In this document: in pieces, positions 1 to 64,000 of the stretch | Numbering within the stretch: position 1 is the first letter of the stretch | Layout of the letters: every line of letters begins with the position of its first letter | DNA from: Escherichia coli | GTDB lineage: Bacteria; Pseudomonadota; Gammaproteobacteria; Enterobacterales; Enterobacteriaceae | Length of the DNA stretch: 64,000 bases | NCBI RefSeq assembly: GCF_003790525.1 | Contig: NZ_CP033635.1 | Strand: one strand, 5' to 3' | Position numbers and translations under genes: made by a program | Notes under the pieces: generated by a model | Told to the model about the DNA's origin: nothing | Seen by the model: only the letters and a program-made list of their open reading frames with translations | Database searches by the model: none

Positions 1-53
1 TGGAAAACGGTCCTGTCATCAGGACCGTAAACAGCAATAAAGTGGATAAAAGT

Positions 54-344
54 CTATTCCATCAACTGCTTACTTAATGCCGGGTTGGCTTGAATCAAAC
101 GCATCAATTTTAGTTCGGCACTTGAAGGCTTCACGCGTCTGGATTCCCATTCCTTTACCATGGCGACTGATACGCCCAAAACCCGGGCGAAATCATCGAT
201 TTTTAACCCTGTCCCTTTTCGTAACTGCTCAATTTCGGTACAGGACGTTGTTCTGTGCGTCAGGGTAATTTTCTGCGTTTCATCTTTAAAAACAATCTGT
301 TCCAGGCTGCTCAACAGCTCATGCATTGGATCTTTATATTCCAT
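54..344 (-). CDS. yiaG: XRE-family HTH transcriptional regulator YiaG
   Basis: 96-aa ORF from the track; sequence recognised as E. coli YiaG; helix-turn-helix-like stretch DFARVLGVSVAMVKEW. Confidence 0.9.
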   Translation of the reverse strand: MEYKDPMHELLSSLEQIVFKDETQKITLTHRTTSCTEIEQLRKGTGLKIDDFARVLGVSVAMVKEWESRRVKPSSAELKLMRLIQANPALSKQLME

Positions 345-777
345 TGAAAACTCCTCAAATCACACTGCGGGATCGTGAATTGCATCGAAGCTCATTAAGA
401 ATAGTCGGGAAAAACAGACACAGCGGGGTGTAGTCAGGGCATGCTCTGGCTATGATTCGATTCAGCCAGTCATTTAGCGTGACTTATAGCCACCTAACGA
501 TCTGATAAATGCCGATATATCTCTTACCACTCCCGGTTTGTAAAGATTTCGAAAATCTAACGTTCTGAGAAGGCGTAAATCTCTGGCTACAAAAAAAGCA
601 ACGGCACTATCATTTTTTAACAATGAAACAACAAATTAACCTTGTTTCATTTTCTCCATGATTTTACCAGGAAGATTACGTAGAAAGGGTATCCTGCAAG
701 CCTGTCCTGGACTATCCTTGTCACGTCAGACACGCGTGTGTCGTTGTGCGCTTTTTTTGGGTGAAAGGAGTAAGAAA

Positions 778-1488
778 ATGGCGACAGGAAAGTCCTGCTC
801 TCGCTGGTTTGCGCCTCTTGCGGCGTTATTAATGGTAGTTAGCCTGAGTGGGTGTTTTGATAAAGAAGGCGATCAGCGTAAAGCGTTTATCGACTTCCTG
901 CAGAATACAGTGATGCGTAGCGGTGAACGTCTACCAACCCTGACTGCCGATCAGAAAAAACAGTTTGGTCCTTTTGTCTCTGATTACGCGATTCTGTATG
1001 GTTATTCTCAGCAGGTGAATCAGGCGATGGATTCCGGTCTGCGCCCGGTTGTAGACAGCGTTAACGCAATTCGCGTACCGCAGGATTACGTTACGCAAAG
1101 CGGCCCACTGCGTGAAATGAACGGTTCTCTGGGTGTGCTGGCGCAACAGCTGCAAAATGCGAAGTTGCAGGCCGATGCTGCACACTCTGCGCTAAAACAG
1201 AGCGATGACCTGAAACCGGTTTTCGATCAGGCATTCACCAAAGTGGTAACGACGCCAGCTGATGCATTGCAACCGTTGATTCCGGCGGCACAAACTTTCA
1301 CGCAACAACTGGTGATGGTTGGAGACTACATTGCTCAGCAAGGTACTCAGGTGAGCTTTGTCGCAAATGGCATCCAGTTCCCGACGTCACAGCAGGCAAG
1401 TGAATATAACAAACTGATTGCGCCATTACCGGCACAGCATCAGGCGTTTAATCAGGCCTGGACTACAGCAGTTACTGCAACCCAATAA
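778..1488 (+). CDS. yiaF: lipoprotein YiaF (DUF3053 family)
   Basis: Track ORF 658-1488 trimmed to ATG at 778 (MATGKSC...), preceded by AAAGGAG RBS; lipobox LSGC; 236 aa as in K-12 YiaF. Confidence 0.88.
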   Translation: MATGKSCSRWFAPLAALLMVVSLSGCFDKEGDQRKAFIDFLQNTVMRSGERLPTLTADQKKQFGPFVSDYAILYGYSQQVNQAMDSGLRPVVDSVNAIRVPQDYVTQSGPLREMNGSLGVLAQQLQNAKLQADAAHSALKQSDDLKPVFDQAFTKVVTTPADALQPLIPAAQTFTQQLVMVGDYIAQQGTQVSFVANGIQFPTSQQASEYNKLIAPLPAQHQAFNQAWTTAVTATQ

Positions 1489-1496
1489 AGAGTAAA

Positions 1497-1520
1497 AGCC
1501 CGAGCGATTATCGGGCTTTA
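1497..1520. terminator. hairpin between convergent yiaF and ghrB (putative bidirectional terminator)
   Basis: inverted repeat AGCCCGA / TCGGGCT with 7-nt loop followed by TTT. Confidence 0.4.
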
Positions 1521-1537
1521 CTCCACGCAGTCGCGGC

Positions 1538-2512
1538 TTAGTCCGCGACGTGCGGATTCACACAGTTCTTCTCAACCTTTCCTTGTAACGCATCAATCAA
1601 ATTATCCACGGCACAGGCGGCCATGCCATAACGCGTCTCATGGGTGGCAGATCCAATATGCGGTACTGCGACGACGTTGGCCATTGAGAGCAACGGCGAA
1701 TCTACAGACAGTGGCTCTTGTTCGAAGACATCCAGCCCGGCGGCGTGAATTTCCCCTTTCTGCAATGCAGCAATCAGTGCATTTTCATCAACCACCGGGC
1801 CACGTCCGGCATTAATGAAAATAGCGGAGGATTTCATTTTGGCGAATTGTTCTGCGCCAAACAGATGATGCGTTTCATCAGTTAACGGCAGGATCAGGCA
1901 AACGAAATCTGACTCTTGTAACAGTGTATCCAAATCGCAGTAGCGGGCGTTGAAGCGTTCTTCTGCTTCTTTATGGTGGCGACGTGCGTTATAGAGGATG
2001 GGCATGTTGAAGCCAAATTGCGCACGTTGTGCCAGCGCCATGCCGATCCGTCCCATCCCGACAATGCCCAGTGTTTTATGGTGAACGTCAGTGCCGTACC
2101 AGTCCGGGCCTATGCTCGCGGTCCATTCGCCTGCTTTTACCCGTTCTGCTACCTCCACAACCCGACGAGCGGTAGACAACACCAGCGCCATCAGCGTATC
2201 GGCGACGGTTTCTGTTAATACGGTTGGTGTGTGCATCAGCAGAATTTTTCGGGCGGTAAGCGCATCGACATCAAAATTGTCATAGCCGACGGAGATCGTT
2301 GATGTGGCACGCAGTTTCGGCATTTTTTCCAGCAATGCGGCATCAACATTCTCATTTGAACCCAGCAAGCCTTCAGCTTCGGCAAAAATTGCTGCATTTT
2401 GTTCGACGGTTTGTGGGCTGAGGTTTGCCACCTGGTGAACGGTGAAATGTTCTTGCAGGCGTTGCAGTAAATCATCAGGTAAGGCTTTGTAGAGGATAAC
2501 GGACGGCTTCAT
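1538..2512 (-). CDS. ghrB: glyoxylate/hydroxypyruvate reductase B (2-ketoaldonate reductase)
   Basis: Track ORF 1538-2524 trimmed to [14 protein letters not shown] start (324 aa); D-isomer 2-hydroxyacid dehydrogenase family, NAD-binding GxGxxG (GIVGMGRIG). Confidence 0.93.
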
Positions 2513-2615
2513 GCTTCTCTCCATTCACTGATAAGGCGATCACCTTAGCCTGAAATATGATGAAGGAAAACTGAAGAATGCCAGGTGATTTCTGTATCAC
2601 CTGACATGAAAGGGA

Positions 2616-3275
2616 TTACAGTGGGCTTAAGGTAATTTCTACACGGCGGTTTTGCGCCTTACCTTCTGCGGTGCTGTTGCTGGCGATTGGGTTAGCCGGG
2701 CCAAGGCCTTGAGTACGGATGCGGCTGGCGTCCACGCCCTGGGTGATCAACGCGCTGGCAACGGAATCCGCACGCTGCTGGGAGAGACGCATGTTCAGGT
2801 CGTGCCCCCCCGTGCTGTCGGTATAACCAATCACGTTAACCGCCGTTTTCGGATACTCTTTCAGTACCATTGCCACGCCGGTCAGGGTGTTAGCGCCCGC
2901 CGGTTTCAGGGTTGCGCTGCTGCTGTCGAAGGTCACATTGTTCGGCATATTGAGGATAATGTTATCCCCGCTGCGGGTTACGCTAACACCAGTGCCGCGC
3001 ATTTTGTCACGCAGCTTCGCTTCCTGCACATCCATGTAATAACCAACGCCGCCGCCCAGAGCTGCGCCTGCTGCTGCGCCAATGAGCGCGCCTTTACCGC
3101 GATCTTTCTTCGAAGAAGAGAGCGCACCAATACCCGCGCCAACGAGAGAGCCCAGACCTGCGCCGATAGCAGATTTACCTGCTTCGCGTTCGCCGGTGTA
3201 AGGGTTAGTTGTACAGCCAGATACCGCCAGAGCGCCACTCACTACGGCGGCAATAAGATAAACACGTTTCTTCAT
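2616..3275 (-). CDS. yiaD: OmpA-family outer membrane lipoprotein YiaD
   Basis: 219-aa ORF; lipobox AVSGC; C-terminal OmpA-like peptidoglycan-binding region; matches YiaD. Confidence 0.92.
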   Translation of the reverse strand: MKKRVYLIAAVVSGALAVSGCTTNPYTGEREAGKSAIGAGLGSLVGAGIGALSSSKKDRGKGALIGAAAGAALGGGVGYYMDVQEAKLRDKMRGTGVSVTRSGDNIILNMPNNVTFDSSSATLKPAGANTLTGVAMVLKEYPKTAVNVIGYTDSTGGHDLNMRLSQQRADSVASALITQGVDASRIRTQGLGPANPIASNSTAEGKAQNRRVEITLSPL

Positions 3276-3427
3276 TGTTAATCCTTAATAACCTTTTTAT
3301 TCTTTGCCACGGGTTCCGTGGCGGGAGATTATGCCGCGTGAACATGAAGATTATTCCTGGGAATACTCGGAAATTTGTAAGTAATATTTAACTGCTCAAT
3401 ACATCTAACCTTTCAGGAGTCTTCGGT

Positions 3428-5761
3428 TTGGCCAACTCATCCTCACGATATTCCGTTCTGACTGCCGCCCACTGGGGGCCTATGCTGGTTGAAACCGACG
3501 GCGAAACCGTGTTTAGCTCGCGTGGCGCGTTAGCCACAGGAATGGAAAACTCCTTGCAGAGCGCGGTTCGCGACCAGGTTCACAGCAATACGCGGGTGCG
3601 ATTTCCAATGGTGCGCAAAGGCTTTCTTGCGTCACCGGAAAATCCGCAAGGCATTCGTGGGCAGGATGAATTTGTTCGCGTGAGTTGGGATGAGGCGCTG
3701 GAGCTTATTCACCATCAACATAAACGCATTCGTGAGGCTTATGGTCCGGCATCGATTTTTGCGGGTTCCTACGGCTGGCGTTCAAACGGCGTGCTGCATA
3801 AGGCCTCGACATTATTACAACGCTATATGGCGCTGGCAGGCGGTTATACTGGGCATCTGGGGGATTATTCGACCGGCGCGGCACAGGCGATCATGCCGTA
3901 TGTCGTGGGGGGCAGCGAAGTTTATCAACAGCAAACCAGTTGGCCGCTGGTGCTGGAACATAGCGATGTCGTGGTGCTGTGGAGTGCTAACCCACTCAAT
4001 ACGCTGAAAATTGCGTGGAATGCATCCGATGAGCAGGGGCTTTCTTACTTTTCCGCACTGCGTGACAGCGGGAAAAAGCTGATCTGCATTGATCCAATGC
4101 GATCGGAAACCGTCGATTTCTTTGGCGATAAAATGGAATGGGTGGCACCGCACATGGGCACCGATGTTGCGCTGATGCTGGGGATCGCCTATACGCTGGT
4201 GGAAAATGGTTGGCACGACGAAGCGTTTCTGGCGCGTTGCACCACAGGTTATGCCGTCTTCGCCTCTTATTTGCTGGGCGAGAGTGACGGAATAGCGAAA
4301 AACGCCGAATGGGCGGCAGAGATTTGTGGTGTTGGCGCAGCGAAAATCCGCGAGCTGGCGGCTCTTTTCCACCAAAATACCACCATGCTGATGGCTGGCT
4401 GGGGAATGCAACGTCAACAGTTTGGCGAGCAAAAGCACTGGATGATCGTCACGCTGGCGGCAATGTTGGGGCAAATCGGCACACCCGGCGGCGGTTTTGG
4501 TCTTTCTTACCATTTTGCCAATGGTGGTAACCCCACGCGCCGCGCTGCGGTGCTCTCTTCCATGCAGGGTAGCTTGCCTGGCGGCACCGATGCGGTGGAT
4601 AAAATCCCTGTTGCCCGCATTGTTGAAGCACTGGAAAACCCCGGTGGCGCATATCAACATAACGGTATGGACCGACATTTCCCGGATATTCGTTTTATCT
4701 GGTGGGCGGGCGGTGCCAACTTTACTCATCATCAGGATACCAATCGCCTGATCCGTGCCTGGCAAAAACCGGAGCTGGTGGTGATCTCTGAATGCTTCTG
4801 GACGGCTGCGGCGAAACACGCGGATATCGTTCTGCCTGCGACCACTTCGTTTGAGCGTAATGATCTCACCATGACCGGCGATTACAGTAATCAGCATCTG
4901 GTGCCGATGAAGCAAGTGGTGCCTCCACGTTATGAAGCGCGTAATGATTTTGATGTCTTTGCCGAGTTGAGTGAACGTTGGGAGAAGGGCGGCTATGCGC
5001 GGTTTACGGAAGGAAAAAGTGAGCTGCAATGGCTGGAAACGTTTTATAACGTTGCCCGGCAGCGCGGGGCAAGCCAGCAGGTTGAATTGCCGCCATTTGC
5101 TGAGTTCTGGGAAGCCAACCAGTTAATTGAGATGCCGGAAAACCCGGACAGCGAGCGGTTTATTCGCTTCGCCGATTTTCGCCGCGATCCGCAGGCGCAT
5201 CCATTAAAAACCGCCAGCGGTAAGATTGAAATCTTCTCGCAGCGTATTGCCGATTACGCTTATCCGGATTGCCCTGGGCATCCAATGTGGCTGGAGCCGG
5301 ACGAATGGCAGGGCAATGCCGAACCGGAACAGTTGCAGGTACTTTCTGCTCATCCGGCACATCGTCTGCACAGCCAGCTGAATTACAGTTCTCTGCGCGA
5401 ATTGTACGCGGTGGCAAATCGTGAGCCTGTCACCATTCATCCTGACGATGCCCAGGCGCGCGGCATACAAGATGGCGATATTGTTCGGTTGTGGAACGCA
5501 CGCGGGCAAATTCTTGCCGGAGCGGTCATTAGCGAGGGAATTAAACCTGGCGTGATTTGCATTCATGAAGGGGCATGGCCGGATCTGGATTTAACCGCTG
5601 ACGGTATTTGTAAAAACGGCGCGGTGAACGTTCTGACCAAAGATCTCCGCAGCTCGCGGCTGGGGAATGGCTGTGCGGGTAATACGGCGCTGGCATGGCT
5701 GGAAAAATACAACGGTCCGGAACTGACACTTACAGCGTTTGAACCACCGGCCAGCTCATAA
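3428..5761 (+). CDS. bisC: biotin sulfoxide reductase (molybdopterin oxidoreductase)
   Basis: 777-aa ORF beginning at TTG ([11 protein letters not shown]...), recognised as BisC; DMSO-reductase-family molybdoenzyme. Confidence 0.93.
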
Positions 5762-6170
5762 TCCAGGTGGGTAGTTGGGTTTCATCTTGCCATGCGCAGT
5801 CGACAATGTGAAAACCCTGCGCATGGTAAAAATCTATCGCCGGTTGATTTTTTTGATAAACCTCCAGCATCAGATGGGGATGGCGCTGCTGCACATACTG
5901 CATTAGCGCCTTACCAATACCGCGTCTGACGGCCTTCGGTGCGACAAACATTGCAGCCAGAAACCGGCCTTCCATAATGCTGACAAAACCGAGAAGCTTA
6001 CCGTCTTCTTCCCAGACCCAGTTTTGCGCGTTGGCAAGATAGGCATCCCGCACCAGCGGAATGCAATCACGCCAGTAATTCGCTTTTATAAAGGGATGCC
6101 CCCAGGTTGTACTTTCCAGCCACAGTTCGAGGATCGCGGGGAGTTCTGAACGTTGCGCTTCCCGAATCAT
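5730..6170 (-). CDS. yiaC: GNAT family N-acetyltransferase YiaC
   Basis: 146-aa ORF; GNAT acetyl-CoA-binding motif (RRGIGKALM); 3' end overlaps bisC 3' end convergently. Confidence 0.92.
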
Positions 6171-6730
6171 GGTTTATTTCCCGGATAGCAACAGCAGCCA
6201 ACCACATGATCATTCACCAGCCCACATGCCTGCATAAAGGAGTAACAGATTGTGGTACCAACAAACTTAAAACCACGCTTTTTCAGGGCTTTAGATAGAG
6301 CGTCGGAGGCGGGCGTAGATGTAGGGATTTCGCTCAACGTTGTGGCTTGTGTCACCTGTGGTTGATGATTGACAAACGACCAGACAAAGTCGGCAAACGG
6401 TTCGCCGTTCTGTTCCATTTGCAGGTACGCCCGCGCATTACCAATAATTGCCTGAATTTTCCCGCGATGGCGGATAATCCCGGCGTCCTGTACCAGTCTT
6501 TCGACATCCTCTTCCTGCATTGCTGCCACCTTCACCGGATCGAACTGATGAAAGCTGGCGCGATAGTTTTCGCGTTTTTTGAGGACGGTGATCCACGATA
6601 ATCCAGCCTGCTGCCCTTCCAGGCAGATCATTTCGAACAGTTTTTTACTGTCAGTTTCAGGCACGCCCCATTCATTATCATGGTAGGCAATATAAAGCGG
6701 ATCCTGACTCACCCAGCCGCAACGTTCCAT
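6167..6730 (-). CDS. tag: DNA-3-methyladenine glycosylase I
   Basis: Track ORF 6167-6967 (266 aa) trimmed to MERCGWVSQDPLY start at 6730, giving 187 aa as in Tag; 4-bp overlap with yiaC start. Confidence 0.92.
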   Translation of the reverse strand: MERCGWVSQDPLYIAYHDNEWGVPETDSKKLFEMICLEGQQAGLSWITVLKKRENYRASFHQFDPVKVAAMQEEDVERLVQDAGIIRHRGKIQAIIGNARAYLQMEQNGEPFADFVWSFVNHQPQVTQATTLSEIPTSTPASDALSKALKKRGFKFVGTTICYSFMQACGLVNDHVVGCCCYPGNKP

Positions 6731-6881
6731 ACTTTCCCTCGCTATGTACCCGATCGTAAAAATTTCAGCCGCTTTTCTTGACGCATCGGTGAAAAAGTCA
6801 ATATTTAATACAGGGCTACTATGCCCGATATCCTTCATACAATGACAATAATATTGCCGAATTCGGCTCTTCCCTGGAGTC

Positions 6882-7586
6882 GTGTTAATGATCATAAAAA
6901 AAAGCGGTGGTCGCTGGCAGCTAAGCCTGCTGGTGAGCGTGGTAATCAGTGCCTTTTTTCTCAACACAGCTTACGCCTGGCAACAAGAATATATCGTTGA
7001 TACGCAACCCGGACATTCCACAGAGCGTTACACCTGGGATAGCGATCATCAACCTGATTACAACGATATTTTGTCGCAACGTATTCAAAGTAGCCAAAGG
7101 GCGCTGGGACTGGAAGTCAATCTGGCGGAAGAAACCCCTGTGGATGTCACCAGTAGTATGAGTATGGGGTGGAATTTTCCTTTATATCAACAGGTTACAA
7201 CCGGTCCGGTCGCGGCATTACATTACGATGGCACAACCACCTCGATGTATAACGAGTTTGGCGACAGTACTACCACGCTGACCGATCCGTTATGGCATGC
7301 CAGCGTGAGTACTTTAGGCTGGCGTGTTGACTCCCGGCTTGGCGATCTCCGACCCTGGGCGCAAATCAGCTATAACCAGCAATTTGGCGAGAATATCTGG
7401 AAGGCGCAATCAGGCCTGAGCCGGATGACGGCGACAAACCAGAACGGCAACTGGCTGGATGTCACCGTAGGCGCTGATATGTTGCTCAATCAAAATATTG
7501 CTGCCTATGCGGCGCTATCTCAGGCAGAAAATACCACTAACAATAGCGACTATCTGTATACGATGGGGGTTAGTGCCAGATTTTAA
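6882..7586 (+). CDS. yhjY: YhjY, autotransporter beta-barrel-like outer membrane protein without recognisable passenger domain
   Basis: 234-aa ORF; N-terminal signal peptide; C-terminus ends in aromatic F (…GVSARF), typical of outer-membrane beta-barrels. Confidence 0.85.
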   Translation: MLMIIKKSGGRWQLSLLVSVVISAFFLNTAYAWQQEYIVDTQPGHSTERYTWDSDHQPDYNDILSQRIQSSQRALGLEVNLAEETPVDVTSSMSMGWNFPLYQQVTTGPVAALHYDGTTTSMYNEFGDSTTTLTDPLWHASVSTLGWRVDSRLGDLRPWAQISYNQQFGENIWKAQSGLSRMTATNQNGNWLDVTVGADMLLNQNIAAYAALSQAENTTNNSDYLYTMGVSARF

Positions 7587-7814
7587 CGTTATAGATACAA
7601 TTGAAACCCATAAATAACAACTAATGTGGCGATAGTGGGGACTAACTTACTAAATAATAAATTTGGCGAATAATTGTCGAGTCATTCATTCCTGAACTAA
7701 TGCATTTCATTCCGTTCTGATGGCATTTCATGCCGTTTTTCCCCAGGCATAAAGCGCACTTCGTTATGGTTGTCAGCAGAGATTTTTCCTTTTTATTACT
7801 GCAGGAATACTGCC

Positions 7815-9023
7815 ATGACACCTTCAAATTATCAGCGTACTCGCTGGCTGACACTCATCGGTACTATCATTACCCAGTTTGCTCTGGGGTCGGTTTATAC
7901 CTGGAGTCTGTTTAACGGTGCGCTTTCTGCCAAGCTGGGGGCTCCTGTAAGCCAGGTTGCTTTCTCTTTCGGCTTGTTAAGTCTGGGGCTGGCAATTTCA
8001 TCTTCTGTTGCGGGCAAATTGCAGGAACGTTTTGGTGTTAAACGCGTCACTATGGCTTCCGGCATTTTGCTGGGATTAGGTTTCTTCCTGACAGCACATT
8101 CCAACAACCTGATGATGCTGTGGTTAAGCGCCGGTGTGTTGGTTGGTCTGGCGGATGGTGCGGGTTACCTGTTGACGCTCTCTAACTGCGTGAAGTGGTT
8201 TCCGGAGCGTAAGGGACTTATCTCTGCTTTTGCTATCGGTTCTTATGGTCTGGGCAGCCTGGGTTTTAAATTTATCGACACGCACCTGCTCGAAACGGTG
8301 GGTCTGGAAAAAACCTTTGTTATTTGGGGCGCGATTGTACTGGTGATGATTGTCTTTGGCGCAACGTTAATGAAAGATGCGCCGAAGCAGGAAGTGAAAA
8401 CCAGCAATGGTGTGGTGGAGAAGGACTACACCCTGGCAGAGTCGATGCGTAAACCGCAGTACTGGATGTTAGCGGTTATGTTCCTGACTGCGTGCATGAG
8501 TGGTCTGTATGTGATTGGTGTAGCGAAAGATATCGCTCAAAGTCTGGCGCATCTTGATGCAATTTCCGCAGCCAATGCTGTGACGGTTATTTCCATCGCC
8601 AACCTTTCTGGTCGTCTGGTGCTGGGCATTCTGTCTGACAAAATCGCCCGTATCCGTGTTATCACCATTGGTCAGGTGATATCGCTGGTGGGTATGGCGG
8701 CCCTGCTGTTTGCACCATTGAATGCAGTGACGTTCTTTGCAGCGATTGCCTGCGTGGCGTTTAACTTTGGCGGCACTATCACGGTGTTCCCGTCACTGGT
8801 CAGTGAGTTCTTCGGCCTCAATAACCTGGCGAAAAACTACGGTGTGATTTATCTCGGTTTCGGTATCGGCAGCATTTGTGGGTCGATTATCGCCTCACTG
8901 TTTGGCGGCTTCTATGTGACTTTCTACGTCATTTTTGCCCTGCTGATTCTGTCTCTGGCGCTTTCAACGACCATTCGCCAGCCAGAGCAGAAAGTATTGC
9001 GTGAAGCGCATGGCTCCCTTTAA
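7815..9023 (+). CDS. yhjX: MFS transporter YhjX (oxalate/formate antiporter-like, pyruvate-inducible)
   Basis: Track ORF 7770-9023 trimmed to MTPSNYQRTRW start (402 aa); multiple TM helices. Confidence 0.92.
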   Translation: MTPSNYQRTRWLTLIGTIITQFALGSVYTWSLFNGALSAKLGAPVSQVAFSFGLLSLGLAISSSVAGKLQERFGVKRVTMASGILLGLGFFLTAHSNNLMMLWLSAGVLVGLADGAGYLLTLSNCVKWFPERKGLISAFAIGSYGLGSLGFKFIDTHLLETVGLEKTFVIWGAIVLVMIVFGATLMKDAPKQEVKTSNGVVEKDYTLAESMRKPQYWMLAVMFLTACMSGLYVIGVAKDIAQSLAHLDAISAANAVTVISIANLSGRLVLGILSDKIARIRVITIGQVISLVGMAALLFAPLNAVTFFAAIACVAFNFGGTITVFPSLVSEFFGLNNLAKNYGVIYLGFGIGSICGSIIASLFGGFYVTFYVIFALLILSLALSTTIRQPEQKVLREAHGSL

Positions 9024-9107
9024 TCATCTGCCGCGAGCTACTGGGCTTTAACCTTAGTGTGAATCAAACGCATCAACGCAATGTATAAACAATGACGCGT
9101 AAAATTT

Positions 9108-9130
9108 GGGCCAGTTAACTGGCCCTTTTT
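9108..9130 (+). terminator. rho-independent terminator downstream of yhjX
   Basis: perfect palindrome GGGCCAGTT/AACTGGCCC followed by TTTTT. Confidence 0.6.
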
Positions 9131-9346
9131 ACTGCTTTTTGTAACGCTAAAGTCTCTTTTCAAACTTGCATTTTTGTAAATTTGTGCTTCATGCACACTC
9201 TTTCCCCACACTTTTTCCCTTTGCTGTGGTCTACTTATTCGCGCGTGTAGATTTTACTTATCTGACTACCTCCGCACTTTTCCCCTGCCGGGCCTGAAAA
9301 GCCGCTAAGCAGGGTGTTATCACCTGTTTGTCCAGGGTTTGTTTGC

Positions 9347-11038
9347 ATGAGATACATCAAATCGATTACACAGCAGAAGCTGAGCTTTTTGCTTGCAATC
9401 TATATTGGCCTTTTTATGAATGGCGCGGTTTTTTACCGCCGCTTCGGCAGCTATGCGCACGATTTTACCGTCTGGAAAGGTATTTCTGCTGTTGTTGAAC
9501 TGGCCGCCACCGTACTGGTGACCTTCTTTTTACTGCGTCTTCTTTCGCTGTTTGGCCGCCGCAGCTGGCGTATTCTGGCATCGCTGGTGGTGCTCTTTTC
9601 CGCAGGTGCCAGCTATTACATGACCTTCCTTAATGTAGTCATTGGTTATGGCATCATCGCATCCGTCATGACCACCGATATCGACCTGTCAAAAGAAGTT
9701 GTTGGTCTGAACTTTATTCTCTGGTTAATCGCCGTAAGCGCGTTGCCTCTTATCCTTATCTGGAATAACCGCTGTCGTTACACCTTGCTCCGACAACTGC
9801 GAACCCCAGGGCAGCGTATTCGCAGCCTGGCGGTCGTCGTACTGGCAGGTATTATGGTTTGGGCACCGATTCGTTTGCTGGATATCCAGCAGAAGAAAGT
9901 GGAGAGGGCGACAGGTGTTGATTTGCCGAGTTATGGCGGCGTCGTCGCGAACTCTTATCTGCCATCAAACTGGCTTTCGGCATTAGGTCTTTATGCCTGG
10001 GCGCGGGTCGATGAATCTTCCGATAACAATTCTCTCCTTAACCCTGCGAAGAAGTTTACGTACCAGGCTCCACAAAACGTTGATGATACATATGTCGTTT
10101 TCATTATTGGTGAAACCACGCGCTGGGATCATATGGGCATTTTCGGCTATGAACGCAATACCACACCGAAACTGGCTCAGGAGAAAAATCTGGCGGCGTT
10201 CCGTGGTTACTCCTGTGATACTGCAACCAAACTCTCACTGCGTTGCATGTTTGTACGTCAGGGTGGAGCAGAAGATAATCCGCAGCGCACATTAAAAGAA
10301 CAGAATATTTTCGCGGTGCTGAAGCAGTTAGGATTCACTTCTGATCTCTACGCTATGCAAAGCGAAATGTGGTTCTACAGCAATACGATGGCGGACAACA
10401 TTGCTTATCGTGAGCAGATTGGTGCGGAGCCACGTAACCGTGGCAAACCGGTAGATGATATGTTGCTGGTAGACGAAATGCAGCAGTCGCTGGGGCGCAA
10501 CCCGGATGGTAAGCATCTGATCATTCTGCATACCAAAGGCTCACACTTTAACTACACCCAGCGTTACCCGCGCAGCTTTGCGCAGTGGAAGCCGGAATGT
10601 ATTGGTGTTGATAGCGGCTGTACCAAAGCGCAGATGATCAACTCATACGACAACTCGGTGACCTATGTGGATCACTTTATTTCCAGCGTGATTGATCAGG
10701 TTCGCGATAAGAAAGCGATTGTGTTCTATGCAGCTGACCACGGTGAGTCAATTAATGAACGCGAGCACCTGCACGGCACGCCGCGTGAACTGGCACCGCC
10801 GGAACAGTTCCGTGTGCCGATGATGGTCTGGATGTCGGATAAATATCTGGAAAATCCGGTCAATGCGCAGGCATTTGCGCAGCTGAAAAAAGAAGCCGAC
10901 ATGAAAGTGCCACGCCGTCATGTAGAGCTGTACGACACCATCATGGGGTGTCTTGGCTATACTTCACCGGATGGTGGAATTAACGAAAACAACAACTGGT
11001 GCCACATCCCGCAGGCAAAAGAGGCAGCGGCTAACTAA
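9347..11038 (+). CDS. eptB: Kdo2-lipid A phosphoethanolamine transferase
   Basis: Track ORF 9314-11038 trimmed to [10 protein letters not shown] start (563 aa); N-terminal TM helices plus sulfatase-type domain. Confidence 0.93.
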
Positions 11039-11088
11039 GAAGCCTGCTGACTTTCTCGCCGATCAAAAGGCATTTTGCTATTAAGGGA

Positions 11089-11117
11089 TTGACGAGGGCG
11101 TATCTGCGCAGTAAGAT
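11089..11117 (+). promoter_or_regulatory. sigma70 promoter of proK
   Basis: TTGACG (-35), 17-bp spacer, TAAGAT (-10), about 12 bp upstream of the mature tRNA 5' end. Confidence 0.6.
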
Positions 11118-11129
11118 GCGCCCCGCATT

Positions 11130-11206
<77 letters not shown>

Positions 11207-11213
11207 AATTCGA

Positions 11214-11241
11214 AAAGCCTGCTCAACGAGCAGGCTTTTTT
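11214..11241 (+). terminator. rho-independent terminator of proK
   Basis: stem AAAGCCTGCTC / GAGCAGGCTTT followed by T-run. Confidence 0.7.
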
Positions 11242-11289
11242 GCATCTGTAGCTCATGAGGAAGAGAACCCCCGGGGGCGGGGAGGTTCG

Positions 11290-11400
11290 ATTCGACGTAG
11301 GCCTGATAAGACGCGCCAGCGTCGCATCAGGCAAATGTACCGGCCCATTGTCGGATGCGGCGCGACCGCCTTATCCGATCTACACACCACACATTTCCCT
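11290..11400. repeat. REP/BIME-type extragenic palindromes
   Basis: GCCTGATAAGACGCGCCAGCGTCGCATCAGGC and TGTCGGATGCGGCGCGACCGCCTTATCCGATCTAC resemble the REP consensus. Confidence 0.6.
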
Positions 11401-11920
11401 GCCAAATTTGCGCCCCATATCTCACTATCCATTAACGGATTTGTGACAGAAACCATTGTCTTTTTTTATATTTGCTTAAATCTTTTTTTGCGTTACTTAT
11501 GGCTGGCGCTGGCATTTTCCGCTGTGCGTTTTAGCGTTCATGGTATTAATCGCTCAGATATCCACCTTTACCTCAGATTTTTTTCATTAAATGCATAAAA
11601 CTTAATCACCAAATGTTGCTAAATATTAAGCTGATTGTTCTGGTTGTGTTGGCGTAGCACAAATTTCTCTGCTGCAAATAGCTGTTTGAAGTTTTTTTAA
11701 TCTTTGTTTGTGGATTCTCACCGTTGGTGTAAATCCCGGTTGGCTGTATTGACGTTTTCACATTCTGTTGACAGATTGTAGGTCACGAGGGGCATTTTAT
11801 GGAGGATCCGCACTGTTACACTGATGTTAATTAGTACGGCATCCCCACCTCATAACGTTGACCCGACCGGGCAAAAAACAAAAAAGGTCAGGCAGCGACA
11901 ACCCACTGCAAAGGGTTAAA

Positions 11921-11949
11921 ACAACAAACATCACAATTGGAGCAGAATA
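11921..11949 (+). promoter_or_regulatory. dppA 5' leader C/A-rich element around the RBS (known GcvB sRNA target region)
   Basis: AAAACAACAAACATCACAATTGGAGCAGAATAATG; dppA is an established GcvB target; exact pairing site not verified here. Confidence 0.4.
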
Positions 11950-13557
11950 ATGCGTATTTCCTTGAAAAAGTCAGGGATGCTGAAGCTTGGTCTCAGCCTG
12001 GTGGCTATGACCGTCGCAGCAAGTGTTCAGGCTAAAACTCTGGTTTATTGCTCAGAAGGATCTCCGGAAGGGTTTAACCCGCAGCTGTTTACCTCCGGTA
12101 CCACCTATGACGCCTCTTCCGTACCGCTTTATAACCGCCTGGTTGAATTTAAAATCGGCACCACCGAAGTGATCCCGGGCCTCGCTGAAAAGTGGGAAGT
12201 CAGCGAAGACGGTAAAACCTATACCTTCCATCTGCGTAAAGGTGTGAAGTGGCACGACAATAAAGAATTCAAACCGACGCGCGAACTGAACGCCGATGAC
12301 GTGGTGTTCTCGTTCGATCGTCAGAAAAACGCGCAAAACCCGTACCATAAAGTTTCTGGCGGCAGCTACGAATACTTTGAAGGCATGGGCTTGCCGGAGC
12401 TGATCAGCGAAGTGAAAAAGGTGGACGATAACACCGTTCAGTTTGTGCTGACTCGCCCGGAAGCGCCGTTCCTCGCTGACCTGGCAATGGACTTCGCCTC
12501 TATTCTGTCAAAAGAATATGCTGACGCGATGATGAAAGCCGGTACACCGGAAAAACTGGATCTCAACCCAATCGGTACCGGCCCGTTCCAGTTACAGCAG
12601 TACCAGAAAGATTCCCGTATTCGCTATAAAGCGTTTGATGGCTACTGGGGCACCAAACCGAAGATCGATACGCTGGTCTTCTCTATTACTCCTGACGCTT
12701 CCGTGCGTTACGCGAAATTGCAGAAGAACGAATGCCAGGTGATGCCGTACCCGAACCCGGCAGATATCGCCCGCATGAAGCAGGATAAATCCATCAACCT
12801 GATGGAAATGCCGGGGCTGAATGTCGGTTATCTCTCGTATAACGTGCAGAAAAAACCACTGGATGACGTGAAAGTTCGCCAGGCTCTGACCTACGCGGTG
12901 AACAAAGACGCCATCATCAAAGCAGTTTATCAGGGCGCGGGCGTATCAGCGAAAAACCTGATCCCGCCAACCATGTGGGGCTATAACGACGACGTTCAGG
13001 ACTACACTTACGATCCTGAAAAAGCGAAAGCCTTGCTGAAAGAAGCGGGTCTGGAAAAAGGTTTCTCCATCGACTTGTGGGCAATGCCGGTACAACGTCC
13101 GTATAACCCGAACGCTCGCCGCATGGCGGAGATGATTCAGGCAGACTGGGCGAAAGTCGGCGTGCAGGCCAAAATCGTCACCTACGAATGGGGTGAGTAC
13201 CTCAAGCGTGCGAAAGATGGCGAGCATCAGACGGTAATGATGGGCTGGACTGGCGATAACGGGGATCCGGATAACTTCTTCGCCACCCTGTTCAGCTGCG
13301 CCGCCTCTGAACAAGGCTCCAACTACTCAAAATGGTGCTACAAACCGTTTGAAGATCTGATTCAACCGGCGCGTGCTACCGACGACCACAATAAACGTGT
13401 TGAACTGTACAAACAAGCACAGGTCGTGATGCACGATCAGGCTCCGGCACTGATCATCGCTCACTCCACCGTGTTTGAACCGGTACGCAAAGAAGTTAAA
13501 GGCTATGTGGTTGATCCATTAGGCAAACATCACTTCGAAAATGTCTCTATCGAATAA
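11950..13557 (+). CDS. dppA: dipeptide ABC transporter periplasmic binding protein
   Basis: 535-aa ORF with signal peptide; family-5 substrate-binding protein; heads the dppABCDF gene order. Confidence 0.96.
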   Translation: MRISLKKSGMLKLGLSLVAMTVAASVQAKTLVYCSEGSPEGFNPQLFTSGTTYDASSVPLYNRLVEFKIGTTEVIPGLAEKWEVSEDGKTYTFHLRKGVKWHDNKEFKPTRELNADDVVFSFDRQKNAQNPYHKVSGGSYEYFEGMGLPELISEVKKVDDNTVQFVLTRPEAPFLADLAMDFASILSKEYADAMMKAGTPEKLDLNPIGTGPFQLQQYQKDSRIRYKAFDGYWGTKPKIDTLVFSITPDASVRYAKLQKNECQVMPYPNPADIARMKQDKSINLMEMPGLNVGYLSYNVQKKPLDDVKVRQALTYAVNKDAIIKAVYQGAGVSAKNLIPPTMWGYNDDVQDYTYDPEKAKALLKEAGLEKGFSIDLWAMPVQRPYNPNARRMAEMIQADWAKVGVQAKIVTYEWGEYLKRAKDGEHQTVMMGWTGDNGDPDNFFATLFSCAASEQGSNYSKWCYKPFEDLIQPARATDDHNKRVELYKQAQVVMHDQAPALIIAHSTVFEPVRKEVKGYVVDPLGKHHFENVSIE

Positions 13558-13707
13558 TTAAAAGCCATACCCGGTGGCGCTGTGCCTCTGCGTGCAGCGC
13601 CATCCGGCAGCAATACTTCATTCCCTGTCCCACAAGGGCGGGAATTGATTTGTGAGCAATACAGACACGCAGTTCCAGGCTGCGGGTCATTATAGAGAAT
13701 CCGGGTT

Positions 13708-14727
13708 ATGTTGCAGTTTATTCTCCGACGTTTGGGACTCGTCATCCCCACGTTTATCGGTATTACCCTTCTCACATTTGCCTTTGTCCACATGATCCCG
13801 GGCGATCCGGTGATGATCATGGCGGGCGAGCGTGGGATCTCCCCAGAGCGTCACGCGCAATTGCTGGCTGAACTCGGCTTAGATAAACCGATGTGGCAGC
13901 AGTATCTCCATTACATTTGGGGCGTAATGCACGGTGATTTAGGCATTTCCATGAAAAGCCGAATTCCGGTATGGGAAGAGTTCGTGCCGCGCTTTCAGGC
14001 TACGCTGGAACTTGGCGTCTGCGCGATGATTTTTGCGACGGCAGTCGGTATTCCGGTTGGTGTGCTGGCTGCGGTTAAACGTGGTTCCATTTTCGATCAC
14101 ACAGCGGTTGGCCTGGCGCTGACCGGCTACTCGATGCCAATTTTCTGGTGGGGCATGATGCTGATCATGCTGGTTTCGGTGCACTGGAACCTGACGCCTG
14201 TCTCCGGTCGTGTGAGCGACATGGTGTTCCTCGATGATTCCAATCCGTTAACCGGTTTTATGCTGATCGACACCGCCATCTGGGGTGAAGACGGTAACTT
14301 TATCGATGCCGTCGCCCATATGATCCTACCCGCCATTGTGCTGGGTACCATCCCGCTGGCGGTCATTGTGCGTATGACGCGCTCCTCGATGCTGGAAGTG
14401 CTGGGCGAAGATTATATCCGCACCGCGCGTGCCAAAGGTCTTACCCGGATGCGGGTGATTATCGTCCATGCGCTGCGTAACGCGATGCTGCCGGTGGTGA
14501 CCGTTATCGGCCTGCAGGTGGGAACATTGCTGGCGGGGGCGATTCTGACTGAAACCATCTTCTCGTGGCCCGGTCTGGGGCGTTGGTTGATTGACGCACT
14601 GCAACGCCGCGATTATCCGGTAGTGCAGGGCGGCGTATTGCTGGTGGCGACGATGATTATCCTCGTCAACCTGCTGGTCGATTTGCTGTACGGCGTGGTG
14701 AACCCGCGTATTCGTCATAAGAAGTAA
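13708..14727 (+). CDS. dppB: dipeptide ABC transporter permease
   Basis: 339-aa polytopic membrane protein; ABC permease EAA-like region; operon position. Confidence 0.95.
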   Translation: MLQFILRRLGLVIPTFIGITLLTFAFVHMIPGDPVMIMAGERGISPERHAQLLAELGLDKPMWQQYLHYIWGVMHGDLGISMKSRIPVWEEFVPRFQATLELGVCAMIFATAVGIPVGVLAAVKRGSIFDHTAVGLALTGYSMPIFWWGMMLIMLVSVHWNLTPVSGRVSDMVFLDDSNPLTGFMLIDTAIWGEDGNFIDAVAHMILPAIVLGTIPLAVIVRMTRSSMLEVLGEDYIRTARAKGLTRMRVIIVHALRNAMLPVVTVIGLQVGTLLAGAILTETIFSWPGLGRWLIDALQRRDYPVVQGGVLLVATMIILVNLLVDLLYGVVNPRIRHKK

Positions 14728-14736
14728 GGGGACATC

Positions 14737-15639
14737 ATGTCACAGGTTACTGAAAATAAAGTGATTAGCGCACCGGTGCCGATGACCCCGTTACAGGAGT
14801 TCTGGCACTATTTTAAACGCAACAAAGGCGCGGTTGTCGGGCTGGTTTACGTCGTCATCGTGCTGTTTATCGCGATCTTTGCCAACTGGATTGCACCCTA
14901 TAACCCGGCGGAACAGTTCCGCGATGCACTGCTCGCCCCGCCAGCCTGGCAGGAAGGCGGCAGCATGGCGCACTTGCTGGGCACTGATGACGTGGGGCGT
15001 GATGTGCTGTCGCGGCTGATGTACGGCGCGCGCTTGTCGCTGCTGGTTGGCTGTCTGGTAGTGGTGTTATCGCTGATTATGGGCGTTATTCTCGGCCTGA
15101 TCGCTGGTTACTTTGGCGGTCTGGTCGATAACATCATCATGCGCGTGGTCGATATCATGCTGGCGCTGCCAAGTCTACTGCTGGCACTGGTGCTGGTGGC
15201 GATTTTCGGCCCGTCGATTGGTAACGCCGCGCTGGCGCTAACCTTCGTTGCGCTGCCGCATTATGTGCGCTTAACCCGCGCCGCCGTGCTGGTGGAAGTT
15301 AACCGCGATTACGTCACCGCGTCTCGCGTGGCGGGTGCCGGGGCAATGCGCCAGATGTTTATTAACATCTTCCCGAACTGCCTTGCGCCGCTGATTGTTC
15401 AGGCGTCGCTCGGTTTCTCTAACGCTATTCTCGATATGGCCGCCCTTGGCTTCCTCGGCATGGGGGCGCAGCCGCCAACGCCGGAGTGGGGCACCATGCT
15501 CTCTGACGTGTTGCAGTTCGCGCAAAGCGCCTGGTGGGTCGTGACCTTCCCGGGTCTGGCGATCCTGCTGACGGTGCTGGCATTTAACCTGATGGGTGAC
15601 GGTCTGCGTGACGCGCTCGATCCCAAACTGAAGCAGTAA
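14737..15639 (+). CDS. dppC: dipeptide ABC transporter permease
   Basis: 300-aa membrane protein; operon position after dppB. Confidence 0.95.
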
Positions 15640-15649
15640 GAGGTTCGAG

Positions 15650-16633
15650 ATGGCGTTATTAAATGTAGATAAATTATCGGTGCATTTCGGCGACGAAAGC
15701 GCACCGTTCCGCGCCGTAGACCGCATCAGCTACAGCGTAAAACAGGGCGAAGTAGTCGGGATTGTGGGTGAGTCCGGCTCTGGTAAATCGGTCAGTTCGC
15801 TGGCGATTATGGGGCTGATTGATTATCCGGGCCGCGTAATGGCGGAAAAGCTGGAGTTTAACGGTCAGGATTTACAGCGTATCTCAGAAAAAGAGCGCCG
15901 CAACCTGGTGGGTGCCGAAGTGGCGATGATCTTCCAGGACCCGATGACCAGCCTTAACCCGTGCTACACCGTGGGTTTCCAGATTATGGAAGCGATTAAG
16001 GTGCATCAGGGCGGCAACAAAAGTACCCGCCGTCAGCGGGCGATTGACCTGCTGAATCAGGTCGGTATTCCCGATCCGGCATCGCGTCTGGATGTTTACC
16101 CGCATCAGCTTTCCGGCGGCATGAGCCAGCGCGTGATGATCGCCATGGCGATTGCCTGTCGGCCAAAACTGCTGATTGCCGATGAACCAACCACTGCGCT
16201 GGACGTGACCATTCAGGCGCAAATCATTGAACTACTGCTGGAGCTACAGCAGAAAGAGAACATGGCGCTGGTGTTAATTACCCATGACCTGGCGCTGGTG
16301 GCGGAAGCGGCACATAAAATCATCGTGATGTATGCAGGTCAGGTGGTGGAAACGGGCGATGCGCACGCCATCTTCCATGCGCCGCGTCACCCGTATACTC
16401 AGGCATTGCTGCGTGCGCTGCCGGAATTTGCTCAGGATAAAGAACGTCTGGCGTCGTTGCCAGGTGTTGTTCCCGGCAAGTATGACCGTCCGAACGGCTG
16501 CCTGCTTAACCCGCGCTGTCCCTACGCCACTGACAAATGCCGCGCTGAAGAACCGGCGCTGAATATGCTCGCTGACGGGCGTCAGTCCAAATGCCACTAC
16601 CCACTTGATGATGCCGGGAGGCCGACACTATGA
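15650..16633 (+). CDS. dppD: dipeptide ABC transporter ATP-binding protein
   Basis: 327 aa; Walker A GESGSGKS, signature LSGGMSQR, Walker [13 protein letters not shown]. Confidence 0.95.
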
Positions 16634-17634
16634 GTACGCAAGAGGCCACCTCGCAACAACCGCTGTTGCAGGCTATCGACCTGAAAAAACATTATCCGGT
16701 GAAGAAAGGTATGTTCGCGCCGGAACGTCTGGTGAAGGCGCTGGACGGCGTTTCGTTTAACCTTGAACGTGGCAAAACGCTGGCAGTAGTAGGTGAATCT
16801 GGCTGCGGTAAATCGACCCTCGGTCGGTTACTGACGATGATCGAAACGCCCACCGGTGGTGAGCTGTATTACCAGGGGCAGGATCTGCTCAAGCACGATC
16901 CGCAGGCGCAGAAGTTGCGTCGGCAGAAAATCCAGATCGTCTTTCAGAATCCCTATGGTTCGCTAAATCCGCGTAAAAAAGTTGGGCAAATTCTTGAAGA
17001 GCCGCTGCTTATTAATACCAGCTTAAGCAAAGATCAGCGTCGGGAAAAAGCCCTGTCGATGATGGCGAAAGTCGGCCTGAAAACCGAGCATTACGACCGC
17101 TATCCGCATATGTTCTCCGGCGGTCAGCGTCAGCGTATCGCCATTGCCCGTGGTCTGATGCTCGACCCGGATGTGGTGATTGCCGATGAGCCGGTTTCCG
17201 CGCTGGACGTCTCAGTGCGTGCGCAGGTGCTGAATCTGATGATGGATTTGCAGCAGGAGTTGGGGCTGTCTTATGTCTTTATCTCCCACGACCTGTCAGT
17301 GGTTGAGCACATTGCCGATGAAGTGATGGTGATGTACCTGGGCCGCTGCGTGGAGAAGGGAACGAAGGACCAAATCTTCAATAACCCGCGTCATCCGTAC
17401 ACTCAGGCGCTACTCTCCGCGACGCCGCGCCTGAACCCGGACGATCGCCGCGAGCGCATCAAGCTCACCGGTGAACTGCCAAGCCCGCTCAATCCACCGC
17501 CGGGTTGCGCCTTCAACGCCCGCTGTCGTCGGCGCTTCGGCCCCTGCACCCAGTTGCAGCCGCAGCTAAAAGACTACGGCGGTCAACTGGTAGCTTGTTT
17601 TGCTGTTGATCAGGATGAAAATCCGCAGCGTTAA
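16630..17634 (+). CDS. dppF: dipeptide ABC transporter ATP-binding protein
   Basis: 334 aa; Walker [10 protein letters not shown], signature FSGGQRQR; 4-bp overlap with dppD stop. Confidence 0.95.
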
Positions 17635-17663
17635 CTCACAAAACCGGGGCCGTGCGCTCCGGT

Positions 17664-18935
17664 TTACTCAATCAGCTTCAACAGTGGCGACAAGCATAGC
17701 AAAATGCCGTAAAGCAGAATCAGCCAGGCTTTAAATCCGCGAAGTTTTTCCAGTTGTGCGACTTTATAGATCAGGAAAAACGGAATGAGGCACGACACAA
17801 TGCCATATAACGGGCTTCCCAACTGAAAGAACACCAGCACCGATACACGAAACGAAACCCAAATCGTCAACGTAATGACGATAAAAGCGCAGATCGCCAG
17901 AGTCAGCACGCGTGAATTAATTTTCTTGGTATCAATAATTCGGCTTAACAGATTGAGAATAATGCCTTTAATGGCCTCGTGGAAACCGAGATAAATGCCA
18001 AAGAATGCGGTCAGTACGGCAAAGATATTCAGCACCGTAGAGGTGATATGAATGATATGCCCAGGGATCACCTGCGCGGCCAGTGCCAGTGCCGAGATAT
18101 TTTGTTCAAAGGCAGAAACGGCTTCTTCGTGGCTAATTGAGAAGGTAAACGAAAAGGCAAAAAACAGGATCACCGCGATGAGCGTGACATAACTAATTCG
18201 GTGGGTACGCAGCGCGAGCCGGGTTGCCAGTACTTTATCCGCTTCCCGTTTACGATAGGCAATATTCATTGGGTTAAGTACCTGAATAAATACCGCAGAA
18301 AAGAAGCAAAAGGGAATGGTAAGCAGGACATCGCGGAAAAAGACGGAGGCTTGCGGGAAGGCGGTTATATTGGCGAAATTCCAGTGCGGGATCATCGCAA
18401 AACCGAACACGACGATAATCCCTACTTTGACCACCACCATTGGCCCGGAAATCTTAAACAGTAATCGTTCACCACCAGACGCAATTGCCACCAGTACGGC
18501 GAAAATGGCGACTTTATAAAGTAGAGATTGTGAAAGATCGGCATCGGTTAAACCGAAGGTTTTCAGGTACGAGGCGCTGTCGAAAACCACGGAGAGAGAG
18601 TAGATAAAAATCCCGTGGATAATCATCAAAAAGTAGATAACCCCGAGGAAAATTCCCCAGTTCTTCCCCAGGTAATGACTGATAATATCGGTGTAGTCAT
18701 TACAGGAATCGCTTTCAGAAAGGGTTTTTAAATAAATGTCCTGCACTACCCAGGTGGCAGGATAAGCAATGATCGCTGCGGTAATAAATACCCAAATTCC
18801 CTTCAAGCCAATTTGTACTGGCATCAGCACGGTTCCGGCACCAATCGCCATGCCTATGCATAATAAAACCCAGCCGAAGTCGTAGCGTGTAAACGGCAAT
18901 TTCTGATCGTGTTTCGGTAGTGTGTTGTGCTGCAT
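17664..18935 (-). CDS. yhjV: HAAAP-family amino acid transporter-like inner membrane protein YhjV
   Basis: Track ORF 17664-18998 trimmed to [11 protein letters not shown] start (423 aa); polytopic membrane protein. Confidence 0.9.
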
Positions 18936-19296
18936 AAAGTCCTGTCCAGAAAGAAGTCGGCCTCGCAAAAATGAATAAACCCAGTTTCTCTTGCGCAACA
19001 GGTGGAGAAGTCGAATACGCAGTATGTAAAAAATGAGGCAACAGATTCACTGGGGAGGTCGCGAGGAGGCGCAATTCTACAAAATTGCGCATTTCACTAC
19101 CAGTCTGGAGTCAGCCCGGATATGAACTGCAACTATTGCAAATAAAGAAATTAAGCTGGAATGCATCACGCAATGAGGAAGATTGCCGGGTGCTGACGGT
19201 AAAAAGCAATCGTAGAATCAGCGGCAAGCCGGAAAGGTTCCGGTGAGGCGCAATGTTGCGGGGGCTTAATCCCTGGTGGCATTGGTTGCTGGAGAG

Positions 19297-19362
19297 AGAA
19301 AACCCCCGCATATTGCAGGTATGCACCTGACAACATCACGGGGGCTAATCTTGAACCTAGAC
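19297..19362 (-). ncRNA. rdl: Rdl antisense RNA, copy 1 (approximate boundaries)
   Basis: Antisense to the ldr leader; minus-strand transcript would begin GUCUAGGUUCAAGAUUAGCCCCCGUG and end in a GC hairpin plus U-run; position inferred from K-12 ldrD/rdlD organisation. Confidence 0.4.
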
Positions 19363-19410
19363 CACTCAAGAATAGCCGCGAAACGTTGTCATTACAACAC
19401 AGGCGGCTAT

Positions 19411-19518
19411 ATGACGCTCGCAGAACTGGGCATGGCCTTCTGGCATGATTTAGCGGCTCCGGTCATTGCTGGCATTCTTGCCAGCATGATCGTGAACTGG
19501 CTGAATAAGCGGAAGTAA
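19411..19518 (+). CDS. ldr: type I toxin Ldr, 35-aa membrane peptide (copy 1)
   Basis: MTLAELGMAFWHDLAAPVIAGILASMIVNWLNKRK; near-identical to K-12 LdrD. Confidence 0.9.
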   Translation: MTLAELGMAFWHDLAAPVIAGILASMIVNWLNKRK

Positions 19519-19568
19519 CGTGTCAGACGGGCGTCAGGCTGCCGTAATGGCAATTTGCGCCCGGACCA

Positions 19569-19599
19569 GGCCGCAGGGATAAAACTCTGCGGCCTTTTT
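19569..19599 (+). terminator. rho-independent terminator of ldr copy 1
   Basis: GGCCGCAG / CTGCGGCC stem followed by TTTTT. Confidence 0.7.
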
Positions 19600-19779
19600 C
19601 GTAAGAAAAATGCAACGGTTGCAAGCGGATAATATTCTGCGGAATGCGCAGCACAGAGTGAAGACGTGACGGATTCCGGAACAGAAAAACAGTCGTAGAA
19701 TCAGCGGCAAGCCGGAAAGGTTCCGGTGAGGCGCAATGTTGCGGGGGCTTTATCCCTGGTGGCATTGGTTGCTGGAGAG

Positions 19780-19845
19780 AGAAAACCCCCGCACGTTGCA
19801 GGTATGCACCTGACAACACCACGGGGGCTAATCTTGACTCTAGAC
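19780..19845 (-). ncRNA. rdl: Rdl antisense RNA, copy 2 (approximate boundaries)
   Basis: Minus strand would start GUCUAGAGUCAAGAUUAGCCCCCGUGGUG and end …GCGGGGGUUUUCU; candidate promoter TTGTAA-17-TATTCT upstream on the minus strand. Confidence 0.45.
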
Positions 19846-19893
19846 CACTCAAGAATAGCCGCGAAACGTTGTCATTACAACACAGGCGGCTAT

Positions 19894-20001
19894 ATGACGC
19901 TCGCAGAGCTGGGCATGGCCTTCTGGCATGATTTAGCGGCTCCGGTCATTGCTGGCATTCTTGCCAGCATGATCGTGAACTGGCTGAACAAGCGGAAGTA
20001 A
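19894..20001 (+). CDS. ldr: type I toxin Ldr, 35-aa membrane peptide (copy 2)
   Basis: Peptide identical to copy 1. Confidence 0.9.
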   Translation: MTLAELGMAFWHDLAAPVIAGILASMIVNWLNKRK

Positions 20002-20051
20002 CGTGTCAGACGGGCGTCAGGCTGCCGTAATGGCAATTTGCGCCCGGACCA

Positions 20052-20082
20052 GGCCGCAGGGATAAAACTCTGCGGCCTTTTT
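20052..20082 (+). terminator. rho-independent terminator of ldr copy 2
   Basis: same hairpin plus T-run as copy 1. Confidence 0.7.
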
Positions 20083-20263
20083 CGTAAGAAAAATGCAACG
20101 GTTGCAAGCGGATAATATTCTGCGGAATGCGCAGCACAGAGTGAAGAAGTGATGGATTTCGACGAACAAAAATGGCCGTAGAATCAGCGGCAAGCCGGAA
20201 GGGTTCCGGTGAGGCGCAATGTTGCGGGGGGCTTTATCCCTGGTGGCATTGGTTGCTGGAGAG

Positions 20264-20329
20264 AGAAAACCCCCGCACGTTGCAGGTATGCACCTGACAA
20301 CACCACGGGGGCTAATCTTGACTCTAGAC
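20264..20329 (-). ncRNA. rdl: Rdl antisense RNA, copy 3 (approximate boundaries)
   Basis: same position relative to the ldr ORF as in copy 2; sequence essentially identical. Confidence 0.45.
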
Positions 20330-20377
20330 CACTCAAGAATAGCCGCGAAACGTTGTCATTACAACACAGGCGGCTAT

Positions 20378-20485
20378 ATGACGCTCGCAGAGCTGGGCAT
20401 GGCCTTCTGGCATGATTTAGCGGCTCCGGTCATTGCTGGCATTCTTGCCAGTCTGATCGTGAACTGGCTGAACAAGCGGAAGTAA
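20378..20485 (+). CDS. ldr: type I toxin Ldr, 35-aa membrane peptide (copy 3, M26L variant)
   Basis: MTLAELGMAFWHDLAAPVIAGILASLIVNWLNKRK. Confidence 0.9.
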   Translation: MTLAELGMAFWHDLAAPVIAGILASLIVNWLNKRK

Positions 20486-20535
20486 CGTGTCAGACGGGCG
20501 TCAGGCTGCCGTAATGGCAATTTGCGCCCGGATCA

Positions 20536-20566
20536 GGCCGCAGGGATAAAACTCTGCGGCCTTTTT
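20536..20566 (+). terminator. rho-independent terminator of ldr copy 3
   Basis: GGCCGCAG / CTGCGGCC stem plus TTTTT. Confidence 0.7.
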
Positions 20567-20747
20567 CGTAAGAAAAATGCAACGGTTGCAAGCGGATAAT
20601 ATTCTGCGGAATGCGCAGCACAGAGTGAAGACGTGACGGATTCCGGAACAGAAAAACAGTCGTAGAATCAGTGGCAAGCCGGAAGGGTTCCGGTGAGGCG
20701 CAATGTTGCGGGGGGCTTAATCCCTGGTGGCATTGGTTGCTGGAGAG

Positions 20748-20813
20748 AGAAAACCCCCGCACGTTGCAGGTATGCACCTGACAACATCACGGGGGCTAAT
20801 CTTGAACCTTAAC
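20748..20813 (-). ncRNA. rdl: Rdl antisense RNA, copy 4 (approximate; 5' region diverged)
   Basis: Homologous position, but the predicted 5' end/promoter-proximal sequence is CTTGAACCTTAACAACTC instead of CTTGACTCTAGACCACTC. Confidence 0.3.
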
Positions 20814-20861
20814 AACTCAAGAATAGCCGCGAAACGTTGTCATTACAACAGAGGCGGCTAT

Positions 20862-20969
20862 ATGACGCTCGCAGAACTGGGCATGGCCTTCTGGCATGAT
20901 TTAGCGGCTCCGGTCATTGCTGGCATTCTTGCCAGTCTGATCGTGAACTCGCTGAATAAGCGGAAGTAA
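20862..20969 (+). CDS. ldr: type I toxin Ldr, 35-aa peptide (copy 4, M26L and W30S variant)
   Basis: MTLAELGMAFWHDLAAPVIAGILASLIVNSLNKRK. Confidence 0.85.
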   Translation: MTLAELGMAFWHDLAAPVIAGILASLIVNSLNKRK

Positions 20970-21019
20970 CGTGTCATGCGGGCGTCAGGCTGCCGTAATG
21001 GCAAGTTGCGCCCGGACCA

Positions 21020-21050
21020 GGCCGCAGGGGTGAAACTCTGCGGCCTTTTT
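21020..21050. terminator. terminator of ldr copy 4, 5 bp from the bcsG stop codon (possibly bidirectional)
   Basis: GGCCGCAG / CTGCGGCC stem plus TTTTT; bcsG stop codon at 21056-21058 on the opposite strand. Confidence 0.6.
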
Positions 21051-21055
21051 CGTTC

Positions 21056-22735
21056 TTATTGCGGGTAAGGCACCCAGTCGCCGCCGTTCAGGCGAACGTA
21101 CGGTTTATCCTGGTATTGAATAACTACTGCATTTGAGTTCTCGGAGACCGGTGCTGTTTGTGGCAACCCACTGGTGAGTTTTTTCCAGTCAACATTGTCT
21201 TCGGTGAAAATCTTGCCATCAAGAACCCGAACCACCAGATCGGAGATAGCCAGGAAGCTGCTCGGTTGGTCGATGACAATCGGTGCCCCCTGATGTGGTG
21301 CCTTCATGCCGAAGAATTTCACCCCAACGGGGACGTCTGTGATAGACGGGCTAGGGATATCACGTAGGCCAGATACCTGCATTCTGTCGCCCTTCAGCGC
21401 GCCGCCGTGTTCTGGCACCACGACCACCATCACTTTACGACCCGATTTCTCCAGTTCAGTAAAGAAGGCGTCCAGTTCATCAAAGAATTTCTGCGCCCGC
21501 GCTTTGTAATCCGCTGTTTTGCTGACGCCCGGATAATGGTTGCCGTCATGCAGTGGAAGCGTGTTGTAGAACGTGGCACTACGGCTGTTTTTATCTTTTT
21601 CGGTAACGTCCAGCCAGCGGTTAAGCACGGCGGTATCGTCATAAACCGGCGAACCATCAAAGCCCAGCAAAATAACCGGCAGATTTGTTTGATCCATCAA
21701 TTCGGTCTGCATGCCACCATTTTCGCGAACTTCTTTCAAAAAACCGCCGAACTGGCCGTTATGTCCCATCATCAGGTGCTGGGTAAAGCCCAGTTTCGAC
21801 AGGTTATCAAACAGATAGCAGTCATTATTTGCCGGTTGATACAGATTAGTGTGCGAAGTCTGCCCGCAGCTGGCGCGCAGTAAACGGATCGCCGCCGGGC
21901 CACTGTGGGAGGTGGCGGAGTTAAAGTTCTTGAACTCAATATCGAAATGCGACCACAGCGGATGCGACATCAACCCGGCGGCTTCAATATCCGACCAGGA
22001 AAGCGAACAGATATTAATCACCAGTAGTTCAAATGGCTGAGCATCAGCGGGCAGCGAAGACGGGAAGGTCGATTTACGTTTCGCCTCCGCGTTATAGAAA
22101 TTATTCAGCCAGGCGTTAAGGTTCGCCGTTGTTGGCGGTGCAGTTTGTGCGGGCATATCACCCACTACCGGTGCGCCACCCGTCGCCGCAACGGTTGCCG
22201 CTGCGTTACCACCCGTCGTTGTTACAGTGGTCGTCGGTTGACCGGCAGGCCACAAGGAGAAACTTGGTCCCGCCAGGGTAAGTACGTTCAGCCATAGCAG
22301 AATGGCAACCACAAAAACGGTAATGCGAATCCATTGTGACAGGAATAACCAGGCCACTAATAAAACAAAAATGGCCCCAATCATCTGCCAGTTAATAAAG
22401 CGTGTGACAAGGTCGATTAAATAATCGGTACTGAACCCCGCCACCTGCGAACCCTGGCTCATTATGCTTTCCGGGCCAGGCAACCAGGTGTCATGCCAGA
22501 ACAAAGCAAAGCCGATCGGCAGGGCAATCCAGTGGCGTAAGCGATGCAGGCTGTAGCGCGGAATGGGCATCAGCAGAAACGCGGCAAACACCAGATTGAG
22601 GAGCGGATGGAAGTTAAGATATCCTGCCCACAACAGGCCGAACTTAACCAGAAAATAGAAGTTCCAGCCGGAAAGGCCGCGCCAGTATTGCCAGAGGGAA
22701 GAAGGCATGGCGGTATTTTGCGTAAATTGAGTCAT
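21056..22735 (-). CDS. bcsG: cellulose phosphoethanolamine transferase
   Basis: 559-aa ORF; N-terminal TM helices, C-terminal alkaline-phosphatase-like domain; position next to bcsF/bcsE. Confidence 0.93.
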
Positions 22736-22923
22736 TTTTTGGTTGCCCTGGCTTTTTCCGTGCGGCGTAACGTCCCGGCCGGTTTAACATAACGAGGTTT
22801 AGCAAAGAACAAACGTAAGGTGTCGCGAATGCGTCGCAAAGAGTGCCGCGCCAGATAGCCCAGCGGGAAAAATATCAGTGCGCAAACGACAATAATTTCA
22901 ATGATATCGCTGATGGTCATCAT
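22732..22923 (-). CDS. bcsF: cellulose biosynthesis small membrane protein
   Basis: 63-aa single-TM ORF overlapping the bcsG start and bcsE stop by 4 bp each. Confidence 0.85.
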
Positions 22924-24491
22924 GATGAGCGCTCCACAGCATCATCTAACAGTCGCATTGGTTCTGGTATTCGTCGCCAGTGGCGACCATCGTGCTCGGC
23001 ATTGATGACCGGTTTAGAACTTTGCGTTAAAGGCAGCGGCATGCCCCATTGTTCTGGGGCAAGCAGGCGCATCTGCACCAGCTCGGCACTGATTTGATCA
23101 TCTTCAAACCAGACCATACGGTTTGAGAAAATGTCGCCAGTCGGCAATGGGAAAATATGATTCAACGCGGTATCCAGATCGTTAATCCGACAGAATGAGA
23201 GAAACAGCACCAGCCGATTACCGCCAATGGTCATGATATCGCCAGTGCGATTAGGGCGACATAGCGTCAGGGCTTGCTCAACGCGGATACCCGGTACCGG
23301 ACGTAGGGCAACCAGAACGCCTTTACCGTGGGCAGGTAATAGAGGGTTATTCATCATGTTGTTGACGGCATTACAGAACACATCCCACTTCTGGAAACCA
23401 CGCAGTTTGAGCGGCTGGGTCATTGACAGCAAGGTAGTGATATCTTCCGGCACATAGCGACTAAACTTCTGCCCTTGCACGCTTTCGATCATCGTCAGAC
23501 AGCGGGAGAGTGGGGCATTCCATGGGATAACCATATTTGCACCGCAGGCCAATAACAAACGTTCATCGGTGGCGCGCAGGCTAGCGGTATTTTCCCGTAC
23601 GAGGATTTTCATCGCACTACCGCGCTGGCGACGCAGAGTATGAATGCTGCGGGCCAGTGGCTCGATTTGCGCATTTTGTTGTAAAGAAAAGACCACCGTC
23701 GCCGCCTGAGCGGTACGGGCTTCATTAAACAGGACTTCGTTATTGTTGAACAGTTGCCAGTGTTCCGATAGCGGCGGCGCACCTTCAAGTACAGAAACAT
23801 TACTCAGAATGCGTTTTTCGTCGCTGCGTGGTTGGATTTCCGCCTCTTGGTGTTGAACTAATGTCCAGCAACCATTTTGTTGCTGAACGCTAAGCTGCTG
23901 ACGGGCGCTGACCCCTTTTTCGTTGCACCAGAAAGCAATATCCAGCAAATGTTGGTCGCCCTGAAAACGCAAACTGGCAAGACCAAAAAGTGAACGGTAT
24001 TCCTCAAGTAACAATGAAAATTGTTTATCGTTATTATTTCCGGAATTAATTACCAAAAGCGAACAATGGTTTAGCCGGCTCCATTTATTCATTTTATCCA
24101 ACCATGAGCGAAGCCGCTCGGCAGGAATGTTTTGCCATGCGTTATTTGCGCAAACAAGAATAAAAAGGTAATTATGGGGATCAATAGAACACTGCAAATC
24201 ACGGGCCAAATAGTATAGACCTTTTTCATGATTTAGCATTGAAAATAATGTTATTTTTCCCGGCCCTTGAGAATCATCTAATTGAAAGATTTTCGCTGGA
24301 TCGCTGTCCATGCTAATGACCGCGACGTGTGCGGTTTCAGCCTGGGATGCAATTGTTTGATTCGCCAGACTGATAGCATCTTCATGGCGATCGACGTTAA
24401 ACCACCAGACGCCGCCTGCTGGCATATGTCGCAGCTCATCCCATAATGATGAGATACCGATAGAGAATACAGGGTCCACAATGTCCCTCAT
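22920..24491 (-). CDS. bcsE: c-di-GMP-binding cellulose biosynthesis protein (GIL domain)
   Basis: 523-aa ORF recognised as BcsE; divergent from bcsR. Confidence 0.93.
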
Positions 24492-24762
24492 GTCAACATT
24501 TTGTCTGATTATCAGTTTACTAGCGAAAGCTAAGAAATAAACCTACCATTGAAATTAAAACTTATCAGATTTAGCATGTGAATCAATTTAGCAGGTCACA
24601 AGACATGTGATTTTAGTCTTTTCGTTTTTAACTTTTTCTGTTGCGTAACGGAAAGTCAAAAAGTGAGCACATTCCCGTCTCGCCGTAAACAATAAACCGG
24701 CGAAATGCTCACGGTTAGAATTGTCTCATGAACGGTACGGTTATTTCATAGGGATCAAGCAA

Positions 24763-24951
24763 ATGAATAACAATGAACCAGATACTCTGCCTGATCCCGC
24801 GATAGGCTATATCTTCCAGAATGATATTTTGGCGTTAAAGCAGGCATTTTCACTGCCTGATATTGATTATGCCGATATTTCCCAACGCGAACAGTTGGCC
24901 GCGGCATTAAAACGCTGGCCGTTGCTGGCAGAGTTTGCGCAACAAAAGTAG
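24763..24951 (+). CDS. bcsR: cellulose biosynthesis regulator BcsR
   Basis: Track ORF 24721-24951 trimmed to MNNNEPDTLPDP start (62 aa). Confidence 0.85.
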   Translation: MNNNEPDTLPDPAIGYIFQNDILALKQAFSLPDIDYADISQREQLAAALKRWPLLAEFAQQK

Positions 24952-24962
24952 GGGATTGGTGA

Positions 24963-25715
24963 ATGGCCGTACTGGGATTGCAGGGGGTGCGGGGAGGCGT
25001 GGGGACAACAACCATCACCGCCGCATTAGCCTGGTCATTACAAATGTTGGGAGAAAATGTCCTGGTGGTCGATGCCTGCCCGGACAACTTGTTGCGCCTG
25101 TCATTTAACGTTGATTTTACCCACCGTCAGGGCTGGGCCAGAGCTATGCTGGATGGCCAGGACTGGCGTGACGCCGGGTTGCGCTATACCTCGCAGCTCG
25201 ATTTGCTGCCTTTTGGTCAGTTATCCATTGAAGAACAAGAAAATCCACAGCACTGGCAAACCCGGCTGAGCGATATTTGCTCCGGCTTACAGCAACTAAA
25301 AGCCAGCGGGCGTTACCAGTGGATTTTAATTGACTTACCGCGTGATGCCTCACAGATAACCCACCAGCTGCTGAGTTTGTGCGATCACTCGCTGGCAATC
25401 GTCAATGTGGATGCCAACTGCCATATCCGACTGCATCAGCAAGCGCTGCCGGATGGCGCGCATATTTTGATTAATGACTTCCGTATCGGCAGTCAGGTTC
25501 AGGACGATATTTACCAGCTTTGGTTGCAAAGCCAGCGCCGATTACTGCCAATACTCATTCATCGTGATGAAGCGATGGCTCAATGCCTGGCGGCTAAGCA
25601 ACCAGTCGGTGAATACCGCAGTGATGCGCTGGCGGCTGAAGAGATACTGACGCTGGCTAACTGGTGCCTGTTGAACTATTCCGGGCTGAAAACGCCAGTC
25701 GGGAGTGCATCATGA
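24963..25715 (+). CDS. bcsQ: cellulose synthase operon ParA/MinD-like ATPase BcsQ, full length
   Basis: 250-aa uninterrupted ORF; codon 7 is CAG (Gln) in MAVLGLQG…; P-loop-like GVRGGVGTTT. Confidence 0.92.
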   Translation: MAVLGLQGVRGGVGTTTITAALAWSLQMLGENVLVVDACPDNLLRLSFNVDFTHRQGWARAMLDGQDWRDAGLRYTSQLDLLPFGQLSIEEQENPQHWQTRLSDICSGLQQLKASGRYQWILIDLPRDASQITHQLLSLCDHSLAIVNVDANCHIRLHQQALPDGAHILINDFRIGSQVQDDIYQLWLQSQRRLLPILIHRDEAMAQCLAAKQPVGEYRSDALAAEEILTLANWCLLNYSGLKTPVGSAS

Positions 25716-28330
25716 GTATCCTGACCCGGTGGTTGCTTATCCCGCCGGTCAACGCGCGGCTTATCGGGCGTTATCGCGATTATCGTCGTCACGGTGCGTC
25801 GGCTTTCAGCGCGACGCTCGGCTGTTTTTGGTTGATCCTGGCCTGGATTTTTATTCCGCTGGAGCACCCGCGCTGGCAGCGTATTCGCGCAGAACATAAA
25901 AACCTGTATCCGCATATCAACGCCTCGCGTCCGCGTCCGCTGGACCCGGTCCGTTATCTCATTCAAACATGCTGGTTACTGATCGGTACATCGCGCAAAG
26001 AAACGCCGAAACCGCGCAGGCGGACATTTTCAGGTCTGCAGAATATTCGTGGACGTTACCATCAATGGATGAACGAGCTGCCTGAGCGCGTTAGCCATAA
26101 AACACAGCATCTCGATGAGAAAAAAGAACTCGGCCATTTGAGCGCCGGGGCGCGGCGGTTGATCCTCGGTATCATCGTCACCTTCTCGCTGATTCTGGCG
26201 TTAATCTGCGTTACCCAGCCGTTTAACCCGCTGGCGCAGTTTATCTTCCTGATGCTGCTGTGGGGTGTAGCGCTGATCGTACGGCGGATGCCGGGGCGCT
26301 TCTCGGCGCTAATGTTGATTGTGCTGTCGCTGACCGTTTCTTGCCGTTATATCTGGTGGCGCTACACCTCTACGCTGAACTGGGACGATCCGGTCAGCCT
26401 GGTGTGCGGGCTTATTCTGCTGTTCGCCGAAACGTACGCGTGGATTGTGCTGGTGCTCGGTTACTTCCAGGTGGTATGGCCGCTGAATCGTCAGCCGGTG
26501 CCATTGCCGAAAGATATGTCGCTGTGGCCGTCGGTGGATATCTTTGTCCCGACTTACAACGAAGATCTCAACGTGGTGAAAAATACGATTTACGCCTCGC
26601 TGGGTATCGACTGGCCGAAAGACAAGCTGAACATCTGGATCCTCGATGACGGCGGCAGGGAAGAGTTTCGCCAGTTTGCGCAAAACGTGGGGGTGAAATA
26701 TATCGCCCGTACCACTCATGAACATGCGAAAGCGGGCAACATCAACAATGCGCTGAAATATGCCAAAGGCGAGTTCGTGTCGATTTTCGACTGCGACCAC
26801 GTACCAACGCGATCGTTCCTGCAAATGACCATGGGCTGGTTCCTGAAAGAAAAACAACTGGCGATGATGCAGACGCCGCACCACTTCTTCTCACCGGACC
26901 CGTTTGAACGCAACCTGGGACGTTTCCGTAAAACACCGAACGAAGGCACGCTGTTCTATGGTCTGGTGCAGGACGGCAACGATATGTGGGACGCCACCTT
27001 CTTCTGCGGTTCATGTGCGGTGATTCGCCGTAAACCGCTGGATGAAATTGGCGGCATTGCTGTCGAAACGGTAACTGAAGATGCGCATACTTCTCTGCGT
27101 TTGCACCGTCGTGGCTATACCTCCGCGTATATGCGTATTCCGCAGGCGGCGGGGCTGGCGACCGAAAGTCTGTCGGCGCATATCGGTCAGCGTATTCGCT
27201 GGGCGCGCGGGATGGTACAAATCTTCCGTCTCGATAACCCGCTCACCGGTAAAGGGCTGAAGTTTGCTCAGCGGCTATGTTACGTCAACGCCATGTTCCA
27301 CTTCTTGTCGGGCATTCCACGGCTGATCTTCCTGACTGCGCCGCTGGCGTTCCTGCTGCTTCATGCCTACATCATCTATGCGCCAGCGTTGATGATTGCC
27401 CTGTTCGTGCTGCCGCATATGATCCATGCCAGCCTGACCAACTCCAAGATCCAGGGCAAATATCGCCACTCTTTCTGGAGTGAAATCTACGAAACGGTGC
27501 TGGCGTGGTATATCGCACCACCGACGCTGGTGGCGCTGATTAACCCGCACAAAGGCAAATTTAACGTCACCGCCAAAGGTGGACTGGTGGAAGAAGAGTA
27601 CGTCGACTGGGTGATCTCGCGGCCCTACATCTTCCTTGTTCTGCTCAACCTGGTGGGCGTTGCGGTAGGCATCTGGCGCTACTTCTATGGCCCGCCAACC
27701 GAGATGCTCACCGTGGTCGTCAGTATGGTGTGGGTGTTCTACAACCTGATTGTTCTTGGCGGCGCAGTTGCGGTATCGGTAGAAAGCAAACAGGTACGCC
27801 GATCGCACCGCGTGGAGATGACGATGCCCGCGGCAATTGCCCGCGAAGATGGTCACCTCTTTTCGTGTACCGTTCAGGATTTCTCCGACGGTGGTTTGGG
27901 GATCAAGATCAACGGTCAGGCGCAGATTCTGGAAGGGCAGAAAGTGAATCTGTTGCTTAAACGTGGTCAGCAGGAATACGTCTTCCCGACCCAGGTGGCG
28001 CGCGTGATGGGTAATGAAGTTGGGCTGAAATTAATGCCGCTCACCACCCAGCAACATATCGATTTTGTGCAGTGTACGTTTGCCCGTGCGGATACATGGG
28101 CGCTCTGGCAGGACAGCTATCCGGAAGATAAGCCGCTGGAAAGTCTGCTGGATATTCTGAAGCTCGGCTTCCGTGGCTACCGCCATCTGGCGGAGTTTGC
28201 GCCTTCTTCGGTGAAGGGCATATTCCGTGTGCTGACTTCTCTGGTTTCCTGGGTTGTATCGTTTATTCCGCGCCGCCCGGAGCGGAGCGAAACGGCACAA
28301 CCATCGGATCAGGCTTTGGCTCAACAATGA
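25712..28330 (+). CDS. bcsA: cellulose synthase catalytic subunit (GT-2, PilZ domain)
   Basis: Track ORF 25664-28330 trimmed to MSILTRWLL start (872 aa); DCD and TED motifs, QRIRW (QxxRW), C-terminal PilZ region. Confidence 0.95.
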   Translation: MSILTRWLLIPPVNARLIGRYRDYRRHGASAFSATLGCFWLILAWIFIPLEHPRWQRIRAEHKNLYPHINASRPRPLDPVRYLIQTCWLLIGTSRKETPKPRRRTFSGLQNIRGRYHQWMNELPERVSHKTQHLDEKKELGHLSAGARRLILGIIVTFSLILALICVTQPFNPLAQFIFLMLLWGVALIVRRMPGRFSALMLIVLSLTVSCRYIWWRYTSTLNWDDPVSLVCGLILLFAETYAWIVLVLGYFQVVWPLNRQPVPLPKDMSLWPSVDIFVPTYNEDLNVVKNTIYASLGIDWPKDKLNIWILDDGGREEFRQFAQNVGVKYIARTTHEHAKAGNINNALKYAKGEFVSIFDCDHVPTRSFLQMTMGWFLKEKQLAMMQTPHHFFSPDPFERNLGRFRKTPNEGTLFYGLVQDGNDMWDATFFCGSCAVIRRKPLDEIGGIAVETVTEDAHTSLRLHRRGYTSAYMRIPQAAGLATESLSAHIGQRIRWARGMVQIFRLDNPLTGKGLKFAQRLCYVNAMFHFLSGIPRLIFLTAPLAFLLLHAYIIYAPALMIALFVLPHMIHASLTNSKIQGKYRHSFWSEIYETVLAWYIAPPTLVALINPHKGKFNVTAKGGLVEEEYVDWVISRPYIFLVLLNLVGVAVGIWRYFYGPPTEMLTVVVSMVWVFYNLIVLGGAVAVSVESKQVRRSHRVEMTMPAAIAREDGHLFSCTVQDFSDGGLGIKINGQAQILEGQKVNLLLKRGQQEYVFPTQVARVMGNEVGLKLMPLTTQQHIDFVQCTFARADTWALWQDSYPEDKPLESLLDILKLGFRGYRHLAEFAPSSVKGIFRVLTSLVSWVVSFIPRRPERSETAQPSDQALAQQ

Positions 28331-28340
28331 TGATAACGCG

Positions 28341-30680
28341 ATGAAAAGAAAACTATTCTGGATTTGTGCAGTGGCTATGGGGATGAGTGCGTTCCCCTCT
28401 TTCATGACGCAGGCGACGCCAGCAACGCAACCACTGATCAATGCTGAGCCAGCTGTAGCCGCCCAGACGGAACAAAATCCGCAGGTGGGGCAAGTGATGC
28501 CGGGCGTGCAGGGCGCTGATGCCCCCATCGTGGCGCAGAACGGTCCTTCGCGTGATGTGAAGCTGACCTTTGCGCAAATTGCGCCGCCGCCGGGCAGCAT
28601 GGTGCTACGTGGCATTAACCCGAACGGCAGCATTGAGTTTGGTATGCGCAGTGATGAAGTGGTGACGAAGGCGATGCTCAACCTCGAATACACGCCATCG
28701 CCATCGTTACTGCCTGTCCAGTCGCAGTTAAAGGTTTATCTCAATGATGAACTGATGGGCGTGCTGCCAGTGACCAAAGAACAGTTGGGTAAAAAAACGC
28801 TGGCGCAAATGCCCATTAACCCACTGTTTATTACCGACTTCAACCGTGTGCGGCTGGAGTTTGTCGGCCATTATCAGGACGTGTGCGAAAACCCGGCCAG
28901 CACCACGCTTTGGCTGGATGTTGGGCGGAGCAGTGGACTGGATTTGACCTATCAGACCCTGAATGTGAAGAATGACCTGTCACACTTCCCGGTGCCATTC
29001 TTTGACCCGCGTGATAACCGCACCAACACCTTGCCGATGGTCTTTGCGGGTGCGCCGGATGTTGGGCTGCAACAAGCATCTGCCATTGTCGCCTCGTGGT
29101 TTGGTTCGCGTTCTGGCTGGCGTGGGCAGAACTTCCCGGTGCTCTATAACCAACTGCCGGATCGCAATGCCATTGTTTTTGCCACTAATGACAAACGGCC
29201 GGACTTCCTGCGCGATCATCCGGCGGTAAAAGCCCCGGTGATTGAAATGATCAACCATCCGCAGAATCCTTACGTCAAACTGCTGGTGGTCTTTGGTCGT
29301 GACGACAAAGACCTGTTGCAGGCAGCGAAAGGTATCGCTCAGGGTAACATTCTGTTCCGTGGTGAAAGCGTGGTAGTGAATGAAGTGAAACCGCTGCTAC
29401 CGCGTAAGCCGTACGATGCGCCGAACTGGGTGCGTACCGATCGTCCGGTCACCTTTGGTGAACTGAAAACCTATGAAGAACAGTTACAATCCAGCGGTCT
29501 TGAGCCAGCAGCGATTAACGTTTCGCTAAATCTGCCGCCGGATCTCTACCTGATGCGCAGTACCGGCATTGATATGGATATCAACTATCGCTACACCATG
29601 CCGCCGGTGAAAGACAGTTCGCGGATGGATATCAGCCTGAATAACCAGTTCCTGCAATCCTTCAACCTGAGCAGTAAACAGGAGGCGAACCGCCTGCTGC
29701 TGCGGATTCCGGTATTACAAGGTTTGCTGGATGGCAAAACGGATGTCTCTATTCCGGCGCTGAAACTGGGCGCGACCAACCAGTTGCGGTTCGACTTTGA
29801 GTATATGAACCCGATGCCGGGCGGTTCGGTGGATAACTGTATTACCTTCCAGCCGGTGCAGAATCATGTGGTGATTGGTGACGACTCCACCATCGACTTC
29901 TCGAAGTATTACCACTTCATCCCGATGCCGGATCTACGCGCCTTTGCTAACGCGGGCTTCCCGTTCAGCCGGATGGCGGATCTGTCACAAACCATCACCG
30001 TGATGCCGAAAGCGCCTAACGAAGCACAGATGGAAACCTTGCTGAATACCGTTGGCTTTATCGGTGCGCAGACGGGCTTCCCGGCGATTAACCTGACGGT
30101 GACCGATGATGGCAGCACCATTCAGGGCAAAGATGCCGACATCATGATCGTCGGTGGTATCCCGGACAAACTGAAAGACGACAAGCAGATCGACCTGTTG
30201 GTGCAGGCGACCGAAAGCTGGGTGAAAACGCCGATGCGCCAGACCCCATTCCCCGGCATTGTACCGGACGAGAGCGATCGCGCGGCAGAAACTCAGTCAA
30301 CGCTGACCTCTTCCGGTGCGATGGCAGCGGTGATTGGCTTCCAGTCGCCGTATAACGACCAGCGTAGCGTGATTGCGCTGCTGGCAGATAGCCCACGCGG
30401 TTATGAAATGCTTAACGATGCGGTGAACGATAGCGGCAAACGCGCCACCATGTTCGGTTCGGTCGCGGTGATCCGCGAGTCCGGTATCAATAGCCTGCGT
30501 GTTGGCGACGTCTATTACGTTGGCCATCTGCCGTGGTTCGAACGCTTATGGTATGCCCTGGCAAACCATCCGATTCTGCTGGCGGTGCTGGCGGCAATCA
30601 GCGTCGTGCTGCTGGCATGGGTACTGTGGCGTTTGCTGCGTATTATCAGCCGTCGTCGTCTTAACCCGGATAACGAGTAA
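28341..30680 (+). CDS. bcsB: cellulose synthase periplasmic subunit B
   Basis: Track ORF 28254-30680 trimmed to MKRKLFWICAVAMGMSA start (779 aa); signal peptide; C-terminal TM anchor. Confidence 0.95.
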   Translation: MKRKLFWICAVAMGMSAFPSFMTQATPATQPLINAEPAVAAQTEQNPQVGQVMPGVQGADAPIVAQNGPSRDVKLTFAQIAPPPGSMVLRGINPNGSIEFGMRSDEVVTKAMLNLEYTPSPSLLPVQSQLKVYLNDELMGVLPVTKEQLGKKTLAQMPINPLFITDFNRVRLEFVGHYQDVCENPASTTLWLDVGRSSGLDLTYQTLNVKNDLSHFPVPFFDPRDNRTNTLPMVFAGAPDVGLQQASAIVASWFGSRSGWRGQNFPVLYNQLPDRNAIVFATNDKRPDFLRDHPAVKAPVIEMINHPQNPYVKLLVVFGRDDKDLLQAAKGIAQGNILFRGESVVVNEVKPLLPRKPYDAPNWVRTDRPVTFGELKTYEEQLQSSGLEPAAINVSLNLPPDLYLMRSTGIDMDINYRYTMPPVKDSSRMDISLNNQFLQSFNLSSKQEANRLLLRIPVLQGLLDGKTDVSIPALKLGATNQLRFDFEYMNPMPGGSVDNCITFQPVQNHVVIGDDSTIDFSKYYHFIPMPDLRAFANAGFPFSRMADLSQTITVMPKAPNEAQMETLLNTVGFIGAQTGFPAINLTVTDDGSTIQGKDADIMIVGGIPDKLKDDKQIDLLVQATESWVKTPMRQTPFPGIVPDESDRAAETQSTLTSSGAMAAVIGFQSPYNDQRSVIALLADSPRGYEMLNDAVNDSGKRATMFGSVAVIRESGINSLRVGDVYYVGHLPWFERLWYALANHPILLAVLAAISVVLLAWVLWRLLRIISRRRLNPDNE

Positions 30681-30686
30681 TTGAAG

Positions 30687-31793
30687 ATGAATGTGTTGCG
30701 TAGTGGACTCGTGACGATGCTGCTGCTGGCTGCCTTTAGTGTTCAGGCAGCCTGCAACTGGCCTGCCTGGGAGCAATTCAAAAAGGATTACATCAGTCAG
30801 GAAGGGCGCGTCATTGACCCAAGTGACGCGCGTAAAATCACCACTTCCGAAGGGCAAAGTTACGGCATGTTCTTTGCCCTGGCGGCTAACGACCGTGCAG
30901 CTTTCGATAATATTCTCGACTGGACGCAGAACAATCTCGCTCAGGGTTCTTTAAAAGAACGTTTGCCCGCATGGCTGTGGGGCAAGAAAGAGAACAGTAA
31001 GTGGGAAGTGCTGGACAGCAATTCGGCCTCCGATGGTGATGTCTGGATGGCCTGGTCGTTGCTGGAGGCGGGGCGTTTGTGGAAAGAGCAGCGTTATACC
31101 GACATCGGCAGCGCGTTGTTAAAACGTATTGCGCGGGAGGAAGTGGTGACGGTGCCTGGGCTGGGTTCCATGTTGTTGCCGGGCAAAGTGGGATTTGCAG
31201 AGGATAACAGCTGGCGTTTTAACCCCAGCTACCTGCCGCCGACGCTGGCGCAGTATTTCACCCGCTTTGGCGCGCCGTGGACTACGCTGCGCGAAACCAA
31301 TCAACGTTTATTGCTGGAAACCGCCCCGAAAGGCTTTTCGCCAGACTGGGTGCGCTATGAGAAAGACAAAGGCTGGCAGCTAAAAGCCGAAAAAACATTG
31401 ATCAGCAGCTACGACGCGATCCGCGTTTACATGTGGGTAGGCATGATGCCTGACAGCGATCCGCAAAAAGCGCGGATGCTCAACCGGTTTAAACCGATGG
31501 CGACATTCACCGAGAAAAACGGTTATCCGCCGGAAAAAGTGGATGTGGCTACGGGGAAAGCACAGGGTAAAGGACCGGTCGGTTTTTCTGCCGCCATGCT
31601 GCCCTTTTTACAAAACCGCGATGCGCAGGCCGTTCAGCGCCAGCGCGTGGCCGATAACTTTCCCGGCAGCGATGCCTATTACAACTATGTGCTGACCCTG
31701 TTTGGACAAGGCTGGGATCAACACCGTTTCCGCTTCTCGACAAAAGGTGAGTTATTACCTGACTGGGGCCAGGAATGCGCAAATTCACACTAA
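30687..31793 (+). CDS. bcsZ: periplasmic endo-1,4-beta-glucanase (GH8)
   Basis: ATG at 30687 (MNVLRSGLV…), 368 aa with signal peptide; recognised as BcsZ. Confidence 0.94.
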
Positions 31794-34700
31794 ACATATT
31801 CACGCTTTCCCTCGGTCTGGCCGTCATGCCGATGGTCGAGGCAGCACCAACCGCTCAGCAACAGTTGCTGGAGCAAGTTCGGTTAGGCGAAGCGACCCAT
31901 CGTGAAGACCTGGTGCAACAGTCGTTGTATCGTCTGGAACTTATTGATCCGAATAACCCGGACGTCGTTGCCGCCCGTTTCCGTTCTCTGTTACGTCAGG
32001 GCGATATTGATGGCGCGCAAAAACAGCTCGATCGGCTGTCGCAGTTAGCGCCGAGTTCAAATGCGTATAAATCGTCGCGGACCACAATGTTGCTTTCCAC
32101 GCCGGATGGTCGTCAGGCACTGCAACAGGCAAGATTGCAGGCGACTACTGGTCATGCAGAAGAAGCTGTGGCGAGTTACAACAAACTGTTCAACGGTGCG
32201 CCGCCGGAAGGTGACATTGCCGTCGAGTACTGGAGTACGGTGGCGAAAATTCCGGCTCGCCGTGGCGAAGCGATTAATCAGCTAAAACGCATTAATGCGG
32301 ATACGCCGGGCAATACGGGCCTGCAAAACAATCTGGCGCTATTGCTGTTTAGTAGCGATCGCCGTGACGAAGGTTTTGCCGTCCTGGAACAGATGGCGAA
32401 ATCGAACGCCGGGCGCGAAGGGGCCTCTAAAATCTGGTACGGGCAGATTAAAGACATGCCCGTCAGCGATGCCAGTGTGTCGGCACTGAAAAAATATCTC
32501 TCGATCTTTAGCGATGGCGATAGCGTGGCGGCTGCACAATCGCAACTGGCAGAACAGCAAAAACAGCTGGCCGACCCTGCTTTCCGCGCTCGTGCGCAAG
32601 GTTTAGCGGCGGTGGACTCTGGTATGGCGGGTAAAGCCATTCCCGAACTACAACAGGCGGTGCGGGCAAACCCGAAAGACAGTGAGGCTCTGGGGGCGCT
32701 GGGCCAGGCGTATTCTCAGAAAGGCGATCGCGCCAATGCGGTGGCGAATCTGGAAAAAGCCCTCGCACTGGACCCGCACAGCAGCAACAACGACAAATGG
32801 AACAGTCTGCTGAAAGTAAACCGCTACTGGCTGGCAATCCAGCAGGGCGATGCTGCGCTGAAAGCCAATAATCCTGACCGGGCAGAACGCCTGTTCCAGC
32901 AGGCGCGTAATGTCGATAACACCGACAGCTATGCAGTGCTTGGGCTGGGCGATGTGGCGATGGCGCGCAAAGATTACCCCGCCGCTGAACGCTATTATCA
33001 GCAGACCCTGCGTATGGACAGCGGCAACACTAACGCCGTGCGCGGGCTGGCAAATATTTACCGCCAGCAATCGCCAGAAAAAGCTGAAGCGTTTATCGCC
33101 TCGCTCTCTGCCAGTCAGCGGCGTAGCATTGATGATATCGAACGCAGCCTACAAAACGACCGTCTGGCACAGCAGGCAGAGGCACTGGAAAACCAGGGCA
33201 AATGGGGGCAGGCGGCAGCACTTCAGCGGCAACGACTGGCGCTGGATCCCGGCAGCGTATGGATTACTTACCGACTTTCGCAGGATCTCTGGCAGGCCGG
33301 ACAACGCAGCCAGGCTGATACATTAATGCGCAATCTGGCACAGCAGAAGCCGAACGACCCGGAGCAGGTTTACGCTTACGGGCTGTATCTCTCTGGTCAT
33401 GACCAGGACAGAGCGGCGCTGGCGCATATCAACAGCCTGCCGCGCGCGCAGTGGAACAGCAATATTCAGGAACTGGTTAATCGCCTGCAAAGCGATCAGG
33501 TGCTGGAAACCGCTAATCGCCTGCGAGAAAACGGCAAAGAAGCTGAAGCGGAAGCGATGCTGCGCCAGCAACCACCTTCCACGCGCATAGACCTCACGCT
33601 GGCTGACTGGGCGCAACAACGACGTGATTACACCGCCGCTCGCGCTGCATATCAGAATGTCCTGACGCGGGAGCCAACTAACGCCGATGCCATTCTTGGT
33701 CTGACGGAAGTGGATATTGCTGCCGGTGACAAAGCGGCGGCACGTAGCCAGCTGGCGAAACTGCCCGCCACTGATAACGCCTCGCTGAACACTCAGCGGC
33801 GCGTGGCGCTGGCACAGGCGCAGCTTGGCGATACCGCAGCGGCGCAGCAGACGTTTAATAAGTTGATCCCGCAGGCAAAATCTCAGCCACCGTCGATGGA
33901 AAGCGCGATGGTGCTGCGCGACGGTGCGAAGTTTGAAGCGCAGGCGGGCGATCCAACGCAGGCGCTGGAAACCTACAAAGACGCGATGGTCGCATCCGGT
34001 GTGACCACGACGCGTCCGCAGGATAACGACACCTTTACCCAGCTGACCCGTAACGACGAGAAAGATGACTGGCTGAAACGCGGCGTGCGCAGCGATGCAG
34101 CGGACCTCTATCGCCAGCAGGATCTTAACGTCACCCTCGAGCACGATTACTGGGGTTCGAGCGGCACCGGTGGTTACTCCGATCTGAAAGCGCACACCAC
34201 TATGTTGCAGGTGGATGCGCCGTATTCTGACGGGCGGATGTTCTTTCGCAGTGATTTCGTCAATATGAACGTCGGCAGTTTCTCCACTAATGCCGATGGT
34301 AAATGGGATGACAACTGGGGCACCTGTACATTACAGGATTGTAGCGGCAACCGCAGCCAGTCGGATTCCGGTGCCAGCGTGGCGGTCGGCTGGCGAAATG
34401 ACGTCTGGAGCTGGGATATCGGTACCACGCCGATGGGCTTCAACGTGGTGGATGTGGTTGGCGGCATCAGTTACAGCGATGATATCGGGCCGCTGGGTTA
34501 CACCGTTAACGCCCATCGTCGGCCCATCTCCAGTTCTTTGCTGGCCTTTGGTGGGCAAAAAGACTCTCCGAGCAATACCGGGAAAAAATGGGGCGGCGTG
34601 CGTGCCGACGGCGTGGGGCTAAGTCTGAGTTACGATAAAGGTGAAGCAAACGGCGTCTGGGCATCGCTTAGCGGTGATCAGTTAACTGGTAAAAATGTCG

Positions 34701-35248
34701 AAGATAACTGGCGCGTGCGCTGGATGACGGGCTATTACTATAAGGTCATCAACCAGAATAATCGCCGTGTGACCATTGGTCTTAACAATATGATCTGGCA
34801 TTACGACAAAGACCTGAGTGGCTACTCACTTGGTCAGGGCGGTTACTACAGCCCGCAGGAATACCTGTCGTTTGCCATACCGGTGATGTGGCGGGAGCGG
34901 ACGGAAAACTGGTCGTGGGAGCTGGGGGCGTCTGGCTCGTGGTCGCATTCACGCACCAAAACCATGCCGCGTTATCCGCTGATGAATCTGATCCCGACCG
35001 ACTGGCAGGAAGAAGCTGCGCGGCAATCCAACGATGGCGGCAGCAGTCAGGGCTTTGGCTACACGGCGCGGGCATTACTTGAACGACGTGTTACCTCCAA
35101 CTGGTTTGTCGGCACGGCAATTGATATCCAGCAGGCAAAAGATTACGCACCCAGCCATTTCCTGCTCTACGTACGTTATTCCGCCGCCGGATGGCAGGGT
35201 GACATGGATTTACCGCCGCAGCCGCTGATACCTTACGCCGACTGGTAA
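31775..35248 (+). CDS. bcsC: cellulose synthase outer membrane subunit (TPR plus beta-barrel)
   Basis: 1157-aa ORF; signal peptide, long TPR-rich region, C-terminal beta-barrel ending in aromatic W; 19-bp overlap with bcsZ. Confidence 0.95.
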
Positions 35249-35329
35249 GTTTTCAGATAGCGCCTCTCTTAATGCCGCTGCGATCGGGTATACTCGGGCG
35301 GCAATCTGGGATTTCCGGGGGGAGACAAT

Positions 35330-37318
35330 TTGCGCGTAAGTCGCTCGTTAACAATCAAGCAGATGGCAATGGTGGCAGCCGTTGTCCTGGTGTTCGTTTT
35401 TATTTTTTGCACCGTTTTGCTGTTCCATCTGGTCCAGCAGAATCGCTATAACACGGCTACGCAACTGGAAAGCATTGCTCGCTCTGTCCGCGAACCCTTA
35501 TCTTCTGCCATTTTGAAAGGCGATATTCCCGAAGCGGAAGCTATTCTTGCCAGCATTAAACCGGCAGGCGTGGTCAGCCGTGCCGATGTGGTGCTGCCTA
35601 ACCAGTTCCAGGCGCTGCGTAAAAGTTTTATTCCAGAGCGTCCGGTGCCGGTAATGGTTACTCGCCTGTTTGAGCTACCGGTGCAAATCTCGCTGGGCGT
35701 TTACTCGCTGGAACGTCCGGCAAACCCGCAGCCAATTGCCTATCTGGTGCTACAGGCGGATTCCTTCCGCATGTATAAGTTCGTGATGAGCACCCTCTCA
35801 ACGTTAGTGACCATTTACTTACTTTTGTCGTTAATATTGACGGTGGCGATTAGCTGGTGCATTAACCGCCTGATTTTGCATCCATTACGCAATATTGCTC
35901 GCGAACTTAACGCCATCCCAGCCCAGGAGCTTGTTGGTCACCAACTGGCATTACCGCGTCTGCATCAGGACGATGAAATCGGTATGTTGGTGCGCAGTTA
36001 CAACCTCAACCAGCAATTGCTGCAGCGCCATTATGAAGAACAGAACGAAAATGCGATGCGCTTCCCGGTGTCGGATTTGCCGAACAAAGCCTTGCTGATG
36101 GAGATGCTGGAGCAGGTGGTGGCGCGTAAACAAACCACCGCGCTGATGATCATCACCTGTGAAACCCTGCGTGATACTGCGGGTGTGCTGAAAGAGGCGC
36201 AACGAGAAATTCTGCTGCTGACGCTGGTGGAAAAACTCAAATCGGTACTGTCGCCACGTATGATCCTCGCGCAGATTAGCGGTTATGACTTTGCTGTCAT
36301 TGCCAACGGTGTACAGGAACCGTGGCACGCAATCACTTTGGGTCAGCAAGTGCTCACTATCATGAGCGAGCGCCTGCCGATTGAACGTATTCAACTCCGT
36401 CCGCACTGTAGCATTGGCGTGGCGATGTTCTACGGCGATCTCACCGCCGAACAGCTTTATAGCCGCGCTATTTCTGCGGCATTTACCGCTCGCCATAAAG
36501 GCAAGAATCAGATTCAGTTCTTTGATCCGCAGCAGATGGAAGCAGCCCAACAGCGGTTGACGGAAGAGAGCGATATCCTTAATGCACTGGAAAATCATCA
36601 GTTTGCGATTTGGTTACAGCCACAGGTCGAGATGACCAGCGGTAAACTGGTCAGTGCGGAAGTGTTACTGCGTATCCAGCAACCGGATGGCAGTTGGGAT
36701 CTGCCGGATGGCTTAATCGATCGCATTGAATGCTGTGGGCTGATGGTTACCGTTGGTCACTGGGTGCTGGAAGAGTCCTGTCGACTGCTTGCTGCCTGGC
36801 AAGAGCGCGGCATTATGCTGCCCTTGTCGGTAAACCTCTCAGCGCTGCAACTGATGCACCCGAATATGGTGGCGGATATGCTGGAACTGTTAACCCGCTA
36901 TCGCATTCAGCCGGGAACACTGATTCTGGAAGTGACAGAAAGCCGACGTATTGACGACCCTCATGCTGCGGTGGCAGTCCTCCGTCCGCTGCGCAATGCC
37001 GGCGTTCGGGTGGCGCTGGATGATTTCGGCATGGGCTATGCGGGGCTGCGTCAGCTGCAGCATATGAAATCGTTGCCAATCGACGTACTGAAAATCGACA
37101 AAATGTTTGTTGAAGGCTTGCCGGAAGATAGCAGCATGATTGCTGCAATTATCATGCTGGCGCAGAGCCTGAACTTACAAATGATTGCCGAAGGCGTGGA
37201 GACTGAAGCACAACGCGACTGGCTGGCAAAAGCGGGCGTTGGTATTGCCCAGGGCTTCCTTTTTGCTCGCCCACTCCCTATTGAAATCTTCGAAGAGAGT
37301 TACCTGGAAGAAAAGTAG
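35330..37318 (+). CDS. pdeK: c-di-GMP phosphodiesterase PdeK (HAMP, degenerate GGDEF, EAL)
   Basis: ORF from TTG at 35330 (662 aa); alternative ATG starts at 35363/35369 would give about 651/649 aa; N-terminal TM and C-terminal EAL domain features. Confidence 0.9.
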
Positions 37319-37464
37319 CTACCCCAAACTGATTACAAAACTTTAAAAAGTGCTGGTTTGTGCGAGCCAGCTCAAACTTTTTAACCTTTTTGTTTCAATT
37401 ATGATCCAGGTACATTTCTGTGATGTTGTCTGGGTGTTATTTTAAGGCCGCAGGTACCCCATAA

Positions 37465-38787
<1,323 letters not shown>

Positions 38788-38801
38788 TCTCACCACTTAT
38801 G

Positions 38802-38833
38802 CCCGCACTCCCTTCCCCGAGTGCGGGTGTTTG
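38802..38833 (+). terminator. terminator downstream of dctA
   Basis: CCCGCACTC / GAGTGCGGG hairpin followed by TGTTTG. Confidence 0.5.
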
Positions 38834-39006
38834 CGCATAATTGACCCCTGTGCCTGAACTTACCACCTGGGTGAGTTCAGGTTTATTTCACTTCTTCCGT
38901 GACATTTTCATGTTCTTGCGGTCTAACACGAAGTGTTTTTAACGTCATTTAGACTGACCGACAACGGGCAGTTTTTTATTACCAGGATAGTTGATCAGGG
39001 GTTCAC

Positions 39007-40503
39007 ATGCAGGGCACAAAAATTCGACTTTTAGCGGGCGGTTTGCTGATGATGGCCACTGCTGGCTATGTGCAGGCAGATGCGCTCCAGCCTGATCCAG
39101 CATGGCAACAGGGGACGCTTTCCAACGGTTTACAGTGGCAAGTGCTGACTACACCCCAGCGTCCCAGCGATCGTGTTGAAATTCGCCTGCTGGTTAATAC
39201 CGGTTCGCTCGCCGAAAGTACACAACAGAGCGGTTACAGTCACGCCATCCCTCGTATTGCGCTAACGCAAAGCGGTGGCCTTGACGCAGCGCAGGCGCGT
39301 TCATTGTGGCAGCAGGGGATCGACCCTAAACGCCCGATGCCGCCGGTAATTGTCTCTTATGACACCACGCTGTTTAACCTGAGTTTGCCCAATAACCGTA
39401 ACGACTTGCTGAAAGAAGCGCTCTCTTATCTGGCAAATGCCACTGGCAAACTGACTATCACGCCAGAAACCATCAACCACGCGCTGCAAAGTCAGGACAT
39501 GGTGGCAACCTGGCCTGCCGATACTAAAGAGGGCTGGTGGCGTTATCGTCTGAAAGGATCAACCTTGTTAGGTCACGATCCTGCCGATCCGCTGAAACAA
39601 CCCGTTGAAGCGGAAAAGATTAAAGATTTCTATCAGAAATGGTACACCCCGGATGCAATGACGCTGCTGGTGGTGGGAAACGTGGATGCGCGCTCGGTCG
39701 TCGACCAAATCAATAAAACGTTTGGCGAACTGAAAGGCAAACGTGAAACACCGGCTCCGGTGCCGACGCTTTCTCCGCTGCGTGCGGAAGCGGTGAGTAT
39801 TATGACCGACGCGGTGCGTCAGGACCGGTTATCTATCATGTGGGATACGCCGTGGCAGCCGATTCGTGAATCAGCCGCACTGCTGCGCTACTGGCGTGCG
39901 GACCTGGCCCGTGAGGCGCTGTTCTGGCACGTTCAGCAAGCGTTAAGCGCCAGTAACAACAAAGAAATCGGTCTTGGATTTGATTGCCGTGTGCTGTATC
40001 TGCGTGCGCAGTGTGCCATCAACATCGAATCACCAAACGACAAGCTGAACAGCAACCTTAATCTGGTGGCGCGTGAACTGGCAAAGGTTCGCGATAAAGG
40101 TCTGCCGGAAGAAGAGTTCAATGCGTTAGTGGCGCAAAAGAAACTGGAGCTGCAGAAACTGTTTGCCGCCTATGCGCGAGCTGATACCGATATTCTGATG
40201 GGGCAGCGGATGCGTTCGTTGCAAAATCAGGTCGTCGATATCGCGCCGGAGCAATATCAGAAACTGCGTCAGGATTTCCTTAACAGCCTGACGGTGGAGA
40301 TGTTAAATCAGGATCTGCGTCAGCAGTTGTCGAATGATATGGCGTTAATACTGCTGCAGCCGAAAGGCGAGCCGGAATTTAACATGAAAGCGTTGCAGGC
40401 GGCCTGGGATCAAATCATGGCCCCATCGACTGCGGCTGCCGCCACATCTGTCGCCACGGATGACGTACATCCTGAAGTGACGGATATTCCACCCGCACAG
40501 TGA
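39007..40503 (+). CDS. yhjJ: M16-family peptidase-like periplasmic protein YhjJ
   Basis: 498-aa ORF with signal peptide; recognised as YhjJ. Confidence 0.9.
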   Translation: MQGTKIRLLAGGLLMMATAGYVQADALQPDPAWQQGTLSNGLQWQVLTTPQRPSDRVEIRLLVNTGSLAESTQQSGYSHAIPRIALTQSGGLDAAQARSLWQQGIDPKRPMPPVIVSYDTTLFNLSLPNNRNDLLKEALSYLANATGKLTITPETINHALQSQDMVATWPADTKEGWWRYRLKGSTLLGHDPADPLKQPVEAEKIKDFYQKWYTPDAMTLLVVGNVDARSVVDQINKTFGELKGKRETPAPVPTLSPLRAEAVSIMTDAVRQDRLSIMWDTPWQPIRESAALLRYWRADLAREALFWHVQQALSASNNKEIGLGFDCRVLYLRAQCAINIESPNDKLNSNLNLVARELAKVRDKGLPEEEFNALVAQKKLELQKLFAAYARADTDILMGQRMRSLQNQVVDIAPEQYQKLRQDFLNSLTVEMLNQDLRQQLSNDMALILLQPKGEPEFNMKALQAAWDQIMAPSTAAAATSVATDDVHPEVTDIPPAQ

Positions 40504-40510
40504 TAAATAA

Positions 40511-40539
40511 CCCGGCAGCGTTTCTTCTGCGCTGCCGGG
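40511..40539 (+). terminator. hairpin downstream of yhjJ (no T-run; possible terminator)
   Basis: CCCGGCAGCG / CGCTGCCGGG inverted repeat with 9-nt loop. Confidence 0.35.
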
Positions 40540-40685
40540 ATTAACGGTAATTAATAAGTTACCGTGATATACCCGCAGAGATTTTTCCCGGCACGGCGGT
40601 AGCGTGCAGATAATTACTGACTGCTGTGGTTTATAGAAAAGGAAGTAACCACACTTTGTGAACGTAACGTGCTAAAGGAATATGA

Positions 40686-41216
40686 ATGCGCTACAAAGTC
40701 ACACTGTTCTTGCTGACTATGATTCTCTGCTTAACAGGGTTCTATTCCTGCAACAAGAACTTCCTCTTACTCTGGGATGCCAATAATATGTATGTCAGCA
40801 CAAGAAATAATATCGATAAAGACAAGGTAAAAATAGAATTCGGTATCAGCGTCAACACGATCAACCGAGAGACGGATGCCGAATTATTTACTGACAGAGC
40901 GAAGTATAGAATTATCTTCGATGGTAACCTAAAAAACAGGATGATAAATGAGTACGGCGAAAATGATTTTTTAATTACCTACGATGACCGCTGCTATTTA
41001 TCATTTCGTCAATTTAAAACCAATCGTCGTCATCAACATGACTATTATTTTGACTTCTTTAACAACAATGGGAATGTCTTTGTCACAGTCGAAATCAAAG
41101 GCGAGAACCCACTTAAATTTACGCGTAGTTTAAATGATATGCGTCAGCAGTTTTCACCAACTCGTGAGGATAGCCCTTCTCACTCCTGCAAGGTTATTTC
41201 TTCAGATCCTTCTTAA
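40686..41216 (+). CDS. hypothetical protein, AT-rich gene, N-terminal signal/anchor-like hydrophobic segment
   Basis: 176-aa ORF with AAAGGA RBS 5 nt upstream of ATG; markedly AT-rich by eye; N-terminus MRYKVTLFLLTMILCLTGFYSC; no K-12 counterpart recalled. Confidence 0.6.
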   Translation: MRYKVTLFLLTMILCLTGFYSCNKNFLLLWDANNMYVSTRNNIDKDKVKIEFGISVNTINRETDAELFTDRAKYRIIFDGNLKNRMINEYGENDFLITYDDRCYLSFRQFKTNRRHQHDYYFDFFNNNGNVFVTVEIKGENPLKFTRSLNDMRQQFSPTREDSPSHSCKVISSDPS

Positions 41217-43236
41217 ACACTGGATCTGGACAATCACGACCAAAATGCGCAGACCAGTCAAAAACTTTACCGTTTTTCACGTAGCGTTGATAAATTAATG
41301 CACCGGTTTCTGTATCACGATATCTGACCCAACTTGCAGCATGGCATAACACGGCAGCCCAAGCCTGGGTTTTAGGGTGAAGTAAATCGGCAGATTGTCC
41401 GGCCCATTCCGCAGCCTGCCAGCGGTAATGCAAAAAATGATCATCAGCGGTGGGGATTGCATGGCGAATACGTTGTTTTTCTTTACGACTTATCCACTGA
41501 TCGTTATTTCTGTATTCAAAGAGTGCTGAATACTGCCCACTGGAAATAGCATTATCGGGATACATTTCATAAGCCACCAATTCGATACCACTGAAACGTA
41601 AAAGCCGCGCAGCTTCGTATTGCGCCTGGGCGCGTTGTTTATCAGGGATATTTTTATTTTTTGCTATCGCCATTAAATCAGCCAGTTTTTGTGCGGCCTG
41701 GCGATGATCGGGAATATCAAACCAATTGATGGCCTGCTGATACTGACCATTACGTATTAATCGTCTACCTAATAGTGCACGTAATTTAACATCCGTGGGA
41801 ATGATATCTGGCGAAATATAATAACCGTAACTGCTCTTGTTTAAATCTATAGGTTTTAAAGGATGCTGAGGTGCTGGTACGTTTTTTTCAACAAACGCGT
41901 GTAACTCTGACAAGGTCAAAACGTTTTCTGCCACCCAGGCTAAATCAGCCCAATAGAGATCTTTGGCCTGGTAAAATAATGCGGTGGCCTGAAGATAATC
42001 ATCGCGTTTTAATGCCACAATCGCCTGTTCACTGGCAATACGGCAAGACGGGATGGTAACTTTATCGGCATGATAATAAGGGCTTTCCGGGTCCATACTT
42101 CCCCAGACTTCATCGGTAGAGAACAGCGGGGCTGCGCGAGCATAGTGACGCGTTGCCAGTGGAATATCTCCGGCTCGTAATGCCATTTTTGCTTTTAACC
42201 ATTCGCTTAATCCACTTTCTGGCGCATCCTGCAACAGCGTTTGTGCTAACGAATAATTTCCTGCCCGATACGCCAGTGCTGCCAGGCGATCGCTATAACT
42301 AAATCCTTTAACTCTGTGTTGACTTAGCAACTTAATTAAACGGTCGCGATGCGTTGGACAGGTATAATCTACAAGGTCCTTAGTACAGGCTTCGCTAACA
42401 TACCCCCAGTCATGACGAATAAAGAGCTCTGCGATTACCAGTTGCTGAACCAGAGAATCATTAATAACCGACTCCAGCAGTGGTAAATTTTTCTCCCTGG
42501 TTATATACAGCGAAATCATCCGTAGCGACGCTTTCCCGGAGGGCGAACCCTGGGCCGCTTGCCGGGCATACATTTTTACTGCCGCAGCGACATCACCTTT
42601 TTTCAGATAATAATGCCCAATCTGACCGAGACTGGCGAGAGAGAGCAATTCAGGATCGGCTGCTCCATTACGCACTTCTTCAATGATTTGCTGATAACGC
42701 TGTATGGCCTGCTCAGCAAGTTCCTGATTAAAGCCGCCTTTATTGATTATAAGATCGAGATTGTCGTCAGTGGCATCAAATCCCCCCCTTGCCAGACTAT
42801 ATAGCGTAGCAAGACGCCATTCCCCTTGCTCTGTTTTCGGCAAGGCTAATAATTGCTGAAAGTAAGGGCTATCGTATTTTCCCTGATGAAAATCCTTAGC
42901 TCCTGAATAATAAAGCCTCTGCGCCTTAGATAATGGCTTCTGCAATTTTTGCGTGATTTCCAGTATCCGATTTTGCGCAGGAGGCTCAGCATCATCATCT
43001 GTATTTGCCTGCGTTGCCTCCGCGGGCGTATCTTCATGCCATATCGGTAAATCAGGATCGCGTTTAGCCAACTGTTGTACTTCAAAGACAAAACTGCCAT
43101 TTGGCATTTCCAGCAGTGCGCTATTGCGGTCAGTTAACAGATGGTTAGGAATAAATGGTCCACAGGCATTAACGTTGGCGCTAATTAGTGAGAGAAATAC
43201 AATAACGGAAAGCCGCGATATTTTAGGGGATAACAT
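41194..43236 (-). CDS. hypothetical secreted protein, predicted signal peptide and helical-repeat (TPR/Sel1-like?) character
   Basis: 680-aa ORF; strong RBS (AGGAG, 6-nt spacing); N-terminus MLSPKISRLSVIVFLSLISANVNA; low-complexity acidic linker then Tyr/Ala/Leu-rich segments; start overlaps the upstream ORF by 14 nt. Confidence 0.75.
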   Translation of the reverse strand: MLSPKISRLSVIVFLSLISANVNACGPFIPNHLLTDRNSALLEMPNGSFVFEVQQLAKRDPDLPIWHEDTPAEATQANTDDDAEPPAQNRILEITQKLQKPLSKAQRLYYSGAKDFHQGKYDSPYFQQLLALPKTEQGEWRLATLYSLARGGFDATDDNLDLIINKGGFNQELAEQAIQRYQQIIEEVRNGAADPELLSLASLGQIGHYYLKKGDVAAAVKMYARQAAQGSPSGKASLRMISLYITREKNLPLLESVINDSLVQQLVIAELFIRHDWGYVSEACTKDLVDYTCPTHRDRLIKLLSQHRVKGFSYSDRLAALAYRAGNYSLAQTLLQDAPESGLSEWLKAKMALRAGDIPLATRHYARAAPLFSTDEVWGSMDPESPYYHADKVTIPSCRIASEQAIVALKRDDYLQATALFYQAKDLYWADLAWVAENVLTLSELHAFVEKNVPAPQHPLKPIDLNKSSYGYYISPDIIPTDVKLRALLGRRLIRNGQYQQAINWFDIPDHRQAAQKLADLMAIAKNKNIPDKQRAQAQYEAARLLRFSGIELVAYEMYPDNAISSGQYSALFEYRNNDQWISRKEKQRIRHAIPTADDHFLHYRWQAAEWAGQSADLLHPKTQAWAAVLCHAASWVRYRDTETGALIYQRYVKNGKVFDWSAHFGRDCPDPVFKKDLKK

Positions 43237-44428
43237 TAAACTCTCCTTGAATTTTTTGATTGCAGCGCGCCCATCCCAGCGGACTGCTTTCTCCGGCGCG
43301 TAGTTGCCTGGCGCTTCCTCTCACAAAATTCAGGCTGGATGGTCCAGGTTGCACCTGATAGTGGCTGGCTCCATCAGCGAATAGACAATCTGCATTGGAC
43401 ATAATTATTTGTTTTGGCAATGGCGCATCAATTACGCCGCTGTTTTTAAAGGCCAGATCAAAAAGTTGCTTGTCTGCATGTTGAGTAATTATTAACGACC
43501 AGCGCGGAGTCAGCGGTTGATGTTGAATCACAGCTTCAAGCGTTGTCAGGGACCAGGCGCGGCGATCGCCTGCTAATGGTAGCCGAAACCATACCAACCC
43601 CTGTAATCCATGCGGTGGTTGCTGTTCTAAATATTGAATGAAATCGGCAATTGTTTGCGGCGACACACTTAATTCACGCATCTCTTCGGCAACGTATAAC
43701 GGAGCTTCACTCTCGACGCGATTATCACTGGTGAGCGCAGAACCGTAAGCGGGCAATGCGATGAAAAAAGGATGCGTGGTTTGTCTGGCATATTGCTTTA
43801 CCCAACGCTGCGCCAGACTGGCATCTAACAGGCCTTTTTCGGGCGATAGCACGTTATGTACCTGCAAAACCGAAGTGTCCGCAATCCGCAATAATCGGGC
43901 GAGATGTGGTGATTCAAGCCAGGTAGGCAGGACGGTAATGCTAAGTTTTATATTTGTAGGAAGTGCCTGATGTAACGTACTAAGTAGGGTCAGATAGTCC
44001 GGCAATTTTGCTGTTGGCGCGTCATAATCAATTTCTACCCCTACCAGCGTAATACCAGCTTTTTGCCACTCACGTAGGGTTTGTTGAATATGCTGGATAA
44101 TTTGCTGGTTATTAAGCCGTGTAAGCTGACCTTCGAGTCGCGCGACCAGCCAGACCGGGCGACCATCTTGCTTAATAAGTGAAGTATTAACCGTAAAGTG
44201 TCGGATGCCTTCTTGCGGGTGAAATTGCATCCCGAGTACGCGAAGCGTAGAGAAAAGCGGGCGGCTTCGTTTGAGTGCCTCGTTATGTTCTGCCGTCCAG
44301 ACGCGTTGCCAGATATAGACTTGCTGATCAAAGCGAAGCGGTTGTGAAGGGGTAAATAAAATATGCAGCCCGTAGCCCAGGCAGATCAGAAGAAGTGAAG
44401 CTGCAAAAATCCTTTTGCAAGATGGCAT
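43223..44428 (-). CDS. hypothetical protein with N-terminal signal peptide or membrane anchor
   Basis: 401-aa ORF; N-terminus MPSCKRIFAASLLLICLGYGLHILF; no family assigned from sequence alone; lies 94 bp downstream of kdgK on the same strand. Confidence 0.7.
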   Translation of the reverse strand: MPSCKRIFAASLLLICLGYGLHILFTPSQPLRFDQQVYIWQRVWTAEHNEALKRSRPLFSTLRVLGMQFHPQEGIRHFTVNTSLIKQDGRPVWLVARLEGQLTRLNNQQIIQHIQQTLREWQKAGITLVGVEIDYDAPTAKLPDYLTLLSTLHQALPTNIKLSITVLPTWLESPHLARLLRIADTSVLQVHNVLSPEKGLLDASLAQRWVKQYARQTTHPFFIALPAYGSALTSDNRVESEAPLYVAEEMRELSVSPQTIADFIQYLEQQPPHGLQGLVWFRLPLAGDRRAWSLTTLEAVIQHQPLTPRWSLIITQHADKQLFDLAFKNSGVIDAPLPKQIIMSNADCLFADGASHYQVQPGPSSLNFVRGSARQLRAGESSPLGWARCNQKIQGEFNVIP

Positions 44429-44522
44429 ATTGTTACGGAATTACGATTATCAACAAGCTGATAGTATACCGACGAAACTATTAACGGAGAACGAATATCT
44501 ACCCGTTCTCCGTCAAAAACCA

Positions 44523-45452
44523 TTACGCAGGCATCGCTTCACGCGGGATAATCGCGCCGCGATACTGAATAACGGTACTTGCGGTCAGGTGCCCGCGTTT
44601 CGCTGCGTCTTCCGCACTGCCGCCCGTCAAACGTACCGCCAGATAACCGGCACTGAAAGAGTCGCCAGCTGCGGTGGTATCGATCACTTTTTCTTTCGGC
44701 AGTTTTACCGCCGGAACATCCACTAACCCTTCGCCAGCAATGGACACCAGGCAAGAATCCGCCCCGCGTTTCACCACCACTTCTTTCACGCCCGCGTTAT
44801 GGGTGCGCGCAATGACGTCTTCCACCGGCTGTTGACCCCACAGCGCGTCTTCATCGTCCAGCGTCAGGAAGGCGATATCCGTGCATTCCAGCATTTGTTG
44901 GTACACCTGCTGTGTCTCTTCTTTGCTGGCCCACAGGCGCGGACGATAGTTATTGTCGAAAATCACTTTTCCGCCGTTGGCGCGGCATTCGCGCAGCAGG
45001 GAAAGCAGCTTTTCGCGGCTGGTCGGGCTTAAGATCGCCAGGCTAATCCCGCTCAGGTAGAGATAATCGAAATTCGCCAGCTCTTCACAAATCGCCGCGG
45101 ATTGCTCACTCTCCAGCCAGAATTTGGCGGCGGCTTCGTTACGCCAGTAGTAGAACGTACGTTCGCCGGTGCTGTCGGTTTCAATGTAGTAAAGGCCCGG
45201 CAGACGGTTTTCCATCCGTTGGGTCAGGGAAGTATCAACGTTCTCGCCGTGCCAGGCGTCCAGCATCTGCTGGCTAAAACTGTCCGTTCCCAGCGCCGTT
45301 ACGTAATGAACGGTTAATGCCGCAGGATCGACCTGACGGGCGATATAGACGGAAGTGTTCAGGGTATCGCCGCCGAAACCGCGCTTAACGTCCGCGCCTT
45401 TCTCGGAAAGCTCAATCATGCATTCGCCAATCACGGCAATCTTTTTGGACAT
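44523..45452 (-). CDS. kdgK: 2-dehydro-3-deoxygluconokinase
   Basis: Track ORF 44523-45800 trimmed to MSKKIAVIGECMIEL start at 45452 (309 aa); PfkB sugar-kinase family. Confidence 0.94.
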   Translation of the reverse strand: MSKKIAVIGECMIELSEKGADVKRGFGGDTLNTSVYIARQVDPAALTVHYVTALGTDSFSQQMLDAWHGENVDTSLTQRMENRLPGLYYIETDSTGERTFYYWRNEAAAKFWLESEQSAAICEELANFDYLYLSGISLAILSPTSREKLLSLLRECRANGGKVIFDNNYRPRLWASKEETQQVYQQMLECTDIAFLTLDDEDALWGQQPVEDVIARTHNAGVKEVVVKRGADSCLVSIAGEGLVDVPAVKLPKEKVIDTTAAGDSFSAGYLAVRLTGGSAEDAAKRGHLTASTVIQYRGAIIPREAMPA

Positions 45453-45608
45453 AGTCGTGAACCTGATCTGTAAAAAATTAGCGTTAGTTTGCGCTGTGGT
45501 GGTTTGCTGGTCAACCATATTAAAACAGTGTTCCATTATTTTTTTGAGCCAGAACGTATTCCTGAAAGATTCCGTTGTGGAGTGGGGAAATTTACCCCGG
45601 CCAGGCGG

Positions 45609-45635
45609 TAAAGTTCTGCCCTTGCGCGCCGATAA
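45609..45635 (+). promoter_or_regulatory. sigma28 (FliA) class III flagellar promoter of pdeH
   Basis: TAAA, 15-bp spacer, GCCGATAA, exact match to the sigma28 consensus, about 50 bp upstream of the pdeH ATG. Confidence 0.7.
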
Positions 45636-45683
45636 TCTTTGTCGAGTCCGGGCAGCATCACTTTTAAACACAGGACATCTTTG

Positions 45684-46451
45684 ATGATAAGGCAGGTTAT
45701 CCAGCGAATAAGCAACCCTGAAGCAAGCATCGAGAGCTTGCAGGAACGGCGTTTTTGGTTGCAGTGTGAGCGTGCTTACACCTGGCAGCCGATCTATCAA
45801 ACATGCGGGCGGTTAATGGCCGTGGAGCTATTAACGGTGGTCACGCATCCCTTGAACCCTTCGCAACGCCTGCCGCCGGATCGCTATTTTACTGAAATCA
45901 CCGTTAGCCATCGGATGGAGGTTGTGAAAGAGCAGATTGATTTGCTGGCGCAAAAAGCCGACTTCTTTGTAGAGCACGGCCTGCTGGCATCGGTCAATAT
46001 TGATGGCCCTACGCTCATCGCCCTGCGTCAGCAACCAAAAATCCTGCGCCAGATTGAGGATCTTCCCTGGCTGCGTTTCGAACTGGTGGAACACATCCGC
46101 CTGCCGAAAGATTCAACCTTTGCCTCGATGTGTGAATTTGGCCCGCTGTGGCTGGATGATTTTGGTACCGGGATGGCAAATTTCTCTGCACTAAGTGAAG
46201 TGCGTTATGACTACATCAAAATCGCGCGAGAACTGTTTGTGATGCTGCGTCAGTCACCGGAAGGACGCACACTCTTTTCTCAGCTTTTACATCTCATGAA
46301 TCGCTATTGTCGCGGGGTGATTGTTGAGGGCGTAGAAACGCCGGAAGAGTGGCGTGATGTTCAGAACTCGCCCGCATTCGCCGCACAAGGCTGGTTTCTT
46401 TCACGCCCGTCACCGATAGAAACGCTGAATACGGCGGTTCTGGCGCTATAA
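45684..46451 (+). CDS. pdeH: c-di-GMP phosphodiesterase PdeH (EAL only)
   Basis: Track ORF 45639-46451 trimmed to MIRQVIQRISN start (255 aa); EAL-domain motifs. Confidence 0.94.
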   Translation: MIRQVIQRISNPEASIESLQERRFWLQCERAYTWQPIYQTCGRLMAVELLTVVTHPLNPSQRLPPDRYFTEITVSHRMEVVKEQIDLLAQKADFFVEHGLLASVNIDGPTLIALRQQPKILRQIEDLPWLRFELVEHIRLPKDSTFASMCEFGPLWLDDFGTGMANFSALSEVRYDYIKIARELFVMLRQSPEGRTLFSQLLHLMNRYCRGVIVEGVETPEEWRDVQNSPAFAAQGWFLSRPSPIETLNTAVLAL

Positions 46452-46520
46452 GCTGCCTCATTTTCCGCCTGGCTGGACTATCTTTAGGACTGGCACAGGA
46501 AGAATATGAGGAAGCGAACG

Positions 46521-48581
46521 ATGAGCAAGGCAGGCAAAATAACCGCTGCGATTTCAGGGGCTTTCTTGTTGTTGATTGTCGTGGCGATCATTTTGATTGC
46601 AACTTTTGACTGGAATCGACTCAAACCGACCATCAACCAGAAAGTCTCTGCGGAGTTGAATCGTCCGTTCGCTATCCGTGGCGATCTGGGCGTGGTGTGG
46701 GAGCGGCAAAAACAAGAAACTGGCTGGCGCAGCTGGGTACCGTGGCCCCATGTACACGCGGAAGACATCATTCTTGGCAATCCACCGGATATTCCCGAAG
46801 TCACAATGGTGCATTTGCCGCGAGTAGAAGCGACGCTGGCCCCGCTGGAGCTGCTGACCAAAACGGTCTGGTTGCCGTGGATCAAGCTCGAAAAGCCCGA
46901 CGCGCGCCTGATTCGCCTCTCCGAAAAGAACAATAACTGGACGTTTAATCTCGGCAACGATGACAACAAAGACGCGAATGCAAAGCCGTCGGCGTGGTCG
47001 TTTCGGCTGGATAATATTCTGTTCGATCAAGGGCGGATCGCCATTGATGACAAAGTAAGCAAAGCGGATCTGGAAATTTTTGTCGATCCGTTAGGCAAGC
47101 CGCTGCCGTTCAGCGAAGTTACCGGATCGAAAGGTAAAGCGGATAAAGAAAAGGTGGGCGATTACGTTTTTGGCCTGAAGGCGCAGGGACGTTATAACGG
47201 TGAACCGCTCACTGGTACGGGAAAAATAGGCGGTATGCTGGCGCTGCGTGGCGAAGGTACGCCGTTTCCGGTACAGGCTGATTTCCGCTCTGGTAACACC
47301 CGTGTTGCTTTTGATGGCGTTGTGAATGACCCAATGAAGATGGGGGGTGTCGATTTACGGCTTAAATTTTCTGGCGATTCGCTGGGTGATCTCTATGAAC
47401 TGACGGGCGTTCTGCTGCCCGATACCCCGCCGTTTGAAACGGATGGTCGGCTGGTAGCGAAAATCGACACTGAAAAATCGTCGGTCTTTGATTATCGCGG
47501 TTTTAATGGGCGCATTGGCGATAGCGATATCCACGGTTCTCTGATCTACACCACCGGCAAGCCACGACCAAAACTGGAAGGTGATGTCGAGTCGCGGCAA
47601 TTGCGGCTGGCGGACCTGGGACCGTTGATTGGCGTTGATTCCGGGAAAGGAGCTGAAAAGTCGACACGGTCTGAACAGAAGAAGGGTGAAAAAAGCGTTC
47701 AGCCTGCGGGCAAAGTGCTGCCTTATGACCGCTTCGAAACCGATAAATGGGATGTCATGGATGCCGATGTTCGCTTCAAAGGGCGGCGCATTGAACATGG
47801 CAGTAGCCTGCCGATTAGCGATCTTTCTACTCATATCATCCTCAAAAATGCTGACCTGCGCCTGCAACCGCTGAAATTTGGCATGGCGGGCGGCAGCATT
47901 GCGGCGAATATTCATCTGGAAGGCGATAAAAAGCCGATGCAGGGGCGGGCAGATATTCAGGCTCGTCGACTGAAACTGAAAGAACTGATGCCCGATGTAG
48001 AACTGATGCAGAAGACGCTGGGGGAAATGAACGGTGACGCGGAACTACGCGGTAGCGGTAACTCGGTGGCGGCGCTTTTAGGCAACAGTAACGGCAACCT
48101 GAAACTGTTGATGAATGACGGGCTGGTGAGCCGCAACCTGATGGAGATTGTCGGGCTGAATGTCGGCAACTACATTGTCGGTGCGATATTTGGTGACGAT
48201 GAGGTGCGGGTGAACTGCGCGGCGGCGAATCTTGATATTGCCAACGGCGTGGCGCGCCCGCAGATCTTTGCTTTCGATACGGAGAACGCGTTGATTAACG
48301 TTACCGGCACGGCAAGTTTTGCTTCGGAACAGCTGGATTTGACTATCGATCCAGAAAGTAAAGGGATTCGGATTATCACACTGCGTTCGCCGCTGTATGT
48401 GCGTGGGACGTTTAAAAATCCGCAGGCTGGGGTAAAAGCCGGACCGTTGATTGCTCGCGGAGCCGTCGCGGCGGCACTGGCAACGCTGGTTACGCCAGCG
48501 GCGGCGTTACTGGCGCTGATCTCTCCTTCCGAAGGGGAGGCTAATCAGTGTCGGACGATTTTGTCGCAGATGAAGAAGTGA
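46521..48581 (+). CDS. yhjG: AsmA-family inner membrane-anchored protein YhjG
   Basis: Track ORF trimmed to MSKAGKITAAISGAF start (686 aa); N-terminal TM helix. Confidence 0.9.
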   Translation: MSKAGKITAAISGAFLLLIVVAIILIATFDWNRLKPTINQKVSAELNRPFAIRGDLGVVWERQKQETGWRSWVPWPHVHAEDIILGNPPDIPEVTMVHLPRVEATLAPLELLTKTVWLPWIKLEKPDARLIRLSEKNNNWTFNLGNDDNKDANAKPSAWSFRLDNILFDQGRIAIDDKVSKADLEIFVDPLGKPLPFSEVTGSKGKADKEKVGDYVFGLKAQGRYNGEPLTGTGKIGGMLALRGEGTPFPVQADFRSGNTRVAFDGVVNDPMKMGGVDLRLKFSGDSLGDLYELTGVLLPDTPPFETDGRLVAKIDTEKSSVFDYRGFNGRIGDSDIHGSLIYTTGKPRPKLEGDVESRQLRLADLGPLIGVDSGKGAEKSTRSEQKKGEKSVQPAGKVLPYDRFETDKWDVMDADVRFKGRRIEHGSSLPISDLSTHIILKNADLRLQPLKFGMAGGSIAANIHLEGDKKPMQGRADIQARRLKLKELMPDVELMQKTLGEMNGDAELRGSGNSVAALLGNSNGNLKLLMNDGLVSRNLMEIVGLNVGNYIVGAIFGDDEVRVNCAAANLDIANGVARPQIFAFDTENALINVTGTASFASEQLDLTIDPESKGIRIITLRSPLYVRGTFKNPQAGVKAGPLIARGAVAAALATLVTPAAALLALISPSEGEANQCRTILSQMKK

Positions 48582-48589
48582 TGATAATT

Positions 48590-48750
48590 GCCGGATGTCT
48601 GACATCCGGCAATTAAACAGATTTAGATTGTTGGCAAAGTGTGCTTTGTTCATGCCGGATGCGGCGTGAACGCCTCCGGCTTACAAATCCTTGCTAATTC
48701 AATATATTGTATGGAAATTCTGGCCTGATAAGCGTAGCGCATCAGGCTTT
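48590..48750. repeat. REP/BIME cluster between yhjG and yhjE
   Basis: GCCGGATGTCTGACATCCGGC palindrome, GCCGGATGCGGCGTGAACGCC, and CCTGATAAGCGTAGCGCATCAGGC resemble REP consensus sequences. Confidence 0.6.
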
Positions 48751-48759
48751 TCACTCTTA

Positions 48760-50082
48760 TTACAACGACTGATGTCGCGTCTCATGGGTCAGCAGCAGGG
48801 CGATTAACGTCAAGCCAGCCATCGCCGCCAGATATAGCCCCACCGCACCTAACCCGTAGTTAGTCTGCAACCAGGCTGCGATATACGGCGCAACGGAAGC
48901 CCCGAGAATCGACGATACGTTGTAAGAGAACGATGCTCCGGTGTAACGCACTTCTGTCGGGAACAGCTCTGGTAACAGCGCGCCCATCGGACCGAAGGTC
49001 AGCCCCATCAGACTTAACCCCAGCAGCAGGAAGGCAAAAACCAGAATCGGGTTGCCAGAACCGAGCAACGGGTTAAAGGCGAACAGCGCGAACAGGATGA
49101 TCAGCGTGGTGATGATTACCATGCTTTTACGGCGACCAAAGGCATCAGCCAGTAATCCGGCGACTGGCACCATCACGCCAAAACCAATAACTGCCATCAT
49201 CAGCATCCACAACACTTCGTTACGCGGCAGGCCAAGCCCAACTGGCGCGGCGGCGGTACTAAAGGTCATAGAGTAGACCGTCATGATGTAAAACAGCGTA
49301 TAGGTTGCCAGCATAATGAACGTACCCAGTACGGTTACGCGAACATGTTTGGTCAGCAGCGTACCCAGCGGGATCTTCACCTGTTTTTTCGCTTTAGCGA
49401 CTTTCTCAAACACCGGCGACTCATGCAGCGACACGCGAACATACAGGCCGATAATGACCAGCACCGCCGAGAAGATAAACGGCACGCGCCAGCCCCAGCT
49501 CATAAACTGCTCGTCGGTCAGTAGCCAGGAAAGCAGCAAGAAAGTGCCGTTGGCAAAGAAGAAGCCAATCGGTGCGCCCAGCTGCGGGAAGGAGCCATAC
49601 AGTGCACGTTTGCGCGGTGGGGCGTTTTCAGTCGCCAGCAGCGCCGCGCCGCCCCATTCGCCGCCTAAACCCAGACCCTGACCAAATCGAGCCAGCGCCA
49701 GCAGCAGCGGGGCGAAAATACCAATCGTGGCATAGCCCGGCAGCAGACCAATCACCACGGTCGAAATCCCCATCGTTAGCAACGAGGCGACCAGCGTCGC
49801 TTTACGCCCAACGCGATCGCCAAAATGACCAAAAACGGCAGAGCCAATGGGGCGCGCGACGAAGGCGATGGCGAAGGTGGCAAGCGACTGTAGCGTTGCT
49901 GCCGTAGGATCACCCTGCGGGAAGAAGATATGCGGAAACACAATAACGGCCGCAGTGGCGTAAATGTAAAAGTCGAAGAACTCAATGGCCGTGCCAATGA
50001 GAGAGGCGACAAGGACTTTATTACGCGAGTTGATCGGCGTGTATTCTTGCTCGTGGTCGAGTGTTGTGGCTGTTGCTTGCAT
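48760..50082 (-). CDS. yhjE: MFS metabolite:H+ symporter family transporter YhjE
   Basis: 440-aa polytopic ORF recognised as YhjE. Confidence 0.92.
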   Translation of the reverse strand: MQATATTLDHEQEYTPINSRNKVLVASLIGTAIEFFDFYIYATAAVIVFPHIFFPQGDPTAATLQSLATFAIAFVARPIGSAVFGHFGDRVGRKATLVASLLTMGISTVVIGLLPGYATIGIFAPLLLALARFGQGLGLGGEWGGAALLATENAPPRKRALYGSFPQLGAPIGFFFANGTFLLLSWLLTDEQFMSWGWRVPFIFSAVLVIIGLYVRVSLHESPVFEKVAKAKKQVKIPLGTLLTKHVRVTVLGTFIMLATYTLFYIMTVYSMTFSTAAAPVGLGLPRNEVLWMLMMAVIGFGVMVPVAGLLADAFGRRKSMVIITTLIILFALFAFNPLLGSGNPILVFAFLLLGLSLMGLTFGPMGALLPELFPTEVRYTGASFSYNVSSILGASVAPYIAAWLQTNYGLGAVGLYLAAMAGLTLIALLLTHETRHQSL

Positions 50083-50473
50083 AATCTTTTCTTATTTTTT
50101 GGCTAACGAATAGCCATATTACGCACAGCAAAAGTGATATTTCAATGTGTAACAAATCGCGGAAATGGTCAAAAATCAGGCAAAAAGGGGATAATGTTTA
50201 GGCCAGTGATTTTTCTTCTATGAAATGCTTCACATAATTTTATAAATAGTGGATAAAACTGGTTTCAGGTTAAATAAAAGTTACCAACTGGATTTATATG
50301 CTGGGGTTATGAGTTGGAATGAAATTGTTTGCTCCTGAAGAGATGTAGTTTCAGGTGGTTATGTGCATGTCATTGCCTGGTCTCTGGCTGGCTTGTACCC
50401 CCTCACCCTAATCCTCTCCCCGAAGGGGCGAGGGGATCGACCGTGCGTTTATCAGGCATTATAAACCAATGAA

Positions 50474-51487
50474 TTACCGCTGCGTTTTCCCCGGCATTCG
50501 CGGGTCGTCTTTATATTCGGCGGTGGCAATCCACGCCGCGCAAAACAGCGTCAAACGGGCGAAGAAGTAGAAAAATGCCATCAGCCCCAGCACGGAACCA
50601 AATGCTGCGCCAGAGGGGGATTTCATCAGCGATGGCAGGGTGTAAGTCATCACAATTTTAATCACTTCAAAACCAATAGCAGCCAGAAATGTTCCGCGAA
50701 TCAGGGCTTTTTTGCGCGGACGGTGGCGCGGTAACCGCCAGAAGATCCAGAAGAAAAGCAGATAGTTGGCGAAGATGGAAATCGCCAGGCCAATCAACCG
50801 CCACGTCGGTTTCAGCCACTCAATGCTGTTCAGGTGCAGGGCGCTAATAATCATTTGCTGCGCAGAACCGGCAACCGAGGTGATAGAAAGCGTCACAATC
50901 AGCGCAATCAACAAACCAATCAGCGAAATAAAATCACGCAGATATTTTACCCAGAACTTCTCCTGATCTTGCGGCGAGCGTTCCCAGACATCGCGCGACT
51001 GGGCACGAATCGCTTCACGCAGGTTACCCATCCAGTTGATGCCGGAATAAAGTGCCACCGCCAGGCCGACAAGCCCTACAGTCGTACGCTGCTGAACGGC
51101 GGTGTTGATGGTGTTTTTCAACGTGGCGGCTAGCGTCGGATCGCTGATGTTTTGCAGAATTTTGTCGAAGATATCCTGTAGCAACATCGGATGGGAGGCC
51201 AGCACAAAGCCCCCTGCGGCAAACGACACCATCAAAATCGGGATCATCGACAAAAATGAGAAATAGGTGATAGCCGCACCAAACTGGTTACCCAGCCGAT
51301 CGTTAAAGCGTTCTGTCGCGCGAATCAGGTGCGCAATAACCGGTTGGCGTTGGACTTTCTCGGCAGTAGTGGTGACGGTTTCCAGCGCCTGGCTAACTTT
51401 GCCGCCTTTCTCGCTATTATCCAACTGCTTAATCGGCTCGTGCTCCAGATCCTGGGTGGGACGTTTGATCTCGTTTTCCTGCGTCAT
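50474..51487 (-). CDS. yhjD: YihY/BrkB-family inner membrane protein YhjD
   Basis: 337-aa ORF; recognised as YhjD. Confidence 0.9.
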   Translation of the reverse strand: MTQENEIKRPTQDLEHEPIKQLDNSEKGGKVSQALETVTTTAEKVQRQPVIAHLIRATERFNDRLGNQFGAAITYFSFLSMIPILMVSFAAGGFVLASHPMLLQDIFDKILQNISDPTLAATLKNTINTAVQQRTTVGLVGLAVALYSGINWMGNLREAIRAQSRDVWERSPQDQEKFWVKYLRDFISLIGLLIALIVTLSITSVAGSAQQMIISALHLNSIEWLKPTWRLIGLAISIFANYLLFFWIFWRLPRHRPRKKALIRGTFLAAIGFEVIKIVMTYTLPSLMKSPSGAAFGSVLGLMAFFYFFARLTLFCAAWIATAEYKDDPRMPGKTQR

Positions 51488-51535
51488 CCGCTCTTTTGTC
51501 CTTCTGTCGTGGTCATTCTTAAAAAGTATAGTCGG

Positions 51536-52435
51536 TCAGTCCAGGTACTCTTTCATTACGCCAGCCAGCCACTGCATAAACAGGTTTACACGCCGGGAAA
51601 GCTCCCGACGCTGCGGATAAACCAGTGAAAGGGACAGCGGCTCGGCACGGTAGCCAGGCAACACTTCAATAAGCCGCCCGGCACGCAGGGCTTCGCGCAC
51701 GGCAATGCGCGGGATCTGAATAATCCCCAGACCGGCAAGACCGGCGGCGAGATAGTTTTCGCGACTGTTTACCGTCAACATGCCGCCAGACTTAAACCAC
51801 TGGACGCCATTAACGCTGGCAACCTCAAAACCTAACGGATGTACACCCAGGTGCGGTGTGTAACGCACTATTGCGTGCGAAGTCAGATCGTCGGGGCTTT
51901 GAGGATAACCAAAGCGCGTCAGATAGTGTGGACTGGCACAATTGACCACGGTCAGTTTGCCGAGGGGACGGGCGATAACGCCATCTTCCGGTAATGCGCC
52001 AGTGCGTATCACGCAATCAAAACCATCGTGAAGAATATCTACCGGACGGTCATGGCTACTCAGCTCCAGCTCAATTCCCGGATGCAGATAGAGAAATTCC
52101 GACAGGCGCGGCAGTAACAGGCTTTTCGCGATTCCTGGCGGGATGTCGATGCGTAATTTACCGCTGATACTGGTGGCATCCTGTTGAAACAGACCGTCCA
52201 GTTCGTTGAGATTACTCAACACATCTTTTGCCCGTTGATAATAGGTCATGCCTTCTGGCGTGAGTTTGACCCGCCGCGTGGTGCGCTGGAGAAGCTGGGT
52301 GCCAAGTTGATGTTCCAGTGCCTGTATCTGGCGCGAAACACTTCCCTTTGGCAAAGCAAAGAAATCCGCTGCGCGGGAAAAACTTTCCAGCTCAGCGACT
52401 TTGATGAACAACTGCATTGCGTGAATTTTATCCAT
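51536..52435 (-). CDS. yhjC: LysR-family transcriptional regulator YhjC
   Basis: Track ORF 51536-52507 trimmed to MDKIHAMQLFIKVAE start (299 aa); N-terminal HTH, LysR substrate-binding domain. Confidence 0.9.
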   Translation of the reverse strand: MDKIHAMQLFIKVAELESFSRAADFFALPKGSVSRQIQALEHQLGTQLLQRTTRRVKLTPEGMTYYQRAKDVLSNLNELDGLFQQDATSISGKLRIDIPPGIAKSLLLPRLSEFLYLHPGIELELSSHDRPVDILHDGFDCVIRTGALPEDGVIARPLGKLTVVNCASPHYLTRFGYPQSPDDLTSHAIVRYTPHLGVHPLGFEVASVNGVQWFKSGGMLTVNSRENYLAAGLAGLGIIQIPRIAVREALRAGRLIEVLPGYRAEPLSLSLVYPQRRELSRRVNLFMQWLAGVMKEYLD

Positions 52436-52954
52436 TTCTTTGACCGATTGTTGTTCACAGCGAAACAGTAGCGCGCATATCGCATTGTTTATTGTTTTTT
52501 CTAACATCTAATGCCGGGTTTCACAATGTTGTCATGACGAATGTGGCGATTTCTCAGCAGGAAAAGGGCGGAATAGCTTTATGAGAAAGGTGAATTTCCC
52601 TAAACAGAACGTTTTTTTCAGCGATTCCCTTTAAAGTGAACAGAGGACGTGTTGGCTATTTGTGCTTATTTTTGTCTCATTGCCATTTGTTATTTTTGCT
52701 TGTGGTCGCGGAGTTTCATTTTTAATTGCATGCGTACTAACCATCAATATAAGGAAATCCTCAAAATTGTTTTAAATAGTGCCCTCGACATGTAATTTCA
52801 GGCGTTTAGCTGTAACTATTTATATCGGTAACTATTTTCTACGCGTCATCTCTGTAGAATGGCCACCGCCAAATGGCGAATTCTTATTTTTTCTCGCGGG
52901 TAATACCCTTCCACTACTTAAGTCTTTTTAACGTATTCAGGTGGAGATTCAGTT

Positions 52955-53557
52955 ATGCAAATAGTCATGTTTGACAGGCAGTCAATATTTATTCATGGAA
53001 TGAAAATCAGTTTACAGCAGCGTATTCCAGGAGTGAGTATTCAGGGGGCCGGTCAGGCAGACGAGTTATGGCAAAAGCTGGAAAGTTACCCTGAAGCCTT
53101 AGTTATGCTCGATGGCGATCAGGATGGTGAGTTTTGCTACTGGTTGCTGCAAAAAACCGTGGTGCAGTTTCCTGAGGTTAAGGTGTTAATTACGGCGACG
53201 GATTGCAATAAACGGTGGTTACAGGAAGTTATCCATTTTAATGTGCTGGCCATTGTGCCTCGTGATTCAACCGTTGAGACATTTGCGTTGGCGGTAAATA
53301 GTGCGGCGATGGGGATGATGTTTCTGCCGGGAGACTGGCGAACGACGCCGGAAAAGGACATTAAAGATCTCAAATCGTTAAGCGCCCGCCAGCGGGAGAT
53401 TTTAACCATGTTAGCGGCGGGCGAATCAAATAAGGAGATCGGCAGGGCGCTGAATATCAGTACCGGAACGGTAAAAGCGCATCTGGAATCCCTGTATCGC
53501 CGTCTGGAAGTGAAAAATCGCACCCAGGCGGCAATGATGTTAAATATCTCCTCCTGA
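52955..53557 (+). CDS. yhjB: LuxR/FixJ-type orphan response-regulator-like protein YhjB
   Basis: 200-aa ORF; C-terminal LuxR HTH (LSARQREILTMLAAGESNKEIGRALNISTGTVKAH). Confidence 0.9.
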   Translation: MQIVMFDRQSIFIHGMKISLQQRIPGVSIQGAGQADELWQKLESYPEALVMLDGDQDGEFCYWLLQKTVVQFPEVKVLITATDCNKRWLQEVIHFNVLAIVPRDSTVETFALAVNSAAMGMMFLPGDWRTTPEKDIKDLKSLSARQREILTMLAAGESNKEIGRALNISTGTVKAHLESLYRRLEVKNRTQAAMMLNISS

Positions 53558-53570
53558 AGAGGATAATTTT

Positions 53571-53600
53571 ACAGCCAGCAGGAAGTTAGCGGCTGGCTGT
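53571..53600. terminator. bidirectional terminator between convergent yhjB and treF
   Basis: ACAGCCAGC / GCTGGCTGT hairpin flanked by AATTTT upstream and AAAAATATT downstream. Confidence 0.5.
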
Positions 53601-53607
53601 AAAAATA

Positions 53608-55287
<1,680 letters not shown>

Positions 55288-55540
55288 TTATCGGGCTTTT
55301 CTTTAAGGGTAGTCATTCGCTCCGCCTGGTGGGCGACAAAGCGTGCGGTGGATCACGTTTATTAACCTGCCAAAAAATATAACGCACTAATATCAATGGA
55401 ATTTATAAAAATACGGATTTCGTGTTGTTTTTCATTTTCAGAACATTCAATCCTGCTCTCGCCGCAATCATGATATGCCATTCCTGATCTGGGTAATAGG
55501 CACAGGCTATCTTATTGATAGTTTATATTCATGTAATTGA

Positions 55541-55554
55541 TTGATTCCTATCAA
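55541..55554. promoter_or_regulatory. FNR binding site upstream of yhjA
   Basis: TTGATTCCTATCAA, a perfect TTGAT-N4-ATCAA box about 108 bp upstream of the yhjA ATG; yhjA is known to be FNR/OxyR-activated. Confidence 0.6.
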
Positions 55555-55661
55555 AAAGCGTATTTCCCTGTTTTTTATGATGGCTTTGTCTCGCAGAGAC
55601 GTTTGCAGCATTCTGGAAAATTTTCTGGGTCACAATAACTCACCACCGTGAGGGAAGAATA

Positions 55662-57059
55662 ATGAAAATGGTCTCACGTATTACCGCGATCGGCCTGGCT
55701 GGCGTCGCGATTTGCTATTTAGGGTTATCTGGTTATGTGTGGTACCACGATAATAAACGCAGTAAGCAGGCCGATGTTCAGGCATCTGCTGTCAGTGAAA
55801 ATAATCAGGTTTTAGGTTTTCTTCGCGAAAAAGGATGCGACTATTGCCATACGCCTTCGGCAGAATTACCCGCCTATTATTATATTCCTGGCGCGAAACA
55901 GTTGATGGATTACGACATTAAGCTTGGATATAAATCTTTTAACCTCGAGGCCGTGCGTGCGGCTCTGCTGGCTGATAAACCCGTTTCGCAAAGCGATCTG
56001 AATAAGATTGAATGGGTAATGCAGTATGAAACCATGCCACCAACGCGTTATACCGCGCTACACTGGGCGGGTAAGGTGAGTGATGAAGAGCGGGCGGAAA
56101 TACTCGCCTGGATTGCAAAACAACGCGCAGAATATTACGCCAGTAATGATACTGCTCCGGAGCATCGCAATGAACCGGTGCAGCCCATCCCGCAAAAACT
56201 GCCTACCGATGCGCAAAAAGTGGCGTTGGGCTTTGCGCTGTATCACGATCCCCGTTTATCGGCTGATAGCACCATTTCATGCGCTCATTGCCATGCGTTG
56301 AATGCGGGGGGCGTCGATGGCAGAAAAACATCGATTGGTGTTGGTGGCGCAGTTGGGCCGATTAACGCGCCGACGGTATTTAACTCAGTATTTAACGTTG
56401 AGCAGTTCTGGGATGGTCGTGCGGCAACATTGCAGGATCAGGCGGGTGGACCGCCGTTGAACCCGATTGAAATGGCGTCGAAATCCTGGGACGAAATTAT
56501 TGCTAAGCTGGAAAAAGATCCGCAGCTTAAAGCGCAGTTCCTCGAAGTCTATCCGCAAGGTTTCAGCGGTGAAAATATTACTGATGCCATTGCTGAATTT
56601 GAAAAAACATTAATTACGCCGGATTCCCCATTTGATAAATGGTTGCGTGGAGATGAGAATGCGCTGACGGCACAACAGAAAAAAGGCTATCAATTATTTA
56701 AAGATAATAAATGTGCAACTTGTCATGGTGGTATTATTCTCGGCGGACGTTCCTTCGAACCGTTGGGGCTGAAAAAAGACTTTAACTTTGGTGAAATTAC
56801 GGCGGCGGATATTGGTCGTATGAATGTGACTAAAGAAGAGCGCGATAAATTGCGTCAGAAAGTACCCGGTTTACGTAACGTTGCACTAACGGCACCGTAC
56901 TTCCATCGCGGTGATGTGCCGACGCTGGACGGGGCGGTGAAACTGATGTTGCGCTATCAGGTAGGCAAAGAGCTGCCGCAGGAGGATGTGGATGATATCG
57001 TAGCTTTCCTGCACAGTCTGAACGGGGTTTACACGCCGTATATGCAGGATAAACAATAA
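55662..57059 (+). CDS. yhjA: tri-haem cytochrome c peroxidase
   Basis: 465-aa ORF; three CxxCH haem motifs (CDYCH, CAHCH, CATCH); N-terminal TM anchor. Confidence 0.94.
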   Translation: MKMVSRITAIGLAGVAICYLGLSGYVWYHDNKRSKQADVQASAVSENNQVLGFLREKGCDYCHTPSAELPAYYYIPGAKQLMDYDIKLGYKSFNLEAVRAALLADKPVSQSDLNKIEWVMQYETMPPTRYTALHWAGKVSDEERAEILAWIAKQRAEYYASNDTAPEHRNEPVQPIPQKLPTDAQKVALGFALYHDPRLSADSTISCAHCHALNAGGVDGRKTSIGVGGAVGPINAPTVFNSVFNVEQFWDGRAATLQDQAGGPPLNPIEMASKSWDEIIAKLEKDPQLKAQFLEVYPQGFSGENITDAIAEFEKTLITPDSPFDKWLRGDENALTAQQKKGYQLFKDNKCATCHGGIILGGRSFEPLGLKKDFNFGEITAADIGRMNVTKEERDKLRQKVPGLRNVALTAPYFHRGDVPTLDGAVKLMLRYQVGKELPQEDVDDIVAFLHSLNGVYTPYMQDKQ

Positions 57060-57170
57060 TTAATTTAATCGCCCGAACAGGAATGTTTGGGCGATTTTTA
57101 TTACGATAATAAAGTCTGTTTTTAATATTATCATGTTAAATGTTTATATTATAAAAAGTCGTTTTTCTGC

Positions 57171-57190
57171 TTAGGATTTTGTTATTTAAA
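57171..57190 (+). promoter_or_regulatory. GAD box (GadE binding site) of the gadA promoter
   Basis: TTAGGATTTTGTTATTTAAA, identical to the 20-bp gad box as I recall it, about 80 bp upstream of the gadA ATG. Confidence 0.65.
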
Positions 57191-57269
57191 TTAAGCCTGT
57201 AATACCTTGCTTCCATTGCGGATAAATCCTACTTTTTTATTGCCTTCAAATAAATTTAAGGAGTTCGAA

Positions 57270-58670
57270 ATGGACCAGAAGCTGTTAACGGATTTCCGCT
57301 CAGAACTACTCGATTCACGTTTTGGCGCAAAGGCCATTTCTACTATCGCGGAGTCAAAACGATTTCCGCTGCACGAAATGCGAGATGATGTTGCATTTCA
57401 GATTATCAATGATGAATTATATCTTGATGGCAACGCTCGTCAGAACCTGGCCACTTTCTGCCAGACCTGGGACGACGAAAACGTCCATAAATTGATGGAT
57501 TTGTCGATCAATAAAAACTGGATCGACAAAGAAGAATATCCGCAATCTGCAGCCATCGACCTGCGTTGCGTAAACATGGTTGCCGATCTGTGGCATGCGC
57601 CTGCACCGAAAAATGGTCAGGCCGTTGGCACCAACACCATTGGTTCTTCCGAGGCCTGTATGCTCGGCGGGATGGCGATGAAATGGCGTTGGCGCAAGCG
57701 TATGGAAGCCGCAGGTAAGCCGACCAACAAACCAAACCTGGTGTGCGGTCCGGTACAAATCTGCTGGCATAAATTCGCCCGCTACTGGGATGTGGAGCTG
57801 CGTGAGATCCCTATGCGCCCCGGTCAGTTGTTTATGGACCCGAAACGCATGATTGAAGCCTGCGACGAAAACACCATCGGCGTGGTGCCGACTTTTGGCG
57901 TGACCTACACCGGTAACTATGAGTTCCCACAGCCGCTGCACGATGCGCTGGATAAATTCCAGGCCGACACCGGTATCGACATCGACATGCACATCGACGC
58001 TGCCAGCGGTGGCTTCCTGGCACCGTTCGTCGCCCCGGATATCGTCTGGGACTTCCGCCTGCCGCGTGTGAAATCGATCAGTGCTTCAGGCCATAAATTC
58101 GGTCTGGCTCCGCTGGGCTGCGGCTGGGTTATCTGGCGTGATGAAGAAGCGCTGCCGCAGGAACTGGTGTTCAACGTTGACTATCTGGGTGGTCAGATTG
58201 GGACTTTCGCCATCAACTTCTCCCGCCCGGCAGGTCAGGTGATTGCACAGTACTATGAATTCCTGCGCCTTGGCCGTGAAGGCTATACCAAAGTACAGAA
58301 CGCTTCCTACCAGGTTGCTGCCTATCTGGCGGATGAAATCGCCAAACTGGGGCCGTATGAGTTCATCTGTACCGGTCGCCCGGACGAAGGCATCCCGGCG
58401 GTTTGCTTCAAACTGAAAGATGGTGAAGACCCGGGATACACCCTCTACGACCTCTCTGAACGTCTGCGCCTGCGCGGCTGGCAGGTTCCGGCCTTCACTC
58501 TCGGCGGTGAAGCCACTGACATCGTGGTGATGCGCATTATGTGTCGTCGCGGCTTCGAAATGGACTTTGCTGAACTGTTGCTGGAAGACTACAAAGCCTC
58601 CCTGAAATATCTCAGCGATCACCCGAAACTGCAGGGTATTGCCCAGCAGAACAGCTTTAAACATACCTGA
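57270..58670 (+). CDS. gadA: glutamate decarboxylase A (PLP-dependent)
   Basis: Track ORF 57207-58670 trimmed to [19 protein letters not shown] start (466 aa), TAAGGAG RBS; called gadA rather than gadB from linkage to gadX/gadW. Confidence 0.95.
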
Positions 58671-58687
58671 TAACATAACGTTGTAAA

Positions 58688-58729
58688 AACCGAATGCCCA
58701 ACCTTTAAAAAACAGTTGGGCATTCGGTT
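58688..58729 (+). terminator. terminator hairpin downstream of gadA
   Basis: AACCGAATGCCCAAC / GTTGGGCATTCGGTT inverted repeat. Confidence 0.5.
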
Positions 58730-59029
58730 GCTTATTAATCGCAATAATATATTGGCTGTCTATTCATCGTGTTGATAAGATATATGTTATATGAATGTTT
58801 ATTCAATGTAACGGATATTCTTAATATCACTACAAGAGATTATTTGCTTACTATTAATTTCACTGCGTTCTTAAACACGCCTTTTGTATTATAAATCCAG
58901 TCATCCTGCCCGTAGATTATCATCCTGTTTTCCCGCGTCGTTTAAATTTATTTATCAATCAATTTGACTTAAGAGGGCGGCGTGCTACATTAATAAACAG
59001 TAATATGTTTATGTAATATTAAGTCAACT

Positions 59030-59854
59030 ATGCAACCACTACATGGTAATTGTCTAATTGCGTACGCAAGACATAAATATATTCTCACCATGGTTAATGG
59101 TGAATATCGCTATTTTAATGGCGGTGATCTGGTTTTTGCGGATGCAAGCCAAATTCAAGTGGATAAGTGTGTTGAGAATTTCGTATTAGTTTCAAGAGAC
59201 ACGCTTTCATTATTTCTCCCGATGCTCAAGGAGGAGGCATTAAAACTTCATGCACATAAAAAAGTTCCTTCATTACTCGTTCATCACTGTACCAGAGATA
59301 TTCCTGTTTTTCAGGAAGTTGCGCAACTATCGCAGAATAAGAATCTTCGCTATGCAGAAATGCTACGTAAAAGGGCATTAATCTTTGCGTTGTTATCTGT
59401 TTTTCTTGAGGATACGCAGTTTATACCGTTACTTCTGAACGTGTTGCAACCGAATATGCGAACACGAGTTTGTACGGTCATCAATAATAATATCGCCCAT
59501 GAGTGGACATTAGCCCGAATTGCTAGCGAATTGTTGATGAGTCCAAGCCTGTTAAAGAAAAAATTGCGCGAAGAAGGTACGTCATATTCACAGTTGCTTA
59601 CTGAGTGTAGGATGCAGCGTGCTTTACAACTTATTGTTATATATGGGGTTTCAATTAAGCGAGTTGCAGTATCCTGTGGATATCACAGCGTGTCGTATTT
59701 CATTTACGTTTTTCGAAATTATTATGGGATGACGCCCACAGAGTATCAGGAGCGATCGGCGCAGGAATTACCGAACTGTGGCCCGGCGGCAAGTATAGCT
59801 GCGCAAGGGAATTTTTACGGCACTGACCGTTCTGCGGAAGGAATAAGATTATAG
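59030..59854 (+). CDS. gadX: AraC-family acid-resistance regulator GadX
   Basis: 274-aa ORF; AT-rich gene; C-terminal AraC HTH; recognised as GadX. Confidence 0.94.
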   Translation: MQPLHGNCLIAYARHKYILTMVNGEYRYFNGGDLVFADASQIQVDKCVENFVLVSRDTLSLFLPMLKEEALKLHAHKKVPSLLVHHCTRDIPVFQEVAQLSQNKNLRYAEMLRKRALIFALLSVFLEDTQFIPLLLNVLQPNMRTRVCTVINNNIAHEWTLARIASELLMSPSLLKKKLREEGTSYSQLLTECRMQRALQLIVIYGVSIKRVAVSCGYHSVSYFIYVFRNYYGMTPTEYQERSAQELPNCGPAASIAAQGNFYGTDRSAEGIRL

Positions 59855-59870
59855 AGTTTTACTCAGACAT

Positions 59871-59976
59871 AAAAAAAACCCGGCATAGGGGACCGGGAAG
59901 AGGATAGTCTGCCGTCTCCAGACTAATAAACCGTTATAACACTCCCTGTTGGCACGGGAAACTTTGTGCTCTCAGT
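59871..59976 (-). ncRNA. gadY: GadY small RNA (antisense to the gadX 3' UTR)
   Basis: Minus strand reads ACTGAGAGCACAAAGTTTCCCGTGCCAACAGGGAGTG…CCCGGTCCCCTATGCCGGGTTTTTTTT, matching the GadY sequence as recalled, with terminal hairpin and U8. Confidence 0.8.
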
Positions 59977-60222
59977 AAGTTAAATATAACTTTTACTGGA
60001 AATAAGATCAGCCATTTTTTTATAAACATAAGCTATACGCTGTGCGAAAATATATTCGTGTTGCATTTACTTATTGTCAATTAACTGTTATGCAAAACTA
60101 CTTTGTGGATAAATTTTGGTCCTACCAAATCTGGCAGTTTTTGCGCTAAGAAACAGTCTGGCATCATTTCATTAGTATACTGAAATTGAAATAATCGCAG
60201 TAATGAAATATAAGGGATAGTC

Positions 60223-60951
60223 ATGACTCATGTCTGCTCGGTGATCCTCGTTCGTCGTTCATTCGATATTTATCATGAACAGCAAAAAATATCGTTGCAT
60301 AACGAGAGTATCCTGCTGCTGGATAAAAATTTGGCAGACGATTTTGCGTTTTGTTCACCGGATACGCGACGACTGGATATCGATGAGCTGACAGTTTGCC
60401 ATTACTTACAAAATATTCGTCAGATACCACGCAATTTAGGGTTACATAGCAAAGACCGTCTGTTAATTAACCAGTCACCCCCCATGCCGCTGGTGACGGC
60501 GATTTTTGATAGTTTCAATGACCCCCGGGTCAATTCGCCGATACTGAGCAAAATGCTCTACCTTTCCTGTTTATCAATGTTTTCTCATAAGAAAGAACTG
60601 ATCCCCTTACTTTTCAATAGTATCAGTACTGTTTCAGGAAAAGTTGAACGCCTTATTAGCTTTGATATCGCCAAACGTTGGTATCTGCGCGATATCGCAG
60701 AAAGAATGTATACCAGCGAGAGTCTCATCAAAAAAAAGTTGCAGGATGAAAATACCTGTTTCAGTAAAATATTACTCGCCTCCAGGATGTCGATGGCCAG
60801 ACGATTACTCGAGTTACGTCAAATTCCTCTGCATACTATTGCGGAAAAATGTGGATATAGCAGTACGTCGTACTTTATAAACACATTTCGACAATATTAT
60901 GGTGTAACGCCACATCAGTTTGCGCAACATTCGCCAGGTACCTTTTCCTGA
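60223..60951 (+). CDS. gadW: AraC-family acid-resistance regulator GadW
   Basis: 242-aa ORF, AT-rich, C-terminal AraC HTH; recognised as GadW. Confidence 0.94.
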   Translation: MTHVCSVILVRRSFDIYHEQQKISLHNESILLLDKNLADDFAFCSPDTRRLDIDELTVCHYLQNIRQIPRNLGLHSKDRLLINQSPPMPLVTAIFDSFNDPRVNSPILSKMLYLSCLSMFSHKKELIPLLFNSISTVSGKVERLISFDIAKRWYLRDIAERMYTSESLIKKKLQDENTCFSKILLASRMSMARRLLELRQIPLHTIAEKCGYSSTSYFINTFRQYYGVTPHQFAQHSPGTFS

Positions 60952-61313
60952 CATATTTTGCATTTGAATATTGGTCAGGATCTCACACCTGCTTCATGTG
61001 AAACTCTTCCCTGATGATTTCTGCCGGGCTACCGGCTAATTCTCTTTCGCAGTTTGCCAGGCGGTATAGGTATTTTCAGGAGGAAAAGACTCGGCATGTT
61101 TGGGATTATTAAGCTGACAATTCATACGATTACGGGAATGTGGGTCAGTATTGTGCTGTTCAAATTGATGACGAATGGCTGGAGTGGTTTCTACTTTCAG
61201 TGCTGTGTACTAAGCCTGGTATTCCTGACGGTTAGCTGGTTGTTGAGTGGTGAATGGTTAGCAGGAAAGAGTAAGGCTGAACCTTCACGTTCAACCTTAC
61301 TCTCATTTACACG

Positions 61314-64000
61314 TTACGCTTTTTTAAAGCGGGCAAAGAGATGTTCCACTACAACGAAAAAGACCGGAACGAAGTAAATTGCCAGCACTGTTGCGGCAAA
61401 CATCCCGCCCATCACGCCGGTACCTACCGCGTTTTGCGCGCCAGAACCGGCACCATGACTGATAACCAGCGGCAGCACGCCGAGAATAAAGGCCAGAGAG
61501 GTCATCAGGATTGGGCGTAAACGCATTCGCGCCGCTTCGATGATCGCCTCTATCGGCGTTTTCCCTTCTTTCTGCATCATCTCAACGGCAAATTCGACAA
61601 TCAGGATGGCGTTTTTGGCGGAAAGCCCGATGGTGGTCAGCAAACCAACCTGGAAGTAGACGTCATTACTTAAGCCGCGTAGATCGGTGGCCAGTAATGC
61701 GCCAACGACGCCTAACGGTACAACCAACATCACCGAGAACGGAATTGACCAGCTCTCATAAAGTGCGGCGAGGGCGAGGAACACCACGACCAGTGAAATG
61801 GCATACAGCGCGGGAGCCTGATTTGAGGATAACGCTTCCTGATACGACAGTCCGGTCCATGAGTAGCCGACGCCTGCCGGAAGTTTAGCGACCAGGTCTG
61901 CCATAAATTTCATGGCGTCACCGGTACTTTTACCGGCCGCCGCTTCACCTAAAATCTCCATTGACGGGATGCCGTTGTAGCGTTCCAGTCGCGGTGAACC
62001 ATAGGTCCATTCGGTAGACGAGTAGGCAGAAAGCGGTGCCATCGTGCCAGAGGCGTTGCGTACATACCATTGGTTGATGTTATCCGGCAACATACGGAAC
62101 GGCGTGCCTGCCTGGACATACACTTTTTTCACCCGCCCCTGGTTGAGGAAGTCGTTCACGTAGCTGCTGCCGAAGGCGGTGGAAATTGTCTGGTTGATAT
62201 CAGACAGCGCCACGCCCATAGCCTCGGCTTTCGCAGCGTTGACGTTCACTTTGAACATCGGCGTATCTTCCAGGCCGTTCGGGCGAACCCCGGTGACCTG
62301 ATTCGGTGATTGCGCTGCCAGTGATAACAGCTCGTTTCGCGCCTGGGTCAGTTTTTCGTGCCCCAGGTTGCCGTTGTCCAGCAGTTCCATATCAAAACCT
62401 GACGCGGTACCCAGTTCAGCCACCGCGGGTAAGTTGAACGGGAAGACGACGGCTTTATTGATACTGCTTAACGCAATCATTGCCCGCTGAATGATCGCGG
62501 TAACCGAGTTTTCCTCACCGACACGTTCAGACCACGGTTTGAGGCTGATAAACGCCAGACCGTTGTTTTGCCCCTGGCCGCTGAAGCCAAAGCCGCCAAC
62601 GGTAAACACCGACTGAACATTATCTTTCTCTTTAGTCAGATAATAATCCGTCACCTGTTGCAGCACTTTCGTGGTGTTAACCATGGTGGCACCGGAAGGT
62701 AACTGAGCGGTGGTCATAAATACCCCCTGATCCTCTTCTGGTAAGAAAGAGGTCGGCGTACGCAGGAACAGCACCGCCATCCCGGCGCAAATCAGCAGGT
62801 AGACCACCATGTAGCGACCGGTACAACGCAACAGCGAACGGGTGCTGTCGGTATAGTGCTGAGTTGATTTTTCAAACAGCGTGTTGAAGCGTGCGAACAG
62901 GGCGTTAGGTTTGTGACCGCCTTCCGGCGCGGCTTTCAGAATGGTGGCGCACAGGGCAGGGGTCAGGCTCATTGCCACAAATACTGAAAGCAGCATGGAG
63001 GAGATCAGCGTGATGGAGAACTGTCGGTAGATCTCCCCGGTTGCACCGCTCATAAAGGCCATCGGCATAAACACTGCGGAAAGAACAACGGCAATCCCGA
63101 CCAGCGCACGTTGGATCTGCCTCATCGATTTATGCGTCGCTTCCTTCGGCGGTAGCTTATCTTCCGCAATGACACGCTCGACGTTCTCCACCACCACGAT
63201 GGCGTCATCCACCAGTAACCCTATCGCCAGCACCATCCCGAACATAGTTAACGTGTTGATGGTGAAACCGACCGCCGACAAGATCGCAAACGTCCCGAGA
63301 ATAACCACCGGTACGGCAATCGTCGGGATGATTGTGGCGCGGAAATTCTGCAAAAACAGATACATGACCAGGAAGACGAGGATGATAGCCTCAACCAGCG
63401 TTTTGAAAACTTCCTGAATAGAAATTTTGATAAACGGTGTGGTGTCGTAAGGATAAACCGTCTTCAGGCTTGCAGGGAAATAAGCCGATAAACGGTTCAG
63501 CTCCTCTTTCACCGCTCGCGAGGTATCCAGGGCGTTTGCTCCGGTAGCCAGTTTGATGGCGATCCCGGCAGCAGGTTTGCCGTTATAGCGCGCCACGGTG
63601 GAATAATCTTCCGCCCCAAGTTCGACGCGGGCGACATCACGCAGCAGCACTTGCGAACCATCTTGCTGAACTTTCAACAGGATTTTGCCAAATTCTTCCG
63701 GTGTTTGCAGACGCGTCTGCACAATGATCGAGGCGTTCAGTTGCTGGTCTGCCGCCTGTGGCATGCCACCCAGTTGACCACCGGAAATCTGGTTGTTTTG
63801 CACCTTAATCTGGGAAATAACATCGGAAGGTACCAGGTTATATTTATTGAGTTTTTGCGGGTCCAGCCAGATACGCATGGCGTACTCGGAACCAAAGAGC
63901 TGTACGCTACCAACGCCCGCGGTACGGCTTAGCGGGTCTTTGATATTAGACGCTACATAGTCCGCGATATCGTACTGGTTGAGGCTGCCGTTATCAGAAA
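61314..64000 (-). CDS. mdtF: RND multidrug efflux permease MdtF (3' portion; N-terminus lies beyond the window end)
   Basis: Reading frame open to the window edge; the 854 aa visible from the first in-window Met align to the AcrB/MdtF C-terminal region; adjacency to gadW. Confidence 0.93.

Follow-up and report, generated by a model that had tools for sequence, protein, structure and literature searches.

A conserved UUG as the probable start codon of bisC in Escherichia coli and other Enterobacteriaceae

In the stretch of Escherichia coli DNA that we analysed (64 kb, in the following the window), bisC, the gene of biotin sulfoxide reductase, is very probably translated from a UUG codon at position 3428 by ordinary Shine-Dalgarno-led initiation, and pdeK likewise from a UUG at position 35330. 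For bisC, the 30S subunit would pair with the AGGAG at 3415-3419 and the initiator fMet-tRNA would read the UUG 8 nt downstream, which would yield a cytoplasmic protein of 777 amino acids that begins with MANSSS. The N-terminus of this protein would lie close to the position at which the mature chains of the Tat-exported paralogues DorA, TorZ and MtsZ begin. Initiation of pdeK would follow the same route at its own UUG. The first-pass annotation of this DNA had proposed that bisC initiates at the TTG, and this proposal is borne out by the reading frame, by RefSeq, by conservation across species and by homology, all of which are computational lines of evidence. The bisC start region and gene comprise the following features.

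3389..3391, plus strand: in-frame TAA, the upstream boundary of the bisC frame
3415..3419, plus strand: Shine-Dalgarno sequence AGGAG of bisC, with an 8-nt spacer to the TTG
3428..3430, plus strand: TTG initiation codon of bisC, the first canonical start past the in-frame TAA and the start of the RefSeq CDS
3428..5761, plus strand: bisC coding sequence of 777 amino acids plus stop (2334 nt), based on the ORF translation, TIGR00509 and Pfam
3482..3484, plus strand: rival start, the first in-frame ATG of bisC (codon 19), with Met in 62 of 80 species

When reading the frame, we find that none of the 12 codons between the TAA at 3389 and the TTG is an ATG, GTG or TTG. The TTG is also the only canonical start codon between this TAA and the conserved N-terminus of BisC. 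The AGGAG had been placed about 10 nt upstream of the TTG, which is a fair description of a spacer that we measured as 8 nt. It had further been claimed that the first in-frame ATG lies well downstream. Such an ATG does follow downstream, at codon 19 (3482), but the gap is merely 54 nt; the second in-frame ATG is codon 39, at 3542. The sequence around the start (3368-3487) folds at -19.5 kcal/mol compared to a mean of -24.3 kcal/mol for shuffled sequences (z = +1.64). As the start region is thus less stably folded than the shuffled controls, we rejected an mRNA structure that occludes the Shine-Dalgarno sequence, and the site appears to be accessible. The bisC initiation site is an ordinary Shine-Dalgarno-led site with a strong Shine-Dalgarno sequence and good spacing, in which the codon is the weak element.

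The 425 nt that span the bisC start are matched in 5420 of 5426 complete E. coli genomes, with strain 2014C-3075 at 100% identity. In the RefSeq annotations of this strain and of K-12 MG1655, the bisC CDS starts at the position equivalent to 3428 and has a length of 2334 nt. The K-12 gene (WP_000013950.1, 777 amino acids) also has an identical context from -30 to +30; compared to this protein, the BisC of the window has a few amino-acid substitutions that are located farther downstream, whereas the start site is identical. An older gene model may have started at Met39 and comprised 739 amino acids; it plays no part in the analysis. In 2014C-3075, pdeK is named hmsP (biofilm formation regulator HmsP), and its CDS of 1989 nt equals the TTG-initiated ORF in length. 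The window and 2014C-3075 are not fully collinear, with an offset of about 1 kb at pdeK/hmsP (35330-37318). Since RefSeq already contains the same starts and CDS lengths, the TTG starts of bisC and pdeK are a rediscovery of accepted gene models and were already known. In the literature that we searched, no experimental N-terminus or initiation-site profile was found for BisC or PdeK, and the supplements of the TRAINSPOTTER N-terminomics study (PMC13245402) and of INRI-seq (PMC9825163) contain no entry for bisC, pdeK or yhjK.

To compare the start across species, we used one genome per species and here consider the 80 closest species listed, all of which are Enterobacteriaceae. Their bisC loci have an identity of 82-97% over the first 200 residues. 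The codon aligned to the bisC start is TTG in 74 of these loci, GTG in five (two Leclercia, one Pseudenterobacter and two Mangrovibacter) and TTA in one, whereas ATG and CTN are found in none. A GGAG is present 6-10 nt 5' of the start in all 80 loci, and the combination of an NTG start and a Shine-Dalgarno sequence is kept in 79 of the 80 species. A lone TTG triplet would be trivial by chance; it is the conservation of this one that goes beyond chance. As an internal control, we used 13 conserved internal Leu codons from this alignment: every one of them is represented by four to six synonyms, and TTG is never the majority. Furthermore, the first base of the start codon is a T in 74 of 79 species (frequency 0.94). 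At 54 four-fold sites of conserved residues in these genes, the major allele has a median frequency of 0.66, and only one of these sites is as conserved as the start T. Because this conservation is unlike that of internal Leu codons and four-fold sites, the TTG is best read as a start codon under constraint; in the alignment it behaves as such a codon would, and unlike a Leu codon or non-coding sequence.

The same alignment bears on the alternative that the true start of bisC is the ATG of codon 19 (3482), with a product of 759 amino acids, and that the TTG-initiated extension is an annotation artefact. In favour of this alternative, genes start with ATG more often than with any other codon, 62 of the 80 listed species have a Met here, and a G-rich run, CTGGGGGCCT, precedes the ATG. 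In the remaining 18 species, however, which include Citrobacter and Salmonella, the position is occupied by Ile, Val or Leu (codons ATT, ATC, ATA, GTN and CTT), and thus the conserved start cannot be the downstream ATG. The G-rich run is forced by the codons of an invariant H-W-G-P and would leave a spacer of 3 nt only. In the 80 listed species, the residues right behind the TTG are variable, and the subsequent block of 10 residues before Met19 is nearly invariant. As protein sequence, the nine residues that precede Met19 hardly differ between the species, whereas their synonymous sites do, which argues that they are translated.

Protein profiles and structures agree with translation upstream of Met19. 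The homology of BisC to solved structures, namely MtsZ of Haemophilus influenzae (7l5i) and DMSO reductases of Rhodobacter (1dmr, 1dms and 1eu1), begins at BisC residues 7-10. In the solved chains of 780 or 781 residues, which we take to be the mature proteins, BisC residues 9-10 find their counterparts at chain positions 7-8. The NCBIfam model TIGR00509 (bisC_fam) matches with 1095.3 bits (cut-off 1017.55) and has its first position at BisC residue 13, whereas BisC is below the cut-offs of the TorA equivalog models. The Pfam domain Molybdopterin_N covers residues 12-52. As these profiles and structures align from residues 7-13 onwards, a start at Met19 would truncate the N-terminal domain: it would delete the first seven positions of Molybdopterin_N and the first six of TIGR00509, and would also remove sequence that aligns to the solved structures. 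We consider a true start at Met19 extremely unlikely and retain the UUG at 3428 as the start of bisC.

The position of this start can be compared to that of exported relatives. BisC contains 14 residues ahead of the HWG motif and has no RRxFLK twin-arginine signal; judged from these residues, it would be a cytoplasmic, signal-less protein as described for bisC_fam. The Tat-exported DorA (1dmr/1eu1), MtsZ (7l5i) and TorZ-like proteins (P0154-P0205) have the catalytic fold and the family in common with BisC, and BisC residues 7-10 pair with residues 5-8 of the mature periplasmic enzymes. In contrast to BisC, these Tat paralogues carry a signal of about 40 amino acids with RRxFLK, and BisC starts about at their mature N-termini. 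When we searched for proteins beyond the Enterobacteriaceae, we found Tat-signal paralogues (TorZ/MtsZ-like) and no cytoplasmic BisC orthologues among the matches; the distant database matches have RRGFLKG leaders. BisC, which H2O2 and HOCl induce, has been described as the only cytoplasmic Dor/Tor-type S-/N-oxide reductase of E. coli (PMC12096835). Possibly, a Tat-exported ancestor turned into a cytoplasmic enzyme and the bisC start arose where its signal peptide had formerly been cleaved.

In E. coli, 4163 complete genomes share exactly the same 57 nt around the bisC start. Of 5401 genomes, about 1240 deviate from the window somewhere in 3400-3456, and the sampled variants near the start all retain the TTG. 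Two of the differences are common polymorphisms: a G to A change at 3431, which results in Ala2Thr of BisC in O157:H7, and a C to T change at 3421 in the spacer between the Shine-Dalgarno sequence and the start, which occurs in other E. coli lineages. A query with an ATG variant reached about 4480 E. coli genomes, each with at least one mismatch, and an ATG at the bisC start was found in none of them. One draft genome of a divergent lineage ('E. coli SCPM-O-B-8794', L003 801-803) has a TTA at the start, followed by at least 466 intact codons of the ORF. Such a TTA was found in no complete E. coli genome, and the complete genome closest to this draft (CUPF09) has a TTG that is annotated as the bisC start. 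The TTA is thus a singleton that reflects either a recent start-loss mutation or an error of the draft assembly.

It is also conceivable that bisC has dual starts, with the full-length protein made from the UUG and a minor isoform, shortened at its N-terminus, made from Met19 or Met39. E. coli genes commonly have internal initiation sites, in-frame ATGs are available at codons 19 and 39, and the ORF of the draft genome with the TTA is retained intact. However, neither ATG has a well-spaced Shine-Dalgarno sequence, Met19 is not conserved, and the truncated product would lack part of the conserved domain. Furthermore, the TTA is a singleton of a draft assembly whose closest complete relative has a TTG. 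We thus regard a second, internal start as very unlikely, and the single start at the UUG remains our preferred reading.

The yiaD-bisC intergenic region upstream of the start contains conserved elements of its own. Within 3304-3335, a dyad (GCCACGG-GTT-CCGTGGC, 3306-3322) is followed by GATTATGCC (3327-3335), and both are among the most conserved non-coding sequence in the 80 listed species. In a minus-strand reading, the dyad forms a stem of 5 bp that is paired in 149 of 150 cells, including eight G-U intermediates and five double (compensatory) changes; in the plus-strand reading, the G-U intermediates would become C-A mismatches. Because minus-strand pairing is kept through G-U and compensatory changes, the comparison points to a possible RNA hairpin in the 5' leader of yiaD, just downstream of a CATAAT element that resembles a -10 box. 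As an alternative, a promoter scan yielded the plus-strand sequence TTGCCA-17 nt-GATTAT as a predicted bisC promoter. The region also includes a 15-codon ORF (3344-3391, translated as MKIIPGNTRKFVSNI and a stop) that runs from an ATG at 3344 to the bounding TAA at 3389 and is in frame with bisC. In some Citrobacter genomes, the homologous sequence reads stop-free into bisC. Its translation seemed conserved, but we rejected this ORF as coding because Klebsiella, Raoultella and Enterobacter lack the ATG and because the conservation appears to be at the DNA level. The conserved GAAAATTCC, TTTGTAA and TAACATTGAACGG within 3344-3391 resemble promoter or operator DNA more than they resemble a coding sequence.

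For the second gene, pdeK, the corresponding features of the window are as follows.

35321..35324, plus strand: Shine-Dalgarno sequence GGAG of pdeK, with a 5-nt spacer to the TTG
35330..35332, plus strand: TTG initiation codon of pdeK (hmsP in RefSeq), based on the ORF and the 1989-nt RefSeq CDS
35330..37318, plus strand: pdeK/hmsP coding sequence of 662 amino acids plus stop, with a match to NF008807

The first in-frame stop upstream of pdeK is a TAA at 35270, and the TTG at 35330 is the first canonical start thereafter. The first-pass annotation had also noted that this ORF opens with a TTG and that in-frame ATGs occur at 35363 and 35369. Both observations hold: the ATGs are codons 12 and 14, and the residues RSLTIKQ ahead of them are conserved. 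The sequence R-S-L-T-I-K-Q-M-A is kept in the PdeK homologues of Leclercia, Salmonella, Citrobacter, Pantoea and Affinibrenneria and likewise in those of Baumannia, Photorhabdus, Xenorhabdus and Proteus. In E. coli, RSLTIKQ precedes Met12, and Met14 is replaced by Ala, Thr, Leu or Ile in several homologues. The TTG itself is kept in all five taxa other than E. coli that have the same N-terminus, including Salmonella, Leclercia, Pantoea and Affinibrenneria, and in these five taxa a GGAG or GAGA precedes it by 5-7 nt. The TTG together with the GGAG is conserved over three families of Enterobacterales. The protein is a member of the HmsP/PdeK family of c-di-GMP phosphodiesterases, as it scores 781.1 bits against the equivalog model NF008807 (cut-off 733), whose first position falls on PdeK residue 2, and it shows the architecture GAPES3 (residues 36-155), GGDEF (247-394) and EAL (415-648). 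In the hmsP homologue of Photorhabdus, an ATG that lies two codons farther upstream has been called as the start, and the TTG known from E. coli is still present at codon 3 (ATG AAA TTG CGC, L093 201-212); neither of these two codons is preceded by a GGAG. The start codon of pdeK/hmsP may thus have migrated between lineages.

UUG starts are known to result in lower expression than AUG in E. coli, and AUG tends to take the place of UUG and GUG starts during evolution (PMC5622118). In gamma-proteobacteria, UUG makes up about 1.3% of the ancestral starts, and switches from UUG to AUG are not significantly commoner than the reverse (PMC5622118). Given this frequency, two genes with a TTG start in a window of 64 kb are unremarkable. 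The expectation of a low translational efficiency from the bisC TTG fits the data: as E. coli initiates less strongly at UUG than at AUG, this start codon would cap the synthesis of BisC. That such a capped rate serves this cofactor-dependent enzyme is plausible, if speculative. A precedent is the adenylate cyclase gene cyaA of E. coli, whose UUG start gives higher expression once it is mutated to GUG or AUG (Reddy et al. 1985, cited after PMC5622118). As far as that citation describes it, cyaA is like bisC in that a Shine-Dalgarno-led UUG is located on a low-abundance enzyme, and in cyaA the weak codon limits the output. Unlike for cyaA, the support for a function of the weak codon in bisC comes solely from its conservation.

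Such conservation can be explained in two ways. The first is that the TTG is the bisC start and simply persists neutrally, as the level of a low-demand enzyme would be under little selection. This is in line with the UUG-to-AUG switches in gamma-proteobacteria, which are not significantly commoner than the reverse, and with the finding that only about three independent changes of the start codon occurred among the 80 listed species. All of these are T to G and none is T to A, which hints at selection for a weak start but is not significant on its own and concerns one gene family. Under neutral persistence, however, with drift among ATG, GTG and TTG, the first base of the start codon should mimic a synonymous site. 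Instead, its conservation exceeds that of 53 of the 54 four-fold sites, and the favoured ATG is observed neither in the 80 listed species nor in the approximately 4480 E. coli genomes reached. We consider neutral persistence quite possible, at somewhat below an even chance. The second explanation is that selection actively maintains the weak UUG of bisC throughout the Enterobacteriaceae. This is suggested by the lack of ATG in the comparisons, which is mildly notable, by the first base that exceeds all except one of the synonymous sites in conservation, and by the strong and unstructured Shine-Dalgarno sequence. Retention of TTG throughout the family without a switch to ATG suggests that selection acts on the start codon itself, beyond mere tolerance. 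We put active maintenance forward tentatively, as a reading that is possible and still rather doubtful. If it holds, the UUG could act as a throttle or as an IF3-sensitive valve on a cytoplasmic repair enzyme that depends on the molybdenum cofactor.

The start sites described here are correct and at the same time ordinary, and as such the finding matters little. Its practical consequence is that the current gene models of bisC and pdeK are right, and thus cloning and quantification should include the TTG-initiated N-termini; for BisC, these are the 18 residues ahead of the first Met codon, which include the conserved HWG strand. For the Enterobacteriaceae, the weak start that is found throughout the family in bisC would provide a modest case, amenable to testing, in which the choice of the start codon tunes translation.

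Follow-up and report, generated by a model that had tools for sequence, protein, structure and literature searches.

What kind of protein can end like the translocator of an autotransporter and leave no room for a passenger? This question is raised by yhjY, a gene within the 64,000-nucleotide stretch of Escherichia coli DNA analysed here (the window), the product of which had been predicted to be an autotransporter-type β-barrel lacking a passenger domain, either as the remnant of an autotransporter or as a stand-alone barrel. That it resembles such a barrel is already known, "autotransporter β-barrel domain-containing protein" being the standard annotation and [quoted passage not shown] the RefSeq product name. 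In our reading, which we hold to be probable, YhjY is a small outer-membrane β-sheet protein that represents an internally deleted lipase autotransporter of the EstA/ApeE type, and that is maintained in a non-enzymatic capacity.

The yhjY gene and its expression signals

The annotation used is that of RefSeq for SMS-3-5 (NC_010498.1), which is 100% identical over the 1,301 bases around yhjY. The features of the gene and its upstream region are the following.

6167–6730, minus strand: tag, encoding 3-methyladenine DNA glycosylase I (annotation); conserved divergent neighbour and positional marker of the locus
6731–6887: divergent intergenic region between tag and yhjY, 157 bp (annotation)
6778–6805, plus strand: candidate sigma-70-like match (consensus scan; four such matches against 2.5 expected)
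6888–7586, plus strand: yhjY coding sequence, 232 codons plus stop (RefSeq annotation)
6900–6911, plus strand: 12-nt complement of the RybB 5' end within codons 5–8, pairing with RybB nucleotides 1–12 with two G·U pairs

The open reading frame originally predicted is real, but its start has to be moved. In the list of open reading frames the maximal frame (6882–7586, plus strand) begins with a GTG two codons upstream of the annotated ATG and encodes 234 amino acids, compared with the 232 of RefSeq. The ATG at 6888 is favoured as the start, since a GGAG at 6876–6879 is located 8 nt from it and just 2 nt from the GTG at 6882, since 77 of the 81 orthologues have an ATG at the aligned position, and since the alignment of 20 orthologues begins there. 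The divergent arrangement with tag is as predicted, with tag on the minus strand and yhjY on the plus strand, separated by the 157-bp gap, whereas the overlap that had been claimed for the two genes is an artefact of a mechanical reading frame (6167–6967; GTG, 266 aa) that runs past the annotated tag end at 6730. Downstream, yhjX (7815–9023, plus strand) follows after a gap of 228 bp, and a search for a terminator-like site between yhjY and yhjX found none. The current RefSeq name of yhjX is "L-lactate MFS transporter"; we take it to be better known as the pyruvate-inducible target of YpdAB.

Expression of yhjY is RpoS-dependent in EDL933 (PMC2907692) and is induced at the transition to stationary phase (PMC2241611). 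Furthermore, TRIC-seq revealed chimeras between yhjY and RybB, alongside those with ompA, ompC, ompW, fadL and bamA (bioRxiv 10.1101/2025.09.11.675593). The candidate seed site for RybB, a sigma-E-dependent small RNA whose sequence was verified with Rfam, fits this reported interaction. The seed-complement pattern occurs twice in the 64-kb window, against 0.8 occurrences expected; the second one (44773–44784, minus strand) is located ~130 nt inside the gene of a DUF3142-domain protein, away from the translation start, and is probably due to chance. The 7-nt core CAGTGGY is found at the same place in 41 of the 81 orthologues versus 0.5% of the other windows in the same genes, a contrast that is inflated by shared ancestry and by a conserved Ser-Gly. 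The core is kept while residues of the signal peptide vary. The energy of the duplex with RybB (26 nt) is unexceptional, being equalled by 35 of 500 shuffles and by 289 of 1,596 background windows.

Relationship to GDSL-lipase autotransporters

The encoded protein can be divided into four segments and a terminal motif, to which the comparisons below refer.

Residues 1–30 (6888–6977, plus strand): putative Sec-type signal peptide (inspection of the sequence)
Residues 31–66 (6978–7085, plus strand): vestige of the lipase passenger N-terminus (BLASTP, hhalign, dN/dS, AlphaFold helix)
Residues 67–86 (7086–7145, plus strand): junction or linker segment, poorly conserved (dN/dS 0.256 for residues 71–88)
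Residues 87–232 (7146–7583, plus strand): C-terminal part of an EstA-type autotransporter β-domain (PF03797, TIGR01414, hhalign, AaaA profile match)
Residues 224–232 (7557–7583, plus strand): C-terminal motif YTMGVSARF, fitting the pattern expected of a BAM β-signal

When 1.8 billion representative proteins were searched exhaustively, two kinds of relatives emerged, many of ~210–240 amino acids and seven long ones of 658–703 amino acids, the latter matching YhjY in this search solely via their last ~150 residues. In all seven, a complete Lipase_GDSL domain precedes a complete Autotransporter domain, with β-domains spanning about 250–280 residues, and they belong to the GDSL-lipase autotransporters of the EstA/ApeE type. 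The closest long sequences are P0134 (Winslowiella-like, 665 aa) and P0157 (Pantoea ananatis, 658 aa), and the best of them, P0134, matches EstA (PDB 3KVN) with an E-value of 1e-34. One genome carries three tandem GDSL-lipase autotransporter genes (GCA_037996705.1; locus L090, 4001–10088), so this family grows by local duplication in some genomes.

The comparison with longer homologues, which had been suggested together with the original prediction, revealed that both ends of YhjY are shared with these proteins. In BLASTP, residues 57–232 match residues 486–665 of P0134 (40% identity, E 8e-41) and residues 1–66 match residues 1–69 (E 4e-7), and in hhalign residues 91–232 correspond to 516–665 of the long forms (probability 99.8%, E 8e-30). 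The N-terminal match persists when the signal peptide is left out, residues 28–66 aligning to residues 29–69 of the long forms (probability 92%, E 6.5e-7, 44% identity), with AYAWQQEYIVDTQPGHS--TERYTWDSDHQPDYNDILSQRI of YhjY facing ASAWDQLYVFGDSLSDSGNNGRYTWDGSTHPLYDDILAEKI of P0134. A second hhalign match of the N-terminus, to lipase block V (325–365), was not significant (E 0.14) and was rejected. In terms of the SGNH-hydrolase fold, we read the vestige as strand 1, followed by the loop of block I and by helix 1. There is, as originally stated, no room for a passenger, because the mature protein has only ~202 residues, but the passenger is not entirely absent, since residues 28–66 are a recognisable vestige of it.

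The catalytic apparatus is gone. Block I of the long forms, FGDSLSDSGN, aligns to IVDTQPGHS in YhjY, so that the GDS(L) motif with the catalytic serine is lost, and the YhjY orthologues have no conserved serine at the aligned position. Blocks II, III and V, which supply the Gly, the Asn and the Asp-x-x-His, lie within the deleted span, and YhjY has no match to PF00657 (Lipase_GDSL) in Pfam, whereas the long homologues match this family end to end. For these reasons "lipase" and "Lipase 1" are misnomers.

The arrangement of genes supports a common origin of the long and short forms. On a Winslowiella-like metagenome contig (L002), the order is a yiaD-like gene, tag (divergent), the gene of the 665-residue P0134, dnaT and dnaC. 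In Pantoea the order is identical, but a 236-residue protein of the YhjY type replaces the long gene; its residues 87–236 match 499–665 of P0134 (E 7e-44) and its residues 1–61 match 1–71 (E 0.002). YhjY thus occupies the place that a full-length lipase autotransporter has on the Winslowiella-like contig. Among the Enterobacteriaceae, each of the 80 loci from species-representative genomes has tag as the divergent neighbour of yhjY, and yhjX is present downstream in 75 of them. Of the remaining five loci, those of Salmonella enterica subsp. arizonae and diarizonae lack yhjX within the 4-kb flank downstream of yhjY, and three without a yhjX match are short or at a contig end. The downstream gene differs among Enterobacteriaceae, Salmonella and Erwiniaceae. 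An assembly labelled "Chryseobacterium sp. 18061" carries the Enterobacteriaceae tag–yhjY–yhjX locus with the same coordinates and the same identities to the E. coli genes as "Citrobacter sp. 18056" from the same study, from which it is judged to be probably mislabelled or contaminated.

Two-ended homology and positional equivalence together identify YhjY as an internal-deletion derivative, and at the level of sequence comparison its descent from a GDSL-lipase autotransporter is shown. Relative to P0134 it is without about residues 70 to 490 or 510, that is ~420–440 residues, which comprise most of the lipase domain (35–348, ~89% lost), the linker and, as suggested by the sequence pattern and the 12-stranded barrel of EstA-type proteins, presumably strands 1–5. 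In BLAST, the junction itself resembles the loop preceding strand 6 of P0134 only weakly. In the long gene of the Winslowiella-like contig (6001–7998), an 8-nt identity (GACGATAT) between the YDDI codons at residues 61–64 and 487–490 forms a direct repeat that flanks almost exactly the part missing from YhjY. As a deletion junction this microhomology was rejected: in YhjY, YNDI is followed by ILSQRI (family consensus ILAERI), a continuation that agrees with ILAEKI at the N-terminal site but differs from the barrel site, and the junction must therefore lie further downstream than the repeat.

In a neighbour-joining tree of the last 150 residues, all short forms are monophyletic (95% bootstrap), with P0134 and the long form of P. 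ananatis as their sister group (97.5%). The tree speaks for the short form having arisen once, before Enterobacteriaceae and Erwiniaceae split, in which case the tag-linked long gene of Winslowiella is perhaps a re-conversion from a long paralogue; the alternative is a set of independent deletions combined with long-branch attraction. The long gene P0157 of P. ananatis and P0174 sit at loci other than tag, and when other lineages were searched for long forms linked to tag, none turned up; the contig of P0176 has only ~205 bp upstream, in which tag is not present, too short a stretch to be informative. The ancestral state of the locus is thus inferred from one lineage, the Winslowiella-like contig.

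Predicted fold and maintenance of the shortened protein

The N-terminus of YhjY is, on inspection, a plausible signal peptide as had been claimed, with K4, K5 and R9 preceding a hydrophobic core (12–25) and A28-Y29-A30 preceding W31 (AYA|W), and with A30 invariant in 20 aligned orthologues. At the other end the open reading frame terminates in ...DYLYTMGVSARF, and the aromatic signature noted in the original prediction is borne out: the motif alternates hydrophobic residues (Y224, M226, V228, A230, F232) and has a phenylalanine in the last position, a pattern that is typical of outer-membrane barrel proteins. Y224, G227, V228, S229, A230 and F232 are invariant in the 20 orthologues, and F232 is also invariant in the family alignment of 69 rows. 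The putative signal peptide, the β-signal pattern and the targeting by RybB alongside the mRNAs of outer-membrane proteins would indirectly point to a location of YhjY in the outer membrane.

The predicted likeness to autotransporter barrels was found in profile searches, one of them against solved structures. Residues 90–211 match positions 119–253 of the 255 in PF03797 (E 9e-12), the match to TIGR01414 is confined to model positions 285–432 of 432, and both scores are above their thresholds; Pfam families other than PF03797 had no match. Against solved structures, a single-sequence phmmer search of the PDB returned nothing significant, and the profile of the YhjY family gave one match, to residues 499–663 of 663 of the autotransporter AaaA (9OQA, E 3e-12). 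However, these matches cover only the C-terminal 53–57% of the models, and of the β-domain about 55–60% is present, roughly the last seven of its twelve strands. The designation "autotransporter-type barrel" is thus partly right: the similarity is real, but the translocator domain is present only in part.

A first AlphaFold model of the full-length protein (38 sequences) was too poor to be used (pLDDT 56.5), and its Foldseek matches were meaningless. The second (pLDDT 68.7, pTM 0.62) was computed for the mature sequence from an alignment of 69 rows that included trimmed long homologues, which may bias it towards the curvature of a 12-stranded barrel. It comprises a helix (58–69), predicted in both models, and eight strands (74–79, 87–100, 103–115, 137–149, 154–168, 187–199, 204–215 and 220–230), of which the last seven lie within the autotransporter-homologous region. 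The short first strand, which is amphipathic, is contributed by the junction (7107–7124; residues 44–49 in mature numbering, in a 10-residue block with pLDDT 77) and could, if the model is right, serve as the eighth strand. Confidence is moderate overall and lowest for the edge strands and for residues 31–52. As modelled, the sheet resembles two-thirds of a 12-stranded barrel more closely than it does a tight one of eight strands, and a published I-TASSER model of YhjY is likewise a "broken barrel" (PMC7383365). Within residues 31–52 (6978–7043), Q32, Q33, E34, Y35, R47, Y48, W50 and D51 are invariant in the 20 orthologues, yet the AlphaFold model shows this segment as unstructured (pLDDT < 50). 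That it is conserved where no fold is predicted may point to a partner or to folding that depends on context.

How the sheet is completed separates our reading from its strongest rival. The sheet would most likely close into a small barrel made of the new strand 74–79 and the seven inherited strands. Alternatively, the eight strands may keep the ancestral 12-strand curvature and form an open partial barrel, for which a homo-oligomer (e.g. two times eight strands) or a partner at the edge strands would be needed. We regard this as unlikely, though it is the foremost competitor: the modelled curvature may have been imposed by the 12-stranded homologues in the AlphaFold alignment, and with a downstream neighbour that varies between Enterobacteriaceae, Salmonella and Erwiniaceae the locus offers no conserved partner gene. 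Moreover, such known multi-chain barrels as those of trimeric autotransporters and TolC are built from four strands per chain.

A second rival, that YhjY is an expressed but useless, pseudogene-like relic in the course of being lost, bears on the word "remnant" in the original prediction and is improbable. The reading frame is intact in all 81 Enterobacteriaceae species examined, which belong to many genera, with a near-constant length of 228–237 codons, and yhjY is present in 5,422 of 5,426 complete E. coli genomes. The ratio dN/dS, calculated by the Nei–Gojobori method and pooled over 166 pairs with 0.2 < dS < 1.0, is 0.126 for the whole gene, 0.115 for the vestige (31–70), 0.256 for the junction (71–88) and 0.084 for the barrel part, so that both halves lie in the range of 0.08–0.13; the value of 0.49 for the signal peptide indicates a weaker constraint there, which we take as typical of signal peptides. 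Together with the conserved seed site for RybB and the regulated expression, this argues against decay. In favour of a relic are the origin by a large deletion, an evolution two to three times faster than that of tag (dN/dS 0.068) and yhjX (dN/dS 0.037), the lack of a yhjY phenotype in the searchable literature, and the existence of shortened forms. The latter comprise truncated proteins of 146–185 residues, common in Shigella-type sequences (P0064, P0083, P0088 and P0106, from Shigella and E. coli), and family members of 193–214 residues in Klebsiella (P0313–P0326) and Cronobacter (P0288–P0301), whose aligned representatives, P0130 and P0133, have internal gaps in the barrel part. These forms suggest that some lineages are under a weaker constraint or none. 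Nevertheless, yhjY is a real, conserved gene and not a pseudogene, with purifying selection on both retained parts, so that "remnant" is correct in the sense of descent from an autotransporter but not in that of a decaying gene.

The other half of the original proposal, a complete stand-alone translocator barrel of twelve strands without passenger, is very improbable despite the above-threshold scores of PF03797 and TIGR01414 and the RefSeq name, since the mature protein falls short of the 250–280 residues of the long homologues' β-domains, the matches reach just the C-terminal 53–57% of the models, AlphaFold predicts eight strands, and residues 28–66 are homologous to the lipase passenger and not to barrel strands.

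The preferred reading, that of an internally deleted lipase autotransporter, can be outlined as follows. An internal deletion of ~420–440 residues in a classical GDSL-lipase autotransporter would have given rise to yhjY. Besides the signal peptide, the last seven strands and the β-signal, the product would retain the first ~36 lipase residues, in which the catalytic serine motif is destroyed, whereas ~89% of the lipase domain would have been removed together with strands 1–5 and with the linker helix that fills the pore. As a consequence, YhjY would neither hydrolyse lipids nor export a passenger. Following export by Sec, it would be inserted by BAM via the C-terminal motif, forming an eight-stranded sheet, and its conserved N-terminal segment would lie either towards the periplasm or within the barrel. 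Expression occurs in stationary phase under RpoS, with repression by RybB expected as for other outer-membrane protein mRNAs, and the most likely role would be a non-enzymatic one, structural or binding, in the stationary-phase envelope. A bolder version is possible but doubtful, in which a 12-stranded barrel, cut to seven or eight strands by a single internal deletion, has been selectively maintained, either re-closed or completed by several chains or a partner, while the vestige (31–66) has taken on the role of a plug or of a binding module in the periplasm.

Comparison with known systems

The link between YhjY and Lip1 of Photorhabdus has been published (PMC6637259). In the searchable literature on yhjY, P37663 and truncated GDSL autotransporters, no description was found of the origin by deletion, nor of the partial barrel (7/12), the remains of the passenger, the full-length counterpart at the tag locus or the selective constraint on yhjY. 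For annotation it follows that "Lipase", "Lipase 1" and "putative lipase" are wrong for the YhjY family, and that "autotransporter" is misleading, since there is nothing to be transported. YhjY is among the few outer-membrane proteins of E. coli K-12 that were not resolved by modelling; the presence of 7/12 of an EstA-type barrel would explain the "broken" models and points structural biologists to what to test. If the bolder version is true, it would document a route of strand-number change by deletion in a core E. coli gene, and a fragment that folds and functions would amount to a natural experiment on such change, with a bearing on barrel evolution, the rules for BAM substrates and barrel design. 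On its own the finding opens no major new question, but is useful for annotation and for the study of barrel folding and evolution.

The closest known systems are EstA of Pseudomonas aeruginosa (3KVN), ApeE of Salmonella and Lip1 of Photorhabdus, all of type Va. With this type YhjY shares the N-terminal Sec signal peptide, which is plausible by inspection, and the C-terminal aromatic β-signal with its invariant F232. Compared with these three proteins, YhjY is without ~420–440 internal residues, and thereby without the catalytic Ser, Gly, Asn and His blocks, the linker helix and strands 1–5, so that it can be neither an esterase nor a secretion device. Indeed, passenger homology is limited to ~36 residues of the mature protein; nothing in YhjY aligns to the stretch between the Lipase_GDSL and Autotransporter domains of P0134 (~349–385), in which a pore-occupying helix would be sought, the predicted helix 58–69 aligning instead to the passenger N-terminus; and the β-domain is not the full one of twelve strands, as seen from the partial PF03797 and TIGR01414 matches, the hhalign range of 516–665 and the AlphaFold model. 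YhjY is therefore best described as a degenerate derivative, having the properties neither of a functional autotransporter nor of a GDSL hydrolase. By comparison with autotransporter β-domains in general (PF03797; AaaA 9OQA, BrkA, Hbp, NalP, EspP and AIDA-I), it has eight predicted strands and not twelve. Small eight-stranded outer-membrane barrels are the other obvious point of reference, and one of them, PagP, has an N-terminal helix before its barrel. No sequence relationship of YhjY to OmpX, the N-domains of OmpA and OprF, NspA, Ail or PagP was detected, and the modelled structure appears less similar to these small barrels than to 12-stranded ones. Unlike them, YhjY would owe its size to a deletion from a 12-stranded barrel.

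Follow-up and report, generated by a model that had tools for sequence, protein, structure and literature searches.

The window analysed here, the whole 64-kb stretch of Escherichia coli DNA, is collinear over its full length with the chromosome of E. coli SMS-3-5 at eptB-proK-dppA, with 99.7–99.997% identity per aligned block and an overall identity above 99.9%. The sole structural difference between the two is that the window has one ldr/rdl repeat unit fewer. In the SMS-3-5 annotation the local order of genes is yhjX, eptB, proK and dppABCDF, and a 1,101-bp query around the proK spacer matches SMS-3-5 at 100% over its entire length. Because of this perfect match and the collinearity of the whole window, the locus can be identified as the normal eptB-proK-dppA region, and the stretch between proK and dppA is very probably an ordinary, unoccupied E. 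coli spacer. The features of the spacer and its two neighbouring genes are listed in Table 1.

Table 1. Features in and around the proK-dppA spacer, in window coordinates.
Feature	Position	Strand	Basis
169-aa ORF, not a gene	11089..11598	+	ORF list, annotation, frame comparison, Pfam
Putative proK promoter: -35 TTGACG, 17-nt spacer, -10 TAAGAT	11089..11117	+	Consensus scan, 9/12 matches; function suggested by position
proK, tRNA-Pro, anticodon CGG	11130..11206	+	ARAGORN; Rfam RF00005; annotated tRNA-Pro in SMS-3-5
Single copy of the 108-bp segment, from the T-loop via the terminator to ...GGAGGTTCGATTCGA	11188..11295	+	Alignment; 103/108 bases as in the K-12-type repeat
Predicted proK intrinsic terminator: 13-bp stem, 3-nt loop, T tract	11212..11240	+	Fold; inverted repeat
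Segment X, 5' fragment of an RtT unit without its 3' partner	11241..11295	+	Aligns to the 5' part of the K-12-type RtT
T-arm look-alike GGAGGTTCGATTC	11281..11293	+	12/13 bases as in tRNA positions 11179-11191
REP palindromic unit, Z-type, with the unoccupied natural IS621 target ATCAGGCCTAC at 11297-11307 (- strand)	11296..11332	-	Published 37-nt REP
REP palindromic unit, Y-type, inverted relative to the first	11350..11383	+	Exact match to GGATGCGGCG-N4-CGCCTTATCC
dppA coding sequence, downstream neighbour	11950..13557	+	ORF list, annotation

proK is recognised by ARAGORN as tRNA-Pro(CGG) and by the Rfam tRNA model with 60.7 bits against a cut-off of 29. A G+C-rich stretch lies between the -10 element and the tRNA. 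Downstream, a perfect 13-bp hairpin runs into a T tract (-18.2 kcal/mol, z = -4.38); it is missing from the output of a simple terminator scan, and the cause may be that the stem takes in part of the T run. With these flanking elements, proK would be a single-gene tRNA unit, transcribed from its own sigma-70 promoter and terminated intrinsically directly after the CCA end, and both elements are predicted to be active. An earlier note on this DNA had placed proK at exactly these positions and had described a clear promoter and terminator, and both descriptions hold. The same note had assigned REP palindromes to 11250-11420 and had stated that the tRNA is followed only by such palindromes. Two REP units are indeed present, but REP sequence is confined to 11296-11383, and the second statement fails: the 55 bases between the terminator and the first REP unit are not REP but the 5' part of an RtT-type unit, and it is this part that ends in GGAGGTTCGATTC. 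From the REP doublet to the dppA start codon the distance is 566 nt, which holds the dppA regulatory region and leader. A candidate dppA promoter, TTGACG-17-CAGATT, was picked out by eye near 11750-11778, and its implied start would lie ~165 nt before the ATG. This agrees with the long leader that we take dppA to have.

Both REP units match the consensus, and the pair has the other hallmarks of REP/BIME/REPIN sequences. The minus strand of the first unit is the REP GCCTGATGCGACGCTGGCGCGTCTTATCAGGCCTACG (36 nt were found by search without mismatch, and the last base was read directly), a sequence that is among the REP queries of Durrant et al. 2024 (PMC11208160). The two units are inverted relative to each other, and lie outside genes between proK and dppA. 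Folding gives a pair of hairpins, closed by their GTAG/CTAC flanks (-42.2 kcal/mol, z = -5.2). For the 1.1-kb query, the median number of places with similar sequence in an E. coli genome is 11, and a stray match on a 404-kb record maps to 11299-11332. REP325 differs in being a cluster of six repeats; the window has a minimal doublet, with otherwise nothing unusual about it.

What is the segment between the terminator and the REP doublet? Together with the end of the tRNA and the terminator, X forms a single copy of a 108-bp segment that is repeated in K-12-type strains, and this homology marks X as a fragment of an RtT unit rather than as a member of the RtT family. In the K-12-type strain HST04, the locus matches the RtT family (RF00391) with 101.3 bits. 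In the window, there is no RtT match in the slice 10900-12100 at E <= 1 and none over the whole window at the gathering score (45 bits), and X was rejected as an RtT RNA on this ground. The tRNA 3' end, AATCCTCTATCACCGACCA, occurs only once in the window when up to three mismatches are allowed. What does recur is the 5' half of the T arm, GGAGGTTCGAATC (11179-11191), which reappears 102 nt downstream as the T-arm look-alike; chance alone would give ~0.06 of these over the full window, and two matches were found in 0 of 100 shuffled sequences. A literature search on RtT at proK found nothing specific.

Comparison with K-12-type strains explains this anatomy. These strains carry an extra 168 bp after proK that alignment shows to be absent from the window exactly. 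In HST04, a 108-bp segment is directly repeated without a single mismatch at a period of 168 bp, each copy running from AATCC in the T-loop, via the CCA end and the terminator, to ...GGAGGTTCGACTCGA. The segment between the repeat copies is annotated in RefSeq as "RtT sRNA" and ends with a copy of the tRNA 3' end. The window has the first 108-bp copy only, no RtT match and no second tRNA 3' end, and for these reasons its sequence reads as a collapsed, zero-copy allele of the proK RtT repeat. There is a likeness to the RtT of the tyrT operon (RF00391): in both the tyrT and the K-12-type proK loci, tandem units lie 3' of a tRNA gene, the last ~19 nt of the tRNA are copied in each unit, and a released RNA would end like that tRNA. 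In the tyrT system, the unit is 178 bp long and termination is rho-dependent; the proK unit, by contrast, is 168 bp long and has an intrinsic terminator inside it. The window departs further from RtT in that it has no complete unit, since both the tRNA 3'-end copy and the segment before it, Y, are missing. Tandem repeats of the tyrT operon whose unit ends in a tRNA 3'-end copy are described in the account of Bosl and Kersten (1991) that is given in PMC3318445.

RtT copy number at proK is polymorphic in E. coli. The RtT-specific 65-nt segment Y is found in 2,668 of the 5,426 complete genomes, at 1–4 places in each, and about half of the complete genomes look like the window in lacking it. Strain 21AH006 carries two RtT copies. 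The last element of its two-RtT allele (19886-20300 of its locus) is a third copy of the tRNA 3' end that has diverged, AATCCTCTGGCACCGACCA, and the sequence ahead of its dppA upstream region also differs; it follows that E. coli has more than one RtT array architecture. A comparison of two K-12-type strains points to loss. GB2005-delet-a-f, whose parent GB2005 we take to be a DH10B derivative, has precisely one 168-bp period fewer than HST04 and is otherwise identical to it over 2.1 kb (2,100 bp). Thus, RtT deletion has also occurred in a K-12-type strain. The same product is obtained from 109 possible deletion start points, as expected for recombination or slippage between 108-bp repeats.

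The arrangement extends beyond E. coli. A scan of species-representative genomes found a tRNA end followed by the T-arm motif after proK in 20 species, including E. albertii, E. whittamii, Klebsiella pneumoniae, K. indica, Franconibacter, Phytobacter, Atlantibacter, Siccibacter and Superficieibacter; for a locus to be scored, the T-arm motif had to follow the tRNA 3' end, so that the scan counts positive cases only, and the E. coli species representative was not among the 20 loci returned. Most of the 20 species have at least one full extra unit ~167 bp downstream. Segment Y is well conserved across these genera, and the junction from X into the REP in E. albertii is the same as in E. coli. 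Because the proK unit is found across genera and Y is conserved among them, we infer from these positive cases that the presence of at least one RtT unit is the older state and that the allele in the window would be a derived collapse.

A simple mechanism could account for this variation. The 168-bp unit is made up of the final 19 nt of the tRNA, the terminator, X with the T-arm look-alike at its end, and a 60-nt structured Y, and each complete extra unit would give rise to an RtT RNA whose 3' end copies that of the tRNA. Since 108 bp are identical in each period, unequal crossing-over or replication slippage could add or remove whole 168-bp periods. The window would then represent the fully collapsed state, in which the tRNA is followed by the terminator, X and the REP doublet, and from which Y could not be regenerated. 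X would be a non-functional remnant, to judge from its fold, which is no better than that of shuffled sequence (z = -0.35), and from its position behind a strong terminator. Because the function of RtT RNA is poorly established, this status is a default. In its 55 nt, the X of the window has five substitutions, one of them in the strand that pairs in RtT.

tRNA genes are often associated with islands and prophages, and the only trait that the proK locus shares with such elements is a tRNA gene beside strain-variable DNA. The earlier note had concluded that the locus is unoccupied, with small repeats alone before dppA, and had cited the lack of an integrase, of a direct repeat of the tRNA 3' end and of DNA of foreign composition. 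All of this stands, with one amendment. RefSeq annotates no integrase or transposase across the stretches of SMS-3-5 that are collinear with the window. G+C content around proK is ordinary, at 0.48–0.52. The tRNA 3' end has no second copy in the window, as described above, and none in the 9 kb further left in SMS-3-5. The amendment concerns the T arm, part of which is repeated even though the 3' end is not. The note had held that a partial tRNA repeat together with an integrase would speak against its conclusion; what is found is the short T-arm repeat, which belongs to the RtT tandem repeat and is not an attachment site. Other strains give the same picture. At the proK locus, 4,592 of 5,426 genomes align across in one place, and among 60 records taken from all levels of the ranking of the 5,445 matching records, none showed an island at proK; the length differences inspected there are due to RtT copy number or to insertion sequences in the REP. 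The inspected remainder carries at least two RtT copies, IS621 at the REP, or IS1397 or another IS3-family element in the REP. An island or prophage at proK was rejected on all of these grounds: the composition is ordinary, no integrase is present, the 3' end of the tRNA is not repeated, and the sampled genomes show no large insertion. The anticodon arm of proK does have an exact 13-nt match, AGCGCACTTCGTT, at 7753-7765, just upstream of yhjX. It was dismissed, as its flanks show no further similarity to the tRNA gene and ~0.1 chance matches are expected by our own estimate.

The element that does attract insertions is the REP. With junction-specific queries of complete E. coli genomes, IS621 was found at the proK REP in 305 genomes and IS1397 in the loop of the proK REP in 219. 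Among the strains inspected, IS621 lies at the left edge of the REP, and IS1397 or a related IS3-family element lies in the loop. IS621 junctions read ...GACGTAG|IS|AGGCCTGAT... (...GTAG|IS|AGGCC...), from which IS621 would have inserted into ATCAGGCCT^AC on the minus strand. This site fits the natural IS621 target ATCAGGCCTAC (Durrant et al. 2024, PMC11208160), and targeting of REPs by both IS621 and IS1397 is documented (PMC1525189). Since the IS621 and IS1397 junctions lie in the REP and no insert directed at the tRNA was seen in the sampled genomes, the mobile-element target at the proK locus is the REP and not the tRNA. In other strains, IS621 (an IS110-family element with a bridge-RNA recombinase) or IS1397 (IS3 family) occupies exactly this REP; the window differs from them in that its site is empty and the 11-mer target intact. 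A separate arrangement is seen in strain UTAK-15 (locus 1-12000), where the IS621 at the dppA-side REP is flanked on its opposite side by yijF-katG-metF rather than by proK-eptB; another IS621 copy is found close by, and the arrangement is suggestive of a chromosomal rearrangement associated with IS621.

Several other readings of the spacer deserve consideration, and two of them concern X. The T-arm look-alike could be the scar of a lost integrative element, that is, a residual attachment-site repeat. tRNA genes are common integration sites, and a 13-nt repeat that agrees at 12 of 13 bases, 102 nt past its tRNA counterpart, is very unlikely to arise by chance. Yet integrases usually duplicate the 3' end of the tRNA, which is uncopied here, and what is repeated is the 5' half of the T arm. 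The same motif is the fixed end of segment X of RtT, and many genera have it equally far from the tRNA; neither an integrase in the window nor an island in the sampled genomes accompanies it. The scar reading was therefore rejected in favour of a conserved RtT end; it is largely refuted, and we consider it highly improbable. Alternatively, a solitary X might be retained for a function of its own: in the proK 3' trailer it could mimic a T arm or serve as a processing signal, or it could modulate read-through towards dppA. It is true that zero-copy alleles keep X at 95% identity to the K-12-type unit and that the X core (GAGGATGAGAACCTCCGGGGG...GGAGGTTCGACTCGA) is well conserved between genera, but the conservation between genera is partly imposed by the search pattern. 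The strong intrinsic terminator ahead of X, its unremarkable fold, the substitutions noted above and the absence of its pairing partner in RtT, the tRNA 3'-end copy, all weigh against such a function, which we regard as improbable. The same low standing applies to a broader proposal, in which the X remnant or an RtT copy number of 0–4 would tune proK read-through into the dppA control region or the 3' processing of tRNA-Pro. A collapsed RtT repeat that has left a remnant is the reading that we prefer.

Two further alternatives would turn the REP doublet or the frame across it into a gene. The doublet matches the Rfam model of naRNA4 (RF02564) on the minus strand at 11300-11380 with 70.5 bits, above the gathering score of 59.5, although this shows the shape of a REP doublet and nothing beyond it: the model is built on REP doublets, any canonical pair scores, and the opposite strand reaches 46.9 bits. 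A function as an RNA gene that acts with the protein HU in compaction of the chromosome, as originally proposed for HU and naRNA4 (PMC4550694), is disputed by a recent study in which REPs act as local terminators and stabilisers and in which REP325 and naRNA4 had no measurable effect on chromosome compaction (bioRxiv 10.64898/2026.03.23.713779). Moreover, the proK REP is disrupted by IS elements in ~10% of genomes. A nucleoid-associated role for this doublet is thus very improbable. By analogy with REPs elsewhere, its contribution to RNA metabolism, if there is any, would be as a local barrier to read-through and a stabiliser of 3' ends; most likely, it would act passively on transcripts that read through the proK terminator and so insulate dppA.

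The 169-aa ORF is the least credible of these candidates, and the likelihood that it or its C-terminal part encodes a real protein is extremely small. Its frame is open for 169 codons, and a K-12-type strain likewise has no stop in the distal 86. The start, however, is the TTG that opens the -35 hexamer of the tRNA promoter, from which the frame reads across the tRNA, the terminator, X and both REPs, and its distal part falls in a T-rich region upstream of a promoter, of a kind that tends to lack stops in some frames. There is no Pfam match at E <= 1, the ORF is annotated neither in SMS-3-5 nor in K-12-type strains, and in a K-12-type strain the frame is displaced by a 1-bp indel in the REP linker. 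The ORF was rejected as a gene on the lack of a Pfam match and of frame conservation, and the earlier note, which had called it an artefact of tRNA and REP sequence, was right to do so. A RefSeq entry of IS621-bearing strains that appears, by its position, to share the stop codon and distal frame of the ORF might be taken to favour a real protein. This entry, a 166-aa "hypothetical protein" (WP_000469069.1 and variants), extends from IS621's right end over the REP and on into the region upstream of dppA, and was seen in three IS621-bearing loci, at 11801-12301 in UTAK-15 and at 4801-5301 in two others. It is probably a false gene call.

Elsewhere in the window, three further regions were observed. 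Four tandem ldr/rdlD type I toxin-antitoxin units occupy 19297-20969, with a period of ~484 bp and rdlD matches of 86–88 bits. The SMS-3-5 RefSeq record lists five Ldr genes and is 484 bp longer than the window at this point; the fifth rdlD copy expected from that annotation is absent from the window, and other strains have three or four copies. The ldr/rdlD array is another tandem repeat of variable copy number. A three-gene block between kdgK and yhjJ (40686-44428) lies in the part of the window with the lowest G+C content (0.446–0.476). Of its three products, one is a DUF3142 protein (255 bits), one, of 680 aa, gives weak TPR matches, and one, of 176 aa, has no Pfam match. No integrase is present in this block, which may be acquired DNA and is unrelated to proK. 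Finally, the GadY small RNA lies at 59866-59979 on the minus strand, in the gadX-gadW spacer, with a full-length Rfam match of 150 bits, as expected for the locus.

What does the anatomy of this spacer mean? All of its components are of kinds that are already known, namely a tRNA gene, an RtT fragment, a REP doublet and an empty IS621/IS1397 target, so the import beyond correct annotation is small; the analysis adds a corrected anatomy and a comparison of strains. For annotation, ORF callers yield a false 169-aa protein at proK, and a related, doubtful entry exists in RefSeq for IS621-bearing strains. For the biology of E. coli, islands do not use proK as an insertion site in this strain or in any sampled genome of the species, and variation in the length of the locus reflects RtT copy number and REP-specific insertion sequences rather than integration directed at the tRNA. 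Were RtT copy number to affect read-through or tRNA processing, improbable as we consider this to be, it would constitute a heritable, recombination-driven expression dial. In any case, the almost even split of E. coli genomes into those with and those without a conserved RtT RNA (near 50/50) provides a convenient natural experiment on the role of RtT RNA.

What the first reader, a model, noticed from the sequence alone, without database searches (positions are those of the whole stretch)
19190..21055. Four tandem ldr/rdl type I toxin-antitoxin cassettes at the yhjV-bcsG locus
Four direct repeats with a period of 483-484 bp each contain a 35-aa Ldr toxin ORF (starts 19411, 19894, 20378, 20862), a GC hairpin plus T5 terminator, and an upstream region antisense to which the Rdl RNA is expected. 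To my recollection K-12 carries a single copy (ldrD/rdlD) at this locus and its triple array (ldrABC) at a different locus near 27 min. A four-copy array here indicates copy-number expansion by unequal recombination and possibly higher toxin dosage or regulatory diversification. A TAGAAT hexamer (19213-19218 and equivalents) is a candidate -10 for the ldr mRNA.
Basis: partly seen in the sequence, partly recalled or inferred. Interest (0 to 1): 0.6.

Follow-up and report, generated by a model that had tools for sequence, protein, structure and literature searches.

The report
Four-copy ldr/rdl toxin-antitoxin array
The window really holds four tandem copies of the well-known E. coli Ldr toxin / Rdl antisense-RNA module between yhjV and bcsG. 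This is an ordinary, already annotated copy-number polymorphism, and this genome's closest relatives carry five copies.

Summary
Window 19202-21053 is a 484-bp tandem repeat of 3.8 copies. Each unit has a 35-aa Ldr ORF (Pfam Ldr_toxin), a minus-strand rdlD match in Rfam (86-88 bits, gathering score 50), a TTGTAA-17-TATTCT Rdl promoter and a GC-hairpin/T5 terminator.

It is not unusual. In two systematic samples of 5,426 complete E. coli genomes (116 distinct records), this locus had 1 copy in 45, 2 in 13, 3 in 37, 4 in 19 (about 16%) and 5 or more in 2. NCBI's PGAP pipeline annotates all of them.

The window differs from E. coli SMS-3-5 by two SNPs in 64 kb plus one missing 484-bp unit. SMS-3-5 and eight other complete genomes with identical flanks all carry five copies. 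The window's unit 3 is a hybrid of their units 3 and 4, joined inside a 140-bp identical tract (20393-20532). So four copies here is a one-unit contraction. It arose either by real unequal recombination or by assembly collapse, and the sequence alone cannot tell which.

Copy 4 carries W30S at the family's signature tryptophan.

Verdict: already known, low interest.

The parts
19202..19684 (+). LDR unit 1 (483 bp), identical to unit 1 of the E. coli SMS-3-5 five-unit array
   Evidence: TRF; unit comparison
19685..20168 (+). LDR unit 2 (484 bp), identical to SMS-3-5 unit 2. Its Rdl is 66/66 identical to K-12 RdlD.
20169..20652 (+). LDR unit 3 (484 bp), a hybrid: the 5' part matches SMS-3-5 unit 3 and the 3' part matches SMS-3-5 unit 4
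   Evidence: The prefix/suffix identity to SMS-3-5 overlaps by 140 bp
20653..21053 (+). LDR unit 4 (401 bp, ends at its terminator next to bcsG), identical to SMS-3-5 unit 5
20393..20532 (.). 140-bp tract identical between the parental units 3 and 4. The one-unit deletion or collapse junction lies somewhere within it.
19411..19518 (+). ldr ORF 1: MTLAELGMAFWHDLAAPVIAGILASMIVNWLNKRK (34/35 identical to K-12 LdrD; RefSeq WP_001295224.1)
19894..20001 (+). ldr ORF 2, same peptide as ORF 1
20378..20485 (+). ldr ORF 3, M26L variant (WP_000170738.1)
20862..20969 (+). ldr ORF 4, M26L + W30S variant (WP_000170736.1). It lacks the conserved tryptophan but still matches Pfam Ldr_toxin over its full length (E = 1.2e-23).
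19297..19362 (-). rdl antisense RNA gene 1, complementary to the ldr 5' UTR
   Evidence: Rfam RF01813, 86.3 bits
19780..19845 (-). rdl gene 2
   Evidence: Rfam RF01813, 87.0 bits
20264..20329 (-). rdl gene 3 (identical to rdl 2)
   Evidence: Rfam RF01813, 87.0 bits
20748..20813 (-). rdl gene 4
   Evidence: Rfam RF01813, 88.3 bits
19369..19397 (-). Rdl promoter of unit 1: -35 TTGTAA (19392-19397), 17-nt spacer, -10 TATTCT (19369-19374), start 7 nt downstream at 19362. Exact copies lie at 19852-19880, 20336-20364 and 20820-20848.
   Evidence: A 34-nt pattern is found 4 times with 0 mismatches. The hexamer assignment is my reading of the sequence.
19213..19218 (+). Candidate -10 (TAGAAT) of the ldr mRNA. 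Equivalents lie at 19696-19701, 20179-20184 and 20663-20668.
   Evidence: Conserved as TAGTAT in K-12 LDR-A/B/C; 4 exact copies. No consensus -35.
19568..19600 (+). Intrinsic terminator of ldr mRNA 1 (11-bp stem with 8 GC pairs, then TTTTT). Equivalents lie at 20051-20083, 20535-20567 and 21019-21051.

Best explanation
The region is a tandem array of four autonomous Ldr/Rdl (LDR-D type) type I toxin-antitoxin modules in an Escherichia coli chromosome almost identical to strain SMS-3-5.

Each 484-bp unit is predicted to make a highly structured ldr mRNA of about 375 nt. It would start just downstream of TAGAAT and end at its own hairpin/T5 terminator. The mRNA encodes a 35-aa hydrophobic inner-membrane peptide.

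From the opposite strand each unit makes a 66-nt Rdl RNA from a TTGTAA-17-TATTCT promoter. Rdl is fully complementary to the ldr 5' UTR, 49-114 nt upstream of the ATG. Pairing of Rdl with the leader is thought to form a duplex processed by RNase III and to keep the toxin untranslated, in a hok/sok-like manner.

This mechanism was shown for K-12 ldrD/rdlD in the literature. It is inferred here from near-identity: the peptides are 32-34/35 identical to LdrD, and Rdl 2 and 3 are 66/66 identical to RdlD.

The array changes length by homologous exchange between units. Copy number at this locus runs from 1 to at least 5 among E. coli. The window's array equals the five-unit array of its clone minus exactly one unit, with the junction inside a 140-bp tract identical between parental units 3 and 4. 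Whether that loss happened in the cell or in the assembler cannot be decided from the sequence.
For: - Array: TRF result.
- Toxin: ORFs; Pfam Ldr_toxin 1-35/35, E = 1.2e-23, for the most divergent copy.
- Antitoxin: four Rfam rdlD matches at 86-88 bits against a gathering score of 50; exact Rdl promoter in all four units. The copy-1 double change in Rdl stem 2 keeps pairing through wobble pairs (sequence read against the Rfam structure).
- Transcript ends: terminators; -10 conserved between LDR-D and LDR-ABC.
- mRNA structure: MFE -177.8 kcal/mol, z = -8.8, with long-range pairing between the 5' end and the 3' UTR.
- K-12 annotation of ldrD/rdlD at the same locus.
- PGAP annotation of 1-5 Ldr genes at this locus in sampled complete genomes.
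- Window against SMS-3-5: 2 SNPs in 64 kb plus one missing unit. Nine nearest complete genomes with five copies.
- LS45, from the same clone, has four copies with a different junction.
- Literature on the mechanism: PMC4147584, PMC7373196, PMC2887945.
Against: - There are no expression or toxicity data for these copies.
- The ldr promoter has no recognisable -35, and the simple promoter scan found nothing.
- Copy 4 has lost the signature tryptophan (W30S) and may be attenuated.
- The proposed leader ORF could not be pinned down. The in-frame upstream ATG is missing or interrupted in 5 of 37 LDR-D units and absent from LDR-A/B/C.
- The exact four-unit arrangement is found in no other complete genome (best 99.5%; junction segment best 99.0%). 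That is what one would also expect from an assembly error.
Confidence: 0.9

Rival explanations
1. Assembly collapse. The real genome has five units like SMS-3-5 and its clone. The assembler skipped the loop between the 140-bp tract shared by units 3 and 4 and produced a four-unit array.
For: - All nine complete genomes with identical flanks have five units, and six of them have arrays identical to the base.
- The window equals that array minus exactly one unit, with the junction in a 140-bp exact repeat. That is longer than common assembler k-mers and nearly as long as a 150-nt read.
- The resulting hybrid is seen in none of 5,426 complete genomes, nor in the species-representative genomes or the JGI metagenomes.
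- The source genome is not among the RefSeq complete E. coli genomes, so it may be a draft.
Against: - The same signature is expected from genuine RecA-mediated unequal crossing-over.
- A second member of the clone, LS45 (a complete genome), has a four-unit array with a different junction. e1-39 and XDL show conversion tracts. So real exchanges occur in this array.
- Units differ every 140 bp or less, so paired or long reads should resolve them.
Confidence: 0.4
2. Lineage-specific expansion. A K-12-like single ldrD/rdlD copy was recently amplified to four in this strain, giving an unusual toxin dosage.
For: K-12 and about 39% of sampled genomes have one copy. Tandem arrays can grow by unequal recombination.
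Against: - Multi-copy arrays occur in about 61% of sampled genomes across many lineages, and four copies in about 16%.
- The units differ by 3.5-5.5%, so they are old, not recently amplified.
- The closest relatives have five, so the last change was a loss.
Confidence: 0.03
3. Some or all copies are decaying relics, with inactive toxin or silent genes kept only by hitch-hiking. Copy 4 with W30S is the main candidate.
For: - Copy 4 replaces the tryptophan described as the Ldr/Fst superfamily signature (PMC2887945).
- No phenotype is known for deletion of chromosomal Fst/Ldr loci (PMC7472228).
Against: - All four ORFs are intact and full length. All four Rdl genes, promoters and terminators are intact.
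- The W30S allele is retained as the bcsG-proximal copy in distinct lineages: the SMS-3-5 clone, KE40 and E600003.
- The pAD1 Fst prototype has valine at this position and is toxic (PMC7472228).
Confidence: 0.1

Closest known systems
E. coli K-12 ldrD/rdlD (LDR-D) at bcsG-yhjV
   Same: Same locus, same flanking genes and same unit architecture: -10, structured 5' UTR, antisense Rdl, 35-aa ORF and terminator. The peptides are 32-34/35 identical, and Rdl of units 2 and 3 is 66/66 identical to RdlD.
   Different: Four units instead of one. All four peptides have L3 where K-12 LdrD has F3. Copies 3 and 4 carry M26L, and copy 4 also W30S.
Five-unit Ldr array of E. coli SMS-3-5 (NC_010498.1) and its clone
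   Same: Identical sequence across the 64-kb window apart from 2 SNPs. Units 1, 2 and 4 of the window equal units 1, 2 and 5 of SMS-3-5.
   Different: One 484-bp unit fewer. Window unit 3 is a hybrid of SMS-3-5 units 3 and 4.
Four-unit Ldr arrays annotated by PGAP in other E. coli (for example IAI39 NC_011750.1, LS45, D10, CV839-06, EH031)
   Same: Same locus and same copy number, annotated as 'type I toxin-antitoxin system toxin Ldr family protein (x4)'.
   Different: 97-99.5% identical. The units are shuffled or converted differently, and none has the same array.
E. coli K-12 ldrABC/rdlABC array at kdsA-chaA
   Same: A tandem array of the same module. It shares the -10 position, Rdl structure, Rdl promoter, SD/ATG region and terminator.
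   Different: Period of 535 bp against 484 bp. The peptides come from the other Ldr subgroup, about 60% identical by my count from the sequences. The locus is different.
hok/sok and ibs/sib type I toxin-antitoxin loci
   Same: A small membrane toxin repressed by a cis-encoded antisense RNA. As in hok/sok, the antisense RNA targets the leader rather than the toxin start codon, and the mRNA is predicted to pair its 5' and 3' ends. As in ibs/sib, the modules are tandemly duplicated.
   Different: Unrelated toxin families. The Rfam sok matches here are far below threshold (27-28 bits against 59). Copy-specific discrimination has been shown for Sib, not for Rdl.

Membership tests
Ldr toxin (Pfam PF13940, Ldr/Fst superfamily) | Peptide of about 35 aa matching the Ldr_toxin profile over its full length | tested here: met
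   The most divergent copy (copy 4) matches PF13940 1-35/35, E = 1.2e-23, 83.3 bits. The other copies differ from it by 1-2 residues. NCBIfam gave no hit.
Ldr toxin (Pfam PF13940, Ldr/Fst superfamily) | Conserved tryptophan after the transmembrane helix, followed by a charged C-terminus (PMC2887945) | tested here: inconclusive
   Copies 1-3 have ...IVNWLNKRK. Copy 4 has ...IVNSLNKRK, so W30S. The charged tail is present in all four. The tryptophan is reported as not essential in Fst-pAD1 (PMC7472228).
Ldr toxin (Pfam PF13940, Ldr/Fst superfamily) | PXXXG motif inside the hydrophobic helix (PMC7472228) | tested here: met
   A-P-V-I-A-G (P17...G21) is present in all four peptides (read directly).
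Rdl antitoxin RNA (Rfam RF01813) | Antisense RNA of about 66 nt with the family's stem-loop structure, encoded opposite the ldr 5' UTR and not overlapping the ORF | tested here: met
   Four full-length matches (model 1-66) at 86-88 bits against a gathering score of 50. They lie on the strand opposite ldr, 49-114 nt upstream of each ATG.
LDR (long direct repeat) element of E. coli | Unit of about 0.5 kb carrying both genes with their own promoters and terminator, alone or in tandem, at the bcsG-yhjV or kdsA-chaA intergenic region | tested here: met
   484-bp period; flanks yhjV and bcsG; Rdl promoter and ldr terminator in every unit; alignment with K-12 LDR-D and LDR-A/B/C.
Type I toxin-antitoxin system (functional definition) | Overexpressed peptide is toxic, and the antisense RNA represses its synthesis | not testable with these tools
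   Shown for K-12 LdrD/RdlD according to PMC4147584. Here it is inferred only from sequence identity.

The most novel reading that the evidence does not exclude
The units of an array may be kept distinct where it matters for recognition. Among 37 LDR-D units from 12 genomes, the most polymorphic 18-nt stretch of the whole unit is the single-stranded 5' tail of Rdl, which is also its target in the ldr leader. Pairwise diversity there is 0.18-0.22 against 0.044 overall. The window's array encodes three different Rdl species that differ at 4-5 of 66 positions. If these differences make each Rdl specific for its own ldr mRNA, as shown for Sib/Ibs, the array would be a set of partly orthogonal modules maintained by diversifying selection, rather than simple extra dosage. 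The W30S copy might then serve mainly as an Rdl donor.
Probability: 0.12. Interest if true: 0.4.

Novelty: already known. Interest (0 to 1): 0.1.

Why it matters
It matters little as a discovery. Ldr/Rdl modules, their tandem duplication and their variable number among enterobacteria are in the literature (Kawano 2002, as cited in the reviews read; Fozo 2010, PMC2887945). Four- and five-copy arrays at this locus are routinely annotated in public genomes.

The useful results are practical:
- K-12's single copy is not the norm at this locus.
- The array length is a fast-changing character even within a clone.
- This particular four-copy count should not be trusted without long reads, because every close relative has five.

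For people studying type I toxin-antitoxin dosage or cross-talk, the natural series of 1-5 copies and the polymorphism hot spot in the Rdl 5' tail offer ready-made material.

Tried and rejected
- NCBIfam search of the three peptide variants gave no family. Pfam was used instead.
- The simple sigma-70 scan found no promoter in the array. The promoters were therefore read by hand and checked by conservation.
- I looked for the proposed leader ORF (ldrX, cited). An in-frame ATG at 19321 inside the Rdl target is open through to ldr in the four window units. It is lost or interrupted in 5 of 37 LDR-D units and absent from LDR-A/B/C. A second upstream ATG (19253) changes frame with a G5/G6 run. So I do not assign ldrX.
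- The sub-threshold Rfam 'sok' matches on the ldr leader (27-28 bits against 59) were rejected as family membership.
- I tried to find the source genome or another carrier of the hybrid junction. A 166-nt exact pattern found nothing in the species-representative genomes or in the JGI metagenomes. A 391-bp junction segment has no match of 99% or better in complete E. coli genomes.
- The Kawano 2012 review was not held, either by DOI or under the PMC id I guessed for it. No supplementary files were held for Fozo 2010. A literature search for population-level Ldr copy number found nothing relevant.
- The exact transcription start of the ldr mRNA could not be verified from papers held here.
Full report
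**Observation.**
- Tandem Repeats Finder reports one array at 19202-21053: period 484, 3.8 copies, 96% matches, no indels.
- Cut in register, the units are 19202-19684, 19685-20168, 20169-20652 and 20653-21053. They are 94.5-96.5% identical pairwise.
- Each unit holds a 35-codon ORF on the + strand, starting at 19411, 19894, 20378 and 20862.
- Each ORF is followed by an 11-bp GC-rich hairpin and TTTTT.
- The flanking genes are yhjV and bcsG, both on the - strand.

**Anatomy of a unit.**
- Rfam places a full-length rdlD antitoxin RNA (RF01813, 86-88 bits, gathering score 50) on the - strand of every unit, 49-114 nt upstream of the ldr ATG. It therefore lies opposite the ldr leader and not the ORF.
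- Immediately upstream of each Rdl start is TTGTAA, a 17-nt spacer and TATTCT, then the start 7 nt further on. This 34-nt block is present four times without a mismatch.
- A start just downstream of it, with termination at the hairpin, gives an mRNA of about 375 nt. From memory, that agrees with the roughly 370-nt ldrD mRNA of Kawano et al. 2002, which I could not read here.
- No acceptable -35 precedes TAGAAT, and the consensus scan found no promoter.
- The predicted mRNA folds far better than shuffled controls (-177.8 kcal/mol, z = -8.8). Its 5' end pairs with the 3' UTR, a hok-like feature.

**Identity.**
- The peptides are MTLAELGMAFWHDLAAPVIAGILASMIVNWLNKRK (copies 1 and 2), the M26L variant (copy 3) and M26L+W30S (copy 4).
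- They are 34, 33 and 32 of 35 residues identical to K-12 LdrD.
- Even copy 4 matches Pfam Ldr_toxin end to end (E = 1.2e-23).
- All three variants are existing RefSeq proteins: WP_001295224.1, WP_000170738.1 and WP_000170736.1.
- Rdl of units 2 and 3 is identical to K-12 RdlD.
- Copy 1 carries a CG-to-UA change in Rdl stem 2 that keeps both pairs through G-U wobbles (sequences read against the structure).
- Copy 4 lacks the tryptophan that Fozo et al. call the superfamily signature. Weaver notes that the pAD1 Fst prototype has valine there and is still toxic.
- The W30S allele is the bcsG-proximal copy in unrelated strains as well: KE40, and E600003 where it carries an extra A9S. It is therefore a stable allele, not an error.

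**Comparison with K-12 and the species.** MG1655 has one ldrD/rdlD between bcsG and yhjV and ldrABC/rdlABC between kdsA and chaA. But K-12 is not typical.
- The 5.2-kb locus matches 5,425 of 5,426 complete E. coli genomes. The best 30 hits all carry four PGAP-annotated Ldr genes here, including IAI39.
- Two systematic samples taken at even steps down the ranking give 116 distinct records with the locus.

| Copies at the locus | Records (of 116) |
|---|---|
| 1 | 45 |
| 2 | 13 |
| 3 | 37 (BL21 and ST131 among them) |
| 4 | 19 |
| 5 or more | 2 |

- Four copies is therefore a common state, about 16%. Two or more copies is the majority, about 61%.
- Variable Ldr counts and lineage-specific duplications were already described by Fozo et al. 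2010.

**The nearest relatives have five copies.**
- Window 22000-46000 is 100% identical to E. coli SMS-3-5 and several other complete genomes.
- Over the whole 64 kb, the window differs from SMS-3-5 by two substitutions (window 30248 and 51872) and by the absence of one 484-bp unit.
- SMS-3-5, 2D, KFu014, GN03551, TUM1586, e1-39, MINF_1A, M172-1 and XDL all have five Ldr genes here. Their arrays are identical to the base in six of the nine.
- The window's array equals that array with one unit removed. The identical prefix and suffix overlap by 140 bp, which is the tract (unit positions 223-364, window 20393-20532) where SMS-3-5 units 3 and 4 do not differ. Window unit 3 is thus a hybrid of units 3 and 4.
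- No complete genome has this array (best 99.5%) or this junction segment (best 99.0%). A 166-nt exact pattern across the junction is absent from the species-representative genomes and the JGI metagenomes.
- LS45, another member of the clone, also has four units but lost a different one through a unit-1/unit-2 exchange. e1-39 and XDL show short conversion tracts.

**Real loss or artefact.** A single exchange within 140 bp of identity is what RecA-dependent unequal crossing-over produces. It is also what an assembler produces when it fails to go round a loop anchored on a 140-bp exact repeat. The LS45, e1-39 and XDL variants show that real exchanges happen in this clone. The fact that nine of nine near-identical complete genomes have five units, and that the source is not itself among the complete genomes, keeps collapse a live possibility. 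I put it at about 40%. Either way, the last step in this lineage was five to four, not an expansion.

**How it most likely works.**
- Shown in the literature for K-12: overproduced LdrD is toxic and RdlD co-expression relieves it. RdlD overlaps the 5' UTR rather than the ribosome-binding site. A hok/sok-like mechanism through a leader ORF has been proposed but not confirmed (PMC4147584). An RNase III-dependent duplex of about 21 nt forms in the rdlD/ldrD overlap (PMC7373196).
- Inferred here: each unit is a self-contained module with its own promoters and terminator, so four units give four toxin mRNAs and four Rdl RNAs of three sequence types. Units 2 and 3 share an identical Rdl and must cross-regulate. 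The other pairs differ at 4-5 of 66 positions and probably cross-react, but this is untested.
- Because toxin and antitoxin are amplified together, copy number by itself need not change the toxin/antitoxin balance.

**A side observation on diversity.** I aligned 37 LDR-D units from the window and 11 other genomes. The most polymorphic 18-nt stretch of the unit is the Rdl 5' tail and its target (window 19346-19363 in copy 1). Mean pairwise diversity there is 0.22, against 0.044 for the whole unit. A cis-encoded pair stays complementary whatever mutates, so relaxed constraint explains this as well as selection for copy-specific recognition does. I rank the latter as the most novel reading not excluded, at low probability.

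**Verdict.** The implied novelty is not there. This is a known family at its known locus, in a copy-number state that is common and already annotated. The specific count of four is one less than in every close relative and needs long-read confirmation.

Noticed in passing
window 40686-44428: Three ORFs lie between yhjJ (39007-40503) and kdgK (from 44523): 176 aa on the + strand, 680 aa and 401 aa on the - strand. The 401-aa one is PGAP's 'DUF3142 domain-containing protein'. The block is full length in only 30 of 5,426 complete E. coli genomes, and about 170 more hold only a remnant of about 450 bp. NCBIfam and PADLOC (all three ORFs) and Pfam (the 680-aa ORF only) gave nothing significant, just weak TPR-like noise in that ORF.
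   Followed up: partly
window 19346-19363 and equivalents (Rdl 5' tail / ldr leader target): This is the polymorphism hot spot of the LDR-D unit across 37 units from 12 genomes (pairwise diversity 0.22 against 0.044 overall). At least seven different tail sequences occur, for example GUCUAGGUUCAAGAUUAG, GUUUGGAUGCAAGAAUGG and GUGUAGGUUCAAGAAUGG.
   Followed up: partly
window 20862-20969 (ldr copy 4): W30S replaces the Ldr/Fst signature tryptophan. The same allele (WP_000170736.1) is the bcsG-proximal copy in the SMS-3-5 clone, LS45 and KE40. E600003 has it with an extra A9S.
   Followed up: partly
window 30248 and 51872: These are the only two substitutions between the window and E. coli SMS-3-5 over 64 kb. 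By coordinate mapping they fall in bcsB and rcdB.
   Followed up: no
window 19260-19413 and 20711-20864 (+ strand): Sub-threshold Rfam matches of the 'sok' model (RF01794, 27-28 bits against a gathering score of 59) lie over the ldr leaders of units 1 and 4. This fits the remark in the T1TAdb paper that one E. coli locus with an Ldr-type peptide was classed as Hok/Sok by its RNA and gene-organisation features. It is not evidence of membership.
   Followed up: no
window 19159-19165, 19643-19649, 20127-20133, 20611-20617: A GGAATG(C) block about 50 nt upstream of the ldr -10 is conserved in all four units, in K-12 LDR-D and in LDR-A/B/C, although the surrounding spacer is otherwise diverged. It is too far upstream for a -35. 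It could be an UP-like or regulator site.
   Followed up: no
L021 (XDL) unit 3; L018 (e1-39) unit 2; H2 (IAI39); H65 (SW070910): Other rearrangements occur at the same locus. XDL has a 12-mismatch cluster consistent with a gene-conversion tract, and e1-39 has a converted unit 2. IAI39 has an IS4 under the match, with bcsG listed twice, and SW070910 has an IS200C transposase listed under the match alongside two Ldr genes.
   Followed up: partly

Follow-up and report, generated by a model that had tools for sequence, protein, structure and literature searches.

The bcs locus of this Escherichia coli strain raises the question of whether an intact bcsQ gene, which K-12 lacks, is enough to predict that cellulose is made and that it is modified with phosphoethanolamine (pEtN). 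The exceptional state of bcsQ in K-12 has stood in the textbooks since 2013. The original prediction, which was made from a stretch of DNA of 64 kb (hereafter the window), held that bcsQ is intact and that the locus appears functional, unlike that of K-12, and expected pEtN-cellulose to be produced. The reading that we prefer, to which we assign a probability of about 0.85, is that the window carries a wild-type bcsQ allele in a complete, annotated E. coli-type locus that would be competent for cellulose synthesis once cyclic di-GMP (c-di-GMP) is supplied, with pEtN modification being uncertain.

The bcsQ gene (positions 24963 to 25715, plus strand) begins with ATG and continues uninterrupted for 250 codons plus the stop, as seen from the open reading frame and its translation, and its first codons read ATG GCC GTA CTG GGA TTG CAG GGG, exactly as had been quoted. 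The 250-residue product, a SIMIBI/MinD-like ATPase subunit of the cellulose synthase complex (RefSeq WP_000279524.1), scored 540 bits against the NCBIfam equivalog NF007460 (cut-off 399), with residues 1–250 aligned to profile positions 1–250, as well as 292.7 bits against TIGR03371 (cut-off 157.85) and 379.3 bits against the Pfam model PF06564 (CBP_BcsQ). It has the P-loop characteristic of the BcsQ family, GVRGGVGTTT, at residues 8–17 and thus downstream of codon 6, and it occupies the operon position of the family, with bcsR followed by bcsQ and then by bcsA. Over residues 8–55, models of ParA, MinD and ArsA also matched, weakly and below threshold.

BcsQ of E. coli 1094, solved in BcsR2Q2 and BcsERQ complexes by crystallography (PDB 6YAR, 6YB3, 6YB5, 6YBB and 6YBU) and by cryo-EM (9FNN, 9FP0 and 9FP2), is near-identical to the protein encoded in the window. 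All 250 residues aligned to the crystallised sequence (PDB 6YBU/6YAR; E = 3e-167), the P-loop stretch was identical and R156 was kept, and the four substitutions (D173 for N, I197 for M, Q207 for E and A249 for K) all fell outside the P-loop. The equivalog score and this near-identity establish that 24963–25715 is not a chance open reading frame. BcsQ has been reported to be essential for cellulose secretion (PMC8892547). From that report and from the near-identity to the proteins in PDB 6YB3/6YBU, we infer that BcsQ of the window would bind ATP, assemble into BcsR2Q2 and serve in cellulose secretion. The allele is the ancestral, wild-type one, and the gene, already known, is well characterised and annotated in RefSeq.

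We compared the gene base by base with bcsQ of K-12 MG1655 (NC_000913.3), where b3534 is annotated as a pseudogene. Another record, NZ_CP009685.1, was discarded as a K-12 comparator; its bcsG and bcsE contain several frameshifts that are absent from NC_000913.3, and these were treated as assembly errors. Both bcsQ genes are 753 nucleotides long and differ at 16 nucleotides and in three codons, K-12 having M197 and E207 where the window has I197 and Q207. The sole disabling difference is at codon 6 (24978 to 24980, plus strand), which is TTG (Leu) in the window and a TAG stop in the codon-by-codon alignment with NC_000913.3. The premature TAG of K-12 is therefore at codon 6 as stated, in agreement with the literature, but its counterpart had been misplaced by one codon: the CAG (Gln) that was put forward is codon 7, identical in both strains. 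The K-12-type lesion, TAG at codon 6 through 17 T>A, is thus absent from the window. K-12 is cellulose-negative through this change, a TTG/TAG SNP that goes back to the K-12 ancestor (PMC5944007; PMC5635695), and AR3110, a K-12 derivative in which codon 6 was changed back from TAG to TTG and which is hence in the same state as the window, regains cellulose (PMC7397504; PMC5014196; PMC5635695).

How the K-12 stop exerts its effect bears on the wording of the original prediction, which ascribed it to polarity on bcsA and bcsB. The bcsQ stop and the bcsA start overlap in an ATGA at 25712–25715, as read from the sequence. K-12 has bcsQ at the same position with the same ATGA overlap, and its flanking genes are identical in length to those of the window. 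Such an arrangement fits translational coupling of bcsQ and bcsA, and because the two codons overlap, a stop that comes very early in bcsQ could have a polar effect on bcsA. The K-12 stop at codon 6 would then not only eliminate BcsQ but also cut bcsA translation off from ribosomes arriving from upstream, and neither effect applies to the window. Polarity is one of two explanations on offer. BcsQ itself is essential (PMC8892547), and PMC5944007 leaves open whether the defect comes from the loss of BcsQ, from polarity or from both.

Allele frequencies were counted with 55-mers centred on the SNP, in which a mismatch at the centre deprives megablast of any 28-base seed, in a set of 5,426 complete E. 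coli genomes. The TTG allele was present in at least 4,898 of these and the TAG allele in 349. When the TAG rows were sampled evenly, 60 out of 60 were K-12-type records of about 4.5–4.7 Mb, mostly named laboratory derivatives (MG1655, W3110-type, DH5alpha, BW25113, DH1, HB101, MC4100, J53 and XL1-Blue). An intact codon 6 is the E. coli default, present in about nine in ten genomes, and K-12 is the exception. Hence the K-12 lesion is indeed missing from the window, yet its absence does not set the strain apart: an intact bcsQ is ordinary, the normal and already annotated condition of the species, and K-12 is a poor reference for what is unusual.

An intact codon 6 does not amount to an intact locus. 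Among five bcs loci fetched from other lineages, three were broken, by an IS4 element in bcsG (IAI39), a frameshift in bcsG (N39) or a stop at codon 131 of bcsQ (2014C-3599); the IS4 insertion in bcsG was found in IAI39 and three further phylogroup F relatives. Previous work has shown that bcs inactivation is convergent in ST95 and other invasive clones, with alleles in ExPEC, Shigella and Salmonella, and that bcsG loss of function recurs in ExPEC and Salmonella ST313 (PMC10881479). A bcsE frameshift in O104:H4 (PMC4287979) and a bcsE stop in ATCC 8739 (PMC5944007) have also been described. A fully intact bcs locus is consequently the majority state and not a universal one. Compared with these natural alleles, the window has the same locus, a known hotspot of pathoadaptive inactivation, free of nonsense, frameshift or IS lesions; its only candidate lesion is a missense change in BcsG, Y277H, of a kind that falls outside the stop and frameshift surveys of PMC10881479.

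The remaining genes of the locus were examined individually. The operon bcsRQABZC, on the plus strand, is opened by bcsR (yhjR; 24763 to 24951), which encodes 62 residues, scored 75.8 bits against NF040717 (cut-off 46) and differs from K-12 at the amino acid level only by V23L. Downstream of bcsQ lie bcsA (25712 to 28330), encoding the 872-residue catalytic GT2 cellulose synthase with a C-terminal PilZ domain (NF008558, 1792.8 bits; Pfam GT2 and PilZ); bcsB (28341 to 30680), for the periplasmic subunit of 779 residues (NF008325, 1385.4 bits); bcsZ (30687 to 31793), for a periplasmic endoglucanase of 368 residues, the K-12 length (NF008305, 595.6 bits); and bcsC (31775 to 35248), for a 1157-residue protein with TPR repeats and an outer-membrane channel (NF008520, 2199.8 bits). 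On the minus strand are bcsE (22920 to 24491; 523 residues), encoding a c-di-GMP-binding regulator with an I-site RTGD at residue 415 (NF011619, 1183.6 bits); bcsF (22732 to 22923; 63 residues), for a membrane anchor, without a single nucleotide difference from K-12 (TIGR03493, 116.4 bits); and bcsG (21056 to 22735; 559 residues), for the phosphoethanolamine transferase, which was aligned with PDB 9B8V/6PCZ (TIGR03368, 814.6 bits). Adjoining the operon on the plus strand, pdeK (hmsP; 35330 to 37318) encodes an intact c-di-GMP phosphodiesterase of 662 residues (NF008807, 781.1 bits; cut-off 733), reported to act with DgcC at the synthase (PMC7397504).

All nine Bcs proteins exceeded their NCBIfam equivalog cut-offs over essentially their full length. 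Apart from bcsQ, the eight bcs genes and pdeK, the latter with a TTG start, agree exactly with K-12 in length and start codon and contain no internal stop, which bears out the earlier description of these bcs genes as full length; alignment with K-12, the check by which a stop or frameshift elsewhere in the bcs genes was to be sought, revealed none. The nine genes stand in the canonical divergent order of a type II system, bcsRQABZC against bcsEFG. BcsA has the DCD, TED and QRIRW motifs that had been noted (DCD360, TED455, QRIRW493), together with HAKAGN338 and FFCGS430, and its PilZ domain carries RRSHR696 and DFSDGG723. In BcsG, the defining residues are the zinc ligands Cys243, Glu442 and His443, the nucleophile Ser278, His396, Arg458 and the disulfide Cys290–Cys306 (PMC8892547; PMC10525099), and all of them (C243, S278, C290, C306, H396, E442, H443 and R458) are kept. 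The divergent intergenic region between bcsE and bcsR (24492 to 24762; 271 bp), which should hold the promoters, differs from K-12 by four SNPs and a 1-nt indel in the pairwise alignment and contains no insertion element; a promoter and terminator scan of this region returned two promoter-like sites, close to the 1.2 that shuffled sequences gave on average. Relative to the E. coli type II Bcs system, the maker of pEtN-cellulose (Thongsomboon 2018; PMC11379886), the window has all nine genes in divergent order with pdeK adjacent and shares the residues of the catalytic centres, the PilZ domain, the I-site and the zinc site, but its BcsG has His277 in place of Tyr.

Over bcsRQ, the window shows 100% identity to E. 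coli SMS-3-5 (NC_010498.1), whose RefSeq record annotates every gene treated here. SMS-3-5, a member of phylogroup F (PMC5635171), serves as the reference genome for ST354 (PMC9174282), and this strain or an isolate almost identical to it is the source of the window. Over the whole 64 kb, the window differs from it by two synonymous SNPs, at 30248 (bcsB Pro636, CCG>CCA, private to the window) and 51872 (rcdB Ala188, GCT>GCA), and by one ldr/rdl repeat unit fewer, the array (LDR) having four units here and five in SMS-3-5, with a unit of about 484 bp. No exact match to the four-unit array was found among complete genomes, the best reaching 99.5%. The only substitutions private to the lineage in comparison with a panel of six other lineages were BcsG Y277H, BcsQ M197I, BcsC A478G and BcsC R756Q, where "private" is a weak statement given a panel of six lineages.

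Whether such a genotype yields cellulose depends on more than the locus. Cellulose activation needs RpoS, CsgD, DgcC and c-di-GMP. From the literature, BcsQ forms an ATP-bound BcsR2Q2 complex, which BcsE and BcsF bring to the PilZ domain of BcsA. The locus of the window should be able to polymerise cellulose and to export it once c-di-GMP arrives through the RpoS/CsgD/DgcC pathway. The c-di-GMP must come specifically from DgcC (PMC7397504), under the control of RpoS and CsgD (PMC5014196). The genes csgD, dgcC and rpoS are absent from the annotation of the 64-kb window, and we found no cellulose or rdar phenotype of SMS-3-5 in the literature. A complete set of intact reading frames is a necessary condition for cellulose and not a prediction of it, because BL21-Gold and H10407 possess all bcs genes and nevertheless give no calcofluor signal (PMC5944007). 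On the same grounds, the claim that the locus appears functional stands in so far as the genotype looks competent for cellulose, and the word "functional" goes beyond the evidence.

These two strains also illustrate how the locus could be intact but silent, if regulation outside the window (rpoS, csgD, mlrA, dgcC or an excess of phosphodiesterase) blocked the activation of BcsA by c-di-GMP. The specific requirement for DgcC (PMC7397504) and the wide variation of rdar and cellulose phenotypes among isolates, for example where rcsB is mutated or mlrA carries a prophage (PMC5635171), argue in the same direction. No regulatory defect was seen within the window, however, where pdeK is intact and pdeH is annotated as intact. 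Moreover, the bcsE–bcsR region is only the few changes listed above away from that of K-12, which is cellulose-positive once repaired, and this suggests that the region is sufficient. Most natural isolates with intact loci make cellulose at 28 °C. We therefore regard a silent locus as rather unlikely, and cellulose synthesis as plausible from the gene content.

The locus could also fail in a different way, if another missense change private to the lineage (BcsQ M197I, BcsC A478G or BcsC R756Q) crippled the complex. All three are absent from the six other lineages compared, and missense changes in BcsB, BcsC and BcsQ have been speculated to lie behind the cellulose-negative state of BL21 and H10407 (PMC5944007). 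The substitutions are conservative, though (Met/Ile, Ala/Gly and Arg/Gln), the protein scores exceed the equivalog cut-offs by a wide margin, and the six-lineage panel gives "private" little weight. To our knowledge, none of the three lies at a functional residue. That any of them leaves the locus non-functional is very improbable, and a locus competent for cellulose remains our reading with respect to these changes.

The fourth private change concerns the modification of cellulose and not its synthesis. Codon 277 of bcsG (21905 to 21907, minus strand) is CAC (His) in the window and TAC (Tyr) in K-12; all solved E. coli BcsG structures that were aligned likewise have Tyr. The residue directly precedes Ser278, the catalytic nucleophile (PMC11379886), so that the Tyr277 expected in the active-site pocket of an active BcsG is replaced by His. 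Among the 5,426 complete genomes, 25 (0.5%) carried the His277 allele and 5,324 the Tyr277 allele. The 25 genomes are SMS-3-5 and 24 others, from humans, dogs, chickens, a pangolin and surface or waste water. In 24 of the 25, a rare three-gene island located 19 kb away is also present at 99% identity or more, and the same 24 match the 14.3-kb bcs locus as a single ungapped piece with a handful of SNPs. Y277H is therefore probably a single event that has become fixed in a young clone. It is the one lead that the locus offers, being fixed in a lineage, rare, and placed at a residue reported to be essential.

Tyr277 has been reported as functionally important and specific to BcsG (PMC8892547; PMC10525099). 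A Y277A variant fails to keep the pellicle phenotype of AR3110 and is non-functional in vivo, according to PMC10525099, which relays Anderson 2020. In order to place the His allele within the family, the window protein was aligned with 150 representatives, one per 50%-identity cluster, of which 147 had a residue at column 277. Tyr occupied this column in 139 of the 147 and His in six, besides the window; the single Leu and the single Ile were in aberrant or fragmentary sequences. The six His277 homologues are distant, with about 33% identity to E. coli BcsG and ranks 109–143. All non-Tyr representatives were at rank 109 or lower except for one aberrant match (P0069), and the closer aligned homologues had Tyr. 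The His-bearing proteins, 28–45% identical among themselves, keep every other catalytic residue, and because six such diverged proteins do so, the BcsG fold is judged, from the alignment, to tolerate His277. That cellulose modification tolerates it as well does not follow. Membership of the His277 homologues in classic bcs operons was considered and rejected: two could be placed on contigs and neither lay in one, the neighbours being HD-GYP and GGDEF genes in one case and DUF3131 and GT2 genes in the other. Since these two stand outside classic bcs operons, the acceptor substrate of the distant His277 homologues may differ.

In view of this near-invariant Tyr and of the non-functional Y277A variant, pEtN-cellulose does not follow from intact reading frames, and that part of the original prediction is in doubt. 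A rival reading would be that cellulose is made but that Y277H weakens or abolishes pEtN transfer, with the strain and the ST354 clone secreting un-modified or under-modified cellulose. The position next to Ser278, the loss of the AR3110 pellicle phenotype in Y277A as conveyed in PMC10525099, the 25 His against 5,324 Tyr alleles in 5,426 genomes and, P0069 apart, the confinement of non-Tyr residues to family ranks of 109 or lower all speak for it. So do the phylogroup F relatives with IS4 in bcsG (IAI39 and three more) and the recurrent loss of bcsG in ExPEC and Salmonella ST313 (PMC10881479). His, on the other hand, is the one residue besides Tyr that recurs naturally at this position, being present in six distant homologues whose catalytic residues are otherwise kept, and it retains a ring and hydrogen-bonding capacity, unlike the Ala that was assayed. 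All 24 listed genomes of the lineage also keep the locus ungapped, in a clone too young for decay to show.

Weighing these points, we find it possible but doubtful that Y277H substantially impairs pEtN transfer, and pEtN modification probably persists, at least partly. Unmodified cellulose is still secreted when BcsG is catalytically dead (S278A; PMC11379886), and the outcome to be expected from Y277H would therefore be altered and not absent cellulose. It is likewise only a tentative proposal that the fixed Y277H has altered or abolished pEtN transfer throughout the ST354 clone, so as to give un- or under-modified cellulose by a missense route to the convergent attenuation known from invasive Enterobacteriaceae. 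Under that proposal, an attenuation of pEtN-cellulose that is reached elsewhere in ExPEC through frameshifts and IS insertions might here have been reached through a single missense change, which we consider less probable than not having been so reached.

Should Y277H change pEtN decoration, matrix mechanics, the Congo-red phenotype and host interaction would be altered in a globally spread ExPEC clone. Missense variants would then belong in surveys of cellulose attenuation, where counts of stops, frameshifts and IS elements would miss them. As a side observation on the island that accompanies the His277 allele, family scans of its three proteins returned matches to DUF3142 and sub-threshold TPR matches only.

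Codon 277 of bcsG (window 21905-21907, minus strand) specifies histidine at a position where tyrosine is near-invariant and which is immediately followed by the nucleophile, Ser278. Among 5,426 complete E. coli genomes, His277 was found in 25 and Tyr277 in 5,324. A Y277A variant of BcsG is reported to be non-functional (Anderson 2020, as cited in PMC10525099), and His277 may affect the phosphoethanolamine decoration of cellulose.

Nearly all genomes with this allele (24/25) also carried a three-gene island located between yhjJ and kdgK (window 40686-44428), two genes that are neighbours in K-12 but are separated by the island in the window. At least 80% of the island was present in only 30 of the 5,426 genomes, and 24 of these 30 carriers showed an identity of at least 99%. 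The first gene (40686-41216, plus strand) encodes a 176-aa protein with a lipoprotein-like N-terminus, for which no family match was obtained. The other two genes lie on the minus strand. The product of one (41194-43236) is 680 aa long and gave TPR hits that stayed below threshold; the other (43223-44428) encodes a DUF3142 protein of 401 aa, which weakly matches the DUF3142 structure PDB 8Y6T (E = 1e-5). These three genes are probably the adjacent uncharacterised envelope genes mentioned in the original prediction.

Between yhjV and bcsG, the window contains a tandem array of four LDR units (19158-21010) with a period of about 484 bp, each unit comprising an ldr toxin and its rdl antisense, a type I toxin-antitoxin system. 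LDR copy number varied between strains, with five units in the SMS-3-5 RefSeq record, in CUVET17-1418 and in E200086, four in IAI39, three in uk_P46212, two in 2014C-3599 and one each in K-12 and N39. No exact match to the array of the window was found among complete genomes, the top match being 99.5%. Besides the LDR unit, the window differed from the SMS-3-5 record (NC_010498.1) at only two positions, 30248 (bcsB Pro636, CCG>CCA) and 51872 (rcdB Ala188, GCT>GCA), both synonymous third-position changes. Therefore, the window is not the deposited record itself but comes either from an isolate almost identical to SMS-3-5 or from a resequencing of that strain.

Upstream of bcsQ, the bcsR coding sequence contains a hairpin that resembles a terminator and leads into a T-rich tail (window 24841-24859, plus strand). 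A review of Bcs systems mentions the hypothesis that the bcsRQABZC mRNA may carry intrinsic terminators towards its 5' end, tied to interactions between BcsE, S10 and NusB.

K-12 bcsQ itself is annotated inconsistently. In CP009685 (K-12 locus L002, 4196-4924), PGAP calls a 242-aa CDS starting with GTG at codon 9, downstream of the TAG, whereas NC_000913.3 (MG1655 locus L003, 15234-15986) labels bcsQ a pseudogene. Judged by feature labels, PGAP seems to make the same call in other K-12-derived records; name-based surveys would therefore overlook the K-12 defect.

Natural bcs disruptions were common within a small arbitrary panel. bcsG carried an IS4 insertion in IAI39 (18757-21875 of its locus, L006), also present in three further relatives (locus identity 99.2%), and a frameshift in the CSF isolate N39 (L009, 7357-9035). 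In 2014C-3599 (L010, 11265-12017), bcsQ was interrupted by a stop at codon 131, which differs from the K-12 lesion.

Follow-up and report, generated by a model that had tools for sequence, protein, structure and literature searches.

A DUF3142 protein and a coupled TPR-like partner encoded by a rare insert of Escherichia coli: a candidate two-subunit envelope glycosidase

A pair of translationally coupled genes occupies a rare insert in Escherichia coli and recurs, with the same overlapping junction, across 13 genus-level groups of related loci. In the 64,000-nucleotide stretch of E. coli DNA analyzed here (the window), gene 1 (43223..44428, minus strand) encodes a DUF3142 protein of 401 aa, in which a membrane helix at the N-terminus is followed by a predicted GH18-like (β/α)8 barrel and a C-terminal β-sandwich. 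Gene 2 (41194..43236, minus strand) encodes a 680-aa partner, predicted to be exported, all-α, and TPR-like, that belongs to no Pfam or NCBIfam family. Both open reading frames lie exactly where the first-pass annotation of this DNA had placed them. We consider it somewhat probable that the pair forms a two-subunit envelope glycosidase, in which the DUF3142 barrel and the TPR-like subunit act on a GlcNAc-type glycan. The analysis established the gene structure, the conservation of the pair and its junction, the family membership, the predicted folds, and the export signals.

A conserved gene pair in a strain-specific insert

Gene 1 and gene 2 overlap by 14 nt (43223-43236) within a coupling junction (43223..43247, minus strand), where an AGGAG at 43247-43243 is followed, after a 6-nt spacer, by the gene 2 ATG at 43236-43234 and by the gene 1 TAA at 43225-43223. 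An in-frame start of gene 2 lies exactly 14 nt before the end of the gene 1 stop codon in 84 of 85 related loci, spread over 13 genus-level groups (Escherichia, Pseudocitrobacter, Klebsiella, Phytobacter, Serratia, Enterobacillus, Budvicia, Iodobacter, Pseudomonas, and two MAGs are among the sources), and CAAGGAG or CCAGGAGG precedes this start across the related loci. The 14-nt junction is kept far more than chance predicts. The first-pass annotation had proposed translational coupling and functional linkage from the overlap and the strong ribosome-binding site embedded in gene 1; both features are retained in gamma- and betaproteobacteria and in two unclassified MAGs, which sustains that proposal. 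The partner gene lies directly downstream of the DUF3142 gene in all related loci with enough sequence, bar one, and these two are the only genes common to all 13 genus-level contexts. Pairing is not obligatory, since Hafnia paralvei keeps the enzyme gene and is missing the partner gene, and a Rhodanobacteraceae MAG carries the partner gene with no adjacent enzyme gene. A 1,176-aa protein joining DUF3142 to the partner (P0290) was considered as a Rosetta-stone fusion and rejected as a probable frameshift or miscall, because the partner’s internal signal peptide is kept and the enzyme’s C-terminus is truncated.

In the window, the pair sits in a strain-specific insert of ~4,021 bp (~4 kb; 40502..44522), which takes the place of the 97 bp that separate kdgK and yhjJ in E. 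coli K-12. By BLAST, homology to K-12 stops at 40501 and resumes at 44523, and the composition profile gives a GC content of 37–49% for the insert versus 51–57% for the flanks. The first-pass annotation had missed both this rare insert and the DUF3142 membership of gene 1. Among 5,426 complete E. coli genomes, 30 carry the pair, chromosomal and in single copy in every case, and the cassette sits elsewhere than between kdgK and yhjJ in other genera. The locus is best explained as a rare cassette of two genes, self-contained and acquired by horizontal transfer. An origin of the insert from a plasmid or phage was rejected, as there was no E. coli plasmid copy and the plasmid matches were only megaplasmids or chromids of other genera. 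The insert also holds a convergent 176-aa open reading frame (40686..41216, plus strand; GC 37–38%) that shares 23 nt with the 3′ end of gene 2 and encodes a putative lipoprotein with a GFYSC lipobox; annotated as hypothetical or lipoprotein, it is seen only in Escherichia loci and falls outside the conserved pair. Scans of all three insert proteins with NCBIfam, PADLOC, and PHROGs returned nothing meaningful.

Upstream of gene 1, 94 bp separate its start from the end of the kdgK stop at 44523, a gap for which a hairpin, a TATACT element, and possibly a promoter of the pair’s own had been described. The sequence elements are all present: a hairpin with a 16-bp stem and a 4-nt loop (44481..44516, minus strand; RNA fold −27.6 kcal/mol, z −3.05, as stable in 0 of 200 shuffles) and TATACT at 44468-44463. 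The promoter was rejected as unsupported. A simple sigma-70 scan found no −35/−10 consensus pair in the gap. No T-tract follows the hairpin, and it did not score as an intrinsic terminator; the gap thus holds no demonstrated promoter or terminator.

The DUF3142 barrel and its candidate active site

The gene 1 product matches Pfam DUF3142 (PF11340) with an E-value of 1.1e-75, residues 88–285 aligning to model positions 1–201 of 202, and its RefSeq annotation is also DUF3142. The family comprises at least 818 clusters at E<=1e-30 and 2,138 or more clusters at 50% identity, with relatives in no fewer than 342 of some 100,000 species-representative genomes of bacteria and archaea. The pair is widespread in Serratia and Pseudomonas, and its hosts also include Iodobacter. 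The hydrophobic N-terminus pointed out in the first-pass annotation corresponds in the structure model to a helix at residues 4–24 (44357..44419, minus strand), which lacks a lipobox and would act as a signal anchor or an uncleaved signal. A PROSITE-type lipobox is absent from the enterobacterial DUF3142 members of the pair, and most Pseudomonas orthologues carry one (LSGC, LAGC, or LQGC).

The suggestion that the first protein is enzyme-like was also supported by the model, in which residues 34–300 (43529..44329, minus strand) form a (β/α)8 (TIM) barrel related to those of carbohydrate hydrolases. DSSP strands at 34–39, 61–70, 92–99, 128–136, 161–166, 185–189, 221–225, and 275–280 alternate with helices, and the best structural matches are chitinases. 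The barrel is followed by a β-sandwich of eight modeled strands (residues 310–400; 43229..43501, minus strand) containing the invariant C348 and C389; a disulfide between them, if formed, would place the domain in the periplasm. Covarying Cys pairs likewise suggest disulfides and a periplasmic setting.

Residues invariant across the family are concentrated at the C-terminal strand ends of the barrel, with every one of the eight strands contributing. The candidate catalytic motif, E132-I-D134-Y-D136 (44021..44035, minus strand), lies at the end of strand β4, which reads L-V-G-V-E132-I-D134-Y-D136-A-P, and is invariant in 33 aligned family members that are 43–90% identical to the E. coli protein. 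The catalytic face holds eight residues that do not vary in the same 33 members: E132, D134, D136, Q189, H191, Y228, W280, and R282. From the strand register of the model, as opposed to a superposition, we infer that the motif would occupy the position of the GH18 D-x-D-x-E strand. This register rests on the model strand ends because hhalign of the DUF3142 family against the catalytic domain of E. coli ChiA, in global mode only, gave no usable alignment. GH18 chitinases and their relatives (3FND, 4Q6T, and the spore cortex-lytic SleL, 4S3J) have a barrel like that of the gene 1 product, but their motif is D-x-D-x-E, whereas that of gene 1 is E-x-D-x-D, so any catalytic acid would be an Asp or lie elsewhere. 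The GH18 signature D-x-x-D-x-D-x-E with its Glu acid is not found on β4, where an acidic triad is present with the Glu replaced or shifted, and the Glyco_hydro_18 profile does not match the gene 1 product even at an independent E-value of up to 10.

When the D-x-D pairs are aligned directly, the GH18 Glu is absent (LDFDIE in E. coli ChiA, IDYDAP in DUF3142), and the structural neighbors of the gene 1 product also include narbonin, XIP-I, and a tamarind chitinase-like lectin. The barrel might then be non-catalytic and lectin-like, binding a glycan uncut, with the pair serving as a structural component of the envelope. We regard this as quite improbable, in view of the eight invariant residues at the catalytic face (E132 to R282), the extension of the family to its 818 or more clusters, and the TfeC subfamily, which shares the same I-D-x-D-A strand and is described as an active chitinase.

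TfeC, a T6SS chitinase effector, is the only DUF3142 member with a characterized function, and it is atypical of the family. It reportedly comes from work by Zhu et al. in Nat Microbiol in 2026, with PDB entries 8Y6T and 9VTV. The gene 1 product matches PDB 8y6t in a profile search with an E-value of 3.8e-11, and D134, D136, T165, W170, and Q189, as well as the strand I-D-x-D-A, are common to it and the TfeC subfamily; the C-terminal half of TfeC used in this comparison was recovered indirectly from PDB alignments. TfeC of Yersinia pseudotuberculosis is described as an antifungal chitinase and an effector of T6SS4 in two papers that cite Zhu et al. (PMC13008689, PMC13162877). TfeC is a single-domain, T6SS-delivered protein of 262 aa. 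The gene 1 product, at 401 aa and ~20% identical to it, adds a membrane anchor at its N-terminus and a β-sandwich, and comes coupled with the TPR-like partner. In a literature search, the sole paper naming DUF3142 lists it in a halotolerance co-occurrence table, and searches by PDB codes, accessions, and Pfam/InterPro ids returned no paper.

The kinship with TfeC raises the question of whether the pair is a self-harmful wall hydrolase followed by its inhibitor, in the manner of toxin and immunity protein or of autolysin and inhibitor, with the TPR protein neutralizing the enzyme in the producer’s periplasm. An enzyme gene followed by a tightly overlapped second gene is typical of effector–immunity pairs, and Tli3- and Tli4-like immunity genes surround the pair in Pseudocitrobacter. 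Nevertheless, this arrangement is very unlikely: the enzyme has its own Sec-type anchor or lipobox and is hence not a delivered effector, no T6SS, CDI, or Rhs gene is conserved near the pair (the E. coli neighbors are kdgK and yhjJ), 680 aa is very large for an immunity protein, and Hafnia tolerates the enzyme without the partner.

The helical partner

The partner model is entirely α-helical up to residue 664 and adopts a TPR-like solenoid of helical hairpins. The TPR-like repeats proposed in the first-pass annotation thus stand at the level of predicted fold and not of family profiles: Pfam TPR models give best E-values of 0.6–10, which are not significant, the NCBIfam PrsT model reaches 14.6 bits where its cut-off is 312, and a PDB profile search yields matches at E 0.02 or worse. 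The predicted signal peptide region (residues 1–25; 43162..43236, minus strand) agrees with the cleavable-looking signal noted earlier, its h-region ending V-N-A before Cys25, with Gly26-Pro27 next; Cys25 would thus begin the predicted mature protein. Across 29 partner sequences, A24, C25, and G26 are invariant, and P27 is nearly so. All 29 obey the −3/−1 signal-peptidase-I rule; the PROSITE PS51257 lipobox [LVI][ASTVI][GAS]C fits 10 of them, position −3 is never Leu, and the E. coli V-N-A-C fails the pattern. The acidic linker TDDDAEPPAQN, also reported previously, was found at residues 79–89, in a loop of varying length with pLDDT below 50 for residues 71–85. Conserved motifs include CGPxFP, YWxDxAxVAERVLT, and FHYR. 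Both products look exported. The TM helix is on the enzyme in Enterobacterales, where the partner is unanchored; in Pseudomonas, the partner has a C-terminal TM segment and an Arg-rich tail, and in most of these loci the enzyme has a lipobox.

The all-helical fold bears directly on the first-pass proposal that the pair combines a hydrolase with a TPR scaffold for exopolysaccharide export or modification, by analogy with PelA/PelB, PgaB/PgaA, and BcsZ/BcsC. The pair differs from these systems in having no porin β-barrel (none is present at the C-terminus of the partner model), no deacetylase domain, and no synthase operon: a neighboring synthase or glycosyltransferase is conserved in none of the 13 genus-level contexts, nor is any third gene. 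The analogy is therefore unsupported, and the proximity to bcs in E. coli is explained by the landing of a ~4 kb foreign segment between kdgK and yhjJ, a rare Escherichia insertion. We consider such an export role improbable. TPR regulators or scaffolds of cell-wall enzymes, of which NlpI is one example, offer another comparison. ActH-LytH, LpoP, and CpoB/YbgF match the partner locally, over about 100–110 residues, but these matches are generic for TPR folds and carry no sequence relationship, and the partner is much larger.

Proposed function and significance

We infer complex formation, catalytic activity, topology, and substrate from the features described above. The gene 1 product would be a membrane-tethered, periplasm-facing DUF3142 glycosidase with a GH18-chitinase-like barrel and a conserved E-x-D-x-D strand; the gene 2 product, a Sec-exported, all-helical TPR-like protein whose synthesis would be tied to that of the enzyme by translational coupling. 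The two would assemble into a complex on the periplasmic side of the inner membrane. Cleavage of a β-linked N-acetylhexosamine glycan would fall to the barrel, and targeting or regulation, by activation or inhibition, to the TPR subunit.

Assigning a substrate relies on analogy of fold and on the lack of neighboring catabolic or synthase genes. The cell’s own envelope glycan, namely peptidoglycan-type strands near the membrane, is a tentative candidate; imported chitin oligosaccharides seem doubtful, and a secreted exopolysaccharide would be an improbable target. Vibrio periplasmic GH18 chitodextrinases cut imported chitin oligosaccharides, and the pair could be a nutritional enzyme of this kind, with the TPR protein as an accessory binding protein, given that the only characterized DUF3142 protein is a chitinase, that the best structural matches are chitinases, and that hosts include the chitinolytic genera Serratia and Iodobacter. 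This role is rather unlikely, however, as the pair has no conserved neighbor encoding a transporter, a regulator, or GlcNAc catabolism, and the nutritional reading leaves unexplained both the enzyme’s membrane tether and a strictly coupled, membrane-anchored partner of 650–770 aa. Moreover, many hosts, such as E. coli and the fluorescens-group Pseudomonas, are not typical chitin users.

Returning to the two-subunit envelope glycosidase, a more speculative extension, to which we attach limited confidence, is a new type of glycosidase: a GH18-like enzyme tethered to the membrane and controlled by a dedicated TPR subunit whose invariant mature N-terminus, Cys-Gly-Pro-x-Phe-Pro, would itself be functional. 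That N-terminus might, for example, undergo atypical lipidation, form a redox or covalent switch, or plug the active site. If true, the pair would define a new, regulated way of cleaving an amino-sugar glycan such as peptidoglycan, present in no fewer than 342 of some 100,000 species representatives.

For the E. coli window, the tempting link of the pair to the neighboring cellulose (bcs) locus is removed. The common form of DUF3142, a ~400-aa membrane-tethered periplasmic enzyme with a ~700-aa partner that has no Pfam family, is uncharacterized. Once its substrate is defined, annotation would follow for hundreds of genomes, including those of Serratia, Pseudomonas, Klebsiella, and rare E. coli lineages, and a new, regulated envelope hydrolase could come to light.

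A conserved translational junction

Gene 1 (44428-43223, minus strand) encodes a 401-aa protein and gene 2 (43236-41194, minus strand) its 680-aa partner; the two overlap by 14 nt, with AGGAG located 6 nt upstream of the gene 2 ATG. The first-pass annotation had described two minus-strand ORFs with this overlap and an AGGAG ribosome-binding site inside gene 1, and all its sequence statements are confirmed, as is the presence of a 94-bp gap after kdgK containing a hairpin and TATACT. The hairpin (44481-44516) is strong (-27.6 kcal/mol, z -3.05) and lacks a T-tract, and a consensus scan of the 94-bp gap found no -35/-10 pair.

We gathered related loci by exact-protein look-ups and one scan of species-representative genomes, which identified a relative in 342 genomes, with 80 loci fetched. 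A profile of the 680-aa family placed the partner directly downstream of DUF3142, the gene 1 family, in all loci with enough sequence, save that of Hafnia paralvei. In 84 of the 85 loci, the distance from an in-frame start codon (ATG, GTG, or TTG) to the end of the upstream gene's stop is exactly 14 nt; these come from Escherichia, Pseudocitrobacter, Klebsiella, Phytobacter, Serratia, Enterobacillus, Budvicia, Iodobacter, Pseudomonas, and two distant MAGs. This start codon is preceded by CAAGGAG or CCAGGAGG, a Shine-Dalgarno sequence embedded in conserved Gln-Gly codons at the enzyme C-terminus. In the sole locus without the overlap, that of Enterobacteriaceae bacterium B14, a gap of 48 nt separates the two genes.

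Some loci depart from the usual layout. Enterobacteriaceae bacterium B14 (locus L036, DF158886.1, 8296-12331) carries two tandem partner copies after DUF3142; H. paralvei (locus L028, 7872-9137) has DUF3142 but no partner within 8 kb downstream; and a Rhodanobacteraceae MAG (locus L009, 8001-10172) encodes a partner without DUF3142, preceded by a response regulator.

A two-gene cassette in Escherichia and beyond

The E. coli SMS-3-5 chromosome (NC_010498.1) matches the region at 100% identity, and the gene order here runs bcsC, hmsP/pdeK, dctA, yhjJ, three extra genes, kdgK, pdeH, and yhjG. Homology to K-12 breaks off at 40501, where yhjJ ends, and picks up again at 44523 (the kdgK stop); therefore, about 4,021 bp stand in place of the 97-bp K-12 spacer. 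The insert has a GC content of 37-49%, versus 51-57% in the flanks. Both genes are found in 30 of 5,426 complete E. coli genomes, chromosomal and single-copy in every carrier (30/30), and the insertion site is identical in E. marmotae and another Escherichia species. In E. coli E22 (NZ_CM143899.1, hit H42), the cassette copy is probably disrupted, because an IS5-like ISKpn26 element sits within it.

Just past the yhjJ stop, at the insert's left edge, lies a GC-rich plus-strand hairpin (CCCGGCAGCG...CGCTGCCGGG, 40507-40545) whose sequence differs from that of K-12 at the same position; it is likely the yhjJ terminator, imported or rebuilt through the insertion. The third extra gene, a plus-strand 176-aa ORF with the lipobox GFYSC (40686-41216), runs convergently towards gene 2, shares 23 nt with its 3' end, and has the lowest GC content within the insert (37-38%). 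It is confined to Escherichia (E. coli, E. marmotae, E. fergusonii, and E. albertii) and absent from the cassettes of other genera.

When all flanking ORFs were clustered, the gene 1 and gene 2 families were the only genes common to at least three genera; the other cross-genus clusters were shadow ORFs antisense within both genes, one 207-aa ORF, and a generic ABC ATPase. On this evidence, the cassette is a self-contained pair of genes that has inserted at unrelated sites. In Pseudocitrobacter cyperus (locus L012, 2087-11182), it lies in an island made up of small hypothetical genes, Tli4_C- and Tli3-type genes (T6SS lipase immunity-like) among them; these are curious neighbours because the characterised homologue, TfeC of Yersinia pseudotuberculosis, is a T6SS effector.

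Architecture of the two subunits

The gene 1 protein belongs to Pfam DUF3142 (E = 1.1e-75). Its AlphaFold model (pLDDT 89.7) divides into an N-terminal helix (residues 4-24), a β/α barrel of eight strands (residues about 34-300), and a β-sandwich (residues 310-400). Combining the family alignment with the model places invariant residues at the C-terminal end of each of the eight barrel strands (β1: Y38, W40, R42; β2: Q68; β3: R97; β4: E132, D134, D136; β5: T165, W170; β6: Q189, H191; β7: Y228; β8: W280, R282), which mark the active-site face canonical for a TIM barrel. The TfeC subfamily shares D134, D136, T165, W170, and Q189; TfeC, a distant relative, is described in two reviews citing Zhu et al. 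2026 (PMC13008689, PMC13162877) as a T6SS4-delivered antifungal chitinase. A Pfam search did not place the gene 1 protein in GH18 by sequence, and its β4 motif reads E-I-D-Y-D versus D-x-D-x-E in GH18. Because the modelled β4 strand ends at D136, we infer that this residue takes the position of the GH18 acid, in a putative register. This predicted enzyme plausibly works like GH18.

In the partner, A24-C25-G26 is invariant and P27 nearly so, immediately after the signal h-region. The signal-peptidase-I rule at -3 and -1 is satisfied in 29/29 sequences, while 10/29 pass the PROSITE lipobox pattern and position -3 is never Leu; thus, judging from the alignment, the mature protein probably starts with an invariant Cys-Gly-Pro, for which candidate roles are docking, atypical lipidation, and disulfide bonding to a partner. 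C631 and C669 form a covarying Cys pair, and several polar motifs are strongly conserved (GAxDP...SLG, YWxDxAxVAERVLTxDEL, GxExxGxExxPD, and FHYR).

Sequence divergence seems to be quicker in the partner than in the enzyme (P0004/P0126 and other protein comparisons): in one Escherichia lineage, apparently on the same 19-kb contig, the enzyme is 86% identical and the partner only 62%, with corresponding values of 53% and 45% in Serratia and 47% and 35% in Pseudomonas. One metagenomic ORF of 1,176 aa (protein P0290) joins DUF3142 to a full partner. A true fusion is disfavoured, as the DUF3142 part stops at profile position 366 and the partner part retains an internal signal peptide and ACGPDFP; a frameshift or gene-call fusion is the probable origin.

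Membrane topology varies with lineage. The enzyme of Enterobacterales and Iodobacter has an N-terminal transmembrane helix, and the partner there has no anchor; in Pseudomonas, as in more distant aligned sequences, the partner has a C-terminal transmembrane helix and an Arg/Lys-rich tail, and most Pseudomonas enzymes possess a lipobox whose +2 residue is Asp, Glu, or Gln. At least one subunit has a transmembrane helix in each lineage, which suggests, from these two lineage-level observations, that the presumed complex acts on the periplasmic side of the inner membrane.

A putative envelope glycosidase

Our favoured reading is that the pair is a two-subunit envelope glycosidase, in which the GH18-like gene 1 protein would be the catalytic subunit and the TPR-like partner, co-produced stoichiometrically, would target or regulate it. 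The substrate would be a β-linked N-acetylhexosamine glycan. The cell's own wall glycan is our tentative first choice, given the short membrane tether of the enzyme, the four invariant arginines located on the catalytic face or close to it, and the lack of catabolic, transporter, or synthase neighbours. A periplasmic chitodextrinase ranks second and is rather unlikely; a role in exopolysaccharide metabolism, ranked third, is more doubtful still. The first-pass annotation was correct in picturing an enzyme paired with a TPR protein, but its analogy to polysaccharide export machines (PelA/PelB, PgaB/PgaA, BcsZ/BcsC) fails on two defining features, since the partner lacks a porin barrel and a synthase operon is absent. 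In summary, the gene pair is real, strongly conserved, uncharacterised, and made of recognisable parts.
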